A stretch of DNA of 64,000 nt from the NCBI RefSeq assembly GCF_000143415.4, contig NW_003314262.1, positions 4,586,389-4,650,388 on the forward strand, read 5' to 3'. Of this stretch, positions 1 to 64,000 are shown piece after piece. The notes below the pieces were generated by a model that was not told the origin of the DNA, did no database searches, and saw only the letters and a program-made list of their open reading frames with translations. Every line of letters begins with the position of its first letter. Positions within the stretch are counted from its first letter, which is position 1. A program made the translations under genes and the position numbers. This DNA is from Selaginella moellendorffii. Taxonomy: Eukaryota; Plantae; Lycopodiophyta.

Positions 1-1093
1 ATCTCAGACTCGACCTTGGACTCCATGTCGAACTCCATCTTGGGTCCATCTCGAACTTCATTTCGGGTCCATTTTGAATTCCATCTCGGGTCTATATCGG
101 GTCCATCTCAAGTCCATATCAAACTCCATCTCGGACTCTTTCTTAGACTCCTTTTTGGACTCATTCTTGACACTTTCATGTGTCATTGTAGCGCATGTGA
201 TCATGGGATGAGATTTGGATATACTGTTACTGTGGATCCTTGGAACCTTGGGGGATAAATGGGGATAAAATAGCCACTAAGGGCTCTCTCATCAAGCAAT
301 TGCCCCTTTTCCAGTTGGCTTAAGGGGAGAGAGATAAGGTGCGCTACAGTTGGTATTAGAGAAAATGGCACAGGTTTGATTCCCATTGATTAATGGCTAC
401 CTAAAATATAATATACCCTTGAGCAAAGTATCTAAATTTGAAATCGTACGTATTGGGCATCCATGCGTACGTCTTTCCTCTTGTGTGGAGTATCCACGGA
501 CGAAGGTATCCACTGTGGGACTGCGGTACGGGTGAATGGCTAGTTGCCTCATATGGAATAATTGGTCTACACAATGGAAGGATTGGTAGATTCAGTGCGG
601 AAATGGAAGTGCTAATTCCCCTTGGCTCAGTAGAGGTTGTTAGTCAATAGTCAATGAGGACATTAACATCTCTGAAGGGGGGGTGAGTGTAACGCATGTG
701 ATTATGGGATGAGATTTAGATATACTGTCACCGTGGATCCTTGGAACCTTGGGGGATAAATGGGGATAAAATAGCCACTAAGGGCTCTCTCATCAAGCAA
801 TTGTCTTTTTTCTAGTTGGCTTAAGGGGAGAGAGATAAAGTGCGCTACAATTGGTATTAGAGCTGCATAACACTTGCCATGTGTTAGTCCTTCTTATATC
901 CTTTTTAGAGACTCATCACTGATTGCTTCATGCTCATCCCTCGAGCACTTCAATCAGAGTCCACTCCCACTCTCGACTTTCAAAGTTAGAGCCTTTGGTC
1001 CAAACATGTTATACTTGTTAGACTTCCACTTTGACCATTACTATGTGGCATATTTTCTGCTCCACTTTGGGGCTTAGGGATTTATGTCTCATA
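1..1093 (-). mobile_element. LTR (partial, runs off window start), same family as 7257-8974; interrupted by a TRIM
   Basis: Has GGACTCCATCTC-type 12-bp repeats at 1-170. Ends ...CTCCACTTTGGGGCTTAGGGATTTATGTCTCATA, matching the end of the LTR at 8974 (...GGGCTTAGGGATTTGTGTCTCACA). Confidence 0.75.
187..849 (+). mobile_element. TRIM (terminal-repeat retrotransposon in miniature), non-autonomous
   Basis: Two 162-bp direct repeats (187-348, 688-849), the first bounded by TGTAGCGCA...TGCGCTACA. tRNA-iMet-type PBS TGGTATTAGAG after LTR1, PPT GAAGGGGGGGTGAG before LTR2, and a non-coding interior of ~340 bp. Confidence 0.9.
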
Positions 1094-2050
1094 GTGGGGG
1101 TTTAACACGTTTAAGTGTTACTTATATATTACATAATTTTATAATTGTTTATAATTGTTTTTTGCTTGTCTATGACAAATGTTGCATAAGTTGGGTCTTT
1201 TTTCTTTGGATGCCTAAGTTTAAATGTAACTCTATTTTGCCTAAACTTCCTTCTTTTGCTTTGTCTAGGAAGATATAGAAGATAAAATATTTACCTTTTC
1301 ATCACTCCCCCATAACAAAGCTATTGTCTGTTCTTAGGTATGCTTTGGTGTAGATCATCGAGTTTTTGACACATTTTCTAATTTTCCTAGTCAAGCATTG
1401 CAATGCCCTAATCCAGCGATTGATGCACTCTGGATGTGGAAGCTAAATTCTACTGTTAAATTCTTGGATTATACAGCGTTGATAATTTTGCTTGCCCATG
1501 ACTCCATCCACTTTCTTAGTGATTGTTTTCAAATAACTCAAGACCTATATATGGTATTTTGTTGTTTCTTTGTCTTTTACCATCTATATTAGCTTGTCAA
1601 CTGGCTGCTTGTCTCCTCCTTTGATGTGTTGAGTAAGCTTCTCTATAAAGCTTCAGATTGCTAGCTCACTTGGCTAATTCATAATCTTGTGAGTGAAGGG
1701 GCAACTATCCTTGACTTTGTAGTGCTAATGCAGGGTCTTTGTTATTGTGGCTACCTCATCTTGCTAAACTAATCAGCTGAGAGGGTGTCATTATTGAATG
1801 CATAGGTGGACTAAAGAAGATTAAGCCCGTACTCTTTCCATTCACCTAGACCCTCTTTTGTAGTCTCATCCTCTTCATCCTGGTGAGTTTCTTGGCCATG
1901 ATCTTGGCCTAAACTCACCTCATTGGCTGTATCTACAGCCAATGGTTTTGTAGCATCTGTAGGCACATTGTGTGTCAGAATTTGTGGCCTAAGTTGTGGA
2001 ATTTCTTTCACAACTTTAGTATTCATCATTTGTCTAGTGTTGTCCATTTG

Positions 2051-2638
2051 TGTAGCACACCCTATCTCTCTCCCCTTAAGCCAACTGGAAAAAAGGCAAT
2101 TGCTTGATAAGAGAGCCCTTAGTGGCTATTTTATCCCCATTTATCCCCCAAGGTTCCAAGGATCCATGGTGACAGTATATCTAAATCTCATCCCATGATC
2201 ACATGCGCTACACTCACCCCCCTTTCAGAGATGTTAATGTCCTCATTGACTATTGACTAACAACCCCTACTGAGCCAAGAGGAACTAGCACCTCCATTTC
2301 CGCACTCAATCTACCAATCCTTCCATTGTGTAGACTAGCTATTCCATATGAGGTAACTAGTCATCCACCCGTACTGCAGTCCTATGGTGGATACCTTCGT
2401 TCGTGGATACTCCACATAAGAGGAAGGACGTACGCATGGATGCCCAATACATACGATTTCAAATTTAGGGGTAGGAATATACCTTGCTCAAGGGTATATT
2501 ATATTTTTAAATAGCCACTAATCAATGGGAATCGAACCCGGGAATCGAACCCGTGCCATTTGCTCCAATACCAACTGTAGCGCACCTTATCTCTTCTCCC
2601 TTAAGCCAACTGAAAAAAGGGCAATTGCTTGATGAGAG
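2051..2638 (-). mobile_element. Second TRIM copy (5' LTR runs into assembly gap)
   Basis: Reverse-complement match to 187-849: 3' LTR at 2051-2212, then PPT, interior and PBS; 5' LTR from 2576 into the Ns. Confidence 0.88.
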
Positions 2639-2742
2639 NNNNNNNNNNNNNNNNNNNNNNNNNNNNNNNNNNNNNNNNNNNNNNNNNNNNNNNNNNNNNN
2701 NNNNNNNNNNNNNNNNNNNNNNNNNNNNNNNNNNNNNNNNNN
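2639..2742. other. Assembly gap (N run)
   Basis: Run of n characters. Confidence 1.
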
Positions 2743-3499
2743 ATCGCAGATGCGTCGGCGTCCCCCTGCTTTGCATTGGCATCAGGGTAGATGTACATGA
2801 GTCATGACTTTGTTCTTGATTCAGGTGTGGTGTTTTACTTGCTGCATCTAGCTTTTCCATGGCATACTCAGCCACTAGATTCTTGTGGAATAAACCCTAA
2901 AGTTCTAAAAGCTTTGATTTTCAGATCTAGATAGAATTTCTTTTTGAGGGGAGAATTTCCCTTATTTAAATCCATATCATTAGGATCTTGGGAAGCTTAT
3001 TCTGCATCCACATCCTTTATGGGTGTCCCTTCTCTCAATATCTCTCTCGGAGGAGATACTGGGGGATTTTCCTAAGCTATATAATGCTTTTAGATGTGCC
3101 GTAAAAAGATGAAAAATCCCATCTTCACTTGCCTTCCCTTGCCTATCTATAAGGTAACATGCTTCATTTTAGCCACAAATCTATTGTAGGCGAAATGAAT
3201 TATGTTTATTTGCCTTCCAATCTCGATAGCTTTCAATAGGCAAGTTATCTTGATGTTAGCATTTTGTGCAACCATCCTCCCATCAATAATGGAACATAAC
3301 ACCTTAAGTCTAGCATAATAGTCAAGCTTTAAGTAAGTGAATTTGCCTCCTCGTCTAAATGTGTAGTTAGAGAAGATGTATTGATTAGGTATGCAATCTT
3401 TTTTGTTCATCATGATTATTTCACTCTTGTTATCTAGGCAAAAAATCTGAGAAAACCAGGTGAGTCCAAAGGGATGGACTCACTCGCAAAAGAGAAATG

Positions 3500-4750
3500 C
3501 ATGCTCTGTTAGATACCACTTTTGCATAAATTTGATCTTGTGCTTGATTGATATTTCTCCTTCAAGTCAATTTCTTGCAATATATCTATAAACCATCTGG
3601 CTTGAAAAAAAAATTGGCCTAGCTAGTTCTTGAAATTTATGGAGCTTGAGTTGCCATCAGGAAGCCATCCATCCCCAAGCTCTTGAAAGGAAGCTCGAAC
3701 GTATTCTAGAAGTGTTATGCTAGTGCGCATTGGTAAGGAATTTTGTATCTCATACTTGAAGTAGCTCCTTAGTAGCTATAATATTCTAAGTGATATAGAG
3801 CTTCTCCTTCATCACATTCTCAAGTTTGCTCTCGAACCTCTTATCATTGTTACAATGCCAAATGTTCAGGAGCTCCAAGCAAGAAGTTTGTTCATTGAAT
3901 AAGAGTTTGCTTTTTGTGATGTTATAGATCAATTCTTTAGGTGCTTTACCATTTTCTGCAACGACAAGGATTTCAAAATGGAATGAGAAAGATAAAAGGG
4001 ACTAACTTACTGCTACAAGAGTATATATTTGCAATGCAATCCAGCCAATCTTTATCGTGTTAGATGTCCACAATCTCAAGTAGTTTCTTCACCTTTGACT
4101 TCTTCGAGTTCAAAATGTGCTACTCTATTTGTCGTAGTTCAAGGTTGTTTTACACCTCATCCATCACTTGTGTAATCTTCAAGTATGAGTTGTTCCACCT
4201 TGACAATTGGCTAAAAGAAAAACTTGTGAGTATAAAACACAAGTTCATGCAAGAAAAGGATACTTTTGCCCAAATTACAACCAAAAAATCCATACGCACC
4301 TAGTACCAAGTAAGCAACTCTTAGCCTTTATGTGTTACAAGCTTTGCTTGAATTGCTTCCATAACTATGTGACTATACAGCATTTGGATTTCCTCGAGAG
4401 AAAACATGCCAATATATTAAAGATGCTCGATATCATGGACCAAGGTATGTGCTTGGAAAGAAAACTAATTAAGCCTGTAACATAGTTGGTGAGAACAAAG
4501 GTTATTAGTAAGGGATTCTTACATGTTGAATTTATGAAATACTAGGTTGAGCCTCACAACTTAGTTTCGATCTTTGGCTCCACAAGTGTCACTGGAACAC
4601 AAATAAGTCACTCATCATTATCCTGGAACTTCTCTTGGATACACGTCCAAAATGCTAGTGGTTTCCATCAATAATGAAGAACATCCACCCTACAAAGGTT
4701 TGTGTCTTATTGTGGCATGCCATCAAAGTATCAAACTCTTGAGATTTCCT
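3500..4750 (-). pseudogene. Highly decayed Ty3/gypsy pol fragments (RNase H end, integrase)
   Basis: Minus-strand remnants QARWFIDILQEID (~3570-3605) and an SKLVPF..PFEIL GPY/F-like segment (~3960-4010), with many stops. Boundaries approximate. Confidence 0.4.
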
Positions 4751-5739
4751 CTACCATATTTGATCCCAAGTTTGCTCGATGTTGCGAGTAGCCATATCTA
4801 TTTGATTTGTTCTAGGGAATGATGATAACATAATAAATGATCCAGCAATGTGCCCAAATCCAACCTTTGTGAAATAGGTATAAATAGCCATGTTGAAGTT
4901 ATAGGTTGAGTGCACCCGATGACTCTGCTTAAGATGGCAAAGTGGAATTTAAAGATGTTAGGGTCCTTTCCAAGCCATTTCACCTAACACCCTACTAATA
5001 TTTTGTTCTTGAGCTTGGATAATAGTCTCACATACTCGCTCATTCAAGATTGTGTTGGCCTCTAGCATAGTTACCACCTCATTTTTGTGACCTTCAACAA
5101 CAGCAATATGTCTGCCATTTCCACCACCAAGATCTACCCCACCACCTATGGCACTAGGTGCCTTATTTCCACCACCAAGATCTGCCCCACCACCTATAGC
5201 ACTAAGTGCCTCATTTCCACCACCACCAGCAACTTCTCCTATACTATAGATAGGTTCTACATTTCCGCACTCTCTAGAACCATCTAGCTCTTACATGTTA
5301 ACACCTAAATTAGGATCAACTATTACTTGGACCTAGACACTATTGCTCCCACCATAGTCTTCCTCCAAAGTAGCTCCTTGAACTTGTACCTAGGGTGCTC
5401 GTTATATATAAGCGTGAAGTAGTTAGGAATGATTATAAAATCATGTAGTATATAAATAACACTTAGACGTGTTAAGAAAAAACCCCATTCACTGTTGTAT
5501 GCATTTGTATTAAATTAACCACTTTTTCTCTCACCTATGACTATTTATACAAAGTAGAGTTGAGAGAGTGATATATGTTTATCCTTACTCATGCCTTTAG
5601 GGTTTGAGGCTGAGTTCTCTTTTATTCCTTTCTTCTCTTTTCTACATTTTTATCTCTGTTTATTTGTTACTATTTTATAGGCAAGGGCAAGAACGTGAGT
5701 ATAGGTAGAAAAAGCCTTACTCACTTTTGGCAATAATGG

Positions 5740-6810
5740 TAGAACTATTGGCTTTAATATTGCCACAGGTGCAATATTATTCTAGACACAATATGATAAA
5801 AAAGATCATCCTATCTACTATGCCAGCAAATGCTTAAATCCTACTGAGCATAATTACACAACTGTAGTTTACGCTTTAAAAAAATTTAAGCATTATCTTT
5901 TGGAAATAAAAGCAATTGTCTTTATTGACCATAAAGCTCTTTTATATCTTATTAATAAGCCATTGTTTGGCTAACTAGATGGTTTTTACTATTACAAGAA
6001 TATAATCTTGAAATAGTATATAGACCTGGAAAATTTTATAAATAGGCTAATTGCCTAAGTTGCATCATTATAGGAGGGTCACCTAATACTAAAGTAAATG
6101 AACTCCCATATGCTCATTTATTTGTAATCTTTATGCTTACCACTTGGTTGGAAGATATACAAATTTATCTTTCTACACACCGTTCCACCTCATTATAGCT
6201 TACGAGAGAAAAAGAAGTTTTTTTTTTTGAGGACATGACATTACTCTATTATAGGGGAGTGCCTATATAAATTAGACATCGATAAAACATTAAAGAGATG
6301 TGTTTATAAGCAAGAAAAAAAAAAAAATCCTAAGGGAAGCACACTTAAACTTATCAGGAGGCCATTTTGCAAATGAAATCACTACTAATAAAGTCTTATA
6401 AGTAGGGCTATGGTGGTTTATACTTGGAAAGATATAATAACTTTTTGCAAAAACTATGACATTTGCCAAAGGCATAAACTACTACCTAAAAAGTGAACTA
6501 AATCCATATAAAACATTTCATAAATGGGGATTAGATTTTATAGGACATATAATGACAAGAAGTAAGAGGAATAAATACATTTTAGTCACCATTAATTATA
6601 TGACTAAATAGCAGAAGCTATACCTATAAAACAAGCCTCAACTACTAACACTACCAAATTCCTCTATAAAAATATTATTGTAAAATTTGGTTAGAAAATG
6701 GAATGGTTTATTTATTTTGTTTAAAATATCAGGCTCAGGAATGGCTGAAGTGCACACCTTAAATGGGGATGATATTGCAATAATAAATTTAAATCATTTA
6801 AGGAAGTACT
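5740..6810 (+). pseudogene. Decayed Ty3/gypsy RNase H-integrase
   Basis: Translates to DHPIYYASKCLNPTEHNYTT..VVYALKKFKHYLL, then KWGLDFIG and NKYILVTINYMTK. AT-rich, with frameshifts. Confidence 0.75.
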
Positions 6811-8249
6811 ATGAAGTTATAAGCATAAATATTGTCTATATTTTAGTGTACAAAACTATGGATAAGTTCATGGATGAAGCCTTCACAAAGATTCATTGTG
6901 ATGAGTTATCTAAATGCATAAATAGGGTGGCCAACTAGATGAAGGATAGGGGTCTAGAAAAATTCTTCAAAACTATATCAAACTTTATAGACCTATAGGA
7001 AGGCAGATTGTTTCTTTAATTATAGGATCCTATAAAACTTGCTTTCAAAATGGATGAAGGGGATATTAAGATCACTCAAGATTTTATTTCTAAGCTTTTT
7101 ATCTCATCATAGAACTAGATAAGTGGAATTGGAGAGGAGTAGTCTTTCCTAATAAGCTCAGACAAGGATGTGTTCACTTAGAATAGAGGGAAAATACATC
7201 CCTGGGAAAGATTCATCTTTATACTAGAGAAACATTCATATATCTGAGTGCTTTCTTATAAGCGACTAAATTTTCCATTCTACTTTAGTCACTTAACCAC
7301 ACCTTCAACCATTTGGAGGAGTCTCACTCACAACCTTCGTAAGTTCTATTTTGGACTTAGGGACTTGTAAGCCCCAAGAATGGCATCCATACCACTCAAC
7401 CATTGCACTTGGTCCAAGTGATCCACATGTCCGATCCCATGACCGACACCTCAAGATACGACCGACATACCAGCCCGTTACGCTAAGGCCATGCCCATTC
7501 ACTTTGGTCACATAGGTAGTCAACCACCACCTACATCGTAGTCTCATCTCTCCAAAACTGGGCCATCCATCCATGAGTGACCATCCTAGGTCCACTCTTT
7601 AGCATCTTTAAAATGCCTACAAACATAAGGAATAGCCTTCCCCAATATCCTTTTTACAGTCTCTACTAAGTCCCTTTTCTGTCCATGGCCGTGTTCGCCA
7701 ACACTGCCACTAGGACAAGGCCCACAGGCCCAACCACTAAATCCCACTGTCCTCTGGGACTTCCTCATTATATGACCGTATCATTGGTCACTACACCAGA
7801 GGACCATTCCTCTTCCTTTCCATAATCTGGGACTTTGGGAGAACATTTCGGAACACCGTGGCCTTACGCAAGCCTCATGGGTACTCTCCCCACCTTCCAC
7901 CTTTGGGTGCTCTAGCCATGGGTTTAGAGCGAGGTTCCGTTGAGCCACGCTAGGTATCCAAATAGGTAATGCTACCCACACTTGGACTGAGAGCATCGGC
8001 CATTCGATCTCCCAAGGGAGCTAGAGCCGGCTCTTGAACACTTCACTAAGTTACCCCATTTGTTAGTCCATACTCACTCTAGGCTTGGACTTCCCAGTGG
8101 TTATCCCATACCCAACACTGGGTATAGCCTTCCTGGGCCAAATTGGCCTTTCCTGGCTAAACTGGCTCCACTGGAATCCTCCCTCTACTATACTTTTGGA
8201 GCTCACCAAACCCCCAAGGGTCTGGGAGACGAACGCTTTGGGCTTTCAC

Positions 8250-8748
8250 CCTCGGACTCAAACTCAAACTCGGACTCAGAGTCAGACTCGGACTCGGACT
8301 CGGACTCAGCCTCAGCCTTGGTCTCAGCCTCGGTCTCGGTCCCAGTCCCGATCTCGGTCTCAGTCTCGGTCTCGGTCTTGACTTCGGACTCCTTCTCGGA
8401 CTCCATCTCAGGTCCACCTTGGACTCTATCTCGGACTCCATCTTGGTCCATCTCGGACTCCATCTCAGGTCCATCTTGAACTCCATCTCGGGTCCATCTT
8501 GGACTCCATCTCGGACTCCATCTCGGGTCCATCTCAGACTCCAGCTCGAGTCCATCTCAGACTCTATCTCAAACTCCATCTTGTTCCATCTCGGACTCCA
8601 TCTCGGTCCATCTCGGACTCCATCTTTGGGTCCATCTCGGACTCCATCTTAGGTCCACCTCGGTCCATCTTGGACTCCATCTCATATCCATCTCGGACTC
8701 CATTTCAGACTCCATCTTGGGTCCATCTTGGTCCATCTCAGACTCTTC
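8250..8748. repeat. Tandem 6/12-bp minisatellite inside LTR (GGACTCCATCTC / GGGTCCATCTC units)
   Basis: Periodic array, directly visible; produces spurious SD/SP-rich ORFs in several frames. Confidence 0.92.
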
Positions 8749-10141
8749 CATGTGTCATGTGTTGGTCCTCTTGTGTCCCTTTTCTAGAGACTCACTTATT
8801 GCTCGCTTGGTGCTTGTTCCTCAAGCATTTCATTGGGAGTTCCACTCCTACTCTCGACCTTTCAAGTCGGAGCTTTTAGTCCAAACGTGTTACGCTTGTT
8901 TAGCTTTTGCTTCGGCCACTACCATGTGGCACCCTTTCAGCTCCATTTTGGGGCTTAGGGATTTGTGTCTCACAACTCCAACACCCACAGACGAAGTTCA
9001 ATGTCCTTATCGAACGATAAATTATTTTATAAAGTAATACCAGCATGTATTACCCTTCCTATCCTTGGCACCTAGCCAATATTTGTCAAGGGTTGGACAT
9101 CGAAGGCTCACCCTGCCTTGTCCATTCTCTAAGGAGCATAATCTCTCCAACTTAAAGACTTATTTGACTATTTGTGGTGGTTCTCTCCTTTTATTAGTTT
9201 AGTTTTTGCTAAACCGGTTAGAGACACTTTCTCTATCTTGATCCCACTACTCATTCTCGAGTAATCTTAGTTTCTATCAATATAACCATTCCTCTTTGGA
9301 ACTTTTAATATTGACTTCTCGAAGTCAATTTCCTAGGTGTCTCCGACACCTTTCATTGCACATATTGTGCAAACTCCACTTCTCCATCCTAAAAAGTTCT
9401 CTACTTGAGGGCACCATCCTCCTCTTTTCTATTTTGTGCTATCTTTAGCACTAAGTTCCAATTATCATAAATTGTGCTATAAAGCTCTATTTCGTTAAAG
9501 TGGGATTTATTTAGTAAAATGGGACTAGGTACAAATTTTCAAGTATTTGAAAATGACGTGAAATTATATGTTTTTTGTCCAGGGGCTAGACATATCTGGG
9601 GCATGGTGACTAGCGCGGTGACTTTGTGTCCAGACTGAGTCCATCTGGTTGTATAATAAATCTCATTGTCAAGGTGAACAAGCCGAATCTGAAGCTAAAG
9701 AAGAGCGATGGCATGCGCGCACACACTATTTGTTTGTTCATTGAGCGTGTGGTGAGCTTTCCAAGATGAACGTCATTCCTATTAGCCAAACATATAACTT
9801 AATGGTGAGAACATTTAGATATTATTCAATGTTATCTTTTTCTAACGAATCTAATTGTGAAGGTGTAGCAAGAGGCATTGCTAGTCTGGAGAAGTCATTT
9901 AACTCATTTGACCCTTAGTGTATTTTCATGAAACTAAATAACATTCATATTATTAAGGAATTTCTCTAGTACCTTTTTTTTACGACATAGAGGCTTGCAT
10001 TTCTTTCAAAGGTGATTTAGTAAAAGGCCTGAGGGCACATGCCATTCTATTTCTCAGACTGGTATTAAGATATACTAGTGCAAAGGGAAAAAGGTATTTG
10101 GTGATCAAGTAAATGGCATGAGGGCACACGCCATTATAAGC

Positions 10142-10400
10142 CTAAGCGCTAGTGGACACCTCCTTTTTGGTACTCTCAGCGGTACTATCATCCTTCTCCG
10201 GGTCAGTTGTTTTGCTTTGGATTGTTGTCTCTGATGTTACTGGGGCATTTTCGATAGTTGTTAATGTTGCCGTTTGTTCAGAAAAATGATCACCTGGAGT
10301 ATAGTACGAGGAGTTTGGAAGACTTATATATTCTACATCTTCACCTATCTCCTTCTCCGTCTCCTTTTCTGCCTCACTTACAGATTTTGTGCTTGCCATG
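10142..10400 (-). CDS. Possible small S/T/E-rich exon inside transposon, function unknown
   Basis: MASTKSVSEAEKETEKEIGEDVEY... is open in otherwise AT-rich sequence; no recognisable motif. Confidence 0.25.
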
Positions 10401-11193
10401 AGAACGCTCTTCACCCTAAAATATGGAGTTCGTTGTGTTATAAAAGGAAACCAACACACACGCTGCAAGGGAATGATGGTACATAAAGCACGTAAGCCCA
10501 CAATATGGGTTTATGTGCCATTAATATGGGCCACACGCCATATTATTAGATTTATGCACGTGTGATTGGTAAATGCATATGTCACATCATCTTTGTTTTA
10601 CCTCACACACTATATCAGGCCTAATGAACCATATCACATGTGCGCACATGCTATATATATGGAGAAGTATTATGCAAGGATAGAAAAATTCAATGCATGA
10701 TTGTGGAGAGCAATGGCATGAAGCCACATGCTAAATAACATTTTAGAGAAAGAATTAAAATAGAAACATGCAAACAGTACTGAGTGGACCAAGACTTAGA
10801 AGTGCACAATTGAATGAGGTATTTCTAATAAATATTTCACTCACCTCATATAGGAATGGCTACCACTCTCAAATGGCGTATCGCCTCATGCCATCACCTC
10901 GCAATTTGTTATAACAATCCGATGAATTCATATTCGGCTTGTTCACCTTGAACTTTAAGTAAGATTTGCTAGAACAACTAAGAATTTATACTTGTTATTT
11001 GTATCATCTCACCTAGGAATGGCATAAGGCCACATGCCATCACGCCTCCTCTGATTCAGATTCGGATTGTTCACCTTGAAATAAAATACATTAAAAACTT
11101 AGTAAAAGAATATTAATGAATCTCACCTTGAACCCAGGTTATGAATGCTCTTGCTGCATCTCTTGCATGGTCTGGCAAGGTGATGGTGGCACT

Positions 11194-14181
11194 CTACTTC
11201 CACATCCAACCATGCACAACATTATCCACCGATATGCTCATGCTGGGATCCCTTGGATTCAGCACCCATCTCTTTTCTAGGCAATCCTTCGTATATCCGG
11301 AACTTGGCTTGAACCACTCCACAGTTACATTGAAAGAGTTAGTTTCCGCATCCTCCTCTGCATCAGTGATGCAGCGCCCCACCCATTTCATTTGTTTTTT
11401 ATTACTAGGTCTGACAAGCACGACCATTCCTTTGCAGACCTGTACTGGATTGAATGCTGAATCCGGCTTCTTGTTCCTCGGCCCACAATAGTGATCCTCA
11501 ACATCGTTATCTGTCACTGCATTTCTAGAGGACATTGTTCCGCTACTATCTGGTGCTCTGGGTTCTGGCCAAAAGGACTCTTCCAATTCTTCATATACAA
11601 CTGGCCCATTTTGGATAGCAGATATAATCTTCTCCCAGTATTCGAGCAAAGGCTTGCACCTCTGAAAATAGGATTCTCCACCAAACACCAACCCCCTCTT
11701 CCAGAAGGCAATATGCTGTCTAATCCCGGCCACTATACTTTCCTGGTCTTTGAGTCCATTCGGGTGCATCGGCCATGGGGAACCCTGAGGAATCATAGGT
11801 TCCCCAGTTATGGGATCTCTCTTGAAGAGTTCAATGCCGTCCACTGGCAGCCACACTGTGTCCCATTCTCTCATCTTGTACCTCATCACTAGAGCACCGT
11901 CACGCATGCTGAAATGAAACTGAAGAGGCTTGGAGTGGCCAATCAGCATTTCGGATCCGTCCCTGATGTAGCCTCTTACAAACCCCTTAAAGTCTGGAAC
12001 CTCTGTCACAAGTGCAGCTTCAACAGTGCCTTTGATGCAATTTTGGAATTCATCGTAGAGTTGTGGGAGGGTGAGGACATTGGATCGCCGGAGGGACTCT
12101 GCCAGGTGACTGAACATGGCATCGACATCTTCATGAGTGTGCCCAACCATGAGAAAGCCAAGTGTAACCGTTTCAAATATGCCTTTGGCAACAAGCATCG
12201 CCAAGTACGCGAAGATGTACATGTTTTTGTTCTCACTGCCAGCATTGTCTGTTTGGAGCAGAAGATGGGGTGGAAGGCCATATCGGCCGCAAGAACTTCC
12301 TTGAGATTCTACTTCGTTTAGATGAGGCTGTGCATTCACCGGGCGACTAGCCTCGTCGGAATGGCATGAGGCCTCACGTGATAACCCTACAATCTGACGG
12401 CCAACATATTCACTGGGATGGCATGGGGCCCCACGCGATACTGCAAGCCTTTGCTCCTCCTCCAGCTGAACCCTGTATGGGGTTCGATCGACAAGGGCCT
12501 TATGCAAGGGTTGGCCGTTCAGCTCAGTCTGCGCACTTTGCAGAGACCTTAAGTGTTTTGCTAGGGATGCAATCATCATGTTTGCACCCCCGCCACCCCA
12601 TAGAGGTACAAAGAAGTTCCCATAGTTCTGGGCACCATGCCCATGAGCGATTATGCCAAACAGAGACACAGGCAGCTGCATGGATGAAGAGATTGCCTTG
12701 GGGGCAGGATTGAGTCGAGGTAAGCACGTCTTTTTCTGGTCCATTTTGTCGTGGATGATGCAGAGGTAAGAGTCAGGTCTCTCCATGGAGAGAATCCTGT
12801 TATGATAATATGTAGTCCTGCAGCTTCTCTGCTCGATGTTGTGGTCGAGCTGCCTTCTAACCAACGTCTCTCGCTCTTGAGTGCTGCAAGAATTCTTCGA
12901 CAAAACCATTTTGATAGCAGTGCACTCGTCACACTTTGAAAAGCTGGAGTACTTTCCTATACTCACATCCCTGAACCTGTTGCTCCACAATCTACTAAAT
13001 CTAGATTGGCTCAGCTTCCTGTAGCCATTACTCTGGAGTTCCCGATTCACATCTTCCAATATGGCCCCCTTGGTATACATGGAAGGGAGAACTCGTTGGG
13101 TGTCTCGTGTTCCATCTTCCAAGAGGCGGGTTTTATGTGGTTGCTGCTCGCTATATGTCTCGACAAACCTTTTGAAGATTGCCTCTCCATATACAACATG
13201 ACCCCTGGTTTTGTACGTACCGTCGTTCCCATGGGCTGCCTGTTGAACCCTTTGTTCCTCGAACTCAGTTTTGATTCTGTAGAATGTGGTTCGAGGGACT
13301 CCATAAATGATTCTCCATGCCTTCATGCAGACCAAACCCCTCTGGAAGACCATGCCCCCCACCTGATGTTCTGAAGCATCAACAGATGACCGTAATGCCT
13401 CATACACAAAATTGCGAGCTGCCTTCCAGGACAATGTCTTGTATCTTGCTCTCTCCTCTTCAATAGCATCCCAATCAGCATGTTGACAGCACCTCTTCTT
13501 GCAACAAGCAACTGTCGAGACCATTCGAACCTCCATCGCCATTTTCTGCCTTTTCGGTTCGTTGCTCAGATCCCTTTGGCTGCGCTTTAGGAAGGTGTAC
13601 TTTCTTTTCCCATGAAGAGATGTTTTGTCATCAATTGTAGTGGTGTTTGATTGTGAATCCTTCACATTCTCAAACACTAAGTGCCTCAATTTCCACCGCA
13701 CAATGCTTCCAATAGTCAGACTGTTTTCTTTTGTGTCAACAACCTCTAAAATCGCAACTCCAATATCATCCCAACCCAATTCTTGATTAGCAACCGCATC
13801 TCTTGGATCGACAACTGTGGCTAAGCCCTCAGCTACCACCTCCCCCTCGGGGTTGTTTAGAAACACCTTTGCCTGAATCCATGTAGCACGGTTCTTAAGA
13901 TCCACGGAGGGAACATGCGTTGCACTTGCGCTGTCCCCAACATCTGCTTTCCTCTGAAGATTTTTCAAGGCAACAACAACATTTACCCCGACAACCATCT
14001 CTCCTCGTTCAATAGCAACCACATTCCTATCGAAGACAGTCTCTACTGATATAGCAGCATTGACTTCCCCAAGCCTTTGACAGTGTATAACAAAGTTCCG
14101 ATCCATAGACACAATGGTCCCTTTTGCAACTCTCTTCCCACCATTCAAAATGTAAACCTTTTCCCTAACCCTGAAGGCCAT
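11194..14181 (-). CDS. DDE/RNase H-fold transposase (Sola1-like) with N-terminal TNP1-like repeats
   Basis: 995-aa ORF. Contains a CDEC zinc motif, CIIHDKMDQ, LQTDNAGSENKN and FLMVGHTHEDVDAMFS catalytic-type motifs, and lies between TIRs. Confidence 0.85.
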   Translation of the reverse strand: MAFRVREKVYILNGGKRVAKGTIVSMDRNFVIHCQRLGEVNAAISVETVFDRNVVAIERGEMVVGVNVVVALKNLQRKADVGDSASATHVPSVDLKNRATWIQAKVFLNNPEGEVVAEGLATVVDPRDAVANQELGWDDIGVAILEVVDTKENSLTIGSIVRWKLRHLVFENVKDSQSNTTTIDDKTSLHGKRKYTFLKRSQRDLSNEPKRQKMAMEVRMVSTVACCKKRCCQHADWDAIEEERARYKTLSWKAARNFVYEALRSSVDASEHQVGGMVFQRGLVCMKAWRIIYGVPRTTFYRIKTEFEEQRVQQAAHGNDGTYKTRGHVVYGEAIFKRFVETYSEQQPHKTRLLEDGTRDTQRVLPSMYTKGAILEDVNRELQSNGYRKLSQSRFSRLWSNRFRDVSIGKYSSFSKCDECTAIKMVLSKNSCSTQERETLVRRQLDHNIEQRSCRTTYYHNRILSMERPDSYLCIIHDKMDQKKTCLPRLNPAPKAISSSMQLPVSLFGIIAHGHGAQNYGNFFVPLWGGGGANMMIASLAKHLRSLQSAQTELNGQPLHKALVDRTPYRVQLEEEQRLAVSRGAPCHPSEYVGRQIVGLSREASCHSDEASRPVNAQPHLNEVESQGSSCGRYGLPPHLLLQTDNAGSENKNMYIFAYLAMLVAKGIFETVTLGFLMVGHTHEDVDAMFSHLAESLRRSNVLTLPQLYDEFQNCIKGTVEAALVTEVPDFKGFVRGYIRDGSEMLIGHSKPLQFHFSMRDGALVMRYKMREWDTVWLPVDGIELFKRDPITGEPMIPQGSPWPMHPNGLKDQESIVAGIRQHIAFWKRGLVFGGESYFQRCKPLLEYWEKIISAIQNGPVVYEELEESFWPEPRAPDSSGTMSSRNAVTDNDVEDHYCGPRNKKPDSAFNPVQVCKGMVVLVRPSNKKQMKWVGRCITDAEEDAETNSFNVTVEWFKPSSGYTKDCLEKRWVLNPRDPSMSISVDNVVHGWMWK

Positions 14182-14348
14182 TCTAAAAGTGCAGAAAAGA
14201 AGTTAAAACCATACAAAAAATGATTGGAGAATGGCCTAAATCATAACATACCAAACAACCTCAATAGCATGAGGCCACATGCCATTATTCAAACATGCTA
14301 TTGACACCCACGTGAAATTTCGCATTCACAAAATTGGCATGAGCCCTC

Positions 14349-17300
14349 ATGCCATTAGTGGTACCAGCTGCTAGCTTTTCATCTGTCAGCTCTAATTGTT
14401 GTGCATTTCTGAACAGGCGAGGAATTGCGTTCTTCTTCCAGCCACTGTCAATGTGGATGCAGAGAAGGGGGAGGAGCTCACCAGTTGGACTTTCGGGATG
14501 GAAGGCGAGGATCTGAGGCTGTACAACACAGATGGTGGGAGAAAAGAATGCATGGGGATCCTCATCCAAGTGACAGACACTCCATGCAGTTCCATGCAAG
14601 AATATGGACTGGCACTTGTGGTAGAGACAGTGTCTGCCTTCAAGATCCACCTTGCACATCCTAACAGCTTCCCGGAGGGGGGCAGCGGCTATGAGGAATT
14701 CCTAGAGGGAGCTAGGGAGAGGTTGTCCAGGAGGCCCACAATTTCAAAGACGCTGCGGGTCTATGAAGATCACATGGAATCCACGGACCTCACCTACGGC
14801 GATGTTCAAAAACTATATTCCAACATTGAGCCGTTGAGAGTGCCTCCAATTCGCGAAGCGAAGGGGAAGGGGGTCGATCTGGAAACTACCCCGAAGCAGA
14901 AAAGGGTGGTCAAGCTCAAGCCGACGTTCGACTCTCCTGCTCAATAAAAGAAGCTACTTGGTGATGCCATTGCCTCGGATTCGAACACTACACCCACCAA
15001 AAATAAGAGCCACAAAGAGCAGAAAGAGCAAGAAAAGGCAGCAAAAATCGTCGCAGATAATAGTACTTGTTACTATTCCAACAAAGTATATACAATCGAC
15101 GTGAGCCGTATCGACATCCAAAGCAAATACAACCACAGGCTAGTATCTGATGAGTGGGTGGAGAAACTGAAGCAGAAGATGCTGGCAAGTCCAGTAACAC
15201 CCGCCATCGCAGACGTGATCCCCTACTACCGAACAATGAAGGGCGAGACGAGGTTTCCAGACTTGATCAATAAGAAGGTGTTGGACGATCAGAACATCCG
15301 GTTCTATGCCGTCTCCGGGCAGCATTCTAGCTTGGCGATGCAAGAGATAGTTGTGGATATTATGATGGGCGAGGAGGTGAAGAAAGTCTTCAAGACAAGA
15401 GTTGTCCACCTGATAAAAGGCAACTCGCCCCTCCGATCTATCATATACATCTCCCACGCGCAGAATGTCAAGCAAGAAACGTGCTACAAATCGGGTCTAC
15501 ACGAGACATTGGCACGAACACGGAAGCTCTGGGTTCAACTGAAGAAGCCACAAAAACCAGGACAAGGACGTGCACTAGCAACTAGCGCCTGGCAGGTAAG
15601 CCTCGTTGCATGTGGCATAGCATGTGGCCTCACGCCATTTCCATTGCAGGAATTCTCGAGTCTTCTCTCGAAAACACTGGGGGTCAATGACACACTCAGC
15701 ATCCATAACATTCTACTCGCGACAAAAGTTGTTTTTGACAAATGGGTAGATGTGCTGAGGAGGTACCATGACGGGGAGTTGCTAAACTCAATGGGTGTGG
15801 AGGACAGCCGGAAGCCCAATGATTTGAAGCTCAACGCCTTGCGTTTCTCGCGGTCTCTAGACGACGACGACCTTCTGACAGTGGCTAATGCTCTTCTATG
15901 TGGTGAGGTAGTCTTCAACAAGACCAAAATGACTCTCGGCAATATTGTGACATACGAGGACTTGTGCACGACTCTGAGAGCTCGTGCGCTATTGAAGGAT
16001 TCGATCTTCGAGCAAGTGGCCGTGGAGAGGGTGAGCATCGACACCACGCAAGAGATGATGGAAGCGCTGGAGTTGTCAAATGAAGACATCGACGAGTACG
16101 TGAAGGGGGCCCCCAAGTTCATCGATCTGCTGCGGGATGCCACGAAAAGTAAAGCTGAGAAGTTGGATCAGTATCCAAATTTCATTAAGAGGGATGTCGA
16201 CCGCCGACTTCAGAAACAGCTCAACCCCGCAGCAGAGGCCTATCGAGAACCTTACCGGGTATACGTGAATTCGGATGAGGATCAAAGGTGGAGGAGCATT
16301 GTTTCCCGCAGAGATGAGCAAGTCAAGAACATCTTTTGTGTGATGGACTTCACAAACGAGGAGATCACTCATGCAGACAAAGTCAGCTCCATCATTGACT
16401 TAATGGTGGGACTTGCGAAGGTGGAATCTTCAGTATGATCTACGACTCCGAATCCTATCACAAGTTCTGGAAAGCCTTGAACGAGGTGAAGGCTCGGTTG
16501 AAAGGCAAGGAGATGCGGGAGATCCATGGGATAATGGCTAAGAAGAAGATACCAACGAATGTCCGCATCTTCACACTCGCCCTTGTTATTGGTCCTGCAG
16601 CAGAGTGGGACTGGAGTGACTTCCCAGCTTCGTTCGACAAGGCCGATCGAATTGATTTGAGGGAGGTCAATTTACCCGTGCCTGAGGAACTGAAGACGGC
16701 TATGGAGCTTTCGAATCCAAAGAAAGAAGAAAGCTCCAGGTGCAGCATGGGAAATGCTCAGTTGGGTCTTCAACGCAATAGCGGGTGGGTCACCTGCTTC
16801 CGACTCCAAGAGCAAATGCATTGTCGAGTACAACTGCGGCGGACTATTCTTTTGAGCCGCACTACTCAAGGGTGTCCCGTGTGTTGCGGTGACAAACTCC
16901 ATTGAAGAGGTGACTTCAATAGAGTATATAATTACAGTTGCCAAAGAAAAACAGTATCTTCTCTGCGAACCTGGTGAGTACGCACTTTAAGTTTAAATGT
17001 TATCTCACAAGCTCTGTATGTAGGAGCGTGGCCACCCCCAGATGCTGAAACGGCATTAACAGCTACTGTTGAAGATACCCATGTTGGGCCGAGCTCACAA
17101 CCTGCACAAGGTAAGGTCACGTGAGGCCTCACGCCATTTTGATTATAGATCATTGTGAATATTCAGACACGAGGACTGAAAAGCACACTGGTGGCGCGTC
17201 GAAGAAGGACAAACAGACAAGCAATAGGAAAAAAGGAGGTACAAATTATATTTGCAATGGCGTGTGGTCTCATGCCATTCCTTGCAGGAGACACTTCTTC

Positions 17301-17948
17301 AAAGGCAAAACAGGCAAGCACCAGCCAAGCTCAAACTGACAGTGGTCATAAAAAGCGAAAGCACATTGGACAGTCGTCGGGATCAGAGGCGTTTGATTCG
17401 AAAAGGAAGAAGGGCAACGAAAAGATGATAGGTAATGCCTCGCGGTTATGGCGTGTGTGCTCATGCCATTCATTGCAGATCAAGGGCTGAGTGAAAGCAG
17501 CCAGTCACCACCTCCTGACTCAGATTCCTATAGCGGACTCCCCTTCCCCAATCTCAATGGAGAGGTACAATGGATGAGGGATGCTTTTCAAGTCAGGGCC
17601 ATGTTTTTCTCATCTCGTCGTCTTTGAAGGGTGCAAGAACGTGCAGAAACCATGTTAAGACAGTCGGGTGAGGATACAGTCCTAGATCATGCACTAAAAC
17701 AAGCTATGGATGTCTTGTATTTTGAGATGGAGACTCGGCCAGATGATTTTCCCAAGATGGTCCTGGAAGAACAAGCCATCCAGCCTGAGCAGCCTATGGA
17801 AGAAATGCAGGAGGGGGATGAGGAGCCAGAGAAAGATAATGAGCAGGAAGAGCAGAAGGACGAAGAGGAGGACGAAGAGGACTTGGATGGTCCTCACAAT
17901 GGTGACGATCACAATAACGACGACGAAGATGATGACGACGATGGCTAG
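14349..17948 (+). pseudogene. Transposon accessory gene, 5' part: ParB/Srx-like domain, degenerate N4/N6 methyltransferase-like fold, acidic region
   Basis: ORFs 14396-14947 and 15101-16438 are in frame across a single TAA. Contains the ParB-like FYAVSGQHS motif, frameshifts at ~16435 and ~16725, and the segment CIVEYNCGGLFF*AALLKGVPCVAV. Short GT-AG introns at 15596-15649, 16974-17023, 17111-17148, 17239-17287 and 17432-17478. Confidence 0.6.
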
Positions 17949-18279
17949 CCTGAGGTGGCCAAAGAGCAGCGGAGGAAGGTCATACAAGACAAACCATCAG
18001 GTAAATAATAGTACATCCATTCCTAACCTTTTACCATTTCTAACATTGTCCATGTAGGTCGCAGAGCAAATGGTAAGTAGAGATTATTCAGTTGAATTAA
18101 GATACAAACTCTAGCCTTTAGTGTCGAGGAAGGATAGTGCCAAGCAAGGGTCGAAACGTATGTCCAATCCTTTAGAATCAGCAGTGCGCCCAAGTGATAT
18201 CGGTCCTAGTTCCTCAATAGCAGTTGATGGTAAATACAGTATAGTCGATTCAATGTGCTAATGAGTTTGTTTTTAGTAG

Positions 18280-19774
18280 CCAGTAGGGAGGATACCATCT
18301 CAATCGAAGGGAGATATTTGGACATGCATATGGATCCGCCAGTGGACTCTACTTGCCTGCAAGAGTCATCAGAGCTGGTGGAGGCTACTATCCATATCAA
18401 TGCCAAACAAGCTGACCATGCTCCACTTGATGCTGCCCATACCACTGAGTCAATCTTGTCCACGTATCCAACTGACGGTGACCAGGCGCCATTGGACCCG
18501 CATGAGGCCGCCCCAGCCGCCGAGCCGGTCGTATCCTCATTTCCAACGGACTCAACGTGTGCCCAATCGTCTGACTACGCGCCGTTGGAACCTCCCTACA
18601 CCGCCCCTGCTGCCTGTTCGGTCATGTCCACTTTGCCAACGGAGGCACCAGCTGAAATGGCGTGTGATCACATGCCATCGGAACCACCCCATGCCACTAT
18701 TGAGCCAGTTGTACCAAAGTCTACAGCTGAAATGGCATGTGCCCACACGCCATTGGATGCAATTGACCCCACATGGCAAAGGAGAGTATTTCCGCCCTTC
18801 ACGTTTCCTCGACTAAAACCCTCTCAACAACCATCGGGAGCACCATTCGCTAATATTGTAGATGGTAAAATTGACTTGTACCATTTTTTATGCTGACGCA
18901 TTTCATTTCAGAGTCACGGCAAAGGTACTGTATCGTTTTTGATCTAAACGGTGTCCTTTTCTCCCATGAGCGTGGCTCGTCCTCGAATGTCACTGCACCC
19001 TCCAAAGCCTGCAGTCGCAAGTTGGTCAAAAGAGACAGATTCACATTAATCACACGGGAGAAACTGCGGGATCTAATAATGACCATGCGACACTTAAAAC
19101 AGAGGGCCGGGTTCAATTTGCAATTGGGAGTTTGGACATCCATGATGCGCCACAATGCATTAACGTTGCTACAGATGATGCACGATCAGACGCGAGTAAT
19201 ATTACCATTTGACTTTCTCCTAACGTAGGAGGATTGCTTGACTATGGTCCATGTGAGGGGTAGCAAGCCCATCTTCGTCAAGCCAGAGGCTGTAGTGATG
19301 AACCGGACTGCTAGGTCAAGTGAAATCCTCATCATCGATGACTCGCCGATTAAAACTACAGCGAACATGCACACATATGCAGTGCACCCCATCTCTTGTA
19401 GTATGGAAACTAGGGAGAAGAAACCGTATGTTTTGGGGGACCTTGCAAAACGGCTTGGAGCGATGGTGATAGAGAACCGGCCAGTCCAAGAGGTGGCTGC
19501 AGAAATCAACCAAATGGCAGATGAAACGGTATATCAGAAGCCATTTGATCGGACAGACACCAGTCATCATTTATGGCATGTATATTGTCTAGCCAAGCAC
19601 TATCCGCATCTCCATAATCTGCTCAACCGGATGGGTTCTTCAACCACTGAACATGAGTGTGGACGTATTAGAGAAGAGATGGCATTACTATTGGGTTTAA
19701 ATCCTGATAGTGTGGAGAGTGATGAAATTCCAAAATTATTGTATAGGCGTTGGAGGCAAAAAATAACAGTCTGA
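18280..19774 (+). pseudogene. FCP1/NIF-type HAD phosphatase-like domain preceded by a Pro-rich region (probably the 3' part of the accessory gene)
   Basis: Motifs CIVFDLNGVL, GVWTSMMRHNA, KPIFVK and ILIIDDSPIK..N..AVHP. Intron 18865-18911 joins it in frame to ORF 18255-18896. Internal TAG at 19226-19228. Confidence 0.75.
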
Positions 19775-22700
19775 GATGGCATGTATTTATTTAAAAATGT
19801 AACTTATTATGGCATGGGGTTCCATGCCATTGTATTAATATTAAAAGACAATTCTTTGAGAGGATTTACATTATACTAGAAGTGTTACAGCATGTTATTG
19901 GAAGTCTATGAAGTTGTTTTATTAATAAGGGGAAAGTAAAGATTGAATAGGGACTTGGGCTCCACCTAGACTCAGAGCAACTGAGCCAATATTAAAAGGA
20001 TGGAAAGAAATTGGACGACGATGACAAGGAGAAGAGAGAGGTGAAGCAGTGGCAGGGGGAGGAGAAGTGATTGAGTAGACATTTCCTTGTTTAAAATAAA
20101 ATGGCATGTGCCTCAATGCAGTTGAATTTTGTTATATTTATATACTATATAAAGGTTTGGAAACCTTATTTTACAAGTGGGATAATGACAATTCCCACTT
20201 TAACGAAATAGAGCTTTATAGCTGTCCACAGCCGTATCATTTGGCTACTTTGCCACTCTCTCCCTTAGAGGTTTCACCTTTGCCAAATTAGAGCATTTGA
20301 GAATCCATCCTTAGAAACACACTTCCTTTCCCACAATCCTTTAGCATCCAACACATTAGTGTTTCTTGCCTAACTTTGCCATTTGGATTCCTTCCAATGA
20401 ATTTCATGGCCCACACTTGGCCACTAGCGGTTTGCTTCTATCCATTGATTATTGCACCAAGTAACATAAGATCACTACCTCCATTCTCGAGGTATCCTTT
20501 TGGTTCCATAGCAAAGGCTCTACTTGTTGAGTCTAGAGGGTACTCACCCCTAGTACGTCTCTTTAGCATTTTTTGTTATAGGCTTCGTCCACGGCCCAAC
20601 TTTGCGACCCTCCCATAAGTCTTTCCTAAAGATTACTTTCTTAGACTCATTATACCATTGTTTTGGCACAATTAATTTCCCTTTTGGTGTCCTTCCCATT
20701 TGGTCACCTTGACCAAGCCACACTATTATCAATAGTTAAAATCAACACTTTGAACTAAGAATTATGTTTCTTAACCCAAACAAAGACATTATCCTTGTTT
20801 AGCCACAAGATCACCTAATGATCTCATCTTGATCCCTTAACAGATACCAATAAGAACTAGGTCTTCTAGACTTTTTAAATTATTGACTATAACCCCAGGG
20901 GCATCCCCCACACTTGGCGGTGTGCCCAAGCCAGCCCTTCCAACTAAGGATCTATCTTTTTGGCATCACATGTTTCCTTCAGTTATTCTCCTCCAGATTA
21001 AAAGGATAGCTTTGCACTTTCTACCATGCCTTAGCAAGTATTCTTAAGGATGAACTTACCCAATAGCCTAGAGAGTGGTTCTTCAATCCAGGTACGCTCA
21101 CTTTGTAATCCCATACACCGAGATTATCGTTGTTACTTATGGGCCTTTCTATGCCCATCACTAGCCTTGCCAAAATCCTTTTTTTGGCTTTGTCCAATTC
21201 AGATAGATAGACTACTCCCATCTCCGCAACTTTGAACATTAGATAGCACTTACTACCCATCATTTGTTAAAGACTTAGTCCCTCAGGTCTTATCTAATGC
21301 CTTCATAACACCAAATACCACCTCTTGGTGTTTTAGAGTGTTTGGGTGTTCTAATGATAGCCTCTTTCAATGAGCATTCCCTTTACGACATTGACTTGTT
21401 ATATCGTAGCATAAGCAATTTATCCCCCATAAGGATACATCCAACTTCCCTATCCCAATAAAAAGTTTTAAGTAGTTACTTTTTATTAGTTTAACCAATT
21501 ATTTTGCACTTTTTGCTTAGTTGCCTTATAATGGTCAAGTCCTACAACTCATTGCTGGTGTTTCCACACCTCCATCATTATTTAGGTCACTACACTCCAA
21601 CTGCATGCCTTTTAGCTTAGGCTATGCCATTTCTATTTCCATTAGAATTCCTTTGGGAAGGGGTTCTCATGAACCTGCCAACTTGAGCTCAAGGCATCAC
21701 GCCTTGGTGCATTTGATGTCTCTACACCATCAGCTCCACGAGTCTACCTTTATGACACTTCGTACTTGTGTCTAGGTCCTTGCCAGAATCAATATAGTTC
21801 TTTCTCATGCCAACTATTTATTAATACTGCACCATAGAGTTTACACACAACTTTGTGTCAAAGTTGTTTTCTTCTAGGAACACCTTTCCCATGACTTTAG
21901 TATAGCATATTCTGCCATCAATGAGATACCCACTGTTCTCATACTTGGATTTTATGATCCTCCCTATCTTTCGTGGGGCACAATACACCTCAATCCAAAT
22001 GCTTTTACCAATCCCTTAGGACCATTCCTTGACTTTACATGAGTCATCTAGTATTTTTGGATTTTGCTAATCCAATGACCTGTAAGGTCCTATTTTTGAG
22101 GTGCTAGCTCGTTGGAATACAACTTTGTGTATTCATGTCTTACTCACAAGGACCATCTTTGCAAATGTTACTCTAACACATAATTATTCCTCGTTTTCTA
22201 TAGGCTACTCTCGCTCCTTAGGACTATCCATCCATATGATGAGAATACCGTCTCATCCTTTGAGCACACCCCCAACTTCTTGAGTTTATTCCAACATTTA
22301 TAAAAGGTAGCCCCGACTACCATTTCAATGACTCGTGTCTTCATCCATATTTGACCTTTCACAGTCATTAATTCCGGTCTCAAATTCATGAGCACAAGCC
22401 TCAACTATATGAGGATAATTTTGTGACTCCTTTATTGTTTTGGAGTCTCTATCTTTCCCATGATCCCAACTATAGTTGTTTACCACAACTACATTAGCCC
22501 ATTTGCTAAGTCAAACACTCATTTGGATCACATCCTCAACTCTCTAAGGAAAACCTTATACTATTCCTAAGATCCTAAAATCGTTCCATTATTGGCCTTT
22601 TTTTATCCACCACCTCATCTACAAGTTCACATATGAACTGTAGTGGAGAGCCATGTCTTCTCGACTTGCTACTCCCTAAAGATAGCCCCACTCCTAGGAC

Positions 22701-23439
22701 CTTCCGATACTAACACTAGTGGTGATATACTTGAGCACTAATAAAAGTTAGACTAAGGAACAACTTTGATACCAAATTGTAAGCGACTAAATTTTCCATT
22801 CTACTTTAGTCACTTAACCACATCTTCGACCACTTGGAGGAGTCTCACTCACAACCTCTGTAAGTCTTGTTTTGGACTTAGGGACTTGCTAACCCCAAAA
22901 ATGGCATCCATGCCACTCAACCATTGCACTTGGTCCAAGTGCTCCATGTGTCCGATCCAATGACCGACACCCCAAGATACCACCGACATACTAGCTTGTT
23001 ACGCTAAGGCCATGCCCATTCACCTTGATCACACCGGTAGTCCAACACTACCTACATCGTAGTCTCATCTCTCCAAGATTGGGCCATCTGTCCATGAGTG
23101 ACCATCTTAGGTCCACACCTTAGCATCCTTAAAATGCCCACAGACATAAAAAACAACCTTCCCCAATATCCCTTTTATAGTCCCCACTAAGTCCCTTTTC
23201 TGTCCATGGGCGTGTTCACCAACACTACCACTGGGACAAGGCCTACAGACCCAACCATGAAGTCCCACTGTCCTCTATGACTTCCTCACCACATGACCGT
23301 ATTATTGGTCACTACACTAGAGGACCATTCCTCTTCCTTTCCACAATCTAGGACTTTAGGAGAACATTTCAGAACACCGTGGCTTTATGTGAGCCTCATG
23401 GGTACTCTCCCCACCTTCTGCCTTTGGGTGCTCTAACCA

Positions 23440-23956
23440 CCTTACTCAAATGATGACAAAATCGTGTTTGTAATGTTATCACATGACGAACACGAGATAA
23501 AACATCTGCCACCACATTTGATTTTCCCAGACAATGCTCAATAGGAAAGTCCCCAAACTCCATGAGTTTGACCATCCAACAAGCTTGCCTAGTGTTCAAC
23601 TCCTTCTGTATGAAAAGATACACAAGTGGTTTGGGATCTGTCAACACTACGAACACTGCACCATATAGATAGTGTAGCCACGTCCACAAAGCATGAACAA
23701 TAGAGAGTAACTCTTGCTCATATATGGAATAGCGTTGCTCCGCAGAATTCAAGGTTTGACTCTCATATGCAATAGGTTGTCCCTCTTGCATGAGAACTCC
23801 TCCCAGTGCATAACCACTCGCATCGCATGTCACCTCATAAAGTTTCGATGGATCAGCAATGTGAAGCACTGGAGTCTTGCTCAACAATCGTTTCAGCACC
23901 ACAAAACTCTCCTCTTGTGGCTTTTTCCACTCAAATGGCACATTCTTGCGTAACAA
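23440..23956 (-). pseudogene. Ty3/gypsy RT-RNase H fragment
   Basis: FEWKKPQEESF..VTCDASGYALGGVLMQEGQPIAYES..EQELLSIVHAL..GKSNVVADVLSR. Confidence 0.9.
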
Positions 23957-24177
23957 CTACGTCAAACGAATTATATGATTCCTAGGTCCATTTCATGGAT
24001 TTTTACCCAAATTACCCACCTTCTCATAAAAGAAGAAAAGAAATTGGCATAATACAAGGCAAGTAAGTTCTTATAGAGTGGTTAGAATTCTATAGTATTG
24101 CAATACAAGTTCAACCAACTGTAAAGACCATGGGGTAAGCAAAAATCTTCAACTATTGAAATATAAAGTAGTAGTAC

Positions 24178-24478
24178 TTAAAAATATAATATACCCTTTA
24201 GCAAGGTATATTTCTACTTCTAAATTTGAAATCATACGTATTGGGCATCCATGCAACAGATATCCATTGTAAAACTGTGGTATGGGTGGATGACTAGTTA
24301 GTGAATGTAACCCATATCCACTGTAGGCCTGTGGTATGGGTGGATGACAGTGTTACCTATATGATCATGAAATAAAATTTGGATATATTGTTATTATAGA
24401 TCTTTGGAACTTTAGGGGATAAATAGAGATAAAATAGCCACTAAAGGCTCTCTCATCAAGCAACTACCCCTTTTCCAG
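24178..24478 (+). mobile_element. Degenerate third TRIM fragment
   Basis: Matches the TRIM interior (AAAATATAATATACCC..GGGCATCCATGC) and part of its LTR (AAAATAGCCACTAAAGGCTCTCTCATCAAGCAA). Confidence 0.75.
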
Positions 24479-24589
24479 GCAATGTTAGGAGTCCACCTCA
24501 GCTTCAAGAAGATTTTGTTCATGTCTAGGCTAAGCCAATAGATTCAAGAGCTTCTCTTGTTCCTGTCACTTATCGTGACCAAGAGGTAG

Positions 24590-24830
24590 GGATGGCATTG
24601 AACGACTCAGGCTCTTGCAACAATGTGATGTTTGATACATGTACTCAGCCTGGAGCTCACAAAGTACAACATTCCTATCTCAAGACATTTGCACAGCACC
24701 TTGTTGTCCCCAAGGACATTTGTAAGGACATTCTCATCTATGTAGGTAGTGTGGAAACTTTGGTGGATTTCTTGATGGTGAATTATGAGTCAGCCATGGT
24801 TATATCACTCATTCTTGGATGAAGTTAGTA
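24590..24830 (+). pseudogene. Retrotransposon aspartic-protease-like remnant
   Basis: ALNDSGSCNNVM...VDFLMV...SLILG resembles the retropepsin DSG and ILG motifs. Confidence 0.5.
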
Positions 24831-27310
24831 GGCTGCTATTCATGTTCAGACAGATTCACACAAAGGATTGTTCTTCATATTCACTTTGCTACCTTTTCCA
24901 ACAAGCAAAGCGCCCTCTCGGCATCACCAGCCATCTCTTCACTTGCAGCAGCTTAGAGCATCCCTAAAGTTGATGCCTTTCCAATCATCTTTCTAGAGCT
25001 GATTGACAATGACTCTTTGCTGGGGATCCATGTCCTAAATTGCGCTTTTATCGTGCAATATCCTTCTGTGGAACTCAACCATTTATTCCACAGCATGTAA
25101 ACTCTCTGGGAATGCAAGCACTCCTTTCCAACTAACTCCACTCAGTTATGAAGACCTCTCGATAAATGCCTCACATTTGGCTGGGGAAGCCTTTCTTGGC
25201 TGTTTTGGAGGTACTAATAGTGGATCCAGACTGACTCCCACAAGAAATAGAGCAGCTTGATGAGCAAGATTTCCACTCCCCAACACAGGAAGGCTAGATT
25301 CTAGAGGTCATGGAGAACAACAAAATGGAGCCTCTAGCTGAATCTCCCTTTCCCACTAGAACTTGTCTGGAGACTCGAGCCTCTTTATTTGAGGTTGGAC
25401 CCAATGCTGTCTAGGATCCTCACTTTTCATGCATTGGACATTCTGAGCATAACTACAACTTGGTGGCATTTGGAGGAAGTCTTCTACCACAACCACATAG
25501 CAATGGCACACTTTCCTTTTGCAGGCATCTGCATCGCCTTGGTTCATCTAGCTAGTTTCAGAGCTTCTACACCCACATGAAGAAGTCTTCTTCACAGCTC
25601 TAGCAAGCACGGACTTGCTTTACCCTGTTCTCTTCCAGTAATGACTTCTTTCTCCTGTGCTTTCTTCTTTTTTTTTCTTTTCATTTTCTTTGGTTCTTTT
25701 CCTTTGTTTTTTAATTATTCTCTTGCTTGAATTCTAGACTTGGAACTACATTACTACGACAAGCTTTGTAATTTTTTGTTATGCTCAAAAGTTTGAATTT
25801 CCCATCCTACATTCCTCCACTTTTACACCTTTCACAATTACCACCTCTCACTTTCTACCATATTCCACATTTAGCTTGAAATTTCTTCTCAACAACCAGG
25901 TACAGATTCATTATAGTATCCTATATGTCACCTCCACAATCCAGGTCAAGTTTTTGACCACTTTTCAGATTTAGCAACAACTCTTTACAGCACAGCCATT
26001 ACCTCTTCTATTCACAATGTAGCTGAGTCCTATTTCAACCATAGGAGCTCTTGATCATGGCATCCAGGTCTTTCTTTGGAGCAGCCTCTTACCCTACATC
26101 CACTTCTCTTAACCAGCCGTAGTGTTTTTGCAAAGACACCAGTTTTCCTATGTAGTGTTGCAATCATGCTAGCATTTCTATAAGTAAGCTAGGAGGCATC
26201 CTCTCTACAGGCATGGCTGATATGCACTTTTTCCACCTCTAATCCACCTTCACACTTTCATTTGGGCAACACTTGCCCTTTCTTCTTTTCATCTTCACTC
26301 CAAACTTTGAGCAGATTCAAGGTCTAGAGGTACTTGTGGCGTAACTTGTGGTGCAACATTATACAATGCTTTCAAGGTCTAGGATTAAAGTTTGAGTTTC
26401 TTCTCTTTAGCATCTTTCACTTTTTTCTCTTTCTTTATTTCTTTCTTGCTTCTTTTCTCAGATCTAAAGTAGAGTTACCAAATTTTCTTACTAAATTCCT
26501 CTATGTCTTCAAACTTTTCACCTTCTACTTTTCTTTTCTTTGAGCATTTATCTTTCTCCACAATTACCTTGTTTGGGCATCTTTCTTCATGCTCTTTGTG
26601 CAAAGCATGGGGCTAGGGCGTTGGGGCCCTACACAATCCTCCCCTGGTCACCCTGTTGCATGTTGTGCCAAGATTCAGGTAGTATATTCTTGAGGTGCAC
26701 ATGGGAATATTCCTCTTTAAAATGAGAGATTCTTAGAGATCTTTAGAGATTAAGAGCACGATATAGCATTTCTCTTTAATATAGATCTCTTCCCATATGA
26801 GAGATCAGCATTGCACAAGAGGTTTCTCTAGTTCAATAGAGAAACTTCTTTACCTCGTGTTGATTTAGATGATCTTCAGTTCTTCAGTTATCAGTTCATA
26901 CATTGGAGATACCAAAGAAAACAGCTACATGGATTTCATCAAATGAAGCAGCATCAAGAATGAGTTCATAGCGGCATGGGACAACCTTCACACCTCTCTT
27001 ACAATATAATCATTCTAACATAGAATTGGCTGTTGCAGTTAAACCTTCCCCTTCAATTGTGAGAGAAGTTCGTAAAATTGTTTTAAAGTTTTTTTTGTGA
27101 TTAAAATTTTTGGTCATAACCATCACTATTGTGCACAGACTAATAAAATTAAGCCATGTCTTAACTTTAAACAAATGCCTTTTTGTCTATCGTCCATGTG
27201 TGGCATGCATGCAATACTACCACATGGCTAAGCAATACTGAGTCAGAAATAACGGGGTGCGAGATGCACTCTTGGTTCGAGAATGTGAATTCCCAACTTT
27301 CATTTCCTGT

Positions 27311-28878
27311 CTATGAATCAAACACTGCTCCAAATGCCACGATCTTCTTTGTCTTGCACACGTCGCGAACGGCCTCCGTGAACTTCGCGTTGGACACCAC
27401 AAAGATGGCCTCTGCCCTAAACTCCTCGTAGCTCGCCAATGCGATCTCCGACTTAGGCCGCCCCATCTCCGCGGTGTCGTAGATCGTGTGGGAATGTTGG
27501 AATACGCGATCACAGATCTCGTCCCGGTGCTTCTTGGCGATCCAGACGACGTGAATGGCGACGCAATCGCTGCCAATGTGTGGGAGGATTGGGGCAATTC
27601 CAGCCCCAGTGCCCACGCAGATCACTCGGAAGAAATGCATAATACAGCACCCCTCACTCTTACGTGGTTGCCCCTTTGCCACGCTCACTCCTCGCGTCCT
27701 CCGTGGCGTGTTTAGTCACGCCCAGCTCTGCACCCTAAATGTTTATCATTAGGTTCCATTAAACTATGTCTTTGAAAGGGATTCTCTTAAACATCACGAT
27801 TGCATCGTTAAACTCCACAATTGCACCTAGGAGGCTGTTCCACAAGCAGCAGTCCCACTCGGGCATCTCAAAGATTTATCTCTTTAATTTATAATAATGA
27901 GGTGGCATGCGCATGTAAGCAATGAGGTGGCATGCAAATCCAAATAAACAAATGGGGCCCACCCTAAATAAGGGGGGGTGCTGTATTATGCATTCATTAT
28001 GACGATCAGAATATTTCCCTGCCTCCCAACGCGGACATGGACGCTCTGGCGCTCGATCAAGAACCACGAGTAGAACACGAGAAGGAGACAGGCTATGGCG
28101 ATCGTAGCGCTGGCGATAGAAATTCCTGACAGATTCCAGCGAGAATGGAAGAATTTCCTGAGCAAGATCGCCGTGAGGAGGAGGAGTGACCAGCCCAGGT
28201 ATCTGTGGACTCTCTCGAAGAGATTGTGGTGCCGGACCCTAACGATCGGCATTGCCAGGATCATCATGATCGAGAGACCGGCGACGAGCACGGCCAGCAT
28301 TGCGACGTTCGCGGCGTCGATTCCATGGGCAATGTGGCCATGATCGCCGATGGGGAGGATCAAAGCAATGGTCGTCCACACGAGGAGCATGATCGCGCAG
28401 CCCGTGTGGATCAGTGGAGCATTCGATTAAAGAAGTATTTCCTCCATGGGATCCGGACGACGATCTTGTAAAGCAGCAGCAACACCGTGCCGTTGCGGAT
28501 CGCCGCTACCGCCAGGAGATTCACAAGCGCCATGGCGGTGGCCAGCTCCGCGCGATTGACGCGAAGGTCGTCCACATCGATCGAGAAGAGGGCCGCGACG
28601 ATGGCAAGATTGACCGGGAATATCACGAGCCACCACACGTTGTAGAGAGTAAATCCAAACCTTCTTCCCCATCCAGCTCCCAGACGAGCGTGCTGCTTCT
28701 TCTCCACGATCGCATTGAGCCGCTTCTCGATCCGGGGCGTCGTGGATTCCTCATGGAGTTCTTGGGCGGCAAACTCCATGATTCTCTCGATGACAGTGGC
28801 AGAGCAGCAAAGCACCATATAATGCTGGAGACGCCAGACCCGCTCTCCGATTCTCCCTCTCTCAATTCCATCTTGCAT
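27311..28878 (-). pseudogene. TmpA-like / ferric-reductase-like integral membrane oxidoreductase (disrupted)
   Basis: Transmembrane segments with IHTGC and RHHNLFERVHRYLGW, NAD(P)H-binding RVICVGTGAGIAP, and a C-terminal GAVFDS. Frameshift at ~28411; the middle is replaced by an IR-bounded segment. Confidence 0.75.
27634..27994. mobile_element. 361-bp segment bounded by perfect 20-bp inverted repeats (MITE-like)
   Basis: AATGCATAATACAGCACCCC at 27634-27653 and its reverse complement at 27975-27994. No TSD seen. Confidence 0.55.
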
Positions 28879-29058
28879 TTGTCATTGGAACTTTTCCTTG
28901 GACTCTAATTTTTTATATCTTTCGGAGACTTTAGATAAAGACACAGAAGAAGTTGGAATACAACACTCCCAAGATTTTTTTAATCGCGCACAGCACTCTC
29001 TCCCACACATTAGGGCTCTTCCGCGACAATATTTAGGGTTCTTCGCAGTTTCCTCCAA

Positions 29059-30075
29059 ATGAGCTCCTTTTCTCTGGCGCAGCACCGCCGGCTGCTCCTG
29101 CTGCTACTGCGGCCGCGATCAGCGCGGGGTGTGAGCAGCTCCTGCGCTCGATTGGCCGATGACGATGAAAAGAAGGTCTCGTCGAGGCTGTTCCAGCGGC
29201 AGCAAGTGATGAATGCGAGGGAAGAGGACGCGTTGGAAGAGGCTACGGGGCCACCCCCAAAGGTTACAACGGGTGAGCGTGTTTCTCTTGTTTTCTGGAG
29301 TATTTTCCTTGTGTATGGTTTCTTACTCTCTCGCTTTGCTTGTCTCTTTTTTCTTTTGCGCTTGAAAGATCATGTTACGATGAGCTTCGCCAGGAGCAGC
29401 GGTGCTGGAGGCCAAAACGTGAACAAAGGTACGTGGTTTGCCAGTTTCATTGATCCTTCCCTCGTACCAAATTTTCCTGTGGCAGTGAACACCAAGGTGG
29501 ACATGCGTTTCAAGGTCATGGCTGCTCAGTGGCTGCCCCTCAGAGCCAGGCTCAAGCTGCTTCAAACGGTCGGTCATGTTTAGAAAGAAGTGAGAGAGCT
29601 GTGCTCGTTTCGGCGAAACGCTTGCGAACTCATCGTTTTTGTAGGAAAGGAACAGGATCAACAATGAGGGGGAGCTTGTTGTGACATCGACAAAGAACAG
29701 GACACAAAAGTACGTAGTGCTTGCATTTTTCTGGCAGAGCTTCACGACGGATAATTGGCAGGGGAAACATAGAAGACGCGCTTGAAAAAATACAGGTAGG
29801 TGATTGATAAAGAAAGGTTGTGAAGCTTAGCCAATTTTTCCAACTCTTGCAGGAGATAATTGATGAAGCATGCTATGTGCCGCCGCCTCCTTCGGAAGAG
29901 ACGAAAAATCGCGTCATCAAGTTGTATGTAGTGCTGGCGATTCCTCCGTAATCCATTGTAAAGGACTGACTGCTGGTCTCTTGTGGATTCCAGAGCTGCT
30001 GCTGAAGATCAGAAAAGGCTCCAGATAAAAAAACAAATTGCCAACAAGAAATCGTCACGGAGGGAACGTTTCTAG
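29059..30075 (+). CDS. ICT1: Organellar peptidyl-tRNA hydrolase, ICT1/ArfB(YaeJ)-type RF-1 domain protein, ~7 exons
   Basis: Transit-peptide-like N-terminus, then SFARSSGAGGQNVNK|VNTKVDMRF (GGQ motif), RINNEGELVV, NIEDALEKIQ and a basic tail. GT-AG introns; stop TAG at 30073-30075. Confidence 0.9.
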
Positions 30076-30825
30076 ATCGAGGTACAACCAGTAGAGAGAC
30101 AGATAGGGAGCGTGTGTAATTACGTTGTGTAGAACAAAATACTTTTTTCTACAGAACGTGCAAGCTTCACTTAAAAACTGTGGTACTCTCAGCAATCAGT
30201 CCCTTCCGTGGATACACTCAACAACGGGGTAAAAGCTCTTAGCTCCAGTCGCAGCTATCGATGTCTTGCTTATTCCAAGGGAAACTTTCGAGTTCGATGT
30301 GCTAATATGGACTCCGGACAGTGCCGCCAGATCCACATCTGGGTGTCTCTCCGGATGGAGCTCTTCATGAAGGTGGGCATTGTGATTTCTCATTGTCTGT
30401 ATACCCCACTAAACTGTTTCACTTGAAGATAGAAATGCAGGTAAATAATCGATGAGAGGTTTTGAAGCTAGCCAACTTTGTTCACTTTGCAGGAGATAAT
30501 TGAAGAAGCATTGCAACGTTGCAAGGCCATCGCCGTGGTGCTCTTTGCAGAAGATCTGGAATTGTTAACAGTCAAATTGAGGTATGCGATACAAGAGTGA
30601 TTACTGCTGTCTTTGGAGTGTTGCATTGAGGAATAATTGTTCGTGCATTTTGTTTCCTTATACATTCCATACTTTTAGTGGTTGTTCATATTTCGATTTC
30701 GTTACACCTTGTGTGCACAGACTTGAAATATCACAGGAACGCAAACTGGCGCAGTAATCCATGCCCTCTCTCCATTTGGCGGTCTTGTCAAAGAACAAAG
30801 TGGCCTCTAACTGGCTGTGGCAAGG

Positions 30826-33757
30826 ATGAGTTTTAGTGCTATACAAAGTTCTAGCGGCTTCTTCACGCAAGACAACAAGATCAAGTATTTTCACTCCGGT
30901 AGACGCTCCAAGGCTCTGAATGTGGGCTCTTTCACCCAATTCTCAGCAGGTAGCTCTATTTTCTTGTGTGGCTTTTGTCGTCACAAGCTTGTTATTGTTT
31001 CAGGCCTTGTGCTGAGAGCTGGACTAGAAGTTCATGGTACTCTCAGCATTCAGTCCCATCCGTCAAGCAAAGAGGTGCCCAGGCTTTTCTTCTTCTGATC
31101 TGCTAGAGGTTTTTCCTTGATTGCAGAGCACGATNNNNNNNNNNNNNNNNNNNNNNNNNNNNNNNNNNNNNNNNNNNNNNNNNNNNNNNNNNNNNNNNNN
31201 NNNNNNNNNNNNNNNNNNNNNNNNNNNNNNNNNNAGAACTTGGACCCCAGTTTCCTCGGAGCTTGGAATGGATCGTTCACAACCAGTGCGAGGATGGGTC
31301 CTGGGATCAAGGAGAAGAAGATGTTCAACGGGTTTGCAGCACACTATCGTGTGTCACTGCTCTGAAAACATGGAACCGAGGGGAGTGTAGCATCCAAAGA
31401 GGTAAGCTCTTTCCCCTCTGGCATCTGTGAGAAAGAGAAACAGCGTTCTTCGTGCAGGTGTAAGCTTTTTAATGTCTCGGCTGCCACTAGTTCACAATAA
31501 ACTTACAAAAGACATGAAAGCCATCTTGCATAGATTATTACAAGAGGGCAAATCATTGGATTTGGAGCTGAATTATGACGAATCTTTTGTTCAACATATT
31601 TGTGAACAGGGTCAGGAATTTCTTCAGAGGTAACTCCAAAGCTCTTGAGGTTCTTAAACAACAGTAACTTTTGTCATGATAATCAGGGTATCAAATGACG
31701 CGTTGGAGCAGTATCCGACCTCTTTCGTGCATATGCTTGAAGCGTTTCATGACCGTCCAAAGTGGCAACGTCTTCTCAGATATCAAAGTAGCAGTGGATC
31801 TTTATTCTCTGTAACACTGACGGCGTGCGCGTACATGCACACTGGAGACAGAAAGTGCCTTCGTTTCCTAAACGGTCTTCTTGAGGGCCCATTGACCAAA
31901 CCAAACAAGAACTTGAGTCAGCTGCTGCGACTTATAGACTGGCTTGAGCATCTGGGAATCGAAAGGTTCTTTGAGAAAGACATCGAGCAAACATTGATTC
32001 AAGCTTTCAGGTAAACTTCTTATCACTCGGAAAGTTTAGTAACTTGTGAACAGATTTTGGAGGGGAAATGCCGCAGGTAGCGGAAGGCAACAACATCTAA
32101 AAAGCTTTGAAGATTCTGCTCTTTTGTTCCGGATTCTTCGTCGTCATGGCTACGAAGTCTCCCCAGGTAGAGTGAAGTGAAGATTTTTATATCATAGTGG
32201 CAGTAAAACAAGGATTTTCATGTGGCAGACGTGCTACATCAACGAACATTCTGCGAGACACGCGATTTAAAGGAGCTGTCTTTGGCATCACATTTTCTCT
32301 TTCCTAGTGAAAGCAGAAAAATGCTAGACTCGATTCCAATCATTGATGTCGCGAACCAAGAGGTTTACCTTTACTACAGTCCGATGTTCTTTCGCAAATG
32401 TTTTCTTTACAGACGACGTTTCCATGGTATAGTATACCGCATCGGGTCCAGCACATTGAGTACATGACTAAATTTATGGCAAGTATGGATTCCATAAGCA
32501 TGAGGTATGCGACAGCTTCCCGTAAATTAGAAGAGGTTTCTAAAATTTCTATTCAAAATTTTCCAGTGAACGTGCTTCGTTACTGGCCTTCACAAAGTTC
32601 GACTTCAATGCTTGCCAGAAGATCTATCAGTCGGATTTGCAGCGCGTTATGAGGTAGCTGTGTTCGATGTTTTGCTTCTTTCCTATATAGCTTTTGAAAC
32701 GCAGGTGGAACGGAGAGTGCGACTTCGGACGTCTGGGTTTTGCCCGACAGAAAGAAGTGTTCTGTTTCTTTACCGCCGCTGCAACCATGTTCCAGCCGGA
32801 ACTCTCGATGGCTCGCATTGTCTGGGCACAGATGAGTGTTCTTACGACAGTCATTGATGACTTTATGGACACGCACGATTCTCTTGACAATTTGAGGAAC
32901 TTTTGCACTGCCGTGAAAAGGTACTACACATCTAAAGACTTTTCAGTATGTATAGTTTTTGTGTCTTGTGCTATCACACAGATGGGATCCGTCCGCCTTG
33001 GAGCTGAACGAAGCCGCTAGGATTATTTTTCAAGGATTGTTTAAGACGGTTACATGGACAGCCGAGTGTGCTTCCGCTGTACAAGGCAGAGATATGACGG
33101 CTAACTTACGAGCTCAAGTAAGTACCTCTTGGCACCTCTAGAACACAGCCTTTCTAATTGGTTTTATCAGTGGGAAAGACTTTGCGATGCGTTTTTTCGC
33201 GAGGCAGAATGGAGGTTGACGAATCACTGTCCCAGCCTCGAGGAGTACATGGAAAACGGAATCACGTCCTTCGCGCTGGAACCCATCATCTTATCTGCAA
33301 TCCTTTTCCTGGACGGGAAAGTTGAGTCGTCGGTTCTCGACCATCCGGACTGCATCAACATGTACGTGAGGGTCTCAACGATTGGGAGGCTGCTCAACGA
33401 CATCCAAGGCTTTCACGTAAGCTTTCATCTTCTTATTTTTGGATGTTTACCCGAGATCTTTCCCATTCCAGCGCGAGAGCAGCGGGGGGGAATTCTCGTG
33501 GATTGCAATCTACATGAAGGAACACCCGGGAACGAGTGTTGAGGACGCTGTGGTGGAGATAAGAAAGATTCTGAATGCGACGATGGAGGAGCTGGTTGAG
33601 GACGTGCTCCGGCCCAGAGCAGTGCCCAAGAGATGCAAGCGCGTGTTTGAGAACACGATGAGAATTCTCAACTTTGTCTACCACAAGGGCGATGGATTCA
33701 GCACGGACGAGCTACGAGGCCACGTCAAGCAAGTTCTTTACGTGAAACTGGAATAAT
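30826..33757 (+). CDS. Terpene synthase copy 1, class I diterpene-synthase-like (gamma-beta-alpha), multi-exon
   Basis: Motifs PQFP.SLEWIVHNQCEDGSW, LEHLGIERFF, DDFMD (DDxxD) and RLLNDIQGFHRE (NSE/DTE). The DxDD position reads SFED. Includes the gap at 31135-31234; the start codon is inferred. Confidence 0.85.
31135..31234. other. Assembly gap (N run)
   Basis: Run of n characters. Confidence 1.
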
Positions 33758-36700
33758 CTTTAACTGGCTGGGCTAAGTAGAAACAATCATTTAAAGATGT
33801 TAGAAATAATGTTTAAACTGTGCAATTATTTGGCAAATCTATCTTGAAGGACACAATATGGTACTTCAGCGTGAAGGCTGGGGGATGCGATGGAGCCACA
33901 GGTGTCAAGACGCTACTCCCTACGTTCCCATGTGGAAAAGGGTAGTGGAATCACCATGGATGGGCAACCTTGGTTAGCTTCATCCGCAACATGCTCTCCT
34001 GGATACTAGCTAACGACGGCACGGAACAAAGGTAAGTCTAACTGCTGAAATGCTGCCTTGTACTTGTGAGTATGTTCAGCTCGGCTTGCGGTAGCCTGGC
34101 CCTGGGCACACTCCCACTCTGGAGGGTGACCAGTCTGTCAAGCTCCTTAGACTGACCACATGTCACTCAAGGACACATGGATGCCACATGGCTACCATAT
34201 GGCACTTTTAACTTCCCAATGGCTCGGCTACTTGGTGGAGCACTTAGTTCGGACAAGGGACCACTATCCACTTCCTAGCCAGACTAGAGATTAGCCTTGA
34301 TTTGACAGACTAAGTGTTGAGCACCCAGCTCCATAAAGGGGTAGCTGTGGCCAAGGCTCACCCTCACACTTGCACTCGCCCGCGAATCCACTTAAGTGGT
34401 TGCCCATTTAGCCTTCTTTCACGTTGGGTCAGGATGACACCCAACCTACCTCACACTGTGAAGACTAAGTGGCCAGCCCAAGGCTGGGCACATGCATCAC
34501 ATTGATTAGCCCGAGAGTCCTATGCAGGCAAAGACATTATTACACCCTTAATGGGACTAATTTGTTGCCAACACCTAAGTGTAGAGGCTCCCTCTTGGGA
34601 AGGTGGACTTACCATGCCAACAAGCCTCAAAGTCTTGCCTTGGCATTTGGCACTCAACCTAGAGCTCCATCCCTAGCTTGGAAGAATCACGATGCTCCAA
34701 ATCTAGGCAAGATTTGGACACGTGTATATAACAATATGTACAATCTCATTTTGCTTAGCATTCAATTCTATATATAATATAATAATTTGGTAGTCAAATC
34801 TTGAACCTGAATCATAATCAGTCCAGTTTAAGTGGTTTATCATGTTAAAATTAAATGTTTAAATAAAGCTATATTTTCTTTTGTGTAATTCTCATCAATT
34901 TGATCATAAAAAAAATTGCTGCGCATTGTGTTGCAGCAACATTTGGTTTGTTTTTGTTTTTAAATATTTTTTGTTACGAACCATCCTCGGCCCATATTTT
35001 GCCACATGGCCCTTACATTTGTTCCTATATAATTTGTTCAAATTCAAGTCCTGGCTCAAATTTTTGATTGCCATGGTGATTTTGACCATGGCTTTTCCAA
35101 CCCTTTCGTCAAGAGCACTACAAGAGCATACACGGCTTCAAGCATTTAATTCAAACAAATTAACAATAAATCTGAAATTTGGAATTGCTCATGGCTCAAG
35201 CTCTTTCAAGTTTATTTCCTTACGCACTTACTGCAAGATAGGGTTTAGCATCTAATACAGAAAACAATACACCACATCCTTCACCCAGCTTCTCTGAAGT
35301 CCTTAAAAGGAACTCTCTATCCAGATGCACAATGATCATTTTCCTGGATTCTAGTGTTAGGTGTACAATGTTAAAGTGGTAGATTACTTGAGATGGGCTT
35401 TTAGAGGTAATTTGTGTTTCTCGCGTATTAGTTCTCTTGTGAATTTCAGGTTGCTATGCAATGCTATCAGCAGCAATCAAGAGGACACGGAATTGCTAGT
35501 TTGTGTGTTTTGAAATCTAGAAATTGTTAAAAGAAGCACTAGAAGATTTCACGAATAGATATTTGTATTATAAAGAAAGCAATTGAAAAATAGACAAGAG
35601 ACAAGTGTATTTATTTCTGGTTGTTGGCAATTTCTATGGCTGAATTTTTTGGTGTCTCAAAATGGACAATAATATTTGCCTCATTCAATAGAAAGAACCT
35701 TGTTGGTTTTGAAGACATATAAATGGCAATTTTTTTTAGAGACTCAATAGCAAACTTGACCATAAACCCTTCATCCAAATTATAAATTTTATCCACCATT
35801 TTATCACACACTGTAACTCGATATTTCATCATGTCATTTGATATAATAGAATCAGTTATTGTAGTTGATTTACAAGGGATGGAACACCTTTTACACTTTG
35901 CACAAACAACAAAACCATCTTCTCTCTCCTCTAACATTATGAAAGAGCAAAATGAGCAAAGACTTTCAACTTGACTGAGGCTTTGTTAGTTGTCAGGGAT
36001 GAAATATCCATTAATCTGTATAATTAGAAGTTAGAGTTGAAAGGAGATATAAACAACTTACATTACCTTGTCTTTAGAAGTGAGGCCATGGTGTGTTTTA
36101 TGAACTTCATTGAACCTTTGAATTTCGTTTGAATCAACTAGTGGCAAAAATAAAGTACTTCCAGGTGTTGCTAAATCACCTGATATACTCATGCTTTTCA
36201 TAATATTAAAAAAAAAACTTTGACATGTATCCAGCATATAAATCTGCTACAATATGATGATACTGCTCTTCATGCTCCAAATGCATATAGACCTGTGAAA
36301 ATATCTTAGAAATAGAAAATTAAATAGTAAAAAACATTACGTCCAAAGGATTATCAGAAGAAGCAATCCTTATTTTAGGAAAAACACTAGTGTTGATTAC
36401 AATAGCATGTATACCTAGGCAAAAAGAAAATCAAAACTACAGAAAAAAAAAAAAGGATTTCAAAACCATATGTAGATAAAATCTTCAGCTCAAGAATCTT
36501 GGTTGAATTTTCTTTTTCAAAGACAAGTGATTTAGGATGGTCAACTTTGTTCTCTTTGCTTGTGAAACTAGAAAAGATAAATCAAGAAATACTAAAGAAT
36601 AAAGAGAAAAACCAAACCTTCATAAGAATTTGTTTCTGTTGACAAATCCTCAATGGGTGACAACTGAACAATATCCATAGCACAACCCAAATCTGACATA

Positions 36701-38960
36701 TCTATGAGATTGATTAAACAGAATTACCTCTAGTTAATTTATACTAGAAAAAAGAGCCAAAAATAAACTAGACTTCACTTTTAAGAATCGAAAACAAAAA
36801 AGAATAAAAATTAAAATCTGTCAACTTGCCAAACTTAGGGTTAGGGCAGACAATAAACCAATTCCACAGGTGACAAACCTTTTCAACCTTTTCAACCTTT
36901 TCGTGCACTCGTTGTAAACATCCTCCAAGCTGAAGCTAGAAGCAGTCTGACTCCACTCCTTGGCTGCTACAATCTCCCTTCGTCCATCGCTTTAAAAAAG
37001 AGGAAGGAATAGGAATAGAAAGATTGTCGTTTGTTCACGTGTCCAAGTCAAAGCCCAGCATTTATGTCATGGTTTCCTCCAAAACTCAAGGTTCAGTCAC
37101 CATCCATCAATTGAGCCTCAATTTGCTCTTCCCAACGACTCCTCTTTCAAAGTACTCTCCCTCCTCCCCCACTGCCCACTCGCATAATAGGGAGCCATAT
37201 GGAGGAAGATCTAAGCTCCATCCATGGATGTGTTCCAGATTGATTAATTGATTCTGGGCAATCAATCAGTACTGCCATGGTTGGTTTTTGATCCTGGATC
37301 GTGGCTCTCAGCTCAAACCTCTAGGGAGAGGCAATCCTCAATCAATTCAATAGTCCAAATATGATTTTTTTGATGCTTCCCAAGGACAAGAGCAATCCAT
37401 TGGAGCCAGTGGAGAATGCGGTGGCCGGGAACGATGATAGCATTGTGATTGATCTCAAGGGGGCCCTGCTCAAATCCCCGAGCTGGTTTCAATACTTCAT
37501 GCTTGTCGCAATTGAGGCTGGGAGCCCCCTATGAGTGCTCCTCCTCTTTTTCATTCTTCCCTTCACATGGATCATTGGCTGCCTCGTCCATCCAGCCCTG
37601 GAGCTCCAGATTCTCTACTTCATGGCAGTGGCTGGATTGAGGTCCTCGGCAGTGGAACTTTGAGAGCTCCCTTGCAATTGCCATTCTGGACATAGAACCC
37701 AACTAATGCATTGTACATTACATGGTTTCTTTGGCTCATGCTCCAAAACCACACATTGATGATACAAAGTGGTTAGAAAAATTTATAAATTAACCACTGT
37801 TGGATAATAGAATATCCTAGAATATCCAAGCATATTTTAAGTATATTCATTACCATCCCAATCCACAGGTTTGCTTAAGCAAACCAAAAATCATATAATA
37901 GAACTATAAAATCTATAATATTGCAAAAGGATATTTTGTAATAATAGAAATGATTTTTTTTCATAAATTATCTTAATGAAAATTGAGGTAGAATGTTAGA
38001 CCTAATGAATATGCAAGGATGTAAGTTCTATTGGGAAAATAGATATAATACTTTATAAGATCTATAACTATATATACATATATACATGTATTACCATTTT
38101 TGGGTAATATGCTAGTTATAGTAGTATAGTATATGGACATTCTCCAAGGGTCAATTAACATATTTATTCCCATATCCTTCCAATGTCATGCTATCATCAA
38201 TTAAGTATCATCTAACATTATTTATATAGTTTTATCCTCTTTAAATTGACTTTCCCCCCTCTTTTCTCCTCTTTCCTTTCCTTTCATTTCCTCTCCTCTC
38301 CTCTTTCTTCCTCTGAGACATGATTACATGACTTTTTCTATTCTTAGTGTTTTACCATATTTTGTTGATATGGCGTATGATCATAATATAAATTGGAGAG
38401 TTATAAATGATTTAGTCTAGTTCTTGGAGGGTGTTAAAAAAATTGGGAAGACAATATTTACAAATTTGAATGAATTTTTACTGATAAGAAATTTGATTGT
38501 TTTAGAGATAGGTATGAAAAGAAATTCTCAACCTTTTCTTATTTTTCAGCCTTTGATATCTTCTGAAATTTTTAGTGTTTTTCCTCATTTACAACATTTC
38601 CTTTTCTTGGCACATTGATTATTTGTGATTTTTATGATTTTTATTCTTAATCTAATATTGAGTTGAGTGTTTTCCATTTTCCTTGTACTAATCTAGATGT
38701 TAAGTATGTGTATGAAGCATTCTTCCTCAATTTTTCATACTTTTTCCTCTTTATCTTAACACTTCAAACTTTTTTTTTTCTTTAGAGGGGGTATAGAGGA
38801 CAAATAGGAGTCTTGCCCCAATGATGGAGTAAGGAAGTGGAGTGAGGACAAATGAATGAATTATGGGATGAGCATAATGAGTTTGAATGCAACATTTAAT
38901 CTTGATATAGGGAAGCCAACAAATATGATAGTGGAGTAAAGTTAAATATACAAAGTGAGA

Positions 38961-39823
38961 CGTAAGTGATTAAATTTTCCATTCTACTTTAGTCACTTAA
39001 TCACACTTTTGATTATTTTGAAGAGTTTAACTCACAACTTCTATAAGTCCTATTTTCAACTTGGGGACTCAAGATTTTATATTTTTTTCCATGATGGAAC
39101 ATCATGTTTATGGTACCCACAGTGCATAGTTATGTTTATTATGGGATTGGATACATAAAGCACTTAGACCAAGTGTAAAGACTAAGTGGTGTAAATGTCA
39201 TTCAAAGGGCTAGTAACCATTGACATCTCGACCCATTATATTAAAGCCATATCCATTTACCCTTATTTCATTGATAATCCAAAACCACCTGTATCTCTCA
39301 AAGATTGAGCCACATATCCATGAGTGGTCATCCTAAGACCACATTTTAGCATCTTTAGGATGCCTAGAGACATAAGGAACATTTTTCCCCAACATCTCTT
39401 CTTTAATCTCTACCAAGTCCCTCTCCATCCATAGTTGTGCTTGCTAACACTAATACTAGGTTAGGCCCTTCTTAAACTCCATCTTAGATTCCTTCTTGGA
39501 CTCTATCTTAGAGGCCTTCTCAAACTCTTTTTTGGACTCCTTCTCAAACTCCATTTTGGATTCAGTCCTAACACTTTTATGTGTCATGACACTTGTTATG
39601 TGTCAATCTTTCTTATGTCCCTTTCTAGAGACTCATTCACCAATCATTTCATGCTCATTCCTTAAGCACATCATTTGGAGTTTCACTCTTGCTCTCGCCC
39701 TTCTAAGTTGGAACTTTTGAGTTTTTGGTCTCAATGTGTTACACTCGTTGGACGTTCATTTCAACCACTACTATATGGGACACTTTCGGCTCCACTTTGG
39801 GGCTTAGAGATTTGTATTTCATA
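38961..39823 (-). mobile_element. Degenerate solo LTR of the 7257-8974 family
   Basis: Starts ..TAAATTTTCCATTCTACTTTAGTCACTTAA and ends ..CTCCACTTTGGGGCTTAGAGATTTGTATTTCATA, like the two ends of 7257-8974. Confidence 0.75.
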
Positions 39824-41344
39824 TAAGGATGAATATAACAAGTTTAAATAAAACTTTTCTATATGTGTTTACTTGGAACATACTATTAGGTCTTTGGGAG
39901 CAAATGGAGGATGCTTCTTGATAATATAAAAAGATTTTGTTATATTATAATCGGTACATTTTTATATATAACACACTATATGTAAACGTTGCAAAAATAT
40001 TGGTATGTATGCTTGTCACATAAAGTCCATGCAAAACTATTGTCACATAAAATCCACTCTATATACCATCTCCCATTCAACACTTGCCAAAGAGAGGTGA
40101 CTATACCTCAGCTTATACGTAAATTGTTCCAGGTCATAGTAATGGTCCTCAACCTTTATGTTGGAGGAGTAAGTCATTGCTTTAGGAAGGTGGTACTTGC
40201 CCATACTTCCAATAAAGACCTGGATACAAACCCACTACTTGGTGCCAAAGAACTCCATGCCCATTGTGAAATGATGAAGCATATGCAACTCTAGGGTAGT
40301 ATCACCATCACTACAGCCTTGAAGAATGTCCTCACATGTCATGACCTCTGAAATGCAAACACATAACCACTCCTCACTAGTAAAACACTCATCTCCACAC
40401 TGAAAATCTGAGAGAGATTTATAAGAGGTCCAGCGAGTTTAAAACATATGTTAAAGTGTGAAGTCAAATATCTCTTCTATAATGTTGTGTACAGTGTGTA
40501 GTGTAGTGGACATTGCATAGTGTAGAAAGCCTGCACACAAACCATTGGTGACCACCTTTGTGTCTACACAGAGAATGCAATGCACAATGGCGAGCTCAAG
40601 GGTGTCTTGGTACCATGCACCAACCTTCACCATTACAAACATCAATATCTATCCTTGTAGAGCTTCATTTCACATCACCAATCAAGGTGTGCTAGCCATT
40701 TGGATCACCTTCTGCTATAGTCCACATGGCATTCAGTGGCTCTCACACATGTGGGGCATAGACGCAAAAATCCTTCTCAAATGCCACCTACTACTGCGTA
40801 TTGAAGTGGTGCATCCTTTCACTCGTTGCACACTATATGGAGCAATACAACTATCCATAGGCAGTAAAGTTGCATCTTCATTGTGAGGATCTAGAACATT
40901 AGTATTCCAACTATATAAACCTAAGCTAACATCACACCCCTTTCTGAAAAAAGTCTGTTGGTCTTTAGCAGTCACTAGAATAGGGTGCATAGCTGGTGGA
41001 ACTGCTCCTGATCAACCCAGAGCCTCAAGTGGTATCTGGTGACCTTATGCTCCTTCAGCCAGATACAGTGGTAGCAGTGGACTTCATCACTCTTGGTATG
41101 CTTCCGGATTTGTTTGAAGGGATTTGTCGTTTGACACCTGGCAAAGTAGAAGAGCTCATGATGGTCCTACATGAAGCTTCAGCTCTGAGACGTGGAAAAC
41201 GTCATGTAGCTGTGAAGAGCTGGGAAATTGCAATTGGTAAGCAACTTCATTGACTTGAGCCAACATGTCAAAGGGTCCAAAGAACTTTGGATGCAACTTC
41301 TAATGAGCTGAAGCCTGATGTCCCAAAGTATGCTGCTCTGGACG

Positions 41345-43014
41345 GAATGGAAGCCATCTTGCATAGACTACTACAAGAGGGCAAATCACTGAACGTGGAG
41401 CTGAAATTATGATGAATCTTTTGTTCAGTCAAGAATTTCTTCTGAGGTAACTTCAAAGCTCTGGAGGTTCTTAAACAGCTTTTGCTGATAACCAGCGTAG
41501 CAAATGACGCGTTGGAGCAGTATCCGACTTCTTTCGTCCATGTACTTGAAGCGTTTCATGACTGTCCAAAGTGGCAACATCTTCTCAGATATGAAAGTAG
41601 CAGCGGATCTTTATTCCCTGTCACGCTGACAGCATGCGGTTACATGCACAGCGGAGACAGAAAGTGCCTTCGTGTTCTTGAGGGCCTATTGACAAAGCCA
41701 AACACCGCTTAAGTCAGCTGCTGCTGTAGACTGGCTTTAGCATCTGGGATTCGAAAAACTTCTTTGTCACTCGGATAGTTCAGATAATGGAGAGAAAATG
41801 CAGTCAGAAACATCTAGAAATCTTTGACTGCTCTTTTTGTTCCGGATTCTTCGTCATCATGGTTACGAAGTCTCTCCAGGTCGCCTAGAGTGAAGCTTTT
41901 TATACCATAGTTTTAACAGGAAGACAAGGATTTTCATGTGGTAGACGTACGGCATCAGGAGCTATCTTTCGTATCACATTTTCTCTTTTCTACTGAAAGC
42001 AGAAAATGCTAGACTCGACTCCTTATTCTCGCAAACGAAGAGGTTTGCCTTTCCTATTCCGATGTTGTTTTGCTAACATTTTATTTACAGACGACGTTTC
42101 CATGGTATGAGGTACATATGCTATAACTTCCAGTGAAACTTCCTATTAAAAATTTTCCAGTGAACGTACTGGCCATCACAAAGTCCGACTTCAATGCTTG
42201 CCAGAAGATATATCAGAAGGATTTGCAGCGTTTTATGAGGTAGCTGATATTTTGCCTCTCGCTTATCCAGCGCGTGAAACGCATGTGGAACGAAGAGTGC
42301 GACTTTGAACGTCTGGGTTTTGCCCAACACAAAGACGTGTTTTGCTTTTGTACTGCTGCTGCAACCATGTTCCAGCCGGAACTCTCGATGGCTCGCACTG
42401 TCCGGGCACAGACGAGTGTTCTTACGACAGTCATTGACGACTTTATGGACACGCACCATACTCTCAACAATAATTTTAGCAGGCCATAGAATATTTTCGT
42501 CGTTCACAGTGCAAAAGTTTCCGAATGTGCTTGGTTTAGAAACACCGAAGATCATGGAATGACCCCGATGCGTTTTTTTGCGAGGTAGAATGGCCAGCCT
42601 CGAAGAGTACATGGAAAACGAAATCATGTCTTTCACGCTGGATCTTATCTGCTTTCTTTTTCCTGGTTGAGAAAGTTGAGTCGTTGGTTCTAGAAGATGA
42701 ATGTACCAGAGGACCTCCACGACTGGGAGGCTGCACAACGACATCCAAGGCTTTCATGTAAGGTTTTATCTTCTCGTTTTGGATGTTTAACCGAGCGAGA
42801 TCTTTCACCATTTCCATTTACACGAAGGAACAACAGGGAAGGACGCGGTGGTGGAGATGAGAAAGATTTTAATGGTCCAGAGTAGACTAGTGCCCAAGAG
42901 ATGCCAGAGAACGTCATGAAAATTCTCAACTGTGTGTAAAGTAAAGGCGATGGATACAGCACGGACGAGCTACGAGGCCACGTCAAGAAAGTTCTTCATG
43001 CCAAATTAGAATAA
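41345..43014 (+). pseudogene. Terpene synthase copy 2 (5'-truncated pseudogene)
   Basis: Colinear with copies 1 and 3 from MEAILHRLLQEGKSL to ..KLE*. Many deletions and frameshifts; DDFMD is retained. Confidence 0.88.
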
Positions 43015-43037
43015 TTTATAATATTCTGCCACAAGCT

Positions 43038-44447
43038 TTAGAATTGCCGGAGGAGACCACGGCCAGCTTGTCGCTAAAGAAGTGAACAACTTTGTGGTTT
43101 CTCATTACCTTTTCTATATACCAACTATCTCATGTTATATGAGATTCCATTTTAAGAAATACAAGTAAATAATCAATGAGATATTGTGAAGTTAACTTGT
43201 TGTCCTTTGATTATGATGCTAGATTGTCTACATTGATGTGTGTTTTATATTTCTTGCAAAGGTATTTATTACAAAGAACAACCCATCTATTGTCAATGGT
43301 ACAACCATCTTTTATGAAAGTGCATTTGTTATTAAGCTGGTAGTAATTAAGATAACCATCAACACAATAAATTGTTTCAATATTAAATTCTTTTGGATAA
43401 TTCTTAGAGTATTCATTTTTTACTTTTCATGCAAGGGCTTCTGGGATTTAAATTACCACATGGACTATGTATTATATGATTTATAATTATGTTATACAAT
43501 TTGGGTTCTAGCAATGGGTATAGCAATTGTGCAGTAATAAATTTGTTAACTGAGTCACAATTTTTTATTTTATCTTCGCTTTATAACATTGCTAAGAAAT
43601 GATAATGAGGCAAACTTTATTTTTCGAATTCAATAACATAAACATATGCAATGCACTCCCAAAACTTTCTTTGATGCTTATATCATGTAAGAATTATTTA
43701 AGTTTTAAGTTGAAAACTCTTGAAATAAGATCAAGTTGATCCTTAAGTGATTCATTTAACTGTAAGTTTTGCCAATTTTAGACCATTTTGGATTGCATGT
43801 AAATGTAATGAATAAATTAGCTTTCCAAAATATGTGATAATAACAATATCATCTTGATAATGTTGCTGTATTCCTTGTGGGCTATCATGAAATGTAAAAT
43901 AATTTTTCCAAGTTTAACATTATTAATAGGAACTCTATTGCTTACATAGTCTATAAGACTTGTGTAGTAATCCATTTTTAAGTGTTTTTTATAAGTTAAA
44001 AAAATAAAGATTGTTAGATTCAACCCTTTACAATCCTTTGTATTAGGCCATCAGTATGCCAAAATAACATTAAATCATTTGCATATGTACACATTTGTAT
44101 GTACATTGGATGTATGCAATGTACATTGCAAATGATGTACATTGCATACAATCCATCAATCATAAATTGTTGAGTGAGCTTATCAGGATGTAATAATTGA
44201 ACATAAAGAAAAGAATTGCTAATGCTATCTTGTTGAAATAATAAATATATATAGTACTGAAGTAGTGTTATATGTGCATTTTGTCATACTAACCTTTATC
44301 AGCAAATGGTAAAAGTAAAGGATAAACTATAGGATCATAATTTTCATTAAAAATAGAGAGACATTTCAGCTATATAGGCATATTTCTCTGTTAAGAGACG
44401 TCTCTATATAGATAAAGTGATAAAGAGGAGGCTCATTAGCCATTAGA
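43038..44447 (-). mobile_element. Helitron deletion derivative (Rep remnant)
   Basis: 5' end A|TCTAATGGCTAATGAGCC at 44447. Minus-strand Rep motifs KHLKMDYY..LGKIIL, LFITFTCNPKW and VYVIEF..LPHYH (HUH). The 3' end near 43038 resembles the end at 56525. Confidence 0.72.
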
Positions 44448-47400
44448 TCCCAGGCTTAGGGCATGCTCAATTTGCATGGTCACACTAAAATTTTTCCTTA
44501 TGTTAACCTTGGGCCAATGGGAGATCACCATAGCTTCAGTGCTCATTGGCTTGAGCAAGGCAATACAGGCATTTGATATGTGTCATCAATGTGTCTTGCC
44601 ACTAAAGCAATTCTGCTTGTTCTTTAGCTTGCCCTAGATGATCAAGCTAAAGCTTGCTTGCTGGATCAGTGGCAATTGCAGCAATTGTGCTTCTTCTTGT
44701 GGAGATCTATGTCAATGTCTAGCTGGCAGCTGCTAATTTAGCTGTCAACCATAACAATTTGGCTTTTTGTGTGTTGTGGACATTTGAAACGTGTTCATTT
44801 GGGTTTGTAGATGCTATTGAGTGGCAAAGCTAGAGCCAGCTTTCAACACAGCCAAAACCATCTGAAACTTTAATGAGCTTCCTATCAAACTCCTTGCCTT
44901 CTTCTTGCTTGAGAAAGCATTGAAAGCAGCAATATAGCTTCCATCGTCCACTACACACTTGCCTCCTTCATCCTCTATCTTGTTCAGAAAGTTGAGAGCC
45001 AAATCTTTTTGCCTATTCTCTACATTCAGAGTGTTCTAGGAGACAATCACGATTGCCTTAGGTTCTTGATCAGCAAACCCAGCTCATTTGCACTTCTGTA
45101 GTGGTGGTGGTGGTTAAGATGCAATGGAAAGTATAGGAGGCTTTTTGAGTGCTCATCACAGCCTAAAAAAGGTGTGCCAATTCTTTGTCTAAGCTTTGTT
45201 GTTTGCTAGATTAGCATTGGTGCAACTTCCTTTTTTTTACAGTTCAAGGTGTGCATAGTTTGTGTTCCTACCATGCGAAAATAGTCTTCAAATTTTTTTT
45301 TCTTTTCTTTTTAAATTCTTTTTTGTGAATGTGAGCTTTGGCTTTTACTTAGATCTAAGCTTGAGAGCTAATGGCTAATGAGCCTCCCCCTTATTGCTTT
45401 ATATATATAGAGCCATCTCTTAACAGAGAAATATGTATATATAAAAATATTTCTATTTTTAATGAAAATTATGATCCTATAGTTTATCCTTTACTTTTAC
45501 CATTTGGTGATAAAGGTTAGCATGAAAAAATGCACATATAACACTACTTCAATACTATGCATATCAATTATCTCAACAAAATAGCATTAGCAATTCTTTT
45601 TTTTATAATCAATTGTTACGTCCTGAAAAGCTCACTTAACAATTTATGGTTGATGGTTATGTAAAAAGTGAATCTAAATTTATTTATTTTTACACTCATC
45701 AAAAACATTTAAAAATGGATTACTACATAGGTTTATCTTTGTATTAGGCCATCAGTATGCCAAAATAACATTGAACTTTATTTGGCTTTATTTTATGTAT
45801 TGGTCTTGATGTTGGGATACTGAATACTTTAGAACTGTTCCTATATCACTTAGTGCTTTTGCTCTTTCACTCTTTAAGCTATATTTATTTTACAAAAGAG
45901 AGTGAGATAAATGCTCTAAAAATGAAACAATGTTAACAAAATGGTTTAAACTTAATATACATTTTTTATATATATTCCTTGATATTATGTGTTTAATAAA
46001 CATATGTAACCTTGGCAAAAACAATTCTCTCAAATGTATGCAATACTGCCCAATATGTAATACTGTAGTAATGGGCAGTATTGCAGTAACATCATTTGAG
46101 TCTTTAAGAACTATTGATATGACACATTTCAACAAATTGCACTAAGAATAGAACTTCTTGTTGATGATATCAAATGGGAAAAATGTATGTACAAAGTAAA
46201 TGCATTTTAAATGCCACAACAATTAAGACATTAATATTCCTTTCTTCATCAAGCAAATGCAAAGCATCAGCTTCAATGGCCAACATGATTATGATAGTTA
46301 AAGACCTTTACAGATAGCAACAACAAACCATAGCCACTCAAGCCCAAGCAAAAAAAGAAGTGGCTGCTCAAATTGTTATAGATCCCTTAGCATCAGTTGT
46401 GAGTAAATCTCTATCTATACCAAATCTAGTAATACGATGAGTGGCTTGTAAGTTCCTCTTCAAGTCACTGATCTCCTCTCATCTTGGGATCTCACCAATT
46501 GCTATTCACATTTTGGAGCCAATTCTTTAGCAATTGATTAACACTCTTATCACCTTTTCACTATGTGAAATGTTGTGTCTTATGTATTTATTACAACCTT
46601 AGAGACACTTATAATCTATGGGAAGAATTTAAAGATTATTTATTAGAAACCTTTTCAAGAACTCATCCTTTTGATTATTATAATTTTACTTTACAATTAG
46701 ATATAAATAAGAAACTCAATACATATGGTAAAACAAATCAGATATCTATATCTTTTTAAAATTCAACTACTCAGATAATAAAACTGAAATCAAGAGAAAT
46801 TGCATCACAAAACTCAAACTAATATGAATATATTCAATGTTGAGTAAAACTCTATATTTCATCTAATTACACATTTAATTCATAATACAATTGAAACCAA
46901 TTGCAAAAAAAGGATATTTGAAGTGGATTTGATAAATATGGATATATATAAAGCTCATATGCTAAACAACATCATTAATGTATGGTATATTATAGCATCA
47001 AAGATCCATGGTATATTTCCTGATGAAATAGATGCATAAAGTTCCTTTTGTTCCATAATATACATCATTTGAAAGGCTTTTACATATGTTCAAGTGTCAG
47101 AGCACATGTTCAAATGTAATTTGATTTTCATTAGAAGTTTGCAAATGCCTATAAGGCATATTCTATTGCCCTATGTTTTGAAGGATGTGTAGGAGGCAAG
47201 CTATATTACTTTTTATAAATTTTATAAGGGTACAGAAAAAGAAAAGATTAGGTAGAAATAACTAGCAAGAGTTAAATGCATATTCCTTTCAAGTGCCATT
47301 TGTGACACCTCAAGTCAATTGAGTGTGCTAAGCTGAGCAATAGGAATGGTATGTGATAACAATAATTTCTTGAAGTGAAAACCATCTTGACTCAAAACAT

Positions 47401-47959
47401 AACTCATCAGATGGCAAAGCTAAAAGCTTAAAGAGTTTACAAGGGATGGCAAGTACTTTCAAAATCCACATTAGACCAAGATATCAAAGGTTCCACCATA
47501 AATGTGTGTACATGCGTGTGTTGATTTTCTTTTTATGATTGGTTTTAACACTTCTATCCAACATTGTAATTAACAAAACATTTAGCAACTTTGCAAAACA
47601 AAGTCTAATGCCTTCATTTGCTCCTAAAGTTGAAGTTCTCTTAGACAATTTAGTTTGATAGAGTTTAATAGCCAAGAATCACTATAATATATATAGTTTT
47701 CACACTTTACCTTATAGTGATTTACTATAGAATAATGACAGAGCACAACCAAACCCTTAGATATGTGGGCCAAGGGCATCTAAGTTTCAGAGCCTTGGGC
47801 CACTAAACAAAAGAATAAAACCAAATATACAACCAAGTAGCGAAAGAATTGAAGCACTCAATAACTCATAAGCGTATAACTCAAGGAGTGAAAAAATAAG
47901 AGCACTAAGTGATATAAGAATAGTCCTAGTGTATTTAGCATCTCAACACCAAGACCAAC

Positions 47960-50900
47960 TGTTGCGAATGTGACTTCGGGTATCGAAAGATACTTGTCAG
48001 CCAGTCCTTACGGACACTCTTTCCTTACTGCCATGACGGTAGGAGGTCAGTACAATTGGATCCCTTTAATAGCCCCTCTCGTGCTAGTGGAGTTAACTGG
48101 GCATTTCGAGTGTACTTAGACCGGATGAGCATAAGGACGGAATTCTTACATGCTATTAGCTAAACATACTTAGCCCGATAAGGAGTTCCCGTCTCGTTTT
48201 GTCTTGCACTTGCTAGTGACAAGAACCCTCACGTATTGAGACTAATCCCTCAATATCACTGGATGATAGCTTACCGTGTTTGCCAAACACCCTCGCTATC
48301 ATGCCCTTAGTGTTGGTCTCATTTCAGTCCCATATGCTATTTATGGAAAGTGTTTAGATTTGCTCATTTGGAATATCTACAGAATGTAGTGATTGGCCTG
48401 AACATAATGATGTTCATCCCATATCCAAATTCGTAATCTAAGGACATTTCATATTTAGTAAGTTTCGAGCTTGTCCCAAAGACTAACTCCTGGTACTAAG
48501 GGAGGCTTGGGTGAAAGCCTAAAGTGTGTGTTCCTCAAAGGGGGGGGGGGGGGGGGAGCGCTGTGGGGGGTTCCAAATGTATAGTAGGGATAGTGGTTGG
48601 AATGCATGTTTGACCACTTGAGACATTAGTTTGGCTCCTGCTAGGCTGTGTCGCTCCTTGCTCTACATCTGGCTTGGGTCTAAGCCCAAGCTCCATGCTG
48701 CTCTAGTTGGTGGAGTACCCTCCTCCTCGCGTTAGGCCACCGGTATGCCAAAATAGTGCCAGACTCCGTTTAACACCATTTTGCGTGCAGGTGTTGGATA
48801 CGGGGAGCTAGTGCTCATGGGATTGTACCGGACCCTCGTTCGTAGTGCAACGGGCTTGGAGTTCGGCTCCAAATTCAGGTGCGCTACATTTGGTATCACA
48901 GGAATTGTCTCAGCAATTCCTATCCAACTTTTGTCGGATTTTCTGACTCAAGTTGCATATGCAGAGACTTTTCTAGTAGATCCGAAGCGACTTGTGTAGG
49001 ATTAGCTGGATAGCACCATTCGGTAAGAACGTTGTATGCATATTCAGTTATTGATAGAGGCATGCATGCAGCTAGCAGGATGGTGAAGAGGAACCGTGCT
49101 GATGACACTGAAACCTCTAGACGGGTGAATCGAGAGGAGGAAACTCCTACTAGAGATGCTGCGGAAGAGGCTAAGGCCGAGTCAGAAGAGGAAGAGCTAG
49201 ATGTTGCGGCGTTGCAGCGTACGGCTCAAGAAGTGGAGATTGAGAATTTGCGAAGGGAAGTTCGCAAATTGAAGAAGGAGAACAAGAAGAGGAAGAAAGA
49301 AGCTGAGGCATCTAAACCAACTAAACCTAAGCAACCGGGCTCCCCTTCAAGTTCTGAGGACAATGAAGTTCTGCAACCGCCCCCGGTTGCACGAGTTTCA
49401 AAGTTCAAGCCTCCAAAACCACCCAACTTTAGAGGCATGCGGGACTATCAAGTTTTGGAGGATTGGGTCTATGATATGGAAAATTATTTCATAGCGGCAG
49501 ACGTAAATGATTGTACAAAAGTTGTGTATGCGCAATCCTTTCTCACCGATCATGCCAAAACTTGGTGGCACCAGGTATGTGCTGAAAAAGGGCAGACTAG
49601 AAGTTGGACCAAGATGCGGTCTCATATCCGTAAGGAATACTTGCCGGATGATCTTGGTCTGAGACTTCGCGCGGAGCTGTAACGGTTAAAGCAGCGAGGG
49701 GATCTCATGCATTACGTTAATGCGTTTGCTTAGAAGCGCATTATGATTGCAAATATGAGTGACAAAGATGCTCGGAGTTATTTTCTAGAGGGTTTAAGTT
49801 CATTTTCTCGCAATGAGATTTTGAAGTTTAAGCTGAAGACATACCTAGAGTGTAAGGAGGTAGCGCAGCAAGTTGCGTTTAGTCACTCACTCATGGAACA
49901 ATATCAGCAACCACGTGCTGGTAACTCAGATAAGAATAGAAATTCTGGGAATAAGCAAGGTGATCGGAAACAAAGGGTGGAAAGCAGGTACCACCCTGGG
50001 GGCTCATAAGCTACGGTTAGTAAAGGTGGTGGTGGTTGGAGACCACCAGCAGCTTCTTCTGGTCCTAGACCCTCTGTTCCTCCTCTTGGTGGGTATAAGT
50101 AGCAGCAACTTGCAAAACCTGCTCCTAGCGGAACGGGTAGTGTGGGTCATTGCTTCCATTGTGGAGAGTCGGGACATAGGTCCTCGGAATGTCCCAACAA
50201 GCATAAGACAAGGTCTCGGGTTAATGTCATGAGGGAAGACGGTGGTGGTGAAGCTAAAGGGGTTGACGAGTTGGTCAATGCAGACTATGAGGAAGAAGAG
50301 GTGAGTAACTTTTGTTGCTTTCCTCAAGCTTTTCTTGCAGTCAATGCAAACACTGATCCATTGATGTATCTGGTAGGCTTTGTCCATGGACACCGAATCC
50401 GAGTGATGATTGACACGGGAGCTACACACAGTGTGATATCCAAAGATTTAGTTAAGTTGTTAGGATTGAATGTTGAGCAAATGTCACCTATGCACTTCTG
50501 GTTTGCGAAAGGTGGGCAAGTAGCCAGAAATTTTGTGAGTGATGTTCCAATAAAGATATCCAAGTGGAAAGAAAGAGTGGACTTGGTAGTGTTGAAGATA
50601 CCAAATTTTCAGATGGTGTTTGGTATGGGATTTCTTCAACAAGTATATAAAAGGGATTTATGGTGCTGGACAAAGTTGTATCACATTGAAGTCAAAAGAA
50701 CATCCTAATGTATCCTTTCAGTTGCAAAAGTGTTCCTCAAAGGATTGGGATGCAAAGTTCCTGACTACAAGGGCCGCTCAAAAAGTAGCTAAGAGGGGGT
50801 GTCGAACCTTTTGGGTTCAAGTGATGGAAGCTGAGGGTGTTGGTGACTCAGTTCGAATCAGCAACGGGGTTGATCCTGTACCAAAAAGGATATTGGAGTT

Positions 50901-53900
50901 GTTGGCGAGGAATCAAGATATCTTTCCAAAGGATTTGCTGCCAGGGCTACCTCCTAGCCGTGAGGTTGATCATCGGATTGAGGTTATTCCAGGTTCTAAA
51001 CCACCTACGAAAGCTCCATATCGGTTGAGCATCAAGGAGATGGCTGAACTCAAGAAGCAACTCACGGAGCTTCTTGACAAAGGTCATATCTGACCAAGCA
51101 AATCACCTTATGGAGCACCGGTCCTTTTTGTTATGAAAAAGGATGGAACCATGAGGATGTGTATTGACTATCGGGCACTCAACAAGATCACAGTTAAAAA
51201 CAGTTATCCTTTGCTTCGCATTGATGACTTGTTTGACCAACTCTTAAAGGCTAAGTATTTTATGCAACTTGATTTGCAGTCCGAGTATCATCAGATACGG
51301 GTGGCAGATCAGGATGTGGAGAAGACAGCCTTTAAGACTCAATACGGATCTTATGAGTTCCTTGTCATGCCGTTCGAGTTATGCAATGCTTCGGCAACGT
51401 TTAGCACTATAATGGATAGAATATTCGGAGATTATTTGGACACATTTTTTGTCCTATACATTGACGATGTTCTAGTCTTTAGTGAAACGTTGGAGGATCA
51501 TTTGAAACACTGGAGTTGGTGTTTCAGAAGTTGCGCGAACACAAACTGTATGCTAAGGAAAGTAAATGCGCTTTTGGACAATTGCACGTAAACTTTCTCG
51601 GACATATAGTTGGTGGTGGCGTGATTGAGGTTGATCCAAAGAAGGTGGAAGCAGTGAAGTCTTGGGAAGTTCCGACCACTGTATCAGATGTTCATTCCTT
51701 TCTCGGTTTGGCGGGATACTATCACAAGTTTATTCGCAATTTTGCAAGAATTGCTCTTCCATTGACTGAGTTGATCAAGAGTAGTATTCCATTTCACTGG
51801 ACACCAGCTTGTCAGCGTGCTTTTGTATGGTTGAAGGAGATCTTGACTACGGTTCCTATTCTCAGGATCCCAGATCTTGATAAACCCTTCGAAGTGCATT
51901 GTGATGCATCTCGTTATAGAACGCAACGGGACAACCATGTCGCCTTAGCATAACACCAATTGCTTTGTCACAATCTTGCTGTAGCACGGCACCAATAGCA
52001 TTCCAAGAAATTGGATGAAACCCAACGAAGATGGCCAATGCATGAGAAAGAGATGTTTGCTATAGTGTCGGCCCTGGAACACTAGAGACACTACTTGGGT
52101 GGACATACCAAGGTTTATACGGATAGTAACACACTAAGCTACTTTGCTACGTAGCCTAAACTTATGCCGAAGCAGGCTCGTCAGCAAGAGAAGCTTGCTA
52201 GATATGATATTGAAACCATATATAAACCTAGTAAAGACAATATTGTTCCGGATGCATTGAGTCGTCAAGCTCAATTCCAGGCAATAACAGCAATCAGTTC
52301 GGACTGGTTGGAGGACGTCGGGCTTTGTATGGAAGTGATTCATTGGCGAAAGCAATCTTACGCCATGCAGAGTTGTCAAAGCAGAACTCTAGTATCAAGG
52401 CAGCAAAAGTTGCTAACCACACCAATGCGAAGCTTCACTTCTCGGTTTGGGATGGGCTTATATTCTATAAGCAAGAAAGATTGTATCTTCCCTCTAAGGA
52501 TCTACAACAGTTATTTCTACGGGAACATCATGATGTTCCAGCAGCAGGACATGGTGGACAGCAAAAGACTCTAGCTTCGTTGAAAAAGGGATTTTTCTAG
52601 TCTAGTATGGAAGGTGATGTAGCGGATTATGTCCATTCCTGCCCTATATGCCAGAAATGTAAGCGCAGAATTGAGAAGCAGGCTGGGAAGTTGCAATGCA
52701 TTCCAGCACCGGCATGGCCATTTCAAAGTGTGACACTTGATTTCGTCACTTGCTTGCCGAAGTCTAAGGATTATGATACTTTGATAGTGGTTGTGGATCG
52801 GTTGTCAAAGATTGCACACTTCTTTCCAACTGTGGGAACAGTAAATGCAAAACAAGCAACAAAGCTCTTTTTCCATGAAGTAGTGCAGGTTCATGGTCTT
52901 CCTGAAGAGATGATCTTGGATAGAGATTCGAGGTTTATGGGGAAGTTTTGGGGCACATTATTCCAGCTGTTTGGTACCACATTGAAATTTAGTACGGCTT
53001 TTCATCCTCAAACCGATGGGCAGACCGAACGCGTGAATGCTCAAGTTAAGGATTATCTGCAGTACTATGTCGCGGCGAACCAACACGACTAGGTTGAGCA
53101 TTTGGATACAACAAAAATTTGTTATAACAACACATTTCATAGCGCTATAGGCTATTCTCCATGGGAGATGCTGCAAGGGAATGCTTGTGGGGTCCCTCAA
53201 CAGATTATTGTACCGAAACCAATGACCGAAGTGTTGGTCCTAGCTGTTGAGACTTATGCGGAGCAGCTACGCCAAGGTTCGTCTAGAGCTACTAAGGCGA
53301 TGGGCAAAGCTCAAGATAGGTATCGACGTGATAAGGATCAGCATTGTCAGGATGTATCCTATCAAGTGGGAGATCAGGTGTGGCTATCTTCCCGGAACTT
53401 GAACATTAAGGGTTCTTTGTCTCGGAAGTTCTTGCCGAGATATGTTGGACCTTATCGGGTGTTAAAACGAATTGGTGATGTATCCTATCAGTTGGATCTT
53501 CCTGTGGAGATGTCCAATATTCATAATGTATTTCATACCAATCTATTGGCTCCTTACACTATGGATATTACATGTCAAGGGGAAACTCGCCCGCCACCAG
53601 ACGTTGTGGATGGTGAACCAGAATATGAAGTTGAAGCTATCTTGGATTCTCGGTCTCGAAGACAGACTTGTTCCAAGGAATATCTAGTTAAGTGGAAAGG
53701 TTACCTGACTTGTGAATCAACTTGAGAACCTCTTAGGAATCTTATCCATGCTCGTGAGCTTGTCACGGAGTATGAGAATCGTAATAAAGCTTAGCTTTTG
53801 TAAATCTTGTAATAATCTTGCAAATTAATAAATAATATATTTCTATAAATCAAAGTGTCATTTCTCTCGTTCGTTAGTACTTGGGTCAGTTTTGGCAGGC

Positions 53901-55223
53901 TGACTTCGGCACTTCGGTGCATGGGTCCAATCCATAACCATGGGGATAACTATTATCGACTGATCACAAGTCCCCACCTCTCTCTCAATGCCTAACTTTT
54001 GAAAAGGGGCATAGTCATGTAAACAACTTAATCTGCCAGTTTATAATAGTTGTCTAAATCTTCCTGACAGGGTTGATTTCTTGCTCAGGGGAAGTTGGGC
54101 TTCTGGCCTTCTCCTTATGTCCCTACGGGCAGGGATATATCATTCCTTTGTAAGCCGAGTGGTACTTGGAGCAGCAAGGGTGGCTAACTCCGTTAGTCAT
54201 TTCCTTGTCGGTGATGGCCAGAGGGTGTCTGAGCCTTAACGTCTTTGGACGTCAAGGAGAGGTCATTCCATAACTCATTTAAGTTGGTGCGTTTCCCATA
54301 TAGTGTGCTTTTTGTTAACTTTCGGAGTTGTTTCCTTGACAATTTGCTAAACTCAAGTATGCATCGACGAGGACGTCGATCTTCCCCAAGGGGGGGAGAG
54401 TGTCGCAAATGTGACTTCGGGTATCGAAAGATACTTGTTGGCTAGTCCTTATGGACACTCTTTCCTTACTGCCATGACGGCAGGAGGTCAGTACAGTTGG
54501 ATCCCTTTAGTAGCCCCTCTTGTGCTAGTGGAGTTAACTAGGCATTTCAAGTGTACTTAGACCGGACGAGCATAAGGATGGAATTCCTACATGCTATTAG
54601 CTAAGCATACTTAGCCTGATAAGGAGTTTCTGTCTCGTTTTGTCTTGCACTTGCTAGTGACAAGAACCCTCGCGTATTGAGACTAGTCCCTCAATATCGC
54701 TAGATGATAGCTTACCGTGTTTGCCAAACACCCTCACTATCATGCCCTTAGTGTTGGTCTCATTTCATTCCCATATGCTATTTATGGAAAGTGTCTAGAT
54801 TTGCTCATTTGGCATATCTACAAAATGTAATGATCAGCCTAAACACAATGGTGTTTGTCCCGTATCCAAATTCGCAATCTAAGGACATTTCATATTTAGT
54901 AAGTTTCGAACTTGTCCCAGAGACTAACTCTTGATATGCATGTCCGACCACCTGAGACATTAGTTTGGCTCTCGCTGGGTTGTGTCGCTCCTTATTCTGC
55001 GTTCGGCTTGGGGTCTAAGCCCAAGCTCCACGCTGCTTTAGTCGGTAGAGTACCCTCCTCCTTGCGTTAGGCCACCGGTATGCCAAAATAGTGCCAGACT
55101 CCGTTTGACACCATTTTGCGTGTAGGTGTTGAATACGAGGAGCTGGTGCTCGTGGGATTGTACCGGATCCTCGTTCGTAGTGCAACAGGCTTGGAGTTCA
55201 GCTCCAAATTCAGGTGTGCTACA
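47960..55223 (+). mobile_element. Full-length Ty3/gypsy chromovirus LTR retrotransposon
   Basis: LTRs at 47960-48888 and 54401-55223 (TG...CA). TSD CCAAC on both sides, PBS TGGTATCA at 48891, PPT AAGGGGGGGAGAG at 54388-54400. Confidence 0.96.
49080..53794 (+). pseudogene. gag-pol (Gag CCHC, protease, RT, RNase H, integrase, chromodomain) with stops and frameshifts
   Basis: CFHCGESGHRSSEC; IDTGATH; MCIDYRALN and YIDD; VHCDAS; LDFV..DRD..HPQTDGQTERVN; YVGPY; EYEVEAILDSR..YLVKWKGY. Confidence 0.95.
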
Positions 55224-56600
55224 CCAACACTCAAAACAAAGCCAAAAATCATTAAAGTGCATATAGTTTTCACACTTTACTTTATGGTAATTTACCATGG
55301 GATAACTATAGAGTGGAATCAACCCTTGGACATATTGGCCAAGGGCAATAGAGTGGAATTTTAAATTGTTATTACAAGTGGTGACTTTTGACAAATTTTA
55401 CCTATTGTCCCTTGAGCACTAATAATTTCTCATTCTATCAAATGCAGATTGTGGCCATTATTCACAAAACCATCAATTAAAAAGAATATGAAACTTACAT
55501 CATATGACTCTTCATGGGGTGAGTGGTTATTACAAGGTGGAGATGGAAATAATTATTTTTCACACCTACCACTTCCTGTTGATTCAATTAAATTACCTTT
55601 AGTTAAAGCTTCTCTTCTAGATTTTATCTTTCAAAATCCTAATGATATTTCAAGCACAAAGTTATTCTTACCCCACTCAATGATGATACATTTCCAATCA
55701 GCAATTTTATCATCTCTTTATTAAAAGGTGATACATACACTTTCAAAAGTATTGACTATGTTGACATAGAAATAGAAAATCTATAGAATTTTTAAATTCT
55801 ATTACACCCTCTGGACTCACTCCACACATTAATTCTTAAGGAAGATTCATCCTTTTGAGAAATATGTCTCCTGGTCTTTGCAATGGTACATGCCTCTTGC
55901 TTAAAAGAGCATCCACTGTAATTTCATACAGTGAGATAATCACTGGACAATTCAAAGGGTCAAGAGCTTATCCCTCAAATACATTGTCATCCTCTGATGC
56001 TGCCATTCAGAATGTTAAGAAGACAATTTCCCATCCCTTTAGGTTATTGCCTTACCAGGATAAACATTTGACTATGTCAGACTATACTTGCCACATTCAG
56101 CTTTTACACATGGTCAGTTATATGTGGCTCTATCTAGAACTACATCTCCATCTAGCCTTATCAAAGCATAAAACACAAGGTAGAAGCTGGCCTTGGTGAC
56201 GTTAGATTAGTCTATTTTCACAATAAACACTGTACAGAGAAATACATGTAAGCATTTTTCTTTTCTATCACATCCACTAACACTTCTCCCACTCCAAGTT
56301 GATTAGTGCTACCTTTGTGTTCTTCATTTGCACTTTGACTGCCATAAAAAACGAGGCATTGTTAAATGTTTTTTAGTTTTTTTGACCCAGGTCAATTTTT
56401 AACAAATCAGTTCCAATTGCTGTCATACACTAGCTTTTTGTACGAGAGCCTGGGGATCTGATTGAGTATATTTTCTAGCAATAGTGACCTTGCCAACCGG
56501 CCAGCTCCTGCTAGGCAATTTCTAGTCTATGTATAATACCCTCTCTCCAAGGAACAAAGTGGCATATAACTTGAAGAGTGCTAATTGGATATCGGCAAAG

Positions 56601-59504
56601 ATGAGTTTTGCTACACAAATTTCTAGCGGCCTTTTCGCTCCAAACAACATTCCCTCCAGTAAACGCTTCAAGCCTCTCAATATGGGTTCTTTCACCCAGT
56701 TCTCAGCAGGTAGCGCTCTTGTAGAGGCTTTCATCGCCTTCATTTAACTTGTTTTTGTTTCAGGTCTTGTGCTGAGAGCTGGAGTAAAAGTTCCTGGCAC
56801 TCTCAGCGTTCAGTCCCATCCGTCAAGCAAAGAGGTGCCAAGCTCTTGTTTTTCTCATCTGCAAGAGTTTCTTCTTTGATTGCAGAGTAGCAGCAGCACT
56901 ATCAAGAAGCTGTTTGCAGGCGTGGACGATGCTTGCGGCTTCTCAGCTTACGACATGGGATGGATCGCACGAATACCTCATGCTCATAACCCAGAACTTG
57001 GACCCCAGTTTCCTCAGAGCTTGGAATGGATCGTTCACAACCAGTGCGATGATGGGTCCTGGGATCAAGGAGAAGAAGATGCTCAGCGGGTTTGCAGCAC
57101 CCTGTCGTGTGTCATTGCTCTGAAAACATGGAACCGAAGGGAGTGTAGCATCCAAAGAGGTAAGCTCTTTCCTCTCTAGCATCTATAAACAGCGTATTCG
57201 TGCAGGTCTAAGCTTTTTGAAATCCCAGCGGCCATTGGTCCACGATAAACTTACAAGAGACATGGAAGCCATCTTGCATAGACTATTACAAGAGGGCAAA
57301 TCACTGGATTTGGAGCTGAATTATGACGAATCTTTTGTTCAACGTATTTGTGAACAGGGTCAGGAATTCCTTCAGAGGTAACTCCAAAGCCCTTGAGGTT
57401 CTTAAACAGTAACTGTAGCTTTTGTCCTGATAATCAGCGTATCAAATGACGCGTTGGATCAGTATCCGACTTCTTTCGTCCATATACTTGAAGCGTTTCA
57501 TGAACGTGCAAATTGGCAACATCTTCTCAGATATCAAAGTAGCGGCGGATCTTTGTTCTCTGTCACGCTGACGGCATGCGCGTACATGCACACCGGAGAC
57601 AAAAAGTGCCTTCGTTTTCTAAACGGGGTCCTTGAAGGCCCATTGACCAAGCCAAACAAGAACCGACACTTTCGCGGCTTAAGTCAGCTTTTGCGACTTG
57701 CAGAGTGGCTTGAGCATCTGGGAATCGAAAGGTTCTTTGAGAAAGAAATCGAGCAAACGTTGATTCAAGCTTTCAGGTAAACTTCTTACTACTCGGAAGG
57801 TTTAGTAACTTGTCACAGATGTTGGAGAGGAAATGCCGCAGGTAGCGGAAGTCAAAAACATCTAGAAAGCTTTAAAGACTCTGCTCTTTTGTTCCGGATT
57901 CTTCGTCGTCATGGCTATGAAGTCTCCCCAGGTACAACGTTTTTTATCCTAGTGACAGGCTATCCAAGGCTATTCATGTTATAGACGTGGTACATCAGCG
58001 AACATTTTGCGATGTAAAGGAGCTGTCTTTGGCATCACATTTTCTCTTTCCTACTGAAAGCAGAAAAATGTTGGACTCGACTCCAATCATTGATGTCGCG
58101 AATGAAGAAGTTTGCCTTCACTTAACAGTCCGATCTTTTGCTAACGTTTCCTCTACAGACGACGTTTCCATGGTATAATATAATGCATCGGATCCAACAC
58201 ATTGAATACATGACTAAATTTACGGCAAGTATGGATTTCATAAGCACAAGGTATGCAATAGCTTGCTGTAAATCTGTATTAGTTCTTCTTCGAGATTTGT
58301 CAGTGAACGATCTTCGATACTGGCCTTCGCAAAATCCGACTTCAATGCTTGCCAGAAGATCTACCAGAAGGATTTGCAGCATGTTATGAGGTAACCGTGT
58401 TCGGTGTTTTGCCTCTTGCTTAATGCACAGCCCTTGAACCGCAGGTGGAACGAAGAGTGCGGCTTTGGACGTCTGGGTTATGCCCGGCAGAAAGACGTGT
58501 TCTGCGTTTTTACTGCTGCTGCAACCATGTTCCAGCCGGAACTCTCTATGGCTCGCATTGTCTGGGCACAGATGAGTGTTCTTACAACAGTCATTGACGA
58601 CTTCATGGACACGCACGATTCTCTCGACAATTTGAGAAACTTTTGCACTGCCATCAGAAGGTACTAGTAGACTTCATTAATTTATGCATTGTTTTTGTGT
58701 CTTGTGTTTATCTCACAGATGGGATCCGTCTGCCTCGGAGCTGAACGACGACGCTAGCATTCTTTTTCGAGGATTGCTTAAGACGGTTACATGGACAGCC
58801 CAGTGTGCTTCCGCGGTACAAGGCAGAGATATGACGGCGAGCTTCCGAGCTCAAGTAAGAACCTCTTGGAACCTCTATGTACAAGAGAGCTTTCTAATTG
58901 GTTTTATCAGTGGGAAAGACTTTGCGATGCGTTTTTTCGAGAGGCAGAATGGAGGCTCACGAATCACTGTCCCAGCCTTGAAGAGTACGTAGAAAACGGA
59001 ATCACGTCCTTTGCACTGGAACCGATCGTCTTATCTACACTCCTTTTTCTGGACGAGAAAATTGAGTCGGCGGTTCTCGACCATCCGGACTGTATCAACA
59101 TGTGCCGGAGGGTCTTCACAATTGGGAGACTGCTCAACGACATCCAAGGCTTTGACGTAAGCTTTATCTTTCTCAGTTTTGGATGTTAACCCGAGCAAGA
59201 TCTTTCACCATTCCAGCGTGAGAGCAGCGCGGGGGAGTTCTCATGGATCACGATCTACATGAAGGAACACCCGGGAACGAGCGTGGAGGACGCGGTGGTG
59301 GAGATAAGAAAGATTCTAAATGCGACGATAGAGGAGCTGGTCGAGGACGTGCTCCGGCCCAGAGCAGTGCCTAAGAGATGCAAGCGCGTGTTTGAGAACA
59401 TGATGAGAATTCTCAACTTTGTCTACCGTAAGGGCGATGGATACAGCACGGACGCTGAACTACGAGGCCACATCAAGCAAGTTCTTCACGCGAAACTGGA
59501 ATAA
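56601..59504 (+). CDS. Terpene synthase copy 3, class I diterpene-synthase-like, apparently intact multi-exon gene
   Basis: Motifs SAYDMGWIARIP, NQCDDGSW, STLSCVIALKTW, DDFMD and RLLNDIQGFDRE. The DxDD position reads SFKD. An alternative in-frame ATG lies at 56529. Confidence 0.88.
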
Positions 59505-62500
59505 TCTATATAATATTTCGGCCCAGATTCAAAAGAATCTTCACATTATCGACGAGATAAAAATCCCGATTTGGGCAAATGCTCTGGCTACTTTTCCCAA
59601 CCTTTCCAGGCACCAAGAATGGCGTGCCATTCAGTGAGATTGAAGGAGATTTTGGCGAACGGGGCCGAGAATGAGGGCGATGGAGATAGGGCCAACAACA
59701 GTGTAATCACTGAGATGTGGTCTATACCAGCTATCTCATACGTATGTACGAGTTTTCACTTGAAGTAATACAGGTAGATAATCTATGAGAGGTTACTTTT
59801 TTCACTTTGCAGAAGATATCTGAAGACATACTATGTTTCAGGAAAAGCCTCATCACTGGTGCTGTTTGGCAATTCATCTTACAAAGAGATCTGGAACTCC
59901 AGATAAATCACCAGCAGTCAAATTGAGGAATGCTATACAAGAGTGATCACTCTATGTTTCCCTAGCCAAGACAACTTTTAGGCAATGAATGTCAATAATG
60001 TCATAATACCTGTACATTCAGGATTTCTTGCCTGGCAGAGGAGTGTACCGAGATATAAACACCTCTGCCGGAAGACCTCTCTCCCCTGGCAGGAGCGGGA
60101 TCAAGTAACACTCCTGAGGGGGAGCCAGGGTCTGCAACGAGTGCCCTACTACCTTCGTGAAATGGAGCAGGTTGCGATCAAAATGATGACCAAGATGCAG
60201 AATCATTGAAAGCCCTTGAGTGTGTGAATCTGGACTCACCAGCAACAGGTTCACAGGTCGTGGAGCATGCCCAGACTTTGGTGGAGGACACAAACCCCAG
60301 GCAAATCTACCACCTTTTACAGCAAAGAAGTTTTCAGCCTTAGGAGTTGCTAGTAGGAGGCCTACAGGTTGTGGAGCATGCTCAACCCCTATTTGAGCCG
60401 CAAATGCTCGAGGATGTCATTTTTCCAGGCCCAGGCAAATCTGGTAACGTTTTCAGCGACGAGATTTCCAGTCTTGAGGGCGAGGACGAGAAAAACAGTG
60501 GCAGCTACAGGTTGTGAGGAGCCTTTGGTAGCCATGCCACAGGAATCAGAGCAGCTGGATGGTTATAAGACATAAGTTTCCCTTCGATCGGCAATTGCCC
60601 GCTCAGCAGATATCAGTTTGAAGATTGTTGAGGATGATTGCTGAGGATGGCAATGAAGAAGACGTGGTTTAGGTAGTGGACTTTTAGCAGGCTCAAGTTC
60701 TTTCAAGGTACAAGATAATTGCAAAACAGGTGAATTTGCCATTTTTTGCAGTTGCCAATCCTTTGGATTGCACTGTAGCAATGGTTTTTGAGGAGATTTT
60801 GGAGTTTTCAGATTGTGTGATGCTTTTCGAGGAGTCAGAGGTATGCCTTTATAGACGAAGTAGCAGTTGATTCCCATTGAAGAGACACTACCACCTGCAC
60901 ATCCCACACCAAGCTCAACACATTTCGACTTCCAGCATGAAGTTCTTTGTGATTCCTCCAGCTCCAAGGTGTTGCCATTTAGACACCCTTGATGTTTCAC
61001 CACCACCTCGAATTCCAAAACCTTTTTCTGCAGTGAAGGACATGACATACCCATGGTTTTTCTGGTCTCCTCCTCAATGCTGGTCATCCTCCTAAGAGTG
61101 TAAGTTCTTGAGACTATTTCTACTACTTCTTTCATATCTTTTTATTTGTTTTCTTCTCTTTTCCTTCTCTACTGCTTTGAGTGTCTACTTCATTTTCCCT
61201 ATAGTCCTATAAGTGTAAGTAATTAAAAAAATGTCTTAAGGTTTTAAGTGTTAAAATATAGAGGGAAAATGACTATAACTTTTTTAAAATGGTTTGAAAT
61301 ACATGGAGTTAAAACATTTTAGGTTTGAATAATACTAAGATAAATGACTTTATGAAAAAATTGAATTCAAAAGCTTATTTTTGCATGATAGAGTGGTCAA
61401 CTGTTGCAGTACTAGAAGAGTAAGGTGTCTAAGTCCCAAATATTCCCCTCCTCTATATAAATGCTCAACCAAGTAGTGTTCCACCCATTCTTGTTTGTAT
61501 AAATGACTAGCAACAAATATATACCTTGCACTTGAGCTTATAGTTAAAAGTGTAAGAAAGTGCATGTTGCCCTGTTGCTCCCAATTTGTAATTCTCCAGG
61601 TTTGCAGTGGCTCTCCATCTCCTTCCTTTTGGATGTGATGAGAGAGGTGCGACCAGGAGCTCAGCTTGCTCTAATATACTCCCACTTAAAAATTATCACA
61701 TAGAACTTGATTTAATCCAACAGCTCCTTACAGTCTGATTGCTGAGCCATTGCCTATTAAGTTGATTGATCATCACCCCTCCCCCCCCCCCCCCCCCGCC
61801 CAATATCATGATCAAGCTGAATCCAGTCTGAATTTAGGTTTAAAATTCTCTTGTCTTGGCAGCCAACCTACACCAAGAGGAATTGTGTTATGAACAGAAA
61901 ATTTCTCTCCACACCTGGGCAGATCATGGCTTGTCATCATATCATTGCAATCTGGAGGTAGGTCCTTTTTTCCAACAATTATCAAACTGTGGTAGTGGTG
62001 GTTGTGACCCATCAAATTATTTTCTGCGTTGTTTGAGTGCCCTAAGAGAGAAGAGACTATGGGCAAGAAGAATAAGGGATTTATGCAATATTTTCCTTCC
62101 TGATTCTTGGCTGAATCCACATTTCTCTTCTAGTTAAAGCTTATAAGCTACTTATAAGTTCAAACACATGTTGTTTAATGCATTCTTAAATATGGTCTAT
62201 CTCTTATTTCTGAGATGTTCTTGTGAAATAAAATAATGTGCTCTAGCAACTTTCTTTCGTCTTTATACTTTCGGACCTTTCCAATTTAAACAAGATTTAT
62301 ATTAGTGATAAGTATAATTAAACCAAGCTCCTTCCAAGGTGCTTTTGTGGAACACACATCCAGAAGCTACAGAGGCAGCTGGCACTAGTACGGGCCAAGA
62401 ATGCAACGCTCAATGAGAGGGTTGCCTAATTGGAGTACAAATGCACTTGTGCTGTTGAGGCACAGGAGGCACTTGGCTTCCAGGTCAAGTCACTTATGAC

Positions 62501-63046
62501 TTGGATCCTGGTGAACATCCCCAATTAGCATGATCCTCAAGCAGGCAATAGGATCTTGATGAGCACTATCAACTAGCATGCATAACAAGAAACCAACATG
62601 CTGGGACCAACATGCTGCTTGTCTCCAACATGAGATTATGCACATTATGCCATCAGCTTGAAATACACCACTTTCTTTCTGAGTGACCTGGTTAGGAAGC
62701 ATGCCTATTCTTGATTGGCCATCCAAACATCAACATGATGTTTCCCCAACCATAGATACCAAGCCTCCCCAAGCTTGACTGAAGACCTCTACTCGTTATT
62801 GCTTTATATATATAGATGTTTGAATTAACATTCATATGTTTGAAATGTATAAATATTAGGGTTATATTGAGTTGAGACGGCATTGACAGATAGTGGCAAA
62901 TAGGTGGCACATAACAAGTTCTGTAATCTTTCGAACCTGATTGCCATAGATATCTGAATAATCATGCTATGTTGAAAAGCCTCATCGTCAAATTCATTTT
63001 TGGTATTAGTTGGCAATATCATGTAATGGTGTATAAGTAGCATCAA

Positions 63047-64000
63047 CACAATCAAGAAGCTGTTTGCAGGCGTGGACAATGCTTACAGCTTTTCAGCTTA
63101 CAACATGGGATGGATCACATGAATACCTTATTGTTAGGCACTAGATCAAGATAATAGGATAAAAAAAAGTTTGCAATCAAGTGATCAAGATCCTAACATT
63201 GGTATTGAAGCCAAATTCAATTCTTGTAACTGATAAGTGGGCAAGAATATTTTAAAGGAATATTTAACATGATCTAGAAGTTTGGTAGACCAGGTGACAT
63301 GAGTATGATTGCAGATGATCATTTTCTAATAAGGGAAGGATTGTTAAGCACTAGGTTAGGATAATAAAATAAAGAAAAAGCCTTACAATCAGTTCTTTAA
63401 CCAATTGACTTAGGCTGTAATGGATACAATTTTAACACTTATACTCATAACCTAGAACTTGGGGCCCCAATTTCCTCGGAGCTTGGAATGGATCAAGATC
63501 ACTAGTCCACAATGGACTTAGAGCTGAATTATAGAGATCTTTTGTTGAACATATATGTAAATAATCAGGAATTTCTTCTGAGGTATAACTTCAAAGCTCT
63601 TGAGGTTCTTATTTACAGCTTTGTCCTAATGACCAGCGTATCAAACGAGTTGGAGCAGTATCCGACTTCTTTCGTTCATGTACTTGAAGCGTTTCATGAC
63701 CGTCCAAAGTGGCAGCAACTTCTCAAATATCAAAGTAGCCGCAGATCTTTATTCTCTGTCACGCTGATGGCATGCGCGTACATGCACACCGGAGACAGAA
63801 ATTGCCTTCGTTTCCTAAACAGTGGCCTATTGACCAAGGCAAACAAGAACCGAAACTTTCCAAATCGCCACTTAAGTCAGCTACTGCAACTTGTAGACTG
63901 GCTTGAGCATCTGGGAATGGAAAGGTTCTTCGAGAAAGAGATCAAGCAAACGGTGGTTAAAGCTTTCAGGTAAACTTCTTTGTCACTCGGAAAGTTCAAT
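63047..64000 (+). pseudogene. Terpene synthase copy 4 (pseudogene, continues past window end)
   Basis: TIKKLFAGVDNAYSFSAYNMGWIT* followed by an LTR insertion and an internal deletion; then EQYPTSFVHVLEAF..LEHLGMERFFEKEI. Confidence 0.85.
63132..63437. mobile_element. Solo LTR inserted in TPS copy 4
   Basis: TGTTA...TAACA termini with a perfect 5-bp TSD CTTAT (63127-63131, 63438-63442). Removing it restores the TPS exon. Confidence 0.85.

What the first reader, a model, noticed from the sequence alone, without database searches (positions are those of the whole stretch)
9476..20222. 10.7-kb two-gene TIR transposon that does not fit standard superfamily rules
Seen: perfect 30-bp TIRs starting GCTATA (not CACTA), a 3-bp flanking duplication TGT, and divergent transposase and accessory genes ~170 bp apart. 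Known: Sola elements make 4-bp TSDs; CACTA and PIF/Harbinger make 3-bp TSDs but have different transposases. The D..ENKN..GHTHEDVD core looks Sola1-like. Inference: a poorly described or undescribed lineage of large cargo-carrying plant DNA transposons.
Basis: partly seen in the sequence, partly recalled or inferred. Interest (0 to 1): 0.72.

Follow-up and report, generated by a model that had tools for sequence, protein, structure and literature searches.

The report
Giant plant Sola1 transposon, ParB cargo
This is a real, slightly decayed copy of an abundant 10.7-kb cut-and-paste transposon of a plant whose ends follow the normal 4-base rule of the Sola1 group rather than breaking it, and which carries a second gene with a predicted ParB-type fold and a phosphatase-like domain that likely acts on mirror-image DNA words scattered along the element.

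Summary
In public runs, coverage starts at 9482, and empty host sites keep six letters where the element sits. This gives ends 9482-20216, 24-bp TIRs (AAGCT...AGCTT) and a 4-bp TATA duplication inside a palindromic target. The '3-bp TGT' is host sequence. Moss-type relatives end AACAC...GTGTT, with exact 4-bp duplications in 3 of 6 loci and 3-bp in none. The DUF7869 transposase matches three motif blocks of the published Sola1 profile by eye. The divergent accessory gene has a ParB/Srx fold (Z 10.0) and an FCP1/NIF-like domain; 18 copies of a 21-bp palindrome lie inside the element and none outside. This is the design of Sola1-1_Ec32 of Ectocarpus (PMC12477816), in a land plant. It differs by the phosphatase-like domain, no detectable methylase, and Tudor-like and BAH-like barrels on the transposase. 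This copy is broken by stops and frameshifts and differs about 1.3% from run contigs. Verdict: a new variant of Sola1, not a rule-breaking lineage.

The parts
9478..9481 (.). Left target-site duplication, TATA (4 bp)
   Evidence: Terminus at 9482 plus six-letter empty site and boundary table
9482..9505 (+). Left TIR, 24 bp, begins AAGCTC
9482..20216 (.). Whole element, 10,735 bp, inside a decayed LTR element (663-bp repeats at 7256-7918 and 22777-23439, 88.7% alike)
9708..20121 (.). Dispersed 21-bp imperfect palindrome (ATGGCRTG..s.CAYGCCAT): 18 copies at up to 3 substitutions, 19 at up to 4. Seven lie behind the transposase, 2 in its coding region, 2 between the genes, 4 in predicted short introns of the accessory gene, 2 in a Pro-rich stretch, 1-2 near the right end
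   Evidence: 0 copies outside the element at up to 3 substitutions, 1 at 4; 100 shuffles of the element gave mean 0.02, maximum 1. The introns are read by eye from GT..AG, with no RNA evidence
11194..14181 (-). Sola1-type transposase frame (ATG at 14181). Two N-terminal SH3/Tudor-like barrels (model residues 1-175), helix-turn-helix region, RNase H-like core (450-720; invariant D479, D482, D646, H682, T683, D686, D688), BAH-like C-terminal barrel (908-996). The stop at 11194-11196 is probably premature
   Evidence: Pfam DUF7869 E 1.6e-42, Transposase_23 E 0.019 below cut-off; alignment; model pLDDT 76; fold rows Z 7-8.8; the frame behind the stop resembles the homologs' tails (X at the stop)
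14396..14947 (+). First long frame of the accessory gene (183 codons; true start not fixed). It ends in a stop where the runs read another letter
   Evidence: difference at 14945 in X1, X2 and X9
15065..15484 (+). ParB/sulfiredoxin-fold domain (SGQHS motif) of the accessory protein
   Evidence: Top 8 VIA rows are all ParB/Srx-type, best PadC Z 10.0, rmsd 3.2, 99 aligned; Foldseek Noc E 6.4e-4; homologs
15596..15649 (+). Predicted 54-nt in-frame intron holding one palindrome copy
   Evidence: GT..AG in the sequence; homolog P0046 lacks this stretch and several others break off there; inference
15650..16975 (+). Conserved helical domain, then a frameshifted alpha/beta region at the position where Sola1-1_Ec32 has a methylase; methylase likeness not shown
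   Evidence: Homologs P0046, P0047, P0050, P0051, P0058; methylase profile test negative
16976..18913 (+). Small predicted exons and low-complexity Lys-, Glu/Asp- and Pro-rich stretches of the accessory gene
   Evidence: gene model by eye
18914..19774 (+). FCP1/NIF-like HAD phosphatase domain (DLNGV ... IIDDSP..K), with a stop at 19226-19228 in this copy only
   Evidence: Pfam NIF E 0.018, below cut-off; homolog P0058 has NIF E 5.8e-17 fused to the same helical domain and aligns here at E 0.001; the runs read C at 19226
20193..20216 (-). Right TIR, 24 bp, ends GAGCTT
20217..20220 (.). Right target-site duplication, TATA

Best explanation
The element at 9482-20216 is a decayed copy of an abundant cut-and-paste DNA transposon with 24-bp TIRs and a 4-bp TATA duplication, likely of the Sola1 group, and its accessory protein is predicted to bind the element's own palindromes through a ParB-type domain. 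Shown: ends, TSD, gene layout, the palindromes confined to the element, stops and frameshifts. Inferred: a DDD transposase, supplied by intact copies, binds the TIRs, excises the element and inserts it with a 4-nt stagger, here into a TATA inside an old LTR element. Inferred, about 40%: the accessory protein loads on the parS-like palindromes in promoters, introns and ends and keeps the family expressed or unsilenced, as VANC proteins do for VANDAL elements. Its FCP1-like domain, with Asn in place of the second motif Asp, would engage RNA polymerase II or another phosphoprotein as a weak or dead phosphatase. The transposase's Tudor-like and BAH-like barrels would read chromatin and may steer insertion.
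For: Terminus and empty sites. Exact 4-bp duplications in 3 of 6 moss-type relatives with both ends (ATAT, TAAA, TCAT), one more 3-of-4 match, and a 3-bp duplication in 0 of 6. By-eye match to three blocks of the RNase_H_Sola1 profile, with 36 positions from the second Asp to the His in both. Sola1-1_Ec32 has AA termini, a 4-bp TSD and an opposite-strand ParB gene. ParB fold. NIF fused to the same helical domain in homolog P0058 and an opposite-strand NIF remnant inside the 11.3-kb relative L008. Relatives carry their own, different palindromes. Window-versus-run differences are mostly A>G and T>C (156 of 204 places in X9, host flanks included), as expected from C-to-T decay of a methylated copy.
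Against: Only one complete insertion of this family could be read at both ends; no genome is held. The empty-site letters (TTAGAA, CTAGGA, CTAAGG, CTAGGG) differ from the CTATAG required here at 2-3 of 6 places, so the argument rests on length and on host copies having diverged. TATA and the second seen flank, CTTT, do not fit the AWWT preference called a Sola1 hallmark. The Sola1 profile was compared by eye, not scored, and no tree with Repbase elements was possible. 2 of 6 relatives (L029, L043) show no duplication. The ParB profile hit none of the 80 metagenome loci, and accessory remnants appear in only 2 of 65 non-redundant loci. Binding, catalysis and expression are untested. The BAH- and Tudor-like matches have Z of only about 7 and Foldseek E above 0.001.
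Confidence: 0.8

Rival explanations
1. One reading: a new lineage with 30-bp TIRs starting GCTATA and 3-bp TSDs.
For: The 30-bp repeat is perfect and TGT flanks both sides. The N-terminal barrels weakly match the CACTA-associated Transposase_23 family (4 of 32 members).
Against: Depth at 9476-9481 is about a tenth of that at 9482-9487 or less in three runs. Empty sites retain both TGT words and six letters between them. 0 of 6 relatives show a 3-bp duplication.
Confidence: 0.02
2. The element starts at 9481 with a 2-bp TSD (AT), or at 9480 with none.
For: Both models also give a six-letter empty site.
Against: The depth-105 contig begins at 9482, and another insertion has T, not A, at the position of 9481. 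Relatives give 4 bp.
Confidence: 0.04
3. A sister group of Sola1 (a plant/algal GHTHED.D clade) that deserves its own name, rather than Sola1 proper.
For: The first block needs a one-residue gap against the profile and reads HDKMDQ; the transposase is about 1000 aa against 630 aa for an insect Sola1; it has extra barrels; termini are AA, not GG.
Against: Sola1-1_Ec32, with the same kind of ends and cargo, has Sola1-1_PPa as best blastp hit, and Physcomitrella Sola1 is already listed for plants.
Confidence: 0.12
4. The palindromes are binding sites of the transposase (or of a host factor), and the accessory gene is passive cargo or uses its ParB/Srx fold as an enzyme (nuclease, kinase) without binding them.
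For: The matched fold is the nucleotide-binding N-domain, which sulfiredoxin, SerK and SbnI share. No HTH was identified in the helical part. Relatives with palindromes show no detectable ParB gene, e.g. L081 and the 5.4-kb L064.
Against: ParB genes next to inverted-repeat arrays recur in unrelated transposon superfamilies (Plavaka PAG3; Sola1-1_Ec32). Motifs in the element's interior and in introns are far from where a transposase acts.
Confidence: 0.35

Closest known systems
Sola1-1_Ec32 of Ectocarpus (PMC12477816; passages and supplement rows read; figure not seen)
   Same: Giant Sola1 element; AA...TT termini; 4-bp TSD, biased there to end in A; accessory gene on the strand opposite to the transposase with a ParB-like domain.
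   Different: 21.5 kb with 282-bp imperfect TIRs there, 10.7 kb with 24-bp perfect TIRs here. Its accessory protein has a predicted N4C/N6A methylase; here no methylase was detected and an FCP1/NIF-like domain follows. No palindrome is mentioned in that paper's main text (0 hits for 'palindrom').
Sola1 of Bao et al. 2009, including Physcomitrella Sola1-1_PPa (paper not held; known here only through PMC3845634, PMC9033089, PMC4455052 and the profile in the supplement of PMC5751038)
   Same: 4-bp TSD, TIRs, three core motif blocks, presence in seed-free plants.
   Different: TSD here is TATA, not AWWT. The gene content of Sola1-1_PPa could not be seen, so it may already hold the same accessory gene.
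Plavaka (EnSpm) giant elements of Bostrychia with PAG2/PAG3 (bioRxiv 10.1101/2025.02.11.637652, passages read)
   Same: ParB-like accessory protein beside arrays of inverted repeats, proposed to bind the element's own DNA.
   Different: Other transposase superfamily; PAG3 has a 2OG-oxygenase domain; the repeats there are tandem, here dispersed.
VANDAL/VANC anti-silencing system of Arabidopsis (PMC5735166, PMC10398659; search listing and abstract starts only)
   Same: Possible working principle: an element-encoded protein binds non-coding regions of its own family and counters silencing.
   Different: No homology tested; that VANDALs are Mutator-like is recalled. An analogy only.

Membership tests
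Sola1 | 4-bp target-site duplication | tested here: met
   TATA at 9478-9481 / 20217-20220; 3 of 6 relatives exact
Sola1 | Terminal inverted repeats | tested here: met
   24 bp, perfect
Sola1 | Sola1-type RNase H core motifs | tested here: met
   By eye against the profile consensus: fDlqkvlslPrln / MDQKKTCLPRLN; lysDncagqNkn / LQTDNAGSENKN; Ielkflepg-Hs / VTLGFLMVGHT; same D-to-H spacing of 36. Profile positions 5-30 and 82-124 of 124 were read; no score computed
Sola1 | AWWT target preference | tested here: inconclusive
   TATA here and a left flank ending CTTT do not fit; relatives give ATAT, TAAA, TCAT. Sola1-1_Ec32 is described only as biased to end in A, so AWWT is not universal; too few sites
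Sola1 | Phylogenetic placement with Repbase Sola1 transposases | not testable with these tools
   No Repbase or Dfam sequences available
Sola2 | Sola2 core motifs and G-rich termini (GGCGG in Sola2-1_Ec32) | tested here: inconclusive
   Termini are AAG, not GGC; the Sola2 profile positions read (1-6, 161-185) show no likeness but do not cover its catalytic motifs
CACTA/EnSpm | CACT(A/G) termini and 2-3-bp TSD (recalled) | tested here: not met
   AAGCT termini, 4-bp TSD; only a sub-threshold Transposase_23 match
PIF/Harbinger | 3-bp TNA/ANT TSD and DDE_Tnp_4/Plant_tran transposase | tested here: not met
   4-bp TSD; neither Pfam family matched
ParB/Srx superfamily (accessory N-domain) | ParB-N fold | tested here: met
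   Predicted model, Z 10.0, rmsd 3.2, 99 aligned; top 8 rows all of this kind, next row Z 5.5; no sequence-level match in PDB, Pfam or NCBIfam
ParB/Srx superfamily (accessory N-domain) | CTP-dependent clamp on an inverted-repeat site | not testable with these tools
   Needs biochemistry
N4C/N6A DNA methylase (as in the Sola1-1_Ec32 accessory protein) | Methylase fold with DPPY-type and FxGSG-type motifs | tested here: inconclusive
   hhalign probability 0.2% and no hmmsearch match against a 5-sequence methylase profile; no Pfam hit. An IVEYNCGG word at about 16820 resembles motif I by eye only; the region is frameshifted and was not folded whole
FCP1/SCP (NIF) phosphatases | NIF domain with DxDx(T/V) motif (motif recalled) | tested here: inconclusive
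   Domain supported through homolog P0058; the motif reads DLNGV here and DLNGL in P0058, so the second Asp is missing and activity is doubtful

The most novel reading that the evidence does not exclude
Giant Sola1 elements of seed-free plants carry a self-recognition system taken from bacterial ParB-parS: a CTP-switched clamp that loads on family-specific palindromes planted in promoters, introns and ends, and that, through a captured FCP1-like domain, resets RNA polymerase II or chromatin to keep the family active, while BAH- and Tudor-like domains on the transposase read histone marks to choose insertion sites. This would be an anti-silencing and targeting system independent of VANC.
Probability: 0.25. 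Interest if true: 0.8.

Novelty: new variant of a known kind. Interest (0 to 1): 0.42.

Why it matters
The headline oddity, a Sola-like transposase making 3-bp duplications, disappears, and the case shows how a palindromic target can fake longer TIRs and a false TSD. What remains is useful. The ParB-cargo design reported in 2025 for brown and red algae occurs in a young, abundant land-plant family, with a different effector domain (FCP1-like) and with a defined 21-bp candidate site. Near-intact copies exist in public runs, so the standing proposal that such accessory proteins bind and modify their own transposon becomes directly testable in a plant.

Tried and rejected
No whole genome is held, so TSDs could not be tabulated genome-wide. 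The window holds no second copy of the element and no empty site. Bao 2009 and Yuan and Wessler 2011 are not held. The Majorek supplement is cut before its Sola part; Fig. S4 of PMC3845634 has no sequence. No RNA holder was listed; run X20 is only guessed to be RNA and shows no splicing, so it was not used for expression. The ESM Atlas gave no answer. Searches for longer relatives of the NIF piece and of the accessory alignment found nothing (weak evidence). Viral contigs: 37 pattern matches, no relative. The 16 loci in prokaryote assemblies look like eukaryotic contamination or distant animal-type Sola; not pursued. Rfam: no match. Methylase profile test negative. Two of the 14 hits (P0049, a repeat protein; P0054, an RTX-repeat protein) were dropped as spurious before alignment A2. 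The first exact-match scan for inverted repeats in the 80 loci was mostly noise; the motif scan replaced it. L058 has flanks like those of L008 and is probably the same old insertion; L029 and L043 share one left flank, so their ends may not be true pairs. Literature searches that did not turn up this plant design: (titles and abstract starts only). Repbase entries, subscription papers and the closed bioRxiv supplements could bear on novelty. Contig depth was used to place the terminus, not as a copy number.
Full report
Observation. The window has a perfect 30-bp inverted repeat at 9476-9505 and 20193-20222 with TGT on both outer sides. Between them lie a 1002-codon frame on the minus strand and a broken plus-strand gene. 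No other copy of the element and no empty site is in the window, and no genome is held. The element lies in a decayed LTR element whose 663-bp repeats are 88.7% alike. Neighbouring genes include a plant terpene synthase fragment. The four transposase homologs that NCBI names, of 44 found, are from Ceratodon and Riccia. A seed-free plant host is my inference.

The ends. Twenty of 24 listed runs hold the element; I laid five of them in two calls. Over 8900-20800, run X1 gave two joints across the element: 9476 to 20222 with six letters between, and 9479 to 20222 with three (15 of 115 joint rows were shown). Over 9410-9570, loose ends behind 9479 in X1 and X2 continue with three letters and then the right flank. 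All four versions keep six letters between 9476 and 20222. Three symmetric models give six letters: start 9480 without TSD, 9481 with AT, 9482 with TATA. Depth rises about tenfold or more at 9482 in X1, X2 and X9. In X9, a second sample, the depth-105 contig starts at 9482, and a junction contig links a foreign flank ending CTTT to 9482-9511 without a mismatch. So the element is 9482-20216 with 24-bp TIRs and a TATA duplication. TATA is its own reverse complement and is flanked by GC on both sides, which extends the apparent TIR by six letters; the two TGT words belong to the host. Caveats: X1 and X2 are one sample, the empty-site letters differ from this copy's at 2-3 of 6 places, and the right end was set by symmetry.

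Relatives. A scan of metagenome contigs found 514 stretches encoding a relative; the best 80 were kept, 65 non-redundant. Many end in AACAC...GTGTT. Six non-redundant loci have both ends around the transposase. L008 (11.3 kb, ATAT), L064 (5.4 kb, TAAA) and L066 (14.7 kb, TCAT) have exact 4-bp duplications; L058 matches at 3 of 4 and is probably the same old insertion as L008; L029 and L043 have none; none of the six has a 3-bp duplication (read by eye). L008 holds a NIF-like remnant on the strand opposite to the transposase (E 2e-6), and L040 a remnant of the accessory helical domain; the ParB profile hit none of the 80 loci. Relatives carry their own repeated palindromes: GGTGGCCACC in several moss-type loci and a different 20-plus-letter word in L081.

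Transposase. It matches DUF7869 (E 1.6e-42) and weakly Transposase_23. 43 of 44 homologs carry DUF7869 and 9 also PF26133 (its name, DUF8039, is recalled). Invariant residues in 32 sequences include D479, D482, D646, H682, T683, D686 and D688. The RNase_H_Sola1 profile in the supplement of PMC5751038 (parts 56, 59, 60 read) shows three blocks that match by eye, with 36 positions from the second Asp to the His in both. The part of the Sola2 profile that I read did not cover its active site. The model (pLDDT 76) has an integrase/mariner-like core (best Z 8.8), two N-terminal SH3/Tudor-like barrels and a C-terminal barrel that aligns with BAH domains (EBS: Z 7.5, rmsd 3.4, 81 aligned) about as well as with chromo-barrel, KOW and Tudor rows. 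Foldseek gave nothing at E 0.001. These are leads only. The stop at 11194-11196 is probably premature, because the frame behind it resembles the homologs' tails.

Accessory gene. The 496-codon frame found 14 proteins, 12 of them kept. Its model (pLDDT 67) has a ParB/Srx fold at residues 40-179: the top 8 rows are all of that kind, best PadC at Z 10.0, and Foldseek ranks Noc and ParB first. A conserved helical domain follows. Homolog P0058 joins that domain to a clear NIF phosphatase domain (E 5.8e-17) and aligns to 19118-19435 here. The motif reads DLNGV, so catalysis is doubtful. The region between did not match a methylase profile. An imperfect 21-bp palindrome occurs 18 times in the element and never outside at up to 3 substitutions; shuffles give 0.02. 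Four copies sit in predicted 47-56-nt introns.

State of this copy. It differs from the eight listed X9 contigs at 132 of 9,996 aligned letters (1.3%, summed, table 8). Most differences are A>G and T>C, that is C-to-T decay in the window. The stops at 14945 and 19226 are not shared by the runs. X9 contig 29 has 282 extra letters before 14364, so the gap between the genes is probably longer in the family. The element assembles at depth 80-115 in a 3-Mb contig set where junction contigs have depth 2-9, which points to an abundant family; depth is not a copy number.

Comparison. Sola1-1_Ec32 has AACCG-CGGTT termini, a 4-bp TSD biased to end in A, best blastp hit Sola1-1_PPa, and an opposite-strand ParB-plus-methylase gene proposed to bind and modify its own element (passages and supplement rows). 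Bostrychia Plavaka elements pair a ParB-like gene with inverted-repeat arrays (passages). Physcomitrella Sola1 is listed in a plant review (passages). AWWT is called the Sola1 hallmark (passages) and is not met by the two sites seen here. VANC/VANDAL is a functional analogy (listing only). PMC4738411, PMC10294476, PMC4455052, PMC5753468, PMC6839031, PMC3985635 and bioRxiv 2021.09.26.461848 were searched for passages and added only classification context. Earlier scan notes led me to the Ectocarpus paper and describe a similar moss element; they are leads, not support.

Verdict. A real, young, abundant, two-gene Sola1-type element with an ordinary 4-bp TSD; confidence 0.8. New variant of a known kind; interest 0.42.

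Noticed in passing
runs X1, X2, X9, X24 laid on window 9484-9525: A second end type matches from 9484 (G) onward and is preceded by ..AT (ATAT, ATAT, GAAT, AAAT). X9 contig 20 holds both ends 284 letters apart, like a MITE. It may be a sister family with a G terminus and AWAT targets; its start resembles the insect Sola1 TIR printed in PMC3845634, by eye.
   Followed up: partly
window 10142-10510, minus strand: A 122-codon Ser/Thr/Glu-rich frame behind the transposase with a possible splice acceptor; no Pfam match. Perhaps an alternative last exon.
   Followed up: no
window 9669-9715, 10927-10951, 11033-11079: A short repeated unit that on the minus strand looks like small 3' exons of the transposase gene; the 9669 copy is inverted.
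   Followed up: no
window 182-2638 and 24175-24525: Nested long inverted repeats (418 bp at 93%, arms 432-849 and 2051-2468) of a foldback- or MULE-like element beside an assembly gap.
   Followed up: no
window 43958-45732: A second long-TIR element, arms about 300 bp at 88-90%.
   Followed up: no
window 47960-55223: A Gypsy-type LTR element with gag, protease, RT, RNase H, integrase and a chromodomain-like tail in broken frames; LTRs about 92% alike.
   Followed up: no
window 30807-33763, 41347-43025, 56581-59517, 63506-63996: Four related segments, one with a terpene synthase N-terminal match: a tandem cluster of terpene synthase genes or pseudogenes.
   Followed up: partly
window 29014-29826: An intron-rich gene with an RF-1 (peptide release factor) domain piece.
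   Followed up: no
L081:4505-8580: A relative with an intact 965-codon transposase frame and its own palindrome array, on a contig filed in a bacterial genome assembly; probably plant contamination.
   Followed up: partly
L090, L094: Long contigs filed in prokaryote assemblies that hold distant GHTHED-type transposases among animal-like repeats; probably eukaryotic DNA.
   Followed up: no

What the first reader, a model, noticed from the sequence alone, without database searches (positions are those of the whole stretch)
9708..20122. About 20 copies of a 22-bp palindrome confined to a transposon that encodes a ParB-like protein: candidate parS-like self-recognition or anti-silencing system
Seen: ATGGCRTG-N6-CAYGCCAT, with conserved 8-bp arms, a fixed-length 6-bp spacer and variable spacer sequence, recurs from 9708 to 20101. 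It occurs in both subterminal regions, in the divergent promoter (14264, 14334), in introns, and inside coding sequence (12361, 12418, 18657, 18732). I found no full copy outside the TIRs. Fixed spacing with a free spacer is typical of a dimeric protein binding site. Known: bacterial ParB loads at palindromic parS sites and spreads along DNA; Arabidopsis VANDAL elements use VANC proteins that bind dispersed internal motifs to counter silencing. Inference: the element marks its whole length for its own accessory protein, for silencing evasion or for bringing the ends together. This is the best candidate for an undescribed system in the window.
Basis: partly seen in the sequence, partly recalled or inferred. 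Interest (0 to 1): 0.92.

Follow-up and report, generated by a model that had tools for sequence, protein, structure and literature searches.

The report
Plant transposon with ParB-type self-recognition sites
A DNA transposon, likely from a seed-free plant, carries 19 copies of its own 22-base mirror-image DNA tag and a gene whose product is predicted to fold like the bacterial DNA-gripping protein ParB, which likely binds those tags to regulate the element, an idea already proposed but untested for algal transposons.

Summary
Nineteen copies of a 22-bp palindrome lie inside a 10.7-kb DUF7869 DNA transposon (9482-20216), 15 of them in non-coding DNA. One correction: the spacer is not free; the site is a full palindrome, ATGGCRTGWGS/SCWCAYGCCAT. 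The divergent accessory gene is predicted to fold as a ParB N-terminal domain plus a ParB/KorB-type DNA-binding domain, followed by a possible methyltransferase relic and a NIF phosphatase-like domain. The arginine pair that bacterial ParB needs for CTP is replaced (GQHS), so a parS-style sliding clamp is doubtful. Related elements lack this motif but carry their own 16-22-bp palindromes (32 of 53 non-redundant loci). These are confined within the TIRs where both ends were found, and are densest around a decayed ParB gene in one relative. Best reading: a family-specific operator bound by the ParB-type protein (about 0.5); the transposase is the main rival (0.3). Binding and anti-silencing are untested, and this copy shows methylation-type decay. 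ParB genes beside inverted-repeat arrays are already described in red-algal transposons, and a ParB-methyltransferase gene in a brown-algal one. This is a new land-plant variant with testable protein-site pairs.

The parts
9482..20216 (.). DNA transposon, 10,735 bp, DUF7869 transposase clade; high-copy family (inferred)
   Evidence: TIR pair (I17); ends, empty-site joints and contig depth 45-96 vs about 2 on flank contigs in run X3
9482..9508 (+). left terminal inverted repeat (begins AAGCTC); likely 4-bp target duplication TATA at 9478-9481
20190..20216 (-). right terminal inverted repeat; TATA at 20217-20220
11194..14181 (-). transposase ORF, 995 aa, open; DUF7869 core with HDKMD/QTDN/HTHEDVD conserved; weak N-terminal Transposase_23 match
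   Evidence: Pfam E 1.6e-42 and 0.019; alignment
14396..19774 (+). divergent multi-exon accessory gene (or genes); stop at 16853 and frameshifts at 16433/16720 are specific to this copy; status of the stop at 14945 unresolved
   Evidence: ORFs; family differences; single-protein homolog P0075
15080..15478 (+). ParB N-terminal-type domain (predicted); Box II reads SGQHSSLA
   Evidence: 7bm8 Z 9.9, rmsd 2.1, 98 aligned
15479..16003 (+). helical domain aligning with the ParB/KorB DNA-binding domain (predicted)
   Evidence: KorB 8qa9 Z 8.0, rmsd 4.8, 204 of 209 aligned over model residues 16-323
16330..16950 (+). possible degenerate amino-methyltransferase relic (by eye only)
   Evidence: tail matches Selaginella P0056, E 4.5e-4; no profile hit for the 16727-16984 piece or P0056
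18926..19400 (+). NIF/FCP1-like HAD phosphatase-like domain, DLNGV motif
   Evidence: Pfam NIF E 0.018 here; E 7.3e-17 in homolog P0075
9708..11040 (.). 7 palindromes in the left subterminal region: 9708, 10024, 10113, 10633, 10713, 10873, 11019
12361..12439 (.). 2 palindromes inside the transposase ORF (12361, 12418), in a variable-length insertion of the core
14264..14355 (.). pair of palindromes between the divergent genes (14264, 14334)
   Evidence: a pair upstream of the transposase also occurs in L046, L064, L068, L070
15596..15649 (+). predicted 54-nt intron holding palindrome 15617; intron position conserved in homologs
17111..17478 (+). three predicted short introns (17111-17166, 17239-17287, 17432-17478), each holding one palindrome (17116, 17257, 17448)
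   Evidence: run X8 shows an extra motif-bearing intron unit near 17326 in other copies
18657..18753 (.). 2 palindromes in a tandemly repeated low-complexity coding stretch (18657, 18732)
19809..20122 (.). 2 palindromes in the right subterminal region (19809, 20101)

Best explanation
The 19 palindromes are confined to the transposon and are likely a family-specific operator bound by a dimer of the element's own ParB-type accessory protein, which would act as a self-regulator of the element. Shown: a symmetric 22-24-bp site, element-confined, mostly non-coding, with a pair between the divergent genes, and different sites in related families. Predicted: ParB N-terminal domain plus DNA-binding domain fold. 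Inferred: one subunit reads each half-site; bound dimers at the promoter pair and intron sites keep the element's genes transcribable, TnpA/VANC-style, and may carry the NIF-like and methyltransferase-like modules there; the protein would also serve deleted copies in trans. It probably binds as a stationary operator protein rather than a CTP-gated sliding clamp, because the CTP-binding arginine pair is gone.
For: Two-fold symmetry through the whole site with non-compensatory R/Y variation (A-T 7, A.C 6, G.T 4, G-C 1, other 1 of 19) fits two independently read DNA half-sites. Flanks of 10 of 19 sites share no similarity with any other site, so the motif is kept without its surroundings. The accessory protein model (pLDDT 71) matches only ParB/Srx proteins in the top 8 of 48,161 chains and aligns through the DNA-binding domain of KorB, pNOB8 ParB, Spo0J and Caulobacter ParB. 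The gene is open in the family contigs across 14979-17480. In relative L046 a decayed ParB+helical gene (iE 5.7e-8 helical; 0.017 ParB-N with GGQHT) sits between two dense palindrome clusters that are collinear with those of L030. Relatives with accessory genes carry many sites (L030 38, L046 25) and compact ones few (5-8; but L072, with NIF fragments, has 3). Red-algal ParB genes also sit beside inverted-repeat arrays (bioRxiv 10.1101/2025.02.11.637652).
Against: Only 1 of 53 non-redundant related loci (L046) has a detectable ParB gene, yet 32 carry palindrome sets. Many contigs are short or decayed, so this is weak. Compact TIR-bounded elements L068, L070 and L053 keep the motif without a detectable ParB gene, which the transposase explains equally well. 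Motif groups follow the transposase tree. The DNA-binding-domain match is modest (Z 8, rmsd about 5, 10-16% identity) and rests on a predicted model. For the anti-silencing step: this copy carries methylation-type decay (31 of 36 listed differences from family contigs are C>T/G>A; CG 15/238, CHG 8/198, CHH 8/798), and CpG is not better kept near the motifs (0.58 vs 0.61).
Confidence: 0.5

Rival explanations
1. The transposase itself binds the palindromes with its N-terminal DNA-binding region. They are TnpA-type subterminal sites for end pairing and transcriptional control, and the ParB gene is an unrelated passenger or helper.
For: Sites recur about 90-95 bp inside TIRs, as a pair upstream of the transposase and as a 3' array in compact elements lacking a detectable ParB gene. 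Motif type follows the transposase tree. The transposase has a two-helix-turn-helix-like stretch by eye (HTH_29 E 0.07 in P0005) and a weak Transposase_23 match. Spm TnpA's DNA-binding domain derives from transposases, and the AtMu1 transposase alone activates cognate copies (bioRxiv 10.64898/2026.08.24.746577).
Against: The TIRs, the usual transposase sites, do not contain the motif. Sites are also deep inside the element, in introns of the accessory gene. Compact elements L068 and L070 are 84-86% identical in transposase DNA to L030, and L068 keeps a remnant of L030's accessory region (by eye), so they may be deletion derivatives served in trans.
Confidence: 0.3
2. A true parS/ParB system: the protein loads at the palindromes as a nucleotide-gated clamp and slides along the element.
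For: Best local match is CTPgammaS-bound Caulobacter ParB (rmsd 2.1). The Box I arginine and the Asn matching N136 are kept by motif position.
Against: The R103/R104 pair needed for CTP binding (PMC8367383) reads H-S/T in the window and all 9 homologs with this domain. No ParA-family hit among 9 ORFs scanned. Nucleosomes would hinder sliding (own knowledge).
Confidence: 0.1
3. The motif works as an RNA hairpin or splicing signal, or is a site for a host transcription factor.
For: Four copies sit next to predicted 3' splice sites of short introns.
Against: R/Y changes are not compensatory. At least six other predicted introns lack the motif. Most copies are outside predicted transcripts. At least seven other palindromes occur in related families, which fits an element-encoded reader better than a host factor.
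Confidence: 0.06
4. A neutral by-product of tandem duplication.
For: 9708, 10873 and 11019 share flanks; 18657/18732 lie in a tandem repeat; other copies hold an extra motif-intron unit.
Against: Most sites have unrelated flanks. Position is kept while sequence changes across families, and 71 sites lie inside vs 2 outside TIRs in six relatives.
Confidence: 0.04

Closest known systems
Red-algal Plavaka (EnSpm) elements with PAG3 (Petroll et al., bioRxiv 10.1101/2025.02.11.637652; section 8 read whole)
   Same: Transposon accessory gene with an N-terminal ParB domain beside arrays of inverted repeats; self-binding proposed, untested.
   Different: Here a DUF7869 transposase in a likely land plant. 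No 2OG-oxygenase seen; instead a NIF-like domain and a possible methyltransferase relic. Palindromes are dispersed through promoter, introns and coding sequence rather than only in tandem arrays beside the gene.
Ectocarpus Sola1-1_Ec32 ParB-N4/N6-methyltransferase accessory gene (PMC12477816; passages read)
   Same: ParB-like gene on the strand opposite the transposase, about 1,100 aa, proposed to bind and modify its own element.
   Different: Different transposase superfamily. The methyltransferase here is at best a relic with no profile hit. No palindrome is described in the passages read.
KorB/OB of plasmid RK2 and bacterial ParB/parS (PMC11790492, section 4 and passages; PMC8367383, one passage)
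   Same: ParB N-terminal plus DNA-binding domain fold; palindromic operator at proximal and distant sites of a mobile element.
   Different: CTP-binding arginine pair absent; 22-bp rather than 16-bp site; no ParA or KorA partner seen; eukaryotic chromatin.
VANDAL/VANC (PMC5735166; passages read)
   Same: Family-specific motifs in introns, intergenic and terminal non-coding regions; some spread by tandem duplication.
   Different: VANC motifs are 8-9-bp non-palindromic words on Mutator-like elements. No VANC likeness was found here, and no loss of methylation is shown.
En/Spm TnpA and its clustered motifs (bioRxiv 10.64898/2026.08.24.746577; abstract, main text parts 1-2 of 3)
   Same: Clustered family-specific motifs near the ends and promoter of a DDE transposon with an accessory regulator.
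   Different: TnpA is a tandem-HTH protein reported as restricted to flowering plants, and its motifs are terminal. This element has AAGC ends and a likely 4-bp duplication.
Starship DUF3723 genes (bioRxiv 10.1101/2021.12.13.472469; passages read)
   Same: Nearest clusters by language-model features (0.96); a conserved accessory gene of fungal mobile elements.
   Different: No alignment support (recognition value below the tool's threshold); a lead only.

Membership tests
Bacterial ParB/parS (ParABS, KorB) | ParB/Srx N-terminal fold | tested here: met
   7bm8 Z 9.9, rmsd 2.1, 98 aligned; top 8 of 48,161 chains all ParB/Srx; predicted model
Bacterial ParB/parS (ParABS, KorB) | DNA-binding (HTH) domain following the N-terminal domain | tested here: met
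   8qa9 204/209 aligned, Z 8.0, rmsd 4.8; 5k5d 201 aligned, Z 9.3; Noc E 9e-4; moderate strength
Bacterial ParB/parS (ParABS, KorB) | Box II arginine pair for CTP binding | tested here: not met
   G-Q/L-H-S/T in the window and 9 of 9 homologs; mapped by motif position (consensus recalled); requirement from PMC8367383
Bacterial ParB/parS (ParABS, KorB) | Repeated palindromic cognate site in cis | tested here: met
Bacterial ParB/parS (ParABS, KorB) | Specific binding and spreading | not testable with these tools
   needs DAP-seq, EMSA or ChIP
Bacterial ParB/parS (ParABS, KorB) | Homodimer | not tested
   no prediction obtained
Bacterial ParB/parS (ParABS, KorB) | ParA ATPase partner | tested here: not met
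   no such Pfam hit among 9 element ORFs scanned
Algal ParB-accessory transposons (Plavaka PAG3, Sola1-1) | ParB-domain accessory gene inside a TIR transposon | tested here: met
Algal ParB-accessory transposons (Plavaka PAG3, Sola1-1) | Inverted-repeat units beside the ParB gene | tested here: met
   window 14264/14334/15617; L046 clusters 363-1009 and 5649-6031
Algal ParB-accessory transposons (Plavaka PAG3, Sola1-1) | Fused DNA-modifying enzyme domain | tested here: inconclusive
   methyltransferase-like motifs by eye only; no hit in Pfam, PHROGs or NCBIfam for the tail piece, or in PDB sequences for P0056
Algal ParB-accessory transposons (Plavaka PAG3, Sola1-1) | Plavaka-type transposase | tested here: not met
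   Pfam gives DUF7869, no Plavaka family; Sola1 not tested separately
VANDAL/VANC | Mutator-type transposase and VANC-like protein | tested here: not met
   DUF7869 transposase; accessory fold is ParB-type
VANDAL/VANC | Family-specific motifs enriched in non-coding regions and introns | tested here: met
   15 of 19 non-coding, p 1e-6; motif matrix across families
VANDAL/VANC | Sequence-specific loss of methylation | not testable with these tools
   indirect signs give no support: CpG o/e 0.58 near motifs vs 0.61; copy decayed at CG/CHG
En/Spm (CACTA) with TnpA | CACTA/G termini and 3-bp duplication (recalled) | tested here: not met
   ends AAGC, likely 4-bp TATA; relatives AAC with 4-bp duplications in 3 of 6 exact, 1 near
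En/Spm (CACTA) with TnpA | Clustered subterminal motifs | tested here: met
   7 left, 2 right
En/Spm (CACTA) with TnpA | Tandem-HTH DNA-binding domain | tested here: inconclusive
   by eye in the transposase; HTH_29 E 0.07 in one homolog; not folded

The most novel reading that the evidence does not exclude
Seed-free land plants harbour a transposon clade that uses a bacterial-type ParB as a nucleotide-gated clamp in the nucleus. It loads at family-specific 16-24-bp parS-like palindromes, spreads along the element and delivers a Pol II CTD-phosphatase-like module and a methyltransferase-like module to keep it out of silencing, with site and recognition helix co-evolving family by family.
Probability: 0.12. 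Interest if true: 0.9.

Novelty: new variant of a known kind. Interest (0 to 1): 0.58.

Why it matters
Few transposon-encoded self-regulators are proven (VANC, TnpA, AtMu1 transposase), all in flowering plants. ParB-carrying eukaryotic transposons have been noted in algae, but binding to their repeats was only proposed in the two papers read. This element gives a defined 22-bp site, a structural model with a DNA-binding domain, a family whose gene appears open, and several non-cognate palindromes from relatives as controls. The open question of whether eukaryotic transposon ParBs read their own palindromes therefore becomes directly testable. A positive result would add a bacterial-derived, long-site, family-specific DNA reader to plant chromatin biology.

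Tried and rejected
No whole genome is held, so genome-wide enrichment could not be run. No RNA holder was listed with certainty. Run X20 (RNA is a guess) has contigs running into predicted introns, so it says nothing on splicing or expression. The single-sequence fold was useless (pLDDT 32). Word-indexed homolog searches for the accessory protein found nothing. PDB sequence searches gave no meaningful hit. No relative in viral contigs or phage records. The scan of bacterial genomes did not run. Whole contigs behind the loci are not held. hhalign of the short L046 ORF alone was weak (probability 1.8%). A free-spacer site and an RNA hairpin were rejected. TGT as target duplication was rejected. 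The two outside matches are not family sites: 63767 lies in a terpene synthase gene and 27703 in a separate small TIR element. The window motif in relatives: 12 of 80 loci have one or two 3-mismatch sites, none better. Of 14 proteins, P0059 and P0064 were dropped as spurious repeat matches before alignment. Three look-ups of earlier findings returned nothing. Reference 50 of the Ectocarpus paper is not held.


Full report
OBSERVATION. The motif is real. ATGGCRTG-N6-CAYGCCAT has 6 exact matches against 0 in each of 100 shuffles. At up to 3 mismatches there are 19 sites between 9708 and 20101 and only 2 in the remaining ~53 kb; 30 shuffles of the element give mean 0.07. In 38 symmetrised half-sites, positions not used for selection are conserved (G 34/38, G or C 33/38, outer A 24/38), so the site is a full palindrome, (A)ATGGCRTGWGS/SCWCAYGCCAT(T). 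The R/Y positions do not covary (A-T 7, A.C 6, G.T 4, G-C 1, other 1 of 19), which argues against a hairpin. 15 of 19 sites lie in the non-coding quarter of the element (p 1e-6), and 10 of 19 share no flank similarity with any other site.

THE ELEMENT. An inverted repeat joins 9476-9508 and 20190-20222. Family contigs of run X3 stop at 9482 and 20216, and host empty sites have six letters between 9476 and 20222. This fits an element 9482-20216 with a TATA duplication; a 2-bp reading is not strictly excluded. X3 contigs on the element have depth 45-96 against about 2 on flank contigs, so I infer a high-copy family. The minus strand holds an open 995-aa DUF7869 transposase (E 1.6e-42) with the three acidic core motifs conserved among 13 aligned proteins. 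Named homologs come from Riccia, Selaginella and Adiantum, so the host is likely a seed-free land plant (inference). That DUF7869 belongs near the CMC (Chapaev/Mirage/CACTA) group is recalled, not from a call.

THE ACCESSORY GENE. It runs divergently from about 14400 to 19774. The stop at 16853 and the frameshifts at 16433 and 16720 are absent from family contigs in runs X3 and X8, one sample; the stop at 14945 is unresolved. HMMER found 14 proteins, 12 kept. An Adiantum protein, P0075, joins N-domain, ParB-like, helical and NIF domains in 1,125 aa. An alignment-based model (pLDDT 71) matches only ParB/Srx proteins in its top 8 of 48,161 chains. The N-terminal domain fits CTPgammaS-bound Caulobacter ParB (Z 9.9, rmsd 2.1). 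Alignments continue through the DNA-binding domain of KorB (204 of 209 residues, Z 8.0, rmsd 4.8), pNOB8 ParB and Spo0J. So the architecture is that of a true ParB, not of a stand-alone Srx-type domain. However, Box II reads G-Q/L-H-S/T in the window and all 9 homologs with this domain, where Caulobacter ParB needs R103 and R104 for CTP binding (PMC8367383, one passage); this mapping is by motif position. A methyltransferase relic is suggested by eye only, with no profile hit. The NIF domain is weak here (E 0.018), strong in P0075, and lacks the second Asp of the DxDxT motif (motif recalled).

RELATIVES. One metagenome scan gave 80 loci, the best of 522, 53 non-redundant. None has the window motif at 2 or fewer mismatches. 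32 of 53 carry three or more copies of one of seven other palindromes: 26 share AYYTRGTGGCCACYARRT (group M), and L001, L002, L007, L023, L049 and L067 each have their own. The other 21 are mostly short or decayed contigs. These patterns were derived from the same loci, so the counts describe rather than test. In six group M elements with TIR matches on both sides, 71 sites lie inside (46 kb) and 2 outside (69 kb). Positions recur: about 90-95 bp inside the TIR, a pair upstream of the transposase (as 14264/14334 here) and a 3' array. Motif type follows the transposase tree (kin share labels, so this is not proof of co-evolution). L046 holds a decayed ParB+helical gene between two dense clusters. 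L030 has the same clusters without that gene but keeps NIF genes. Compact elements L068, L070 and L053 keep 5-8 sites and show no ParB gene.

MECHANISM. A long symmetric site, kept in position while its sequence changes between families, is what a dimeric element-encoded reader predicts. Two proteins qualify. I favour the ParB-type protein (0.5): its fold class reads 16-bp palindromes in bacteria, sites are densest around and inside its gene, and the TIR lacks the motif. The transposase (0.3) explains the compact elements equally well, and transposases can be regulators (bioRxiv 10.64898/2026.08.24.746577; abstract and main text parts 1-2 of 3 read). The downstream effect is inferred by analogy with TnpA and VANC (PMC5735166, passages). 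Evidence here is neutral to negative. 31 of 36 listed differences between this copy and the family are C>T/G>A, concentrated at CG (15/238) and CHG (8/198) over CHH (8/798). CpG is no better kept near motifs (0.58 vs 0.61), although the element as a whole is less CpG-depleted than its flanks (0.27-0.38). KorB-type repression of the divergent promoter remains possible (PMC11790492, section 4 and passages).

COMPARISON AND NOVELTY. The idea is in print. Bostrychia Plavaka elements carry PAG3, a ParB-domain gene beside inverted-repeat arrays, proposed to bind its own element (bioRxiv 10.1101/2025.02.11.637652, section 8 read whole). Ectocarpus Sola1-1 carries a ParB-methyltransferase gene opposite the transposase (PMC12477816, passages). 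Iyer et al. mention ParB-HTH-methyltransferase fusions in algae and chytrids (PMC4738411, passages). Seven searches (listings only) showed no description of this land-plant clade, its palindromes or the NIF module. Repeat databases and bioRxiv supplements were not available. It works like a KorB/VANC-type self-operator system. It is not a member of ParABS, VANDAL or CACTA by the features tested. It is best filed as a new variant of the ParB-accessory transposons.

VERDICT. Real feature; interpretation partly supported; new variant of a known kind; interest 0.58. The most novel reading, a nucleotide-gated ParB clamp in plant chromatin, is about 0.12.

Noticed in passing
window 31658-32011, 57406-57777, 63506-63970: Three related terpene synthase gene copies (Pfam Terpene_synth E 1.7e-8 and 6.8e-6 for the two scanned; clustered). 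They hold the weak outside motif matches.
   Followed up: partly
window 27634-27994: Small element with 44-bp inverted ends carrying GTGGCRTG half-sites and one spaced near-palindrome (27703); possibly a MITE of a related family.
   Followed up: partly
P0056/P0070/P0071/P0072 (Selaginella moellendorffii): Annotated genes with the helical domain and tail but no ParB N-terminal domain, on two scaffolds; possibly a domesticated copy.
   Followed up: no
run X24 contig at window 9484-9525; runs X3/X20 at 14263: Other families in the same organism share the TIR or a motif with different flanks, one with the motif just inside the TIR.
   Followed up: no
window 432-2638, 43958-47958: Several long inverted-repeat pairs (418, 214, 84 nt arms), probably other TIR elements.
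   Followed up: no
window 8200-8750: Array of short GGACTCCATCTC-type repeats in the host repeat left of the element.
   Followed up: no
L030 2481-5090; L072 7052-9137: Relatives carry two tandem NIF-like genes opposite the transposase without a detectable ParB gene.
   Followed up: partly
window motif centre vs group M motif: The central 8 bp (GWGSSCWC) resemble the group M core GTGGCCAC while the arms differ; shared origin not tested.
   Followed up: partly

What the first reader, a model, noticed from the sequence alone, without database searches (positions are those of the whole stretch)
15060..16975. Transposon-borne ParB-like domain fused to a degenerate N4/N6 DNA methyltransferase-like fold
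Seen: IDVSRIDIQSKYNHRLVSDEWVEKLKQKM...FYAVSGQHSSLAMQEI, resembling the ParB/Srx IDGxHR motif. It is followed by a helical region, NIFCVMDFT, and (in a shifted frame at 16727-16915 that the ORF track misses) KKAPGAAWEMLSWVF..KCIVEYNCGGLFF*AALLKGVPCVAVT. Known: beta-class amino-methyltransferases have motif IV (DPPY) before motif I (VLDPFxGSG..AA..lGR..IGiE), and ParB-MTase fusions occur in phages and plasmids. Inference: a prokaryote-derived ParB-MTase captured by a plant transposon, with eroded catalytic motifs, possibly now a DNA or modification reader.
Basis: inference. Interest (0 to 1): 0.8.

Follow-up and report, generated by a model that had tools for sequence, protein, structure and literature searches.

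The report
Plant transposon's ParB protein and palindromes
A broken copy of a common plant jumping gene carries a second gene predicted to fold like a bacterial DNA-segregation protein joined to a probably inactive DNA methylase, plus 19 copies of a 22-letter palindrome spread along its own length, which that protein likely binds to recognise and regulate its own element.

Summary
The gene lies in a 10.7-kb, high-copy, probably Sola1-type DNA transposon, divergent from a DUF7869 transposase. The model of the window protein matches ParB, Noc and KorB over the N-terminal domain (Z up to 11) and, more loosely, the DNA-binding domain. A relative's C-terminal domain folds as a beta-class N4/N6 methyltransferase (Z 14.8). 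Relatives occur in a lycophyte, a fern and a liverwort. All lack the PPY of the catalytic motif, and the second Box II arginine is Ser/Thr in 8 of 8, so the erosion is family-wide. This copy is dead (two stops, two frameshifts). Best reading: a non-catalytic, parS-like self-recognition system (0.45); the transposase is the main rival binder. ParB-methyltransferase accessory genes are published for a brown-algal Sola1, and ParB with inverted repeats for red algae. This scan noted a similar dead plant gene on other DNA. New variant of a known kind.

The parts
9482..20216 (.). Whole DNA transposon, 10.7 kb, probable termini AAGC...GCTT, probably Sola1 type
   Evidence: Inverted repeat arms 9476-9508 / 20190-20222, 33 nt, 97%; joints 9479 to 20221 in other copies of the host repeat mark the empty site
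9478..9481 (.). Left copy of probable 4-bp target duplication TATA (right copy 20217-20220); 2-bp or 0-bp readings not excluded because the target is palindromic
11194..14181 (-). DUF7869 transposase, open frame of about 995 aa
   Evidence: PF25273 E 1.6e-42; 43 relatives; invariant D478, D481, D645, D685, D687, H681 in 18 sequences
14418..15595 (+). First visible exon of the accessory gene; N-terminal region, premature TAA at 14945, then the ParB-like domain
15065..15490 (+). ParB/Srx N-terminal (CTPase-fold) domain; Box II reads SGQHS with no arginines
   Evidence: VIA Z 10.6, rmsd 2.2, 98 aligned to Caulobacter ParB 7bm8_A; Z 9.5 PadC, 9.0 KorB
15497..15979 (+). Helical domain matching the ParB/KorB DNA-binding domain (interrupted by the intron)
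   Evidence: 181 of 190 residues of ParB-parS chain 6t1f_B (Z 9.1, rmsd 5.3) and 190 of 209 of KorB chain 8qa9_B (Z 8.8, rmsd 4.5) align over model residues 11-310
15596..15649 (+). 54-nt in-frame intron holding one palindrome
   Evidence: GT-AG ends; gaps in alignments to relatives
16250..16973 (+). Beta-class N4/N6 methyltransferase-like domain, broken by two frameshifts and TGA 16853; motif IV position VMDFT 16340, motif I position IVEYNCGG 16820
17024..18896 (+). Probable low-complexity and acidic exons with three short palindrome-bearing introns (17111-, 17239-17287, 17432-17478)
   Evidence: splice signals read from sequence only; inferred
18875..19774 (+). NIF/HAD phosphatase-like domain (DLNGVL), stop at 19226; probably the C-terminus of the same gene
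   Evidence: PF03031 E 0.018, below cut-off; fern relative P0025 joins ParB, helical, methyltransferase N-half and NIF (E 7e-17) in one gene model
9708..20122 (.). 19 copies of palindrome ATGGCRTG-N6-CAYGCCAT starting at 9708, 10024, 10113, 10633, 10713, 10873, 11019, 12361, 12418, 14264, 14334, 15617, 17116, 17257, 17448, 18657, 18732, 19809, 20101

Best explanation
This is the accessory gene of a probably Sola1-type plant DNA transposon; intact copies likely make a protein that uses a predicted ParB-type DNA-binding domain to recognise the 22-bp palindrome found 19 times along the element, and so likely marks and regulates its own family, while its methyltransferase-like domain is probably non-catalytic. 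Steps. Shown: element, high copy number, palindromes, their confinement to the element and avoidance of domain-coding exons, loss of the catalytic motifs in all relatives examined, decay of this copy. Predicted: both folds. Inferred: binding as a dimer to the palindrome, as ParB binds parS and KorB binds OB; no CTP-driven sliding, because the Box II arginines are replaced; the outcome is more likely protection from host silencing (VANC-like) than repression, with the dead methyltransferase fold and the HAD-like domain serving as a dimer, modified-base or chromatin contact.
For: Fold of NTD plus DNA-binding domain: the top 14 VIA rows are all ParB, Noc, KorB, PadC or pNOB8 ParB, 12 of them spanning model residues about 11-310; the listed Foldseek rows up to rank 17 likewise, best E 1.3e-3. 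Palindromes: 16 with two mismatches or fewer inside the element, 0 in the other 53 kb; 19 versus 2 at three or fewer; 30 Markov simulations of each of two orders give at most 1. Only 2 of 19 lie in domain-coding exons that cover 59% of the element (p 1.5e-5, regions chosen after seeing the sites), and those 2 fall in a variable insert of the transposase; 4 lie in short introns of the ParB gene itself, 2.7-4.6 kb from the nearest end. This is the layout of VANC motifs in introns and intergenic parts (PMC5735166, passages). Red-algal ParB accessory genes lie beside inverted-repeat arrays (10.1101/2025.02.11.637652, passages). Gene kept at 19-32% identity across lycophyte, fern and liverwort. No [DNS]PP[YFW] in 5 of 5 relatives or the window.
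Against: No binding was tested. Relatives of the transposase carry their own palindrome clusters (4 of 49 loci of 3.5 kb or more have 5-11 copies) but no plant-type ParB gene was detected in any of 80 loci, though most are short or cut and the profiles are narrow. No relative's contig with both ParB gene and palindromes could be read, so co-variation of protein and site is untested. The DNA-binding-domain match has rmsd 4.5-5.3 at best, Foldseek E above 0.001, and the model's pTM is 0.54. The methyltransferase fold was shown on P0017, not on the window's broken sequence. The direction of regulation is a guess by analogy. The Selaginella relative P0002 is annotated without the ParB N-terminal domain.
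Confidence: 0.45

Rival explanations
1. The palindromes are binding sites of the transposase (for end synapsis or self-activation of transcription); the ParB-like protein has another target or binds DNA without specificity.
For: Five sites lie 94-631 nt from an end. In related loci L048, L002, L063, L049 family-specific palindromes cluster near the transposase with no ParB gene detected. A 2026 preprint reports sequence-specific activation by a Mutator transposase (10.64898/2026.08.24.746577, search listing and start of abstract only).
Against: The terminal repeats themselves lack the motif; 8 of 19 sites are more than 2.7 kb from either end, 4 of them in introns of the ParB gene. L046, with 519-nt terminal repeats and so probably complete, shows no such cluster (3 copies, shuffles reach 4). 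Most loci are too short to hold the accessory gene.
Confidence: 0.25
2. The fusion is an active but diverged N4-cytosine or N6-adenine methyltransferase that ParB guides to the element to write a protective mark, as proposed for the algal proteins.
For: Whole beta-class fold kept (Z 14.8, 171 aligned); an Asp ends the motif IV strand in 5 of 5 aligned sequences and an acid-x-x-x-G-G sits at motif I in the 3 that have that part.
Against: PPY, which positions the target base (PMC10406627, passages), is absent in 5 of 5; the FxGxG pattern is absent; residues after the Asp are not conserved within the family.
Confidence: 0.12
3. The gene is old cargo without a role for the element, and the palindromes are a by-product of small duplications and inversions of an intron-like module.
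For: Some copies share longer flanks (47-nt inverted pair 9669-9715 / 11033-11079); the window copy is dead; no expression shown.
Against: The arms are conserved while spacer and flanks drift; related elements have arrived at different palindromes of the same layout; the protein keeps invariant G, H, S/T and N and both folds across three plant lineages.
Confidence: 0.13

Closest known systems
Sola1-1_Ec32 accessory protein of Ectocarpus (PMC12477816; passages and supplement rows seen)
   Same: Giant TIR transposon, 4-bp target duplication ending in A, termini beginning AA; accessory gene on the strand opposite the transposase; ParB-like domain plus N4/N6 methyltransferase domain; proposed to bind and modify its own element
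   Different: Land plant, not brown alga; catalytic motif lost here in the whole family examined (the paper predicts an active enzyme; its motifs were not seen); HAD-like domain; dispersed palindromes not mentioned in the passages seen; sequence relationship untested
Plavaka PAG3 and PAG2 of Bostrychia (10.1101/2025.02.11.637652; passages seen, supplements not seen)
   Same: ParB-like accessory gene with inverted repeats in the same element, self-binding proposed
   Different: There ParB is fused to a 2OG oxygenase, the methylase is a separate gene, repeats are tandem arrays beside the gene, transposase is EnSpm type; here repeats are dispersed, in introns
VANDAL/VANC anti-silencing system (PMC5735166; passages seen)
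   Same: Accessory protein and family-specific short motifs in introns and intergenic parts of a plant DNA transposon
   Different: Unrelated protein and transposase; VANC motifs are 8-9 nt, not palindromic, in tandem repeats; function shown there, not here
Bacterial ParB-parS, Noc-NBS, KorB-OB (PMC8367383, PMC11790492; passages seen)
   Same: N-terminal CTPase fold followed by a helical DNA-binding domain; short inverted-repeat sites in the same replicon
   Different: Box II arginines replaced (GQHS); no ParA partner seen; C-terminal methyltransferase-like domain in place of the dimerisation domain
Phage ParB-N6_N4 methyltransferase fusions (PMC12704722, PMC4738411; passages seen) and rotifer N4CMT (PMC10406627)
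   Same: Domain pairing; beta-class fold (N4CMT Z 12.3)
   Different: Those keep DPPY/SPPY; no phage sequence relative detected

Membership tests
ParB/Srx fold superfamily | N-terminal ParB/Srx fold | tested here: met
   Z 10.6, rmsd 2.2, 98 aligned to 7bm8_A; top 8 rows of the wide search are all ParB/Srx fold, next unrelated row Z 4.6
ParB-type CTP clamp (ParB, Noc, KorB) | Helical DNA-binding domain after the NTD | tested here: met
   181 of 190 (6t1f_B) and 190 of 209 (8qa9_B) residues align over model 11-310, rmsd 5.3 and 4.5; moderate confidence model
ParB-type CTP clamp (ParB, Noc, KorB) | Box II arginines needed for CTP binding (Caulobacter R103, R104; also R139) | tested here: not met
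   By motif position, not residue-level superposition: H in 8 of 8, S/T in 8 of 8, no Arg at the R139 position in 8 of 8; R60 equivalent kept in 7 of 7 and N136 equivalent in 8 of 8
ParB-type CTP clamp (ParB, Noc, KorB) | Binds a cognate inverted repeat; CTP binding and sliding | not testable with these tools
   Candidate site found; binding needs a bench assay
Beta-class N4/N6 DNA methyltransferases | Permuted Rossmann fold, motif IV before motif I | tested here: met
   On relative P0017: Foldseek E 5.9e-7 to M.RsrI, VIA Z 14.8 to M1.HpyAVI, top 11 rows all beta-class or type III Mod; window linked
Beta-class N4/N6 DNA methyltransferases | Catalytic (D/N/S)PP(Y/F/W) | tested here: not met
   Absent in window and 5 of 5 relatives; only the Asp remains
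Beta-class N4/N6 DNA methyltransferases | SAM-binding motif I (FxGxG pattern, recalled) | tested here: inconclusive
   EYNCGG, EYGCGG, DINTGG in 3 of 5 aligned sequences; other 2 lack the part
Sola1 transposons | 4-bp target duplication and terminal inverted repeats | tested here: inconclusive
   TIR met; TATA duplication fits the empty-site joints but 2-bp and 0-bp readings fit too; compare
Sola1 transposons | Transposase homologous to named Sola1 proteins | not testable with these tools
   No named Sola1 sequence available; transposase is DUF7869; likeness of DN..NKN and GHT..D motifs to Sola is recalled; defining paper not held
VANDAL/VANC-like anti-silencing system | Family-specific motifs in non-coding parts of the element | tested here: met
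   different palindromes in related loci
VANDAL/VANC-like anti-silencing system | VANC protein homology and induced hypomethylation | not testable with these tools
   No Pfam family hit the protein; function needs expression in planta. Works-like claim only, not membership

The most novel reading that the evidence does not exclude
Land-plant Sola-type transposons have turned a bacterial partition module into a private self-recognition system: a CTP-independent ParB with a pseudo-methyltransferase and HAD-like tail binds parS-like palindromes planted in the element's own introns and spacers, co-evolves with them family by family, and shields the whole element from host DNA methylation. It would be a second, independently evolved sequence-specific anti-silencing system in plants, perhaps one branch of a wider class that includes algal accessory genes and fungal DUF3723 proteins.
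Probability: 0.25. Interest if true: 0.85.

Novelty: new variant of a known kind. Interest (0 to 1): 0.62.

Why it matters
Two 2025 algal genome papers proposed, without test, that ParB-bearing accessory proteins bind and modify their own transposons. This locus supplies a concrete protein-and-site pair in land plants: a predicted ParB DNA-binding domain and a sharply defined 22-bp palindrome confined to the element. That makes the proposal testable by a gel shift. It also shows the methylase and CTP motifs lost across three plant lineages while the folds are kept, so the function there cannot simply be writing a mark. If anti-silencing is confirmed it would be a second such system besides VANC, and a possible tool for targeted chromatin change.

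Tried and rejected
Sequence searches for the domains: Pfam none; PDB by sequence only chance hits such as DndE E 0.08 and a cytochrome; word-index protein search found no new relative. Of 12 phmmer hits 2 were dropped as repeats or chance (P0004, P0008). Phage collection: no match for P0017, 1 chance match for P0009. No genome is held for the window, so copies could not be aligned. My first reading of a 3-bp TGT duplication (CACTA-like) was rejected by the empty-site joints; my first motif scan used the wrong spacer and found nothing. Expression: no RNA holder listed; the two runs guessed to be RNA may be DNA and one piece runs into the intron, so nothing is concluded. Whether the stops and frameshifts are private to this copy is open: only 40 of 221 substitution rows and 12 of 33 indel rows were shown, none at those places. 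Homodimer prediction gave no answer (score 0.00, alignment not used). Search for ParB genes beside related transposases: 0 of 80 loci by three HMMs; 0 of 71 ORFs (of 129 listed from 29 loci) by Pfam; 334 of 348 ORFs by hhalign against the ParB alignment only, best probability 2.4%, other two profiles not run. The second Atlas look-up did not complete. Literature: searches showed no description of this gene or of such palindromes in land plants; Repbase, Bao 2009 and Iyer 2011 were not seen and may bear on this.

Full report
Observation. The quoted peptides are all present. The gene runs on the plus strand from an acceptor at 14417 to at least 16973. It has a premature TAA at 14945, an in-frame 54-nt intron at 15596-15649, frameshifts near 16430 and 16722-16726, and a TGA at 16853. 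The intron is supported by gaps in alignments to three relatives and by two relatives ending at the same border.

The element. Inverted repeats at 9476-9508 and 20190-20222 (33 nt, 97%) bound 10.7 kb. Contigs of the host repeat without the element join 9479 to 20221 with two letters between. This fits termini AAGC...GCTT with a TATA duplication; 2-bp or no duplication fits too. The minus-strand ORF 11194-14181 is a DUF7869 transposase (E 1.6e-42) with 43 relatives, the named ones from a liverwort and from animals. The Ectocarpus Sola1-1 family has AACCG-CGGTT termini and a 4-bp duplication biased to end in A (PMC12477816 supplement row), and Sola1 is listed for Physcomitrella (PMC9033089, passage). 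I therefore call the element probably Sola1; no named Sola1 protein could be compared. The family is abundant: 44,446 and 132,993 contigs of two runs of one sample lie along all 30 bins. Differences are mostly A>G and T>C relative to the window (90 of 121 places in X1, 151 of 212 in X2, 59 of 67 in X19), as expected if this copy decayed by deamination of methylated C (inference). Whether its stops and frameshifts are private is not shown.

Relatives. phmmer against 1.84 billion representatives gave 12 hits; 2 were dropped as repeats or chance. Named ones are from Selaginella moellendorffii, Calypogeia fissa and Adiantum nelumboides; the rest are unnamed. No prokaryotic relative was named, and phage records gave nothing. 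The fern model P0025 joins ParB part, helical part, the first half of the methyltransferase part and a NIF/HAD domain. The window has a weak NIF match at 18875-19774, so the same architecture is likely.

ParB part. The model of window 15050-16435 (12-sequence alignment, pLDDT 69, pTM 0.54) finds Noc, ParB and KorB first in Foldseek (best E 1.3e-3, none under 0.001). In the wide VIA search the top 8 rows are ParB/Srx fold (Z 9.5 to 6.1; next 4.6). In the second look Z reaches 11, and the helical region also aligns: 181 of 190 residues of the ParB-parS chain 6t1f_B and 190 of 209 of KorB 8qa9_B, at rmsd 5.3 and 4.5. The ESM Atlas placed residues 40-215 near unnamed sponge and mollusc clusters (0.97, 0.96), DUF3723 (0.95) and a ParB_N cluster (0.93, 35% of members). 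Caulobacter ParB needs R60, R103, R104, N136 and R139 to bind CTP (PMC8367383, passages); KorB needs R117 (PMC11790492, passages). By motif position the plant family keeps the R60 equivalent (7 of 7) and the N136 equivalent (8 of 8) but has H and S/T for R103 and R104 (8 of 8) and no R139. A canonical CTP clamp is unlikely; some nucleotide contact is possible. In KorB the CTP-blind mutant still represses from a nearby site, so site binding without sliding has a precedent.

Methyltransferase part. The window sequence is broken here, so relative P0017 was folded (6 sequences, pLDDT 59). Foldseek gives M.RsrI at E 5.9e-7, then CcrM, MboIIA, BceJIV, HpyAVI and rotifer N4CMT. VIA gives Z 14.8 over 171 residues, with the top 11 rows all of this class. 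The window's 16727-16975 segment is homologous to P0002 and P0017 (z 7.5, 5.2); the two upstream segments do not score alone. An Asp ends the motif IV strand in 5 of 5 aligned sequences, but PPY is missing in all. DPPY/SPPY positions the target base (PMC10406627, passages). The loss is family-wide, not a result of this copy's decay.

Palindromes. ATGGCRTG-N6-CAYGCCAT occurs 16 times with at most two mismatches inside the element and never in the other 53 kb; at three mismatches 19 against 2; simulations give at most 1. Seven lie between the left end and the transposase stop, two in a variable insert of the transposase, two between the genes, four in short introns of the accessory gene just before the acceptor (one intron supported by relatives, three by splice signals only), two in the low-complexity part and two near the right end. 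Only 2 of 19 are in domain-coding exons covering 59% of the element. The variable position is CA in 25 and CG in 11 of 38 half-sites, so the site holds a methylatable CG. Among 80 metagenome loci with related transposases, 49 were 3.5 kb or longer (31 shorter ones dropped; several are redundant). Four hold 5-11 copies of their own, different palindrome (L048, L002, L063, L049; 12 shuffles each reach 2-3); five control segments of the window reach 2-4. None of the 80 showed a plant-type ParB gene. That result keeps the transposase alive as the binder.

Mechanism. The most likely working is that the intact accessory protein binds the palindromes through its ParB-type domain and so recognises its own family. 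The dead methyltransferase fold and the HAD-like domain would be contact modules. The layout of sites matches VANC, which binds motifs in introns and intergenic parts and causes hypomethylation (PMC5735166, passages), so protection from silencing is my preferred outcome. Identity and folds: about 0.9. ParB as binder and non-catalytic: 0.45. Anti-silencing specifically: 0.25.

What is known. That paper reports a 1104-aa ParB-like plus N4/N6 methyltransferase gene opposite the transposase of Sola1-1_Ec32 and proposes self-binding (passages). The Bostrychia preprint reports ParB accessory genes beside tandem inverted repeats (passages; supplements not seen). ParB-HTH methyltransferases are known from chlorophytes and chytrids (PMC4738411, passages), and ParB-N6_N4 fusions from phages (PMC12704722, passages). 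The fusion is therefore known. I found no account of the land-plant family, its loss of both catalytic motifs, the HAD-like tail, or dispersed intronic palindromes (searches; library incomplete; Repbase, Bao 2009 and Iyer 2011 not seen).

Verdict. Real feature; first reading supported; new variant of a known kind; interest 0.62, mainly because it yields a protein and a candidate site that make a published but untested idea testable.

Noticed in passing
window 14263-14364: Other copies differ in the short gap between the two genes: one contig has 138 letters where the window has 77, and loose ends fall at 14263 and 14364, beside two palindromes. The window copy may have lost promoter or first exons there; both genes start at an apparent splice acceptor.
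   Followed up: partly
window 9669-11079: Repeated module of a donor-like AAG|GTGAAC, a spacer and a palindrome, present in both orientations; possible further spliced gene or UTR with tiny exons downstream of the transposase; minus ORF 10142-10510.
   Followed up: no
window 15065-15590 (Atlas): The ParB-like part resembles DUF3723 clusters of ascomycetes (0.95) and unnamed sponge and mollusc clusters. DUF3723 is mentioned mostly in Starship papers (listing), so it may be a ParB-like accessory protein too.
   Followed up: no
L048:4724-5399, L002:643-1569, L063:2589-3186, L049, L058:4510-5184, L004:632-907: Each related element has its own palindrome family near the transposase, for example TTACGGACGCGCGTCCGTAA 11 times in L048.
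   Followed up: partly
L046:1-9819: Probably complete DUF7869 element with 519-nt terminal repeats, three unexplained ORFs (808, 381, 296 aa) and a Tudor-like ORF.
   Followed up: no
window 7256-7555 and 22777-23076; 23396-23956; 49014-53725: 300-nt direct repeats (90%) bracket the element, and gag/RT/RNase H/integrase-like frames lie nearby (names recalled from the translations); the transposon sits inside another repeat.
   Followed up: no
window 8251-8750: Irregular tandem array of 11-23-nt units (CTCCATCTCGGA).
   Followed up: no
window 29014-29826, 42121-42753, 58122-58673, 63506-63973: Probable host genes: a GGQ-motif peptidyl-tRNA hydrolase-like exon, antisense frames of P450-like genes, a terpene synthase-like exon (labels recalled, untested).
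   Followed up: no
window 18897-18930: The HAD-like motif reads DLNGVL here and DLNGLL in the fern relative, not DxD; a third possibly altered active site in the same gene.
   Followed up: no
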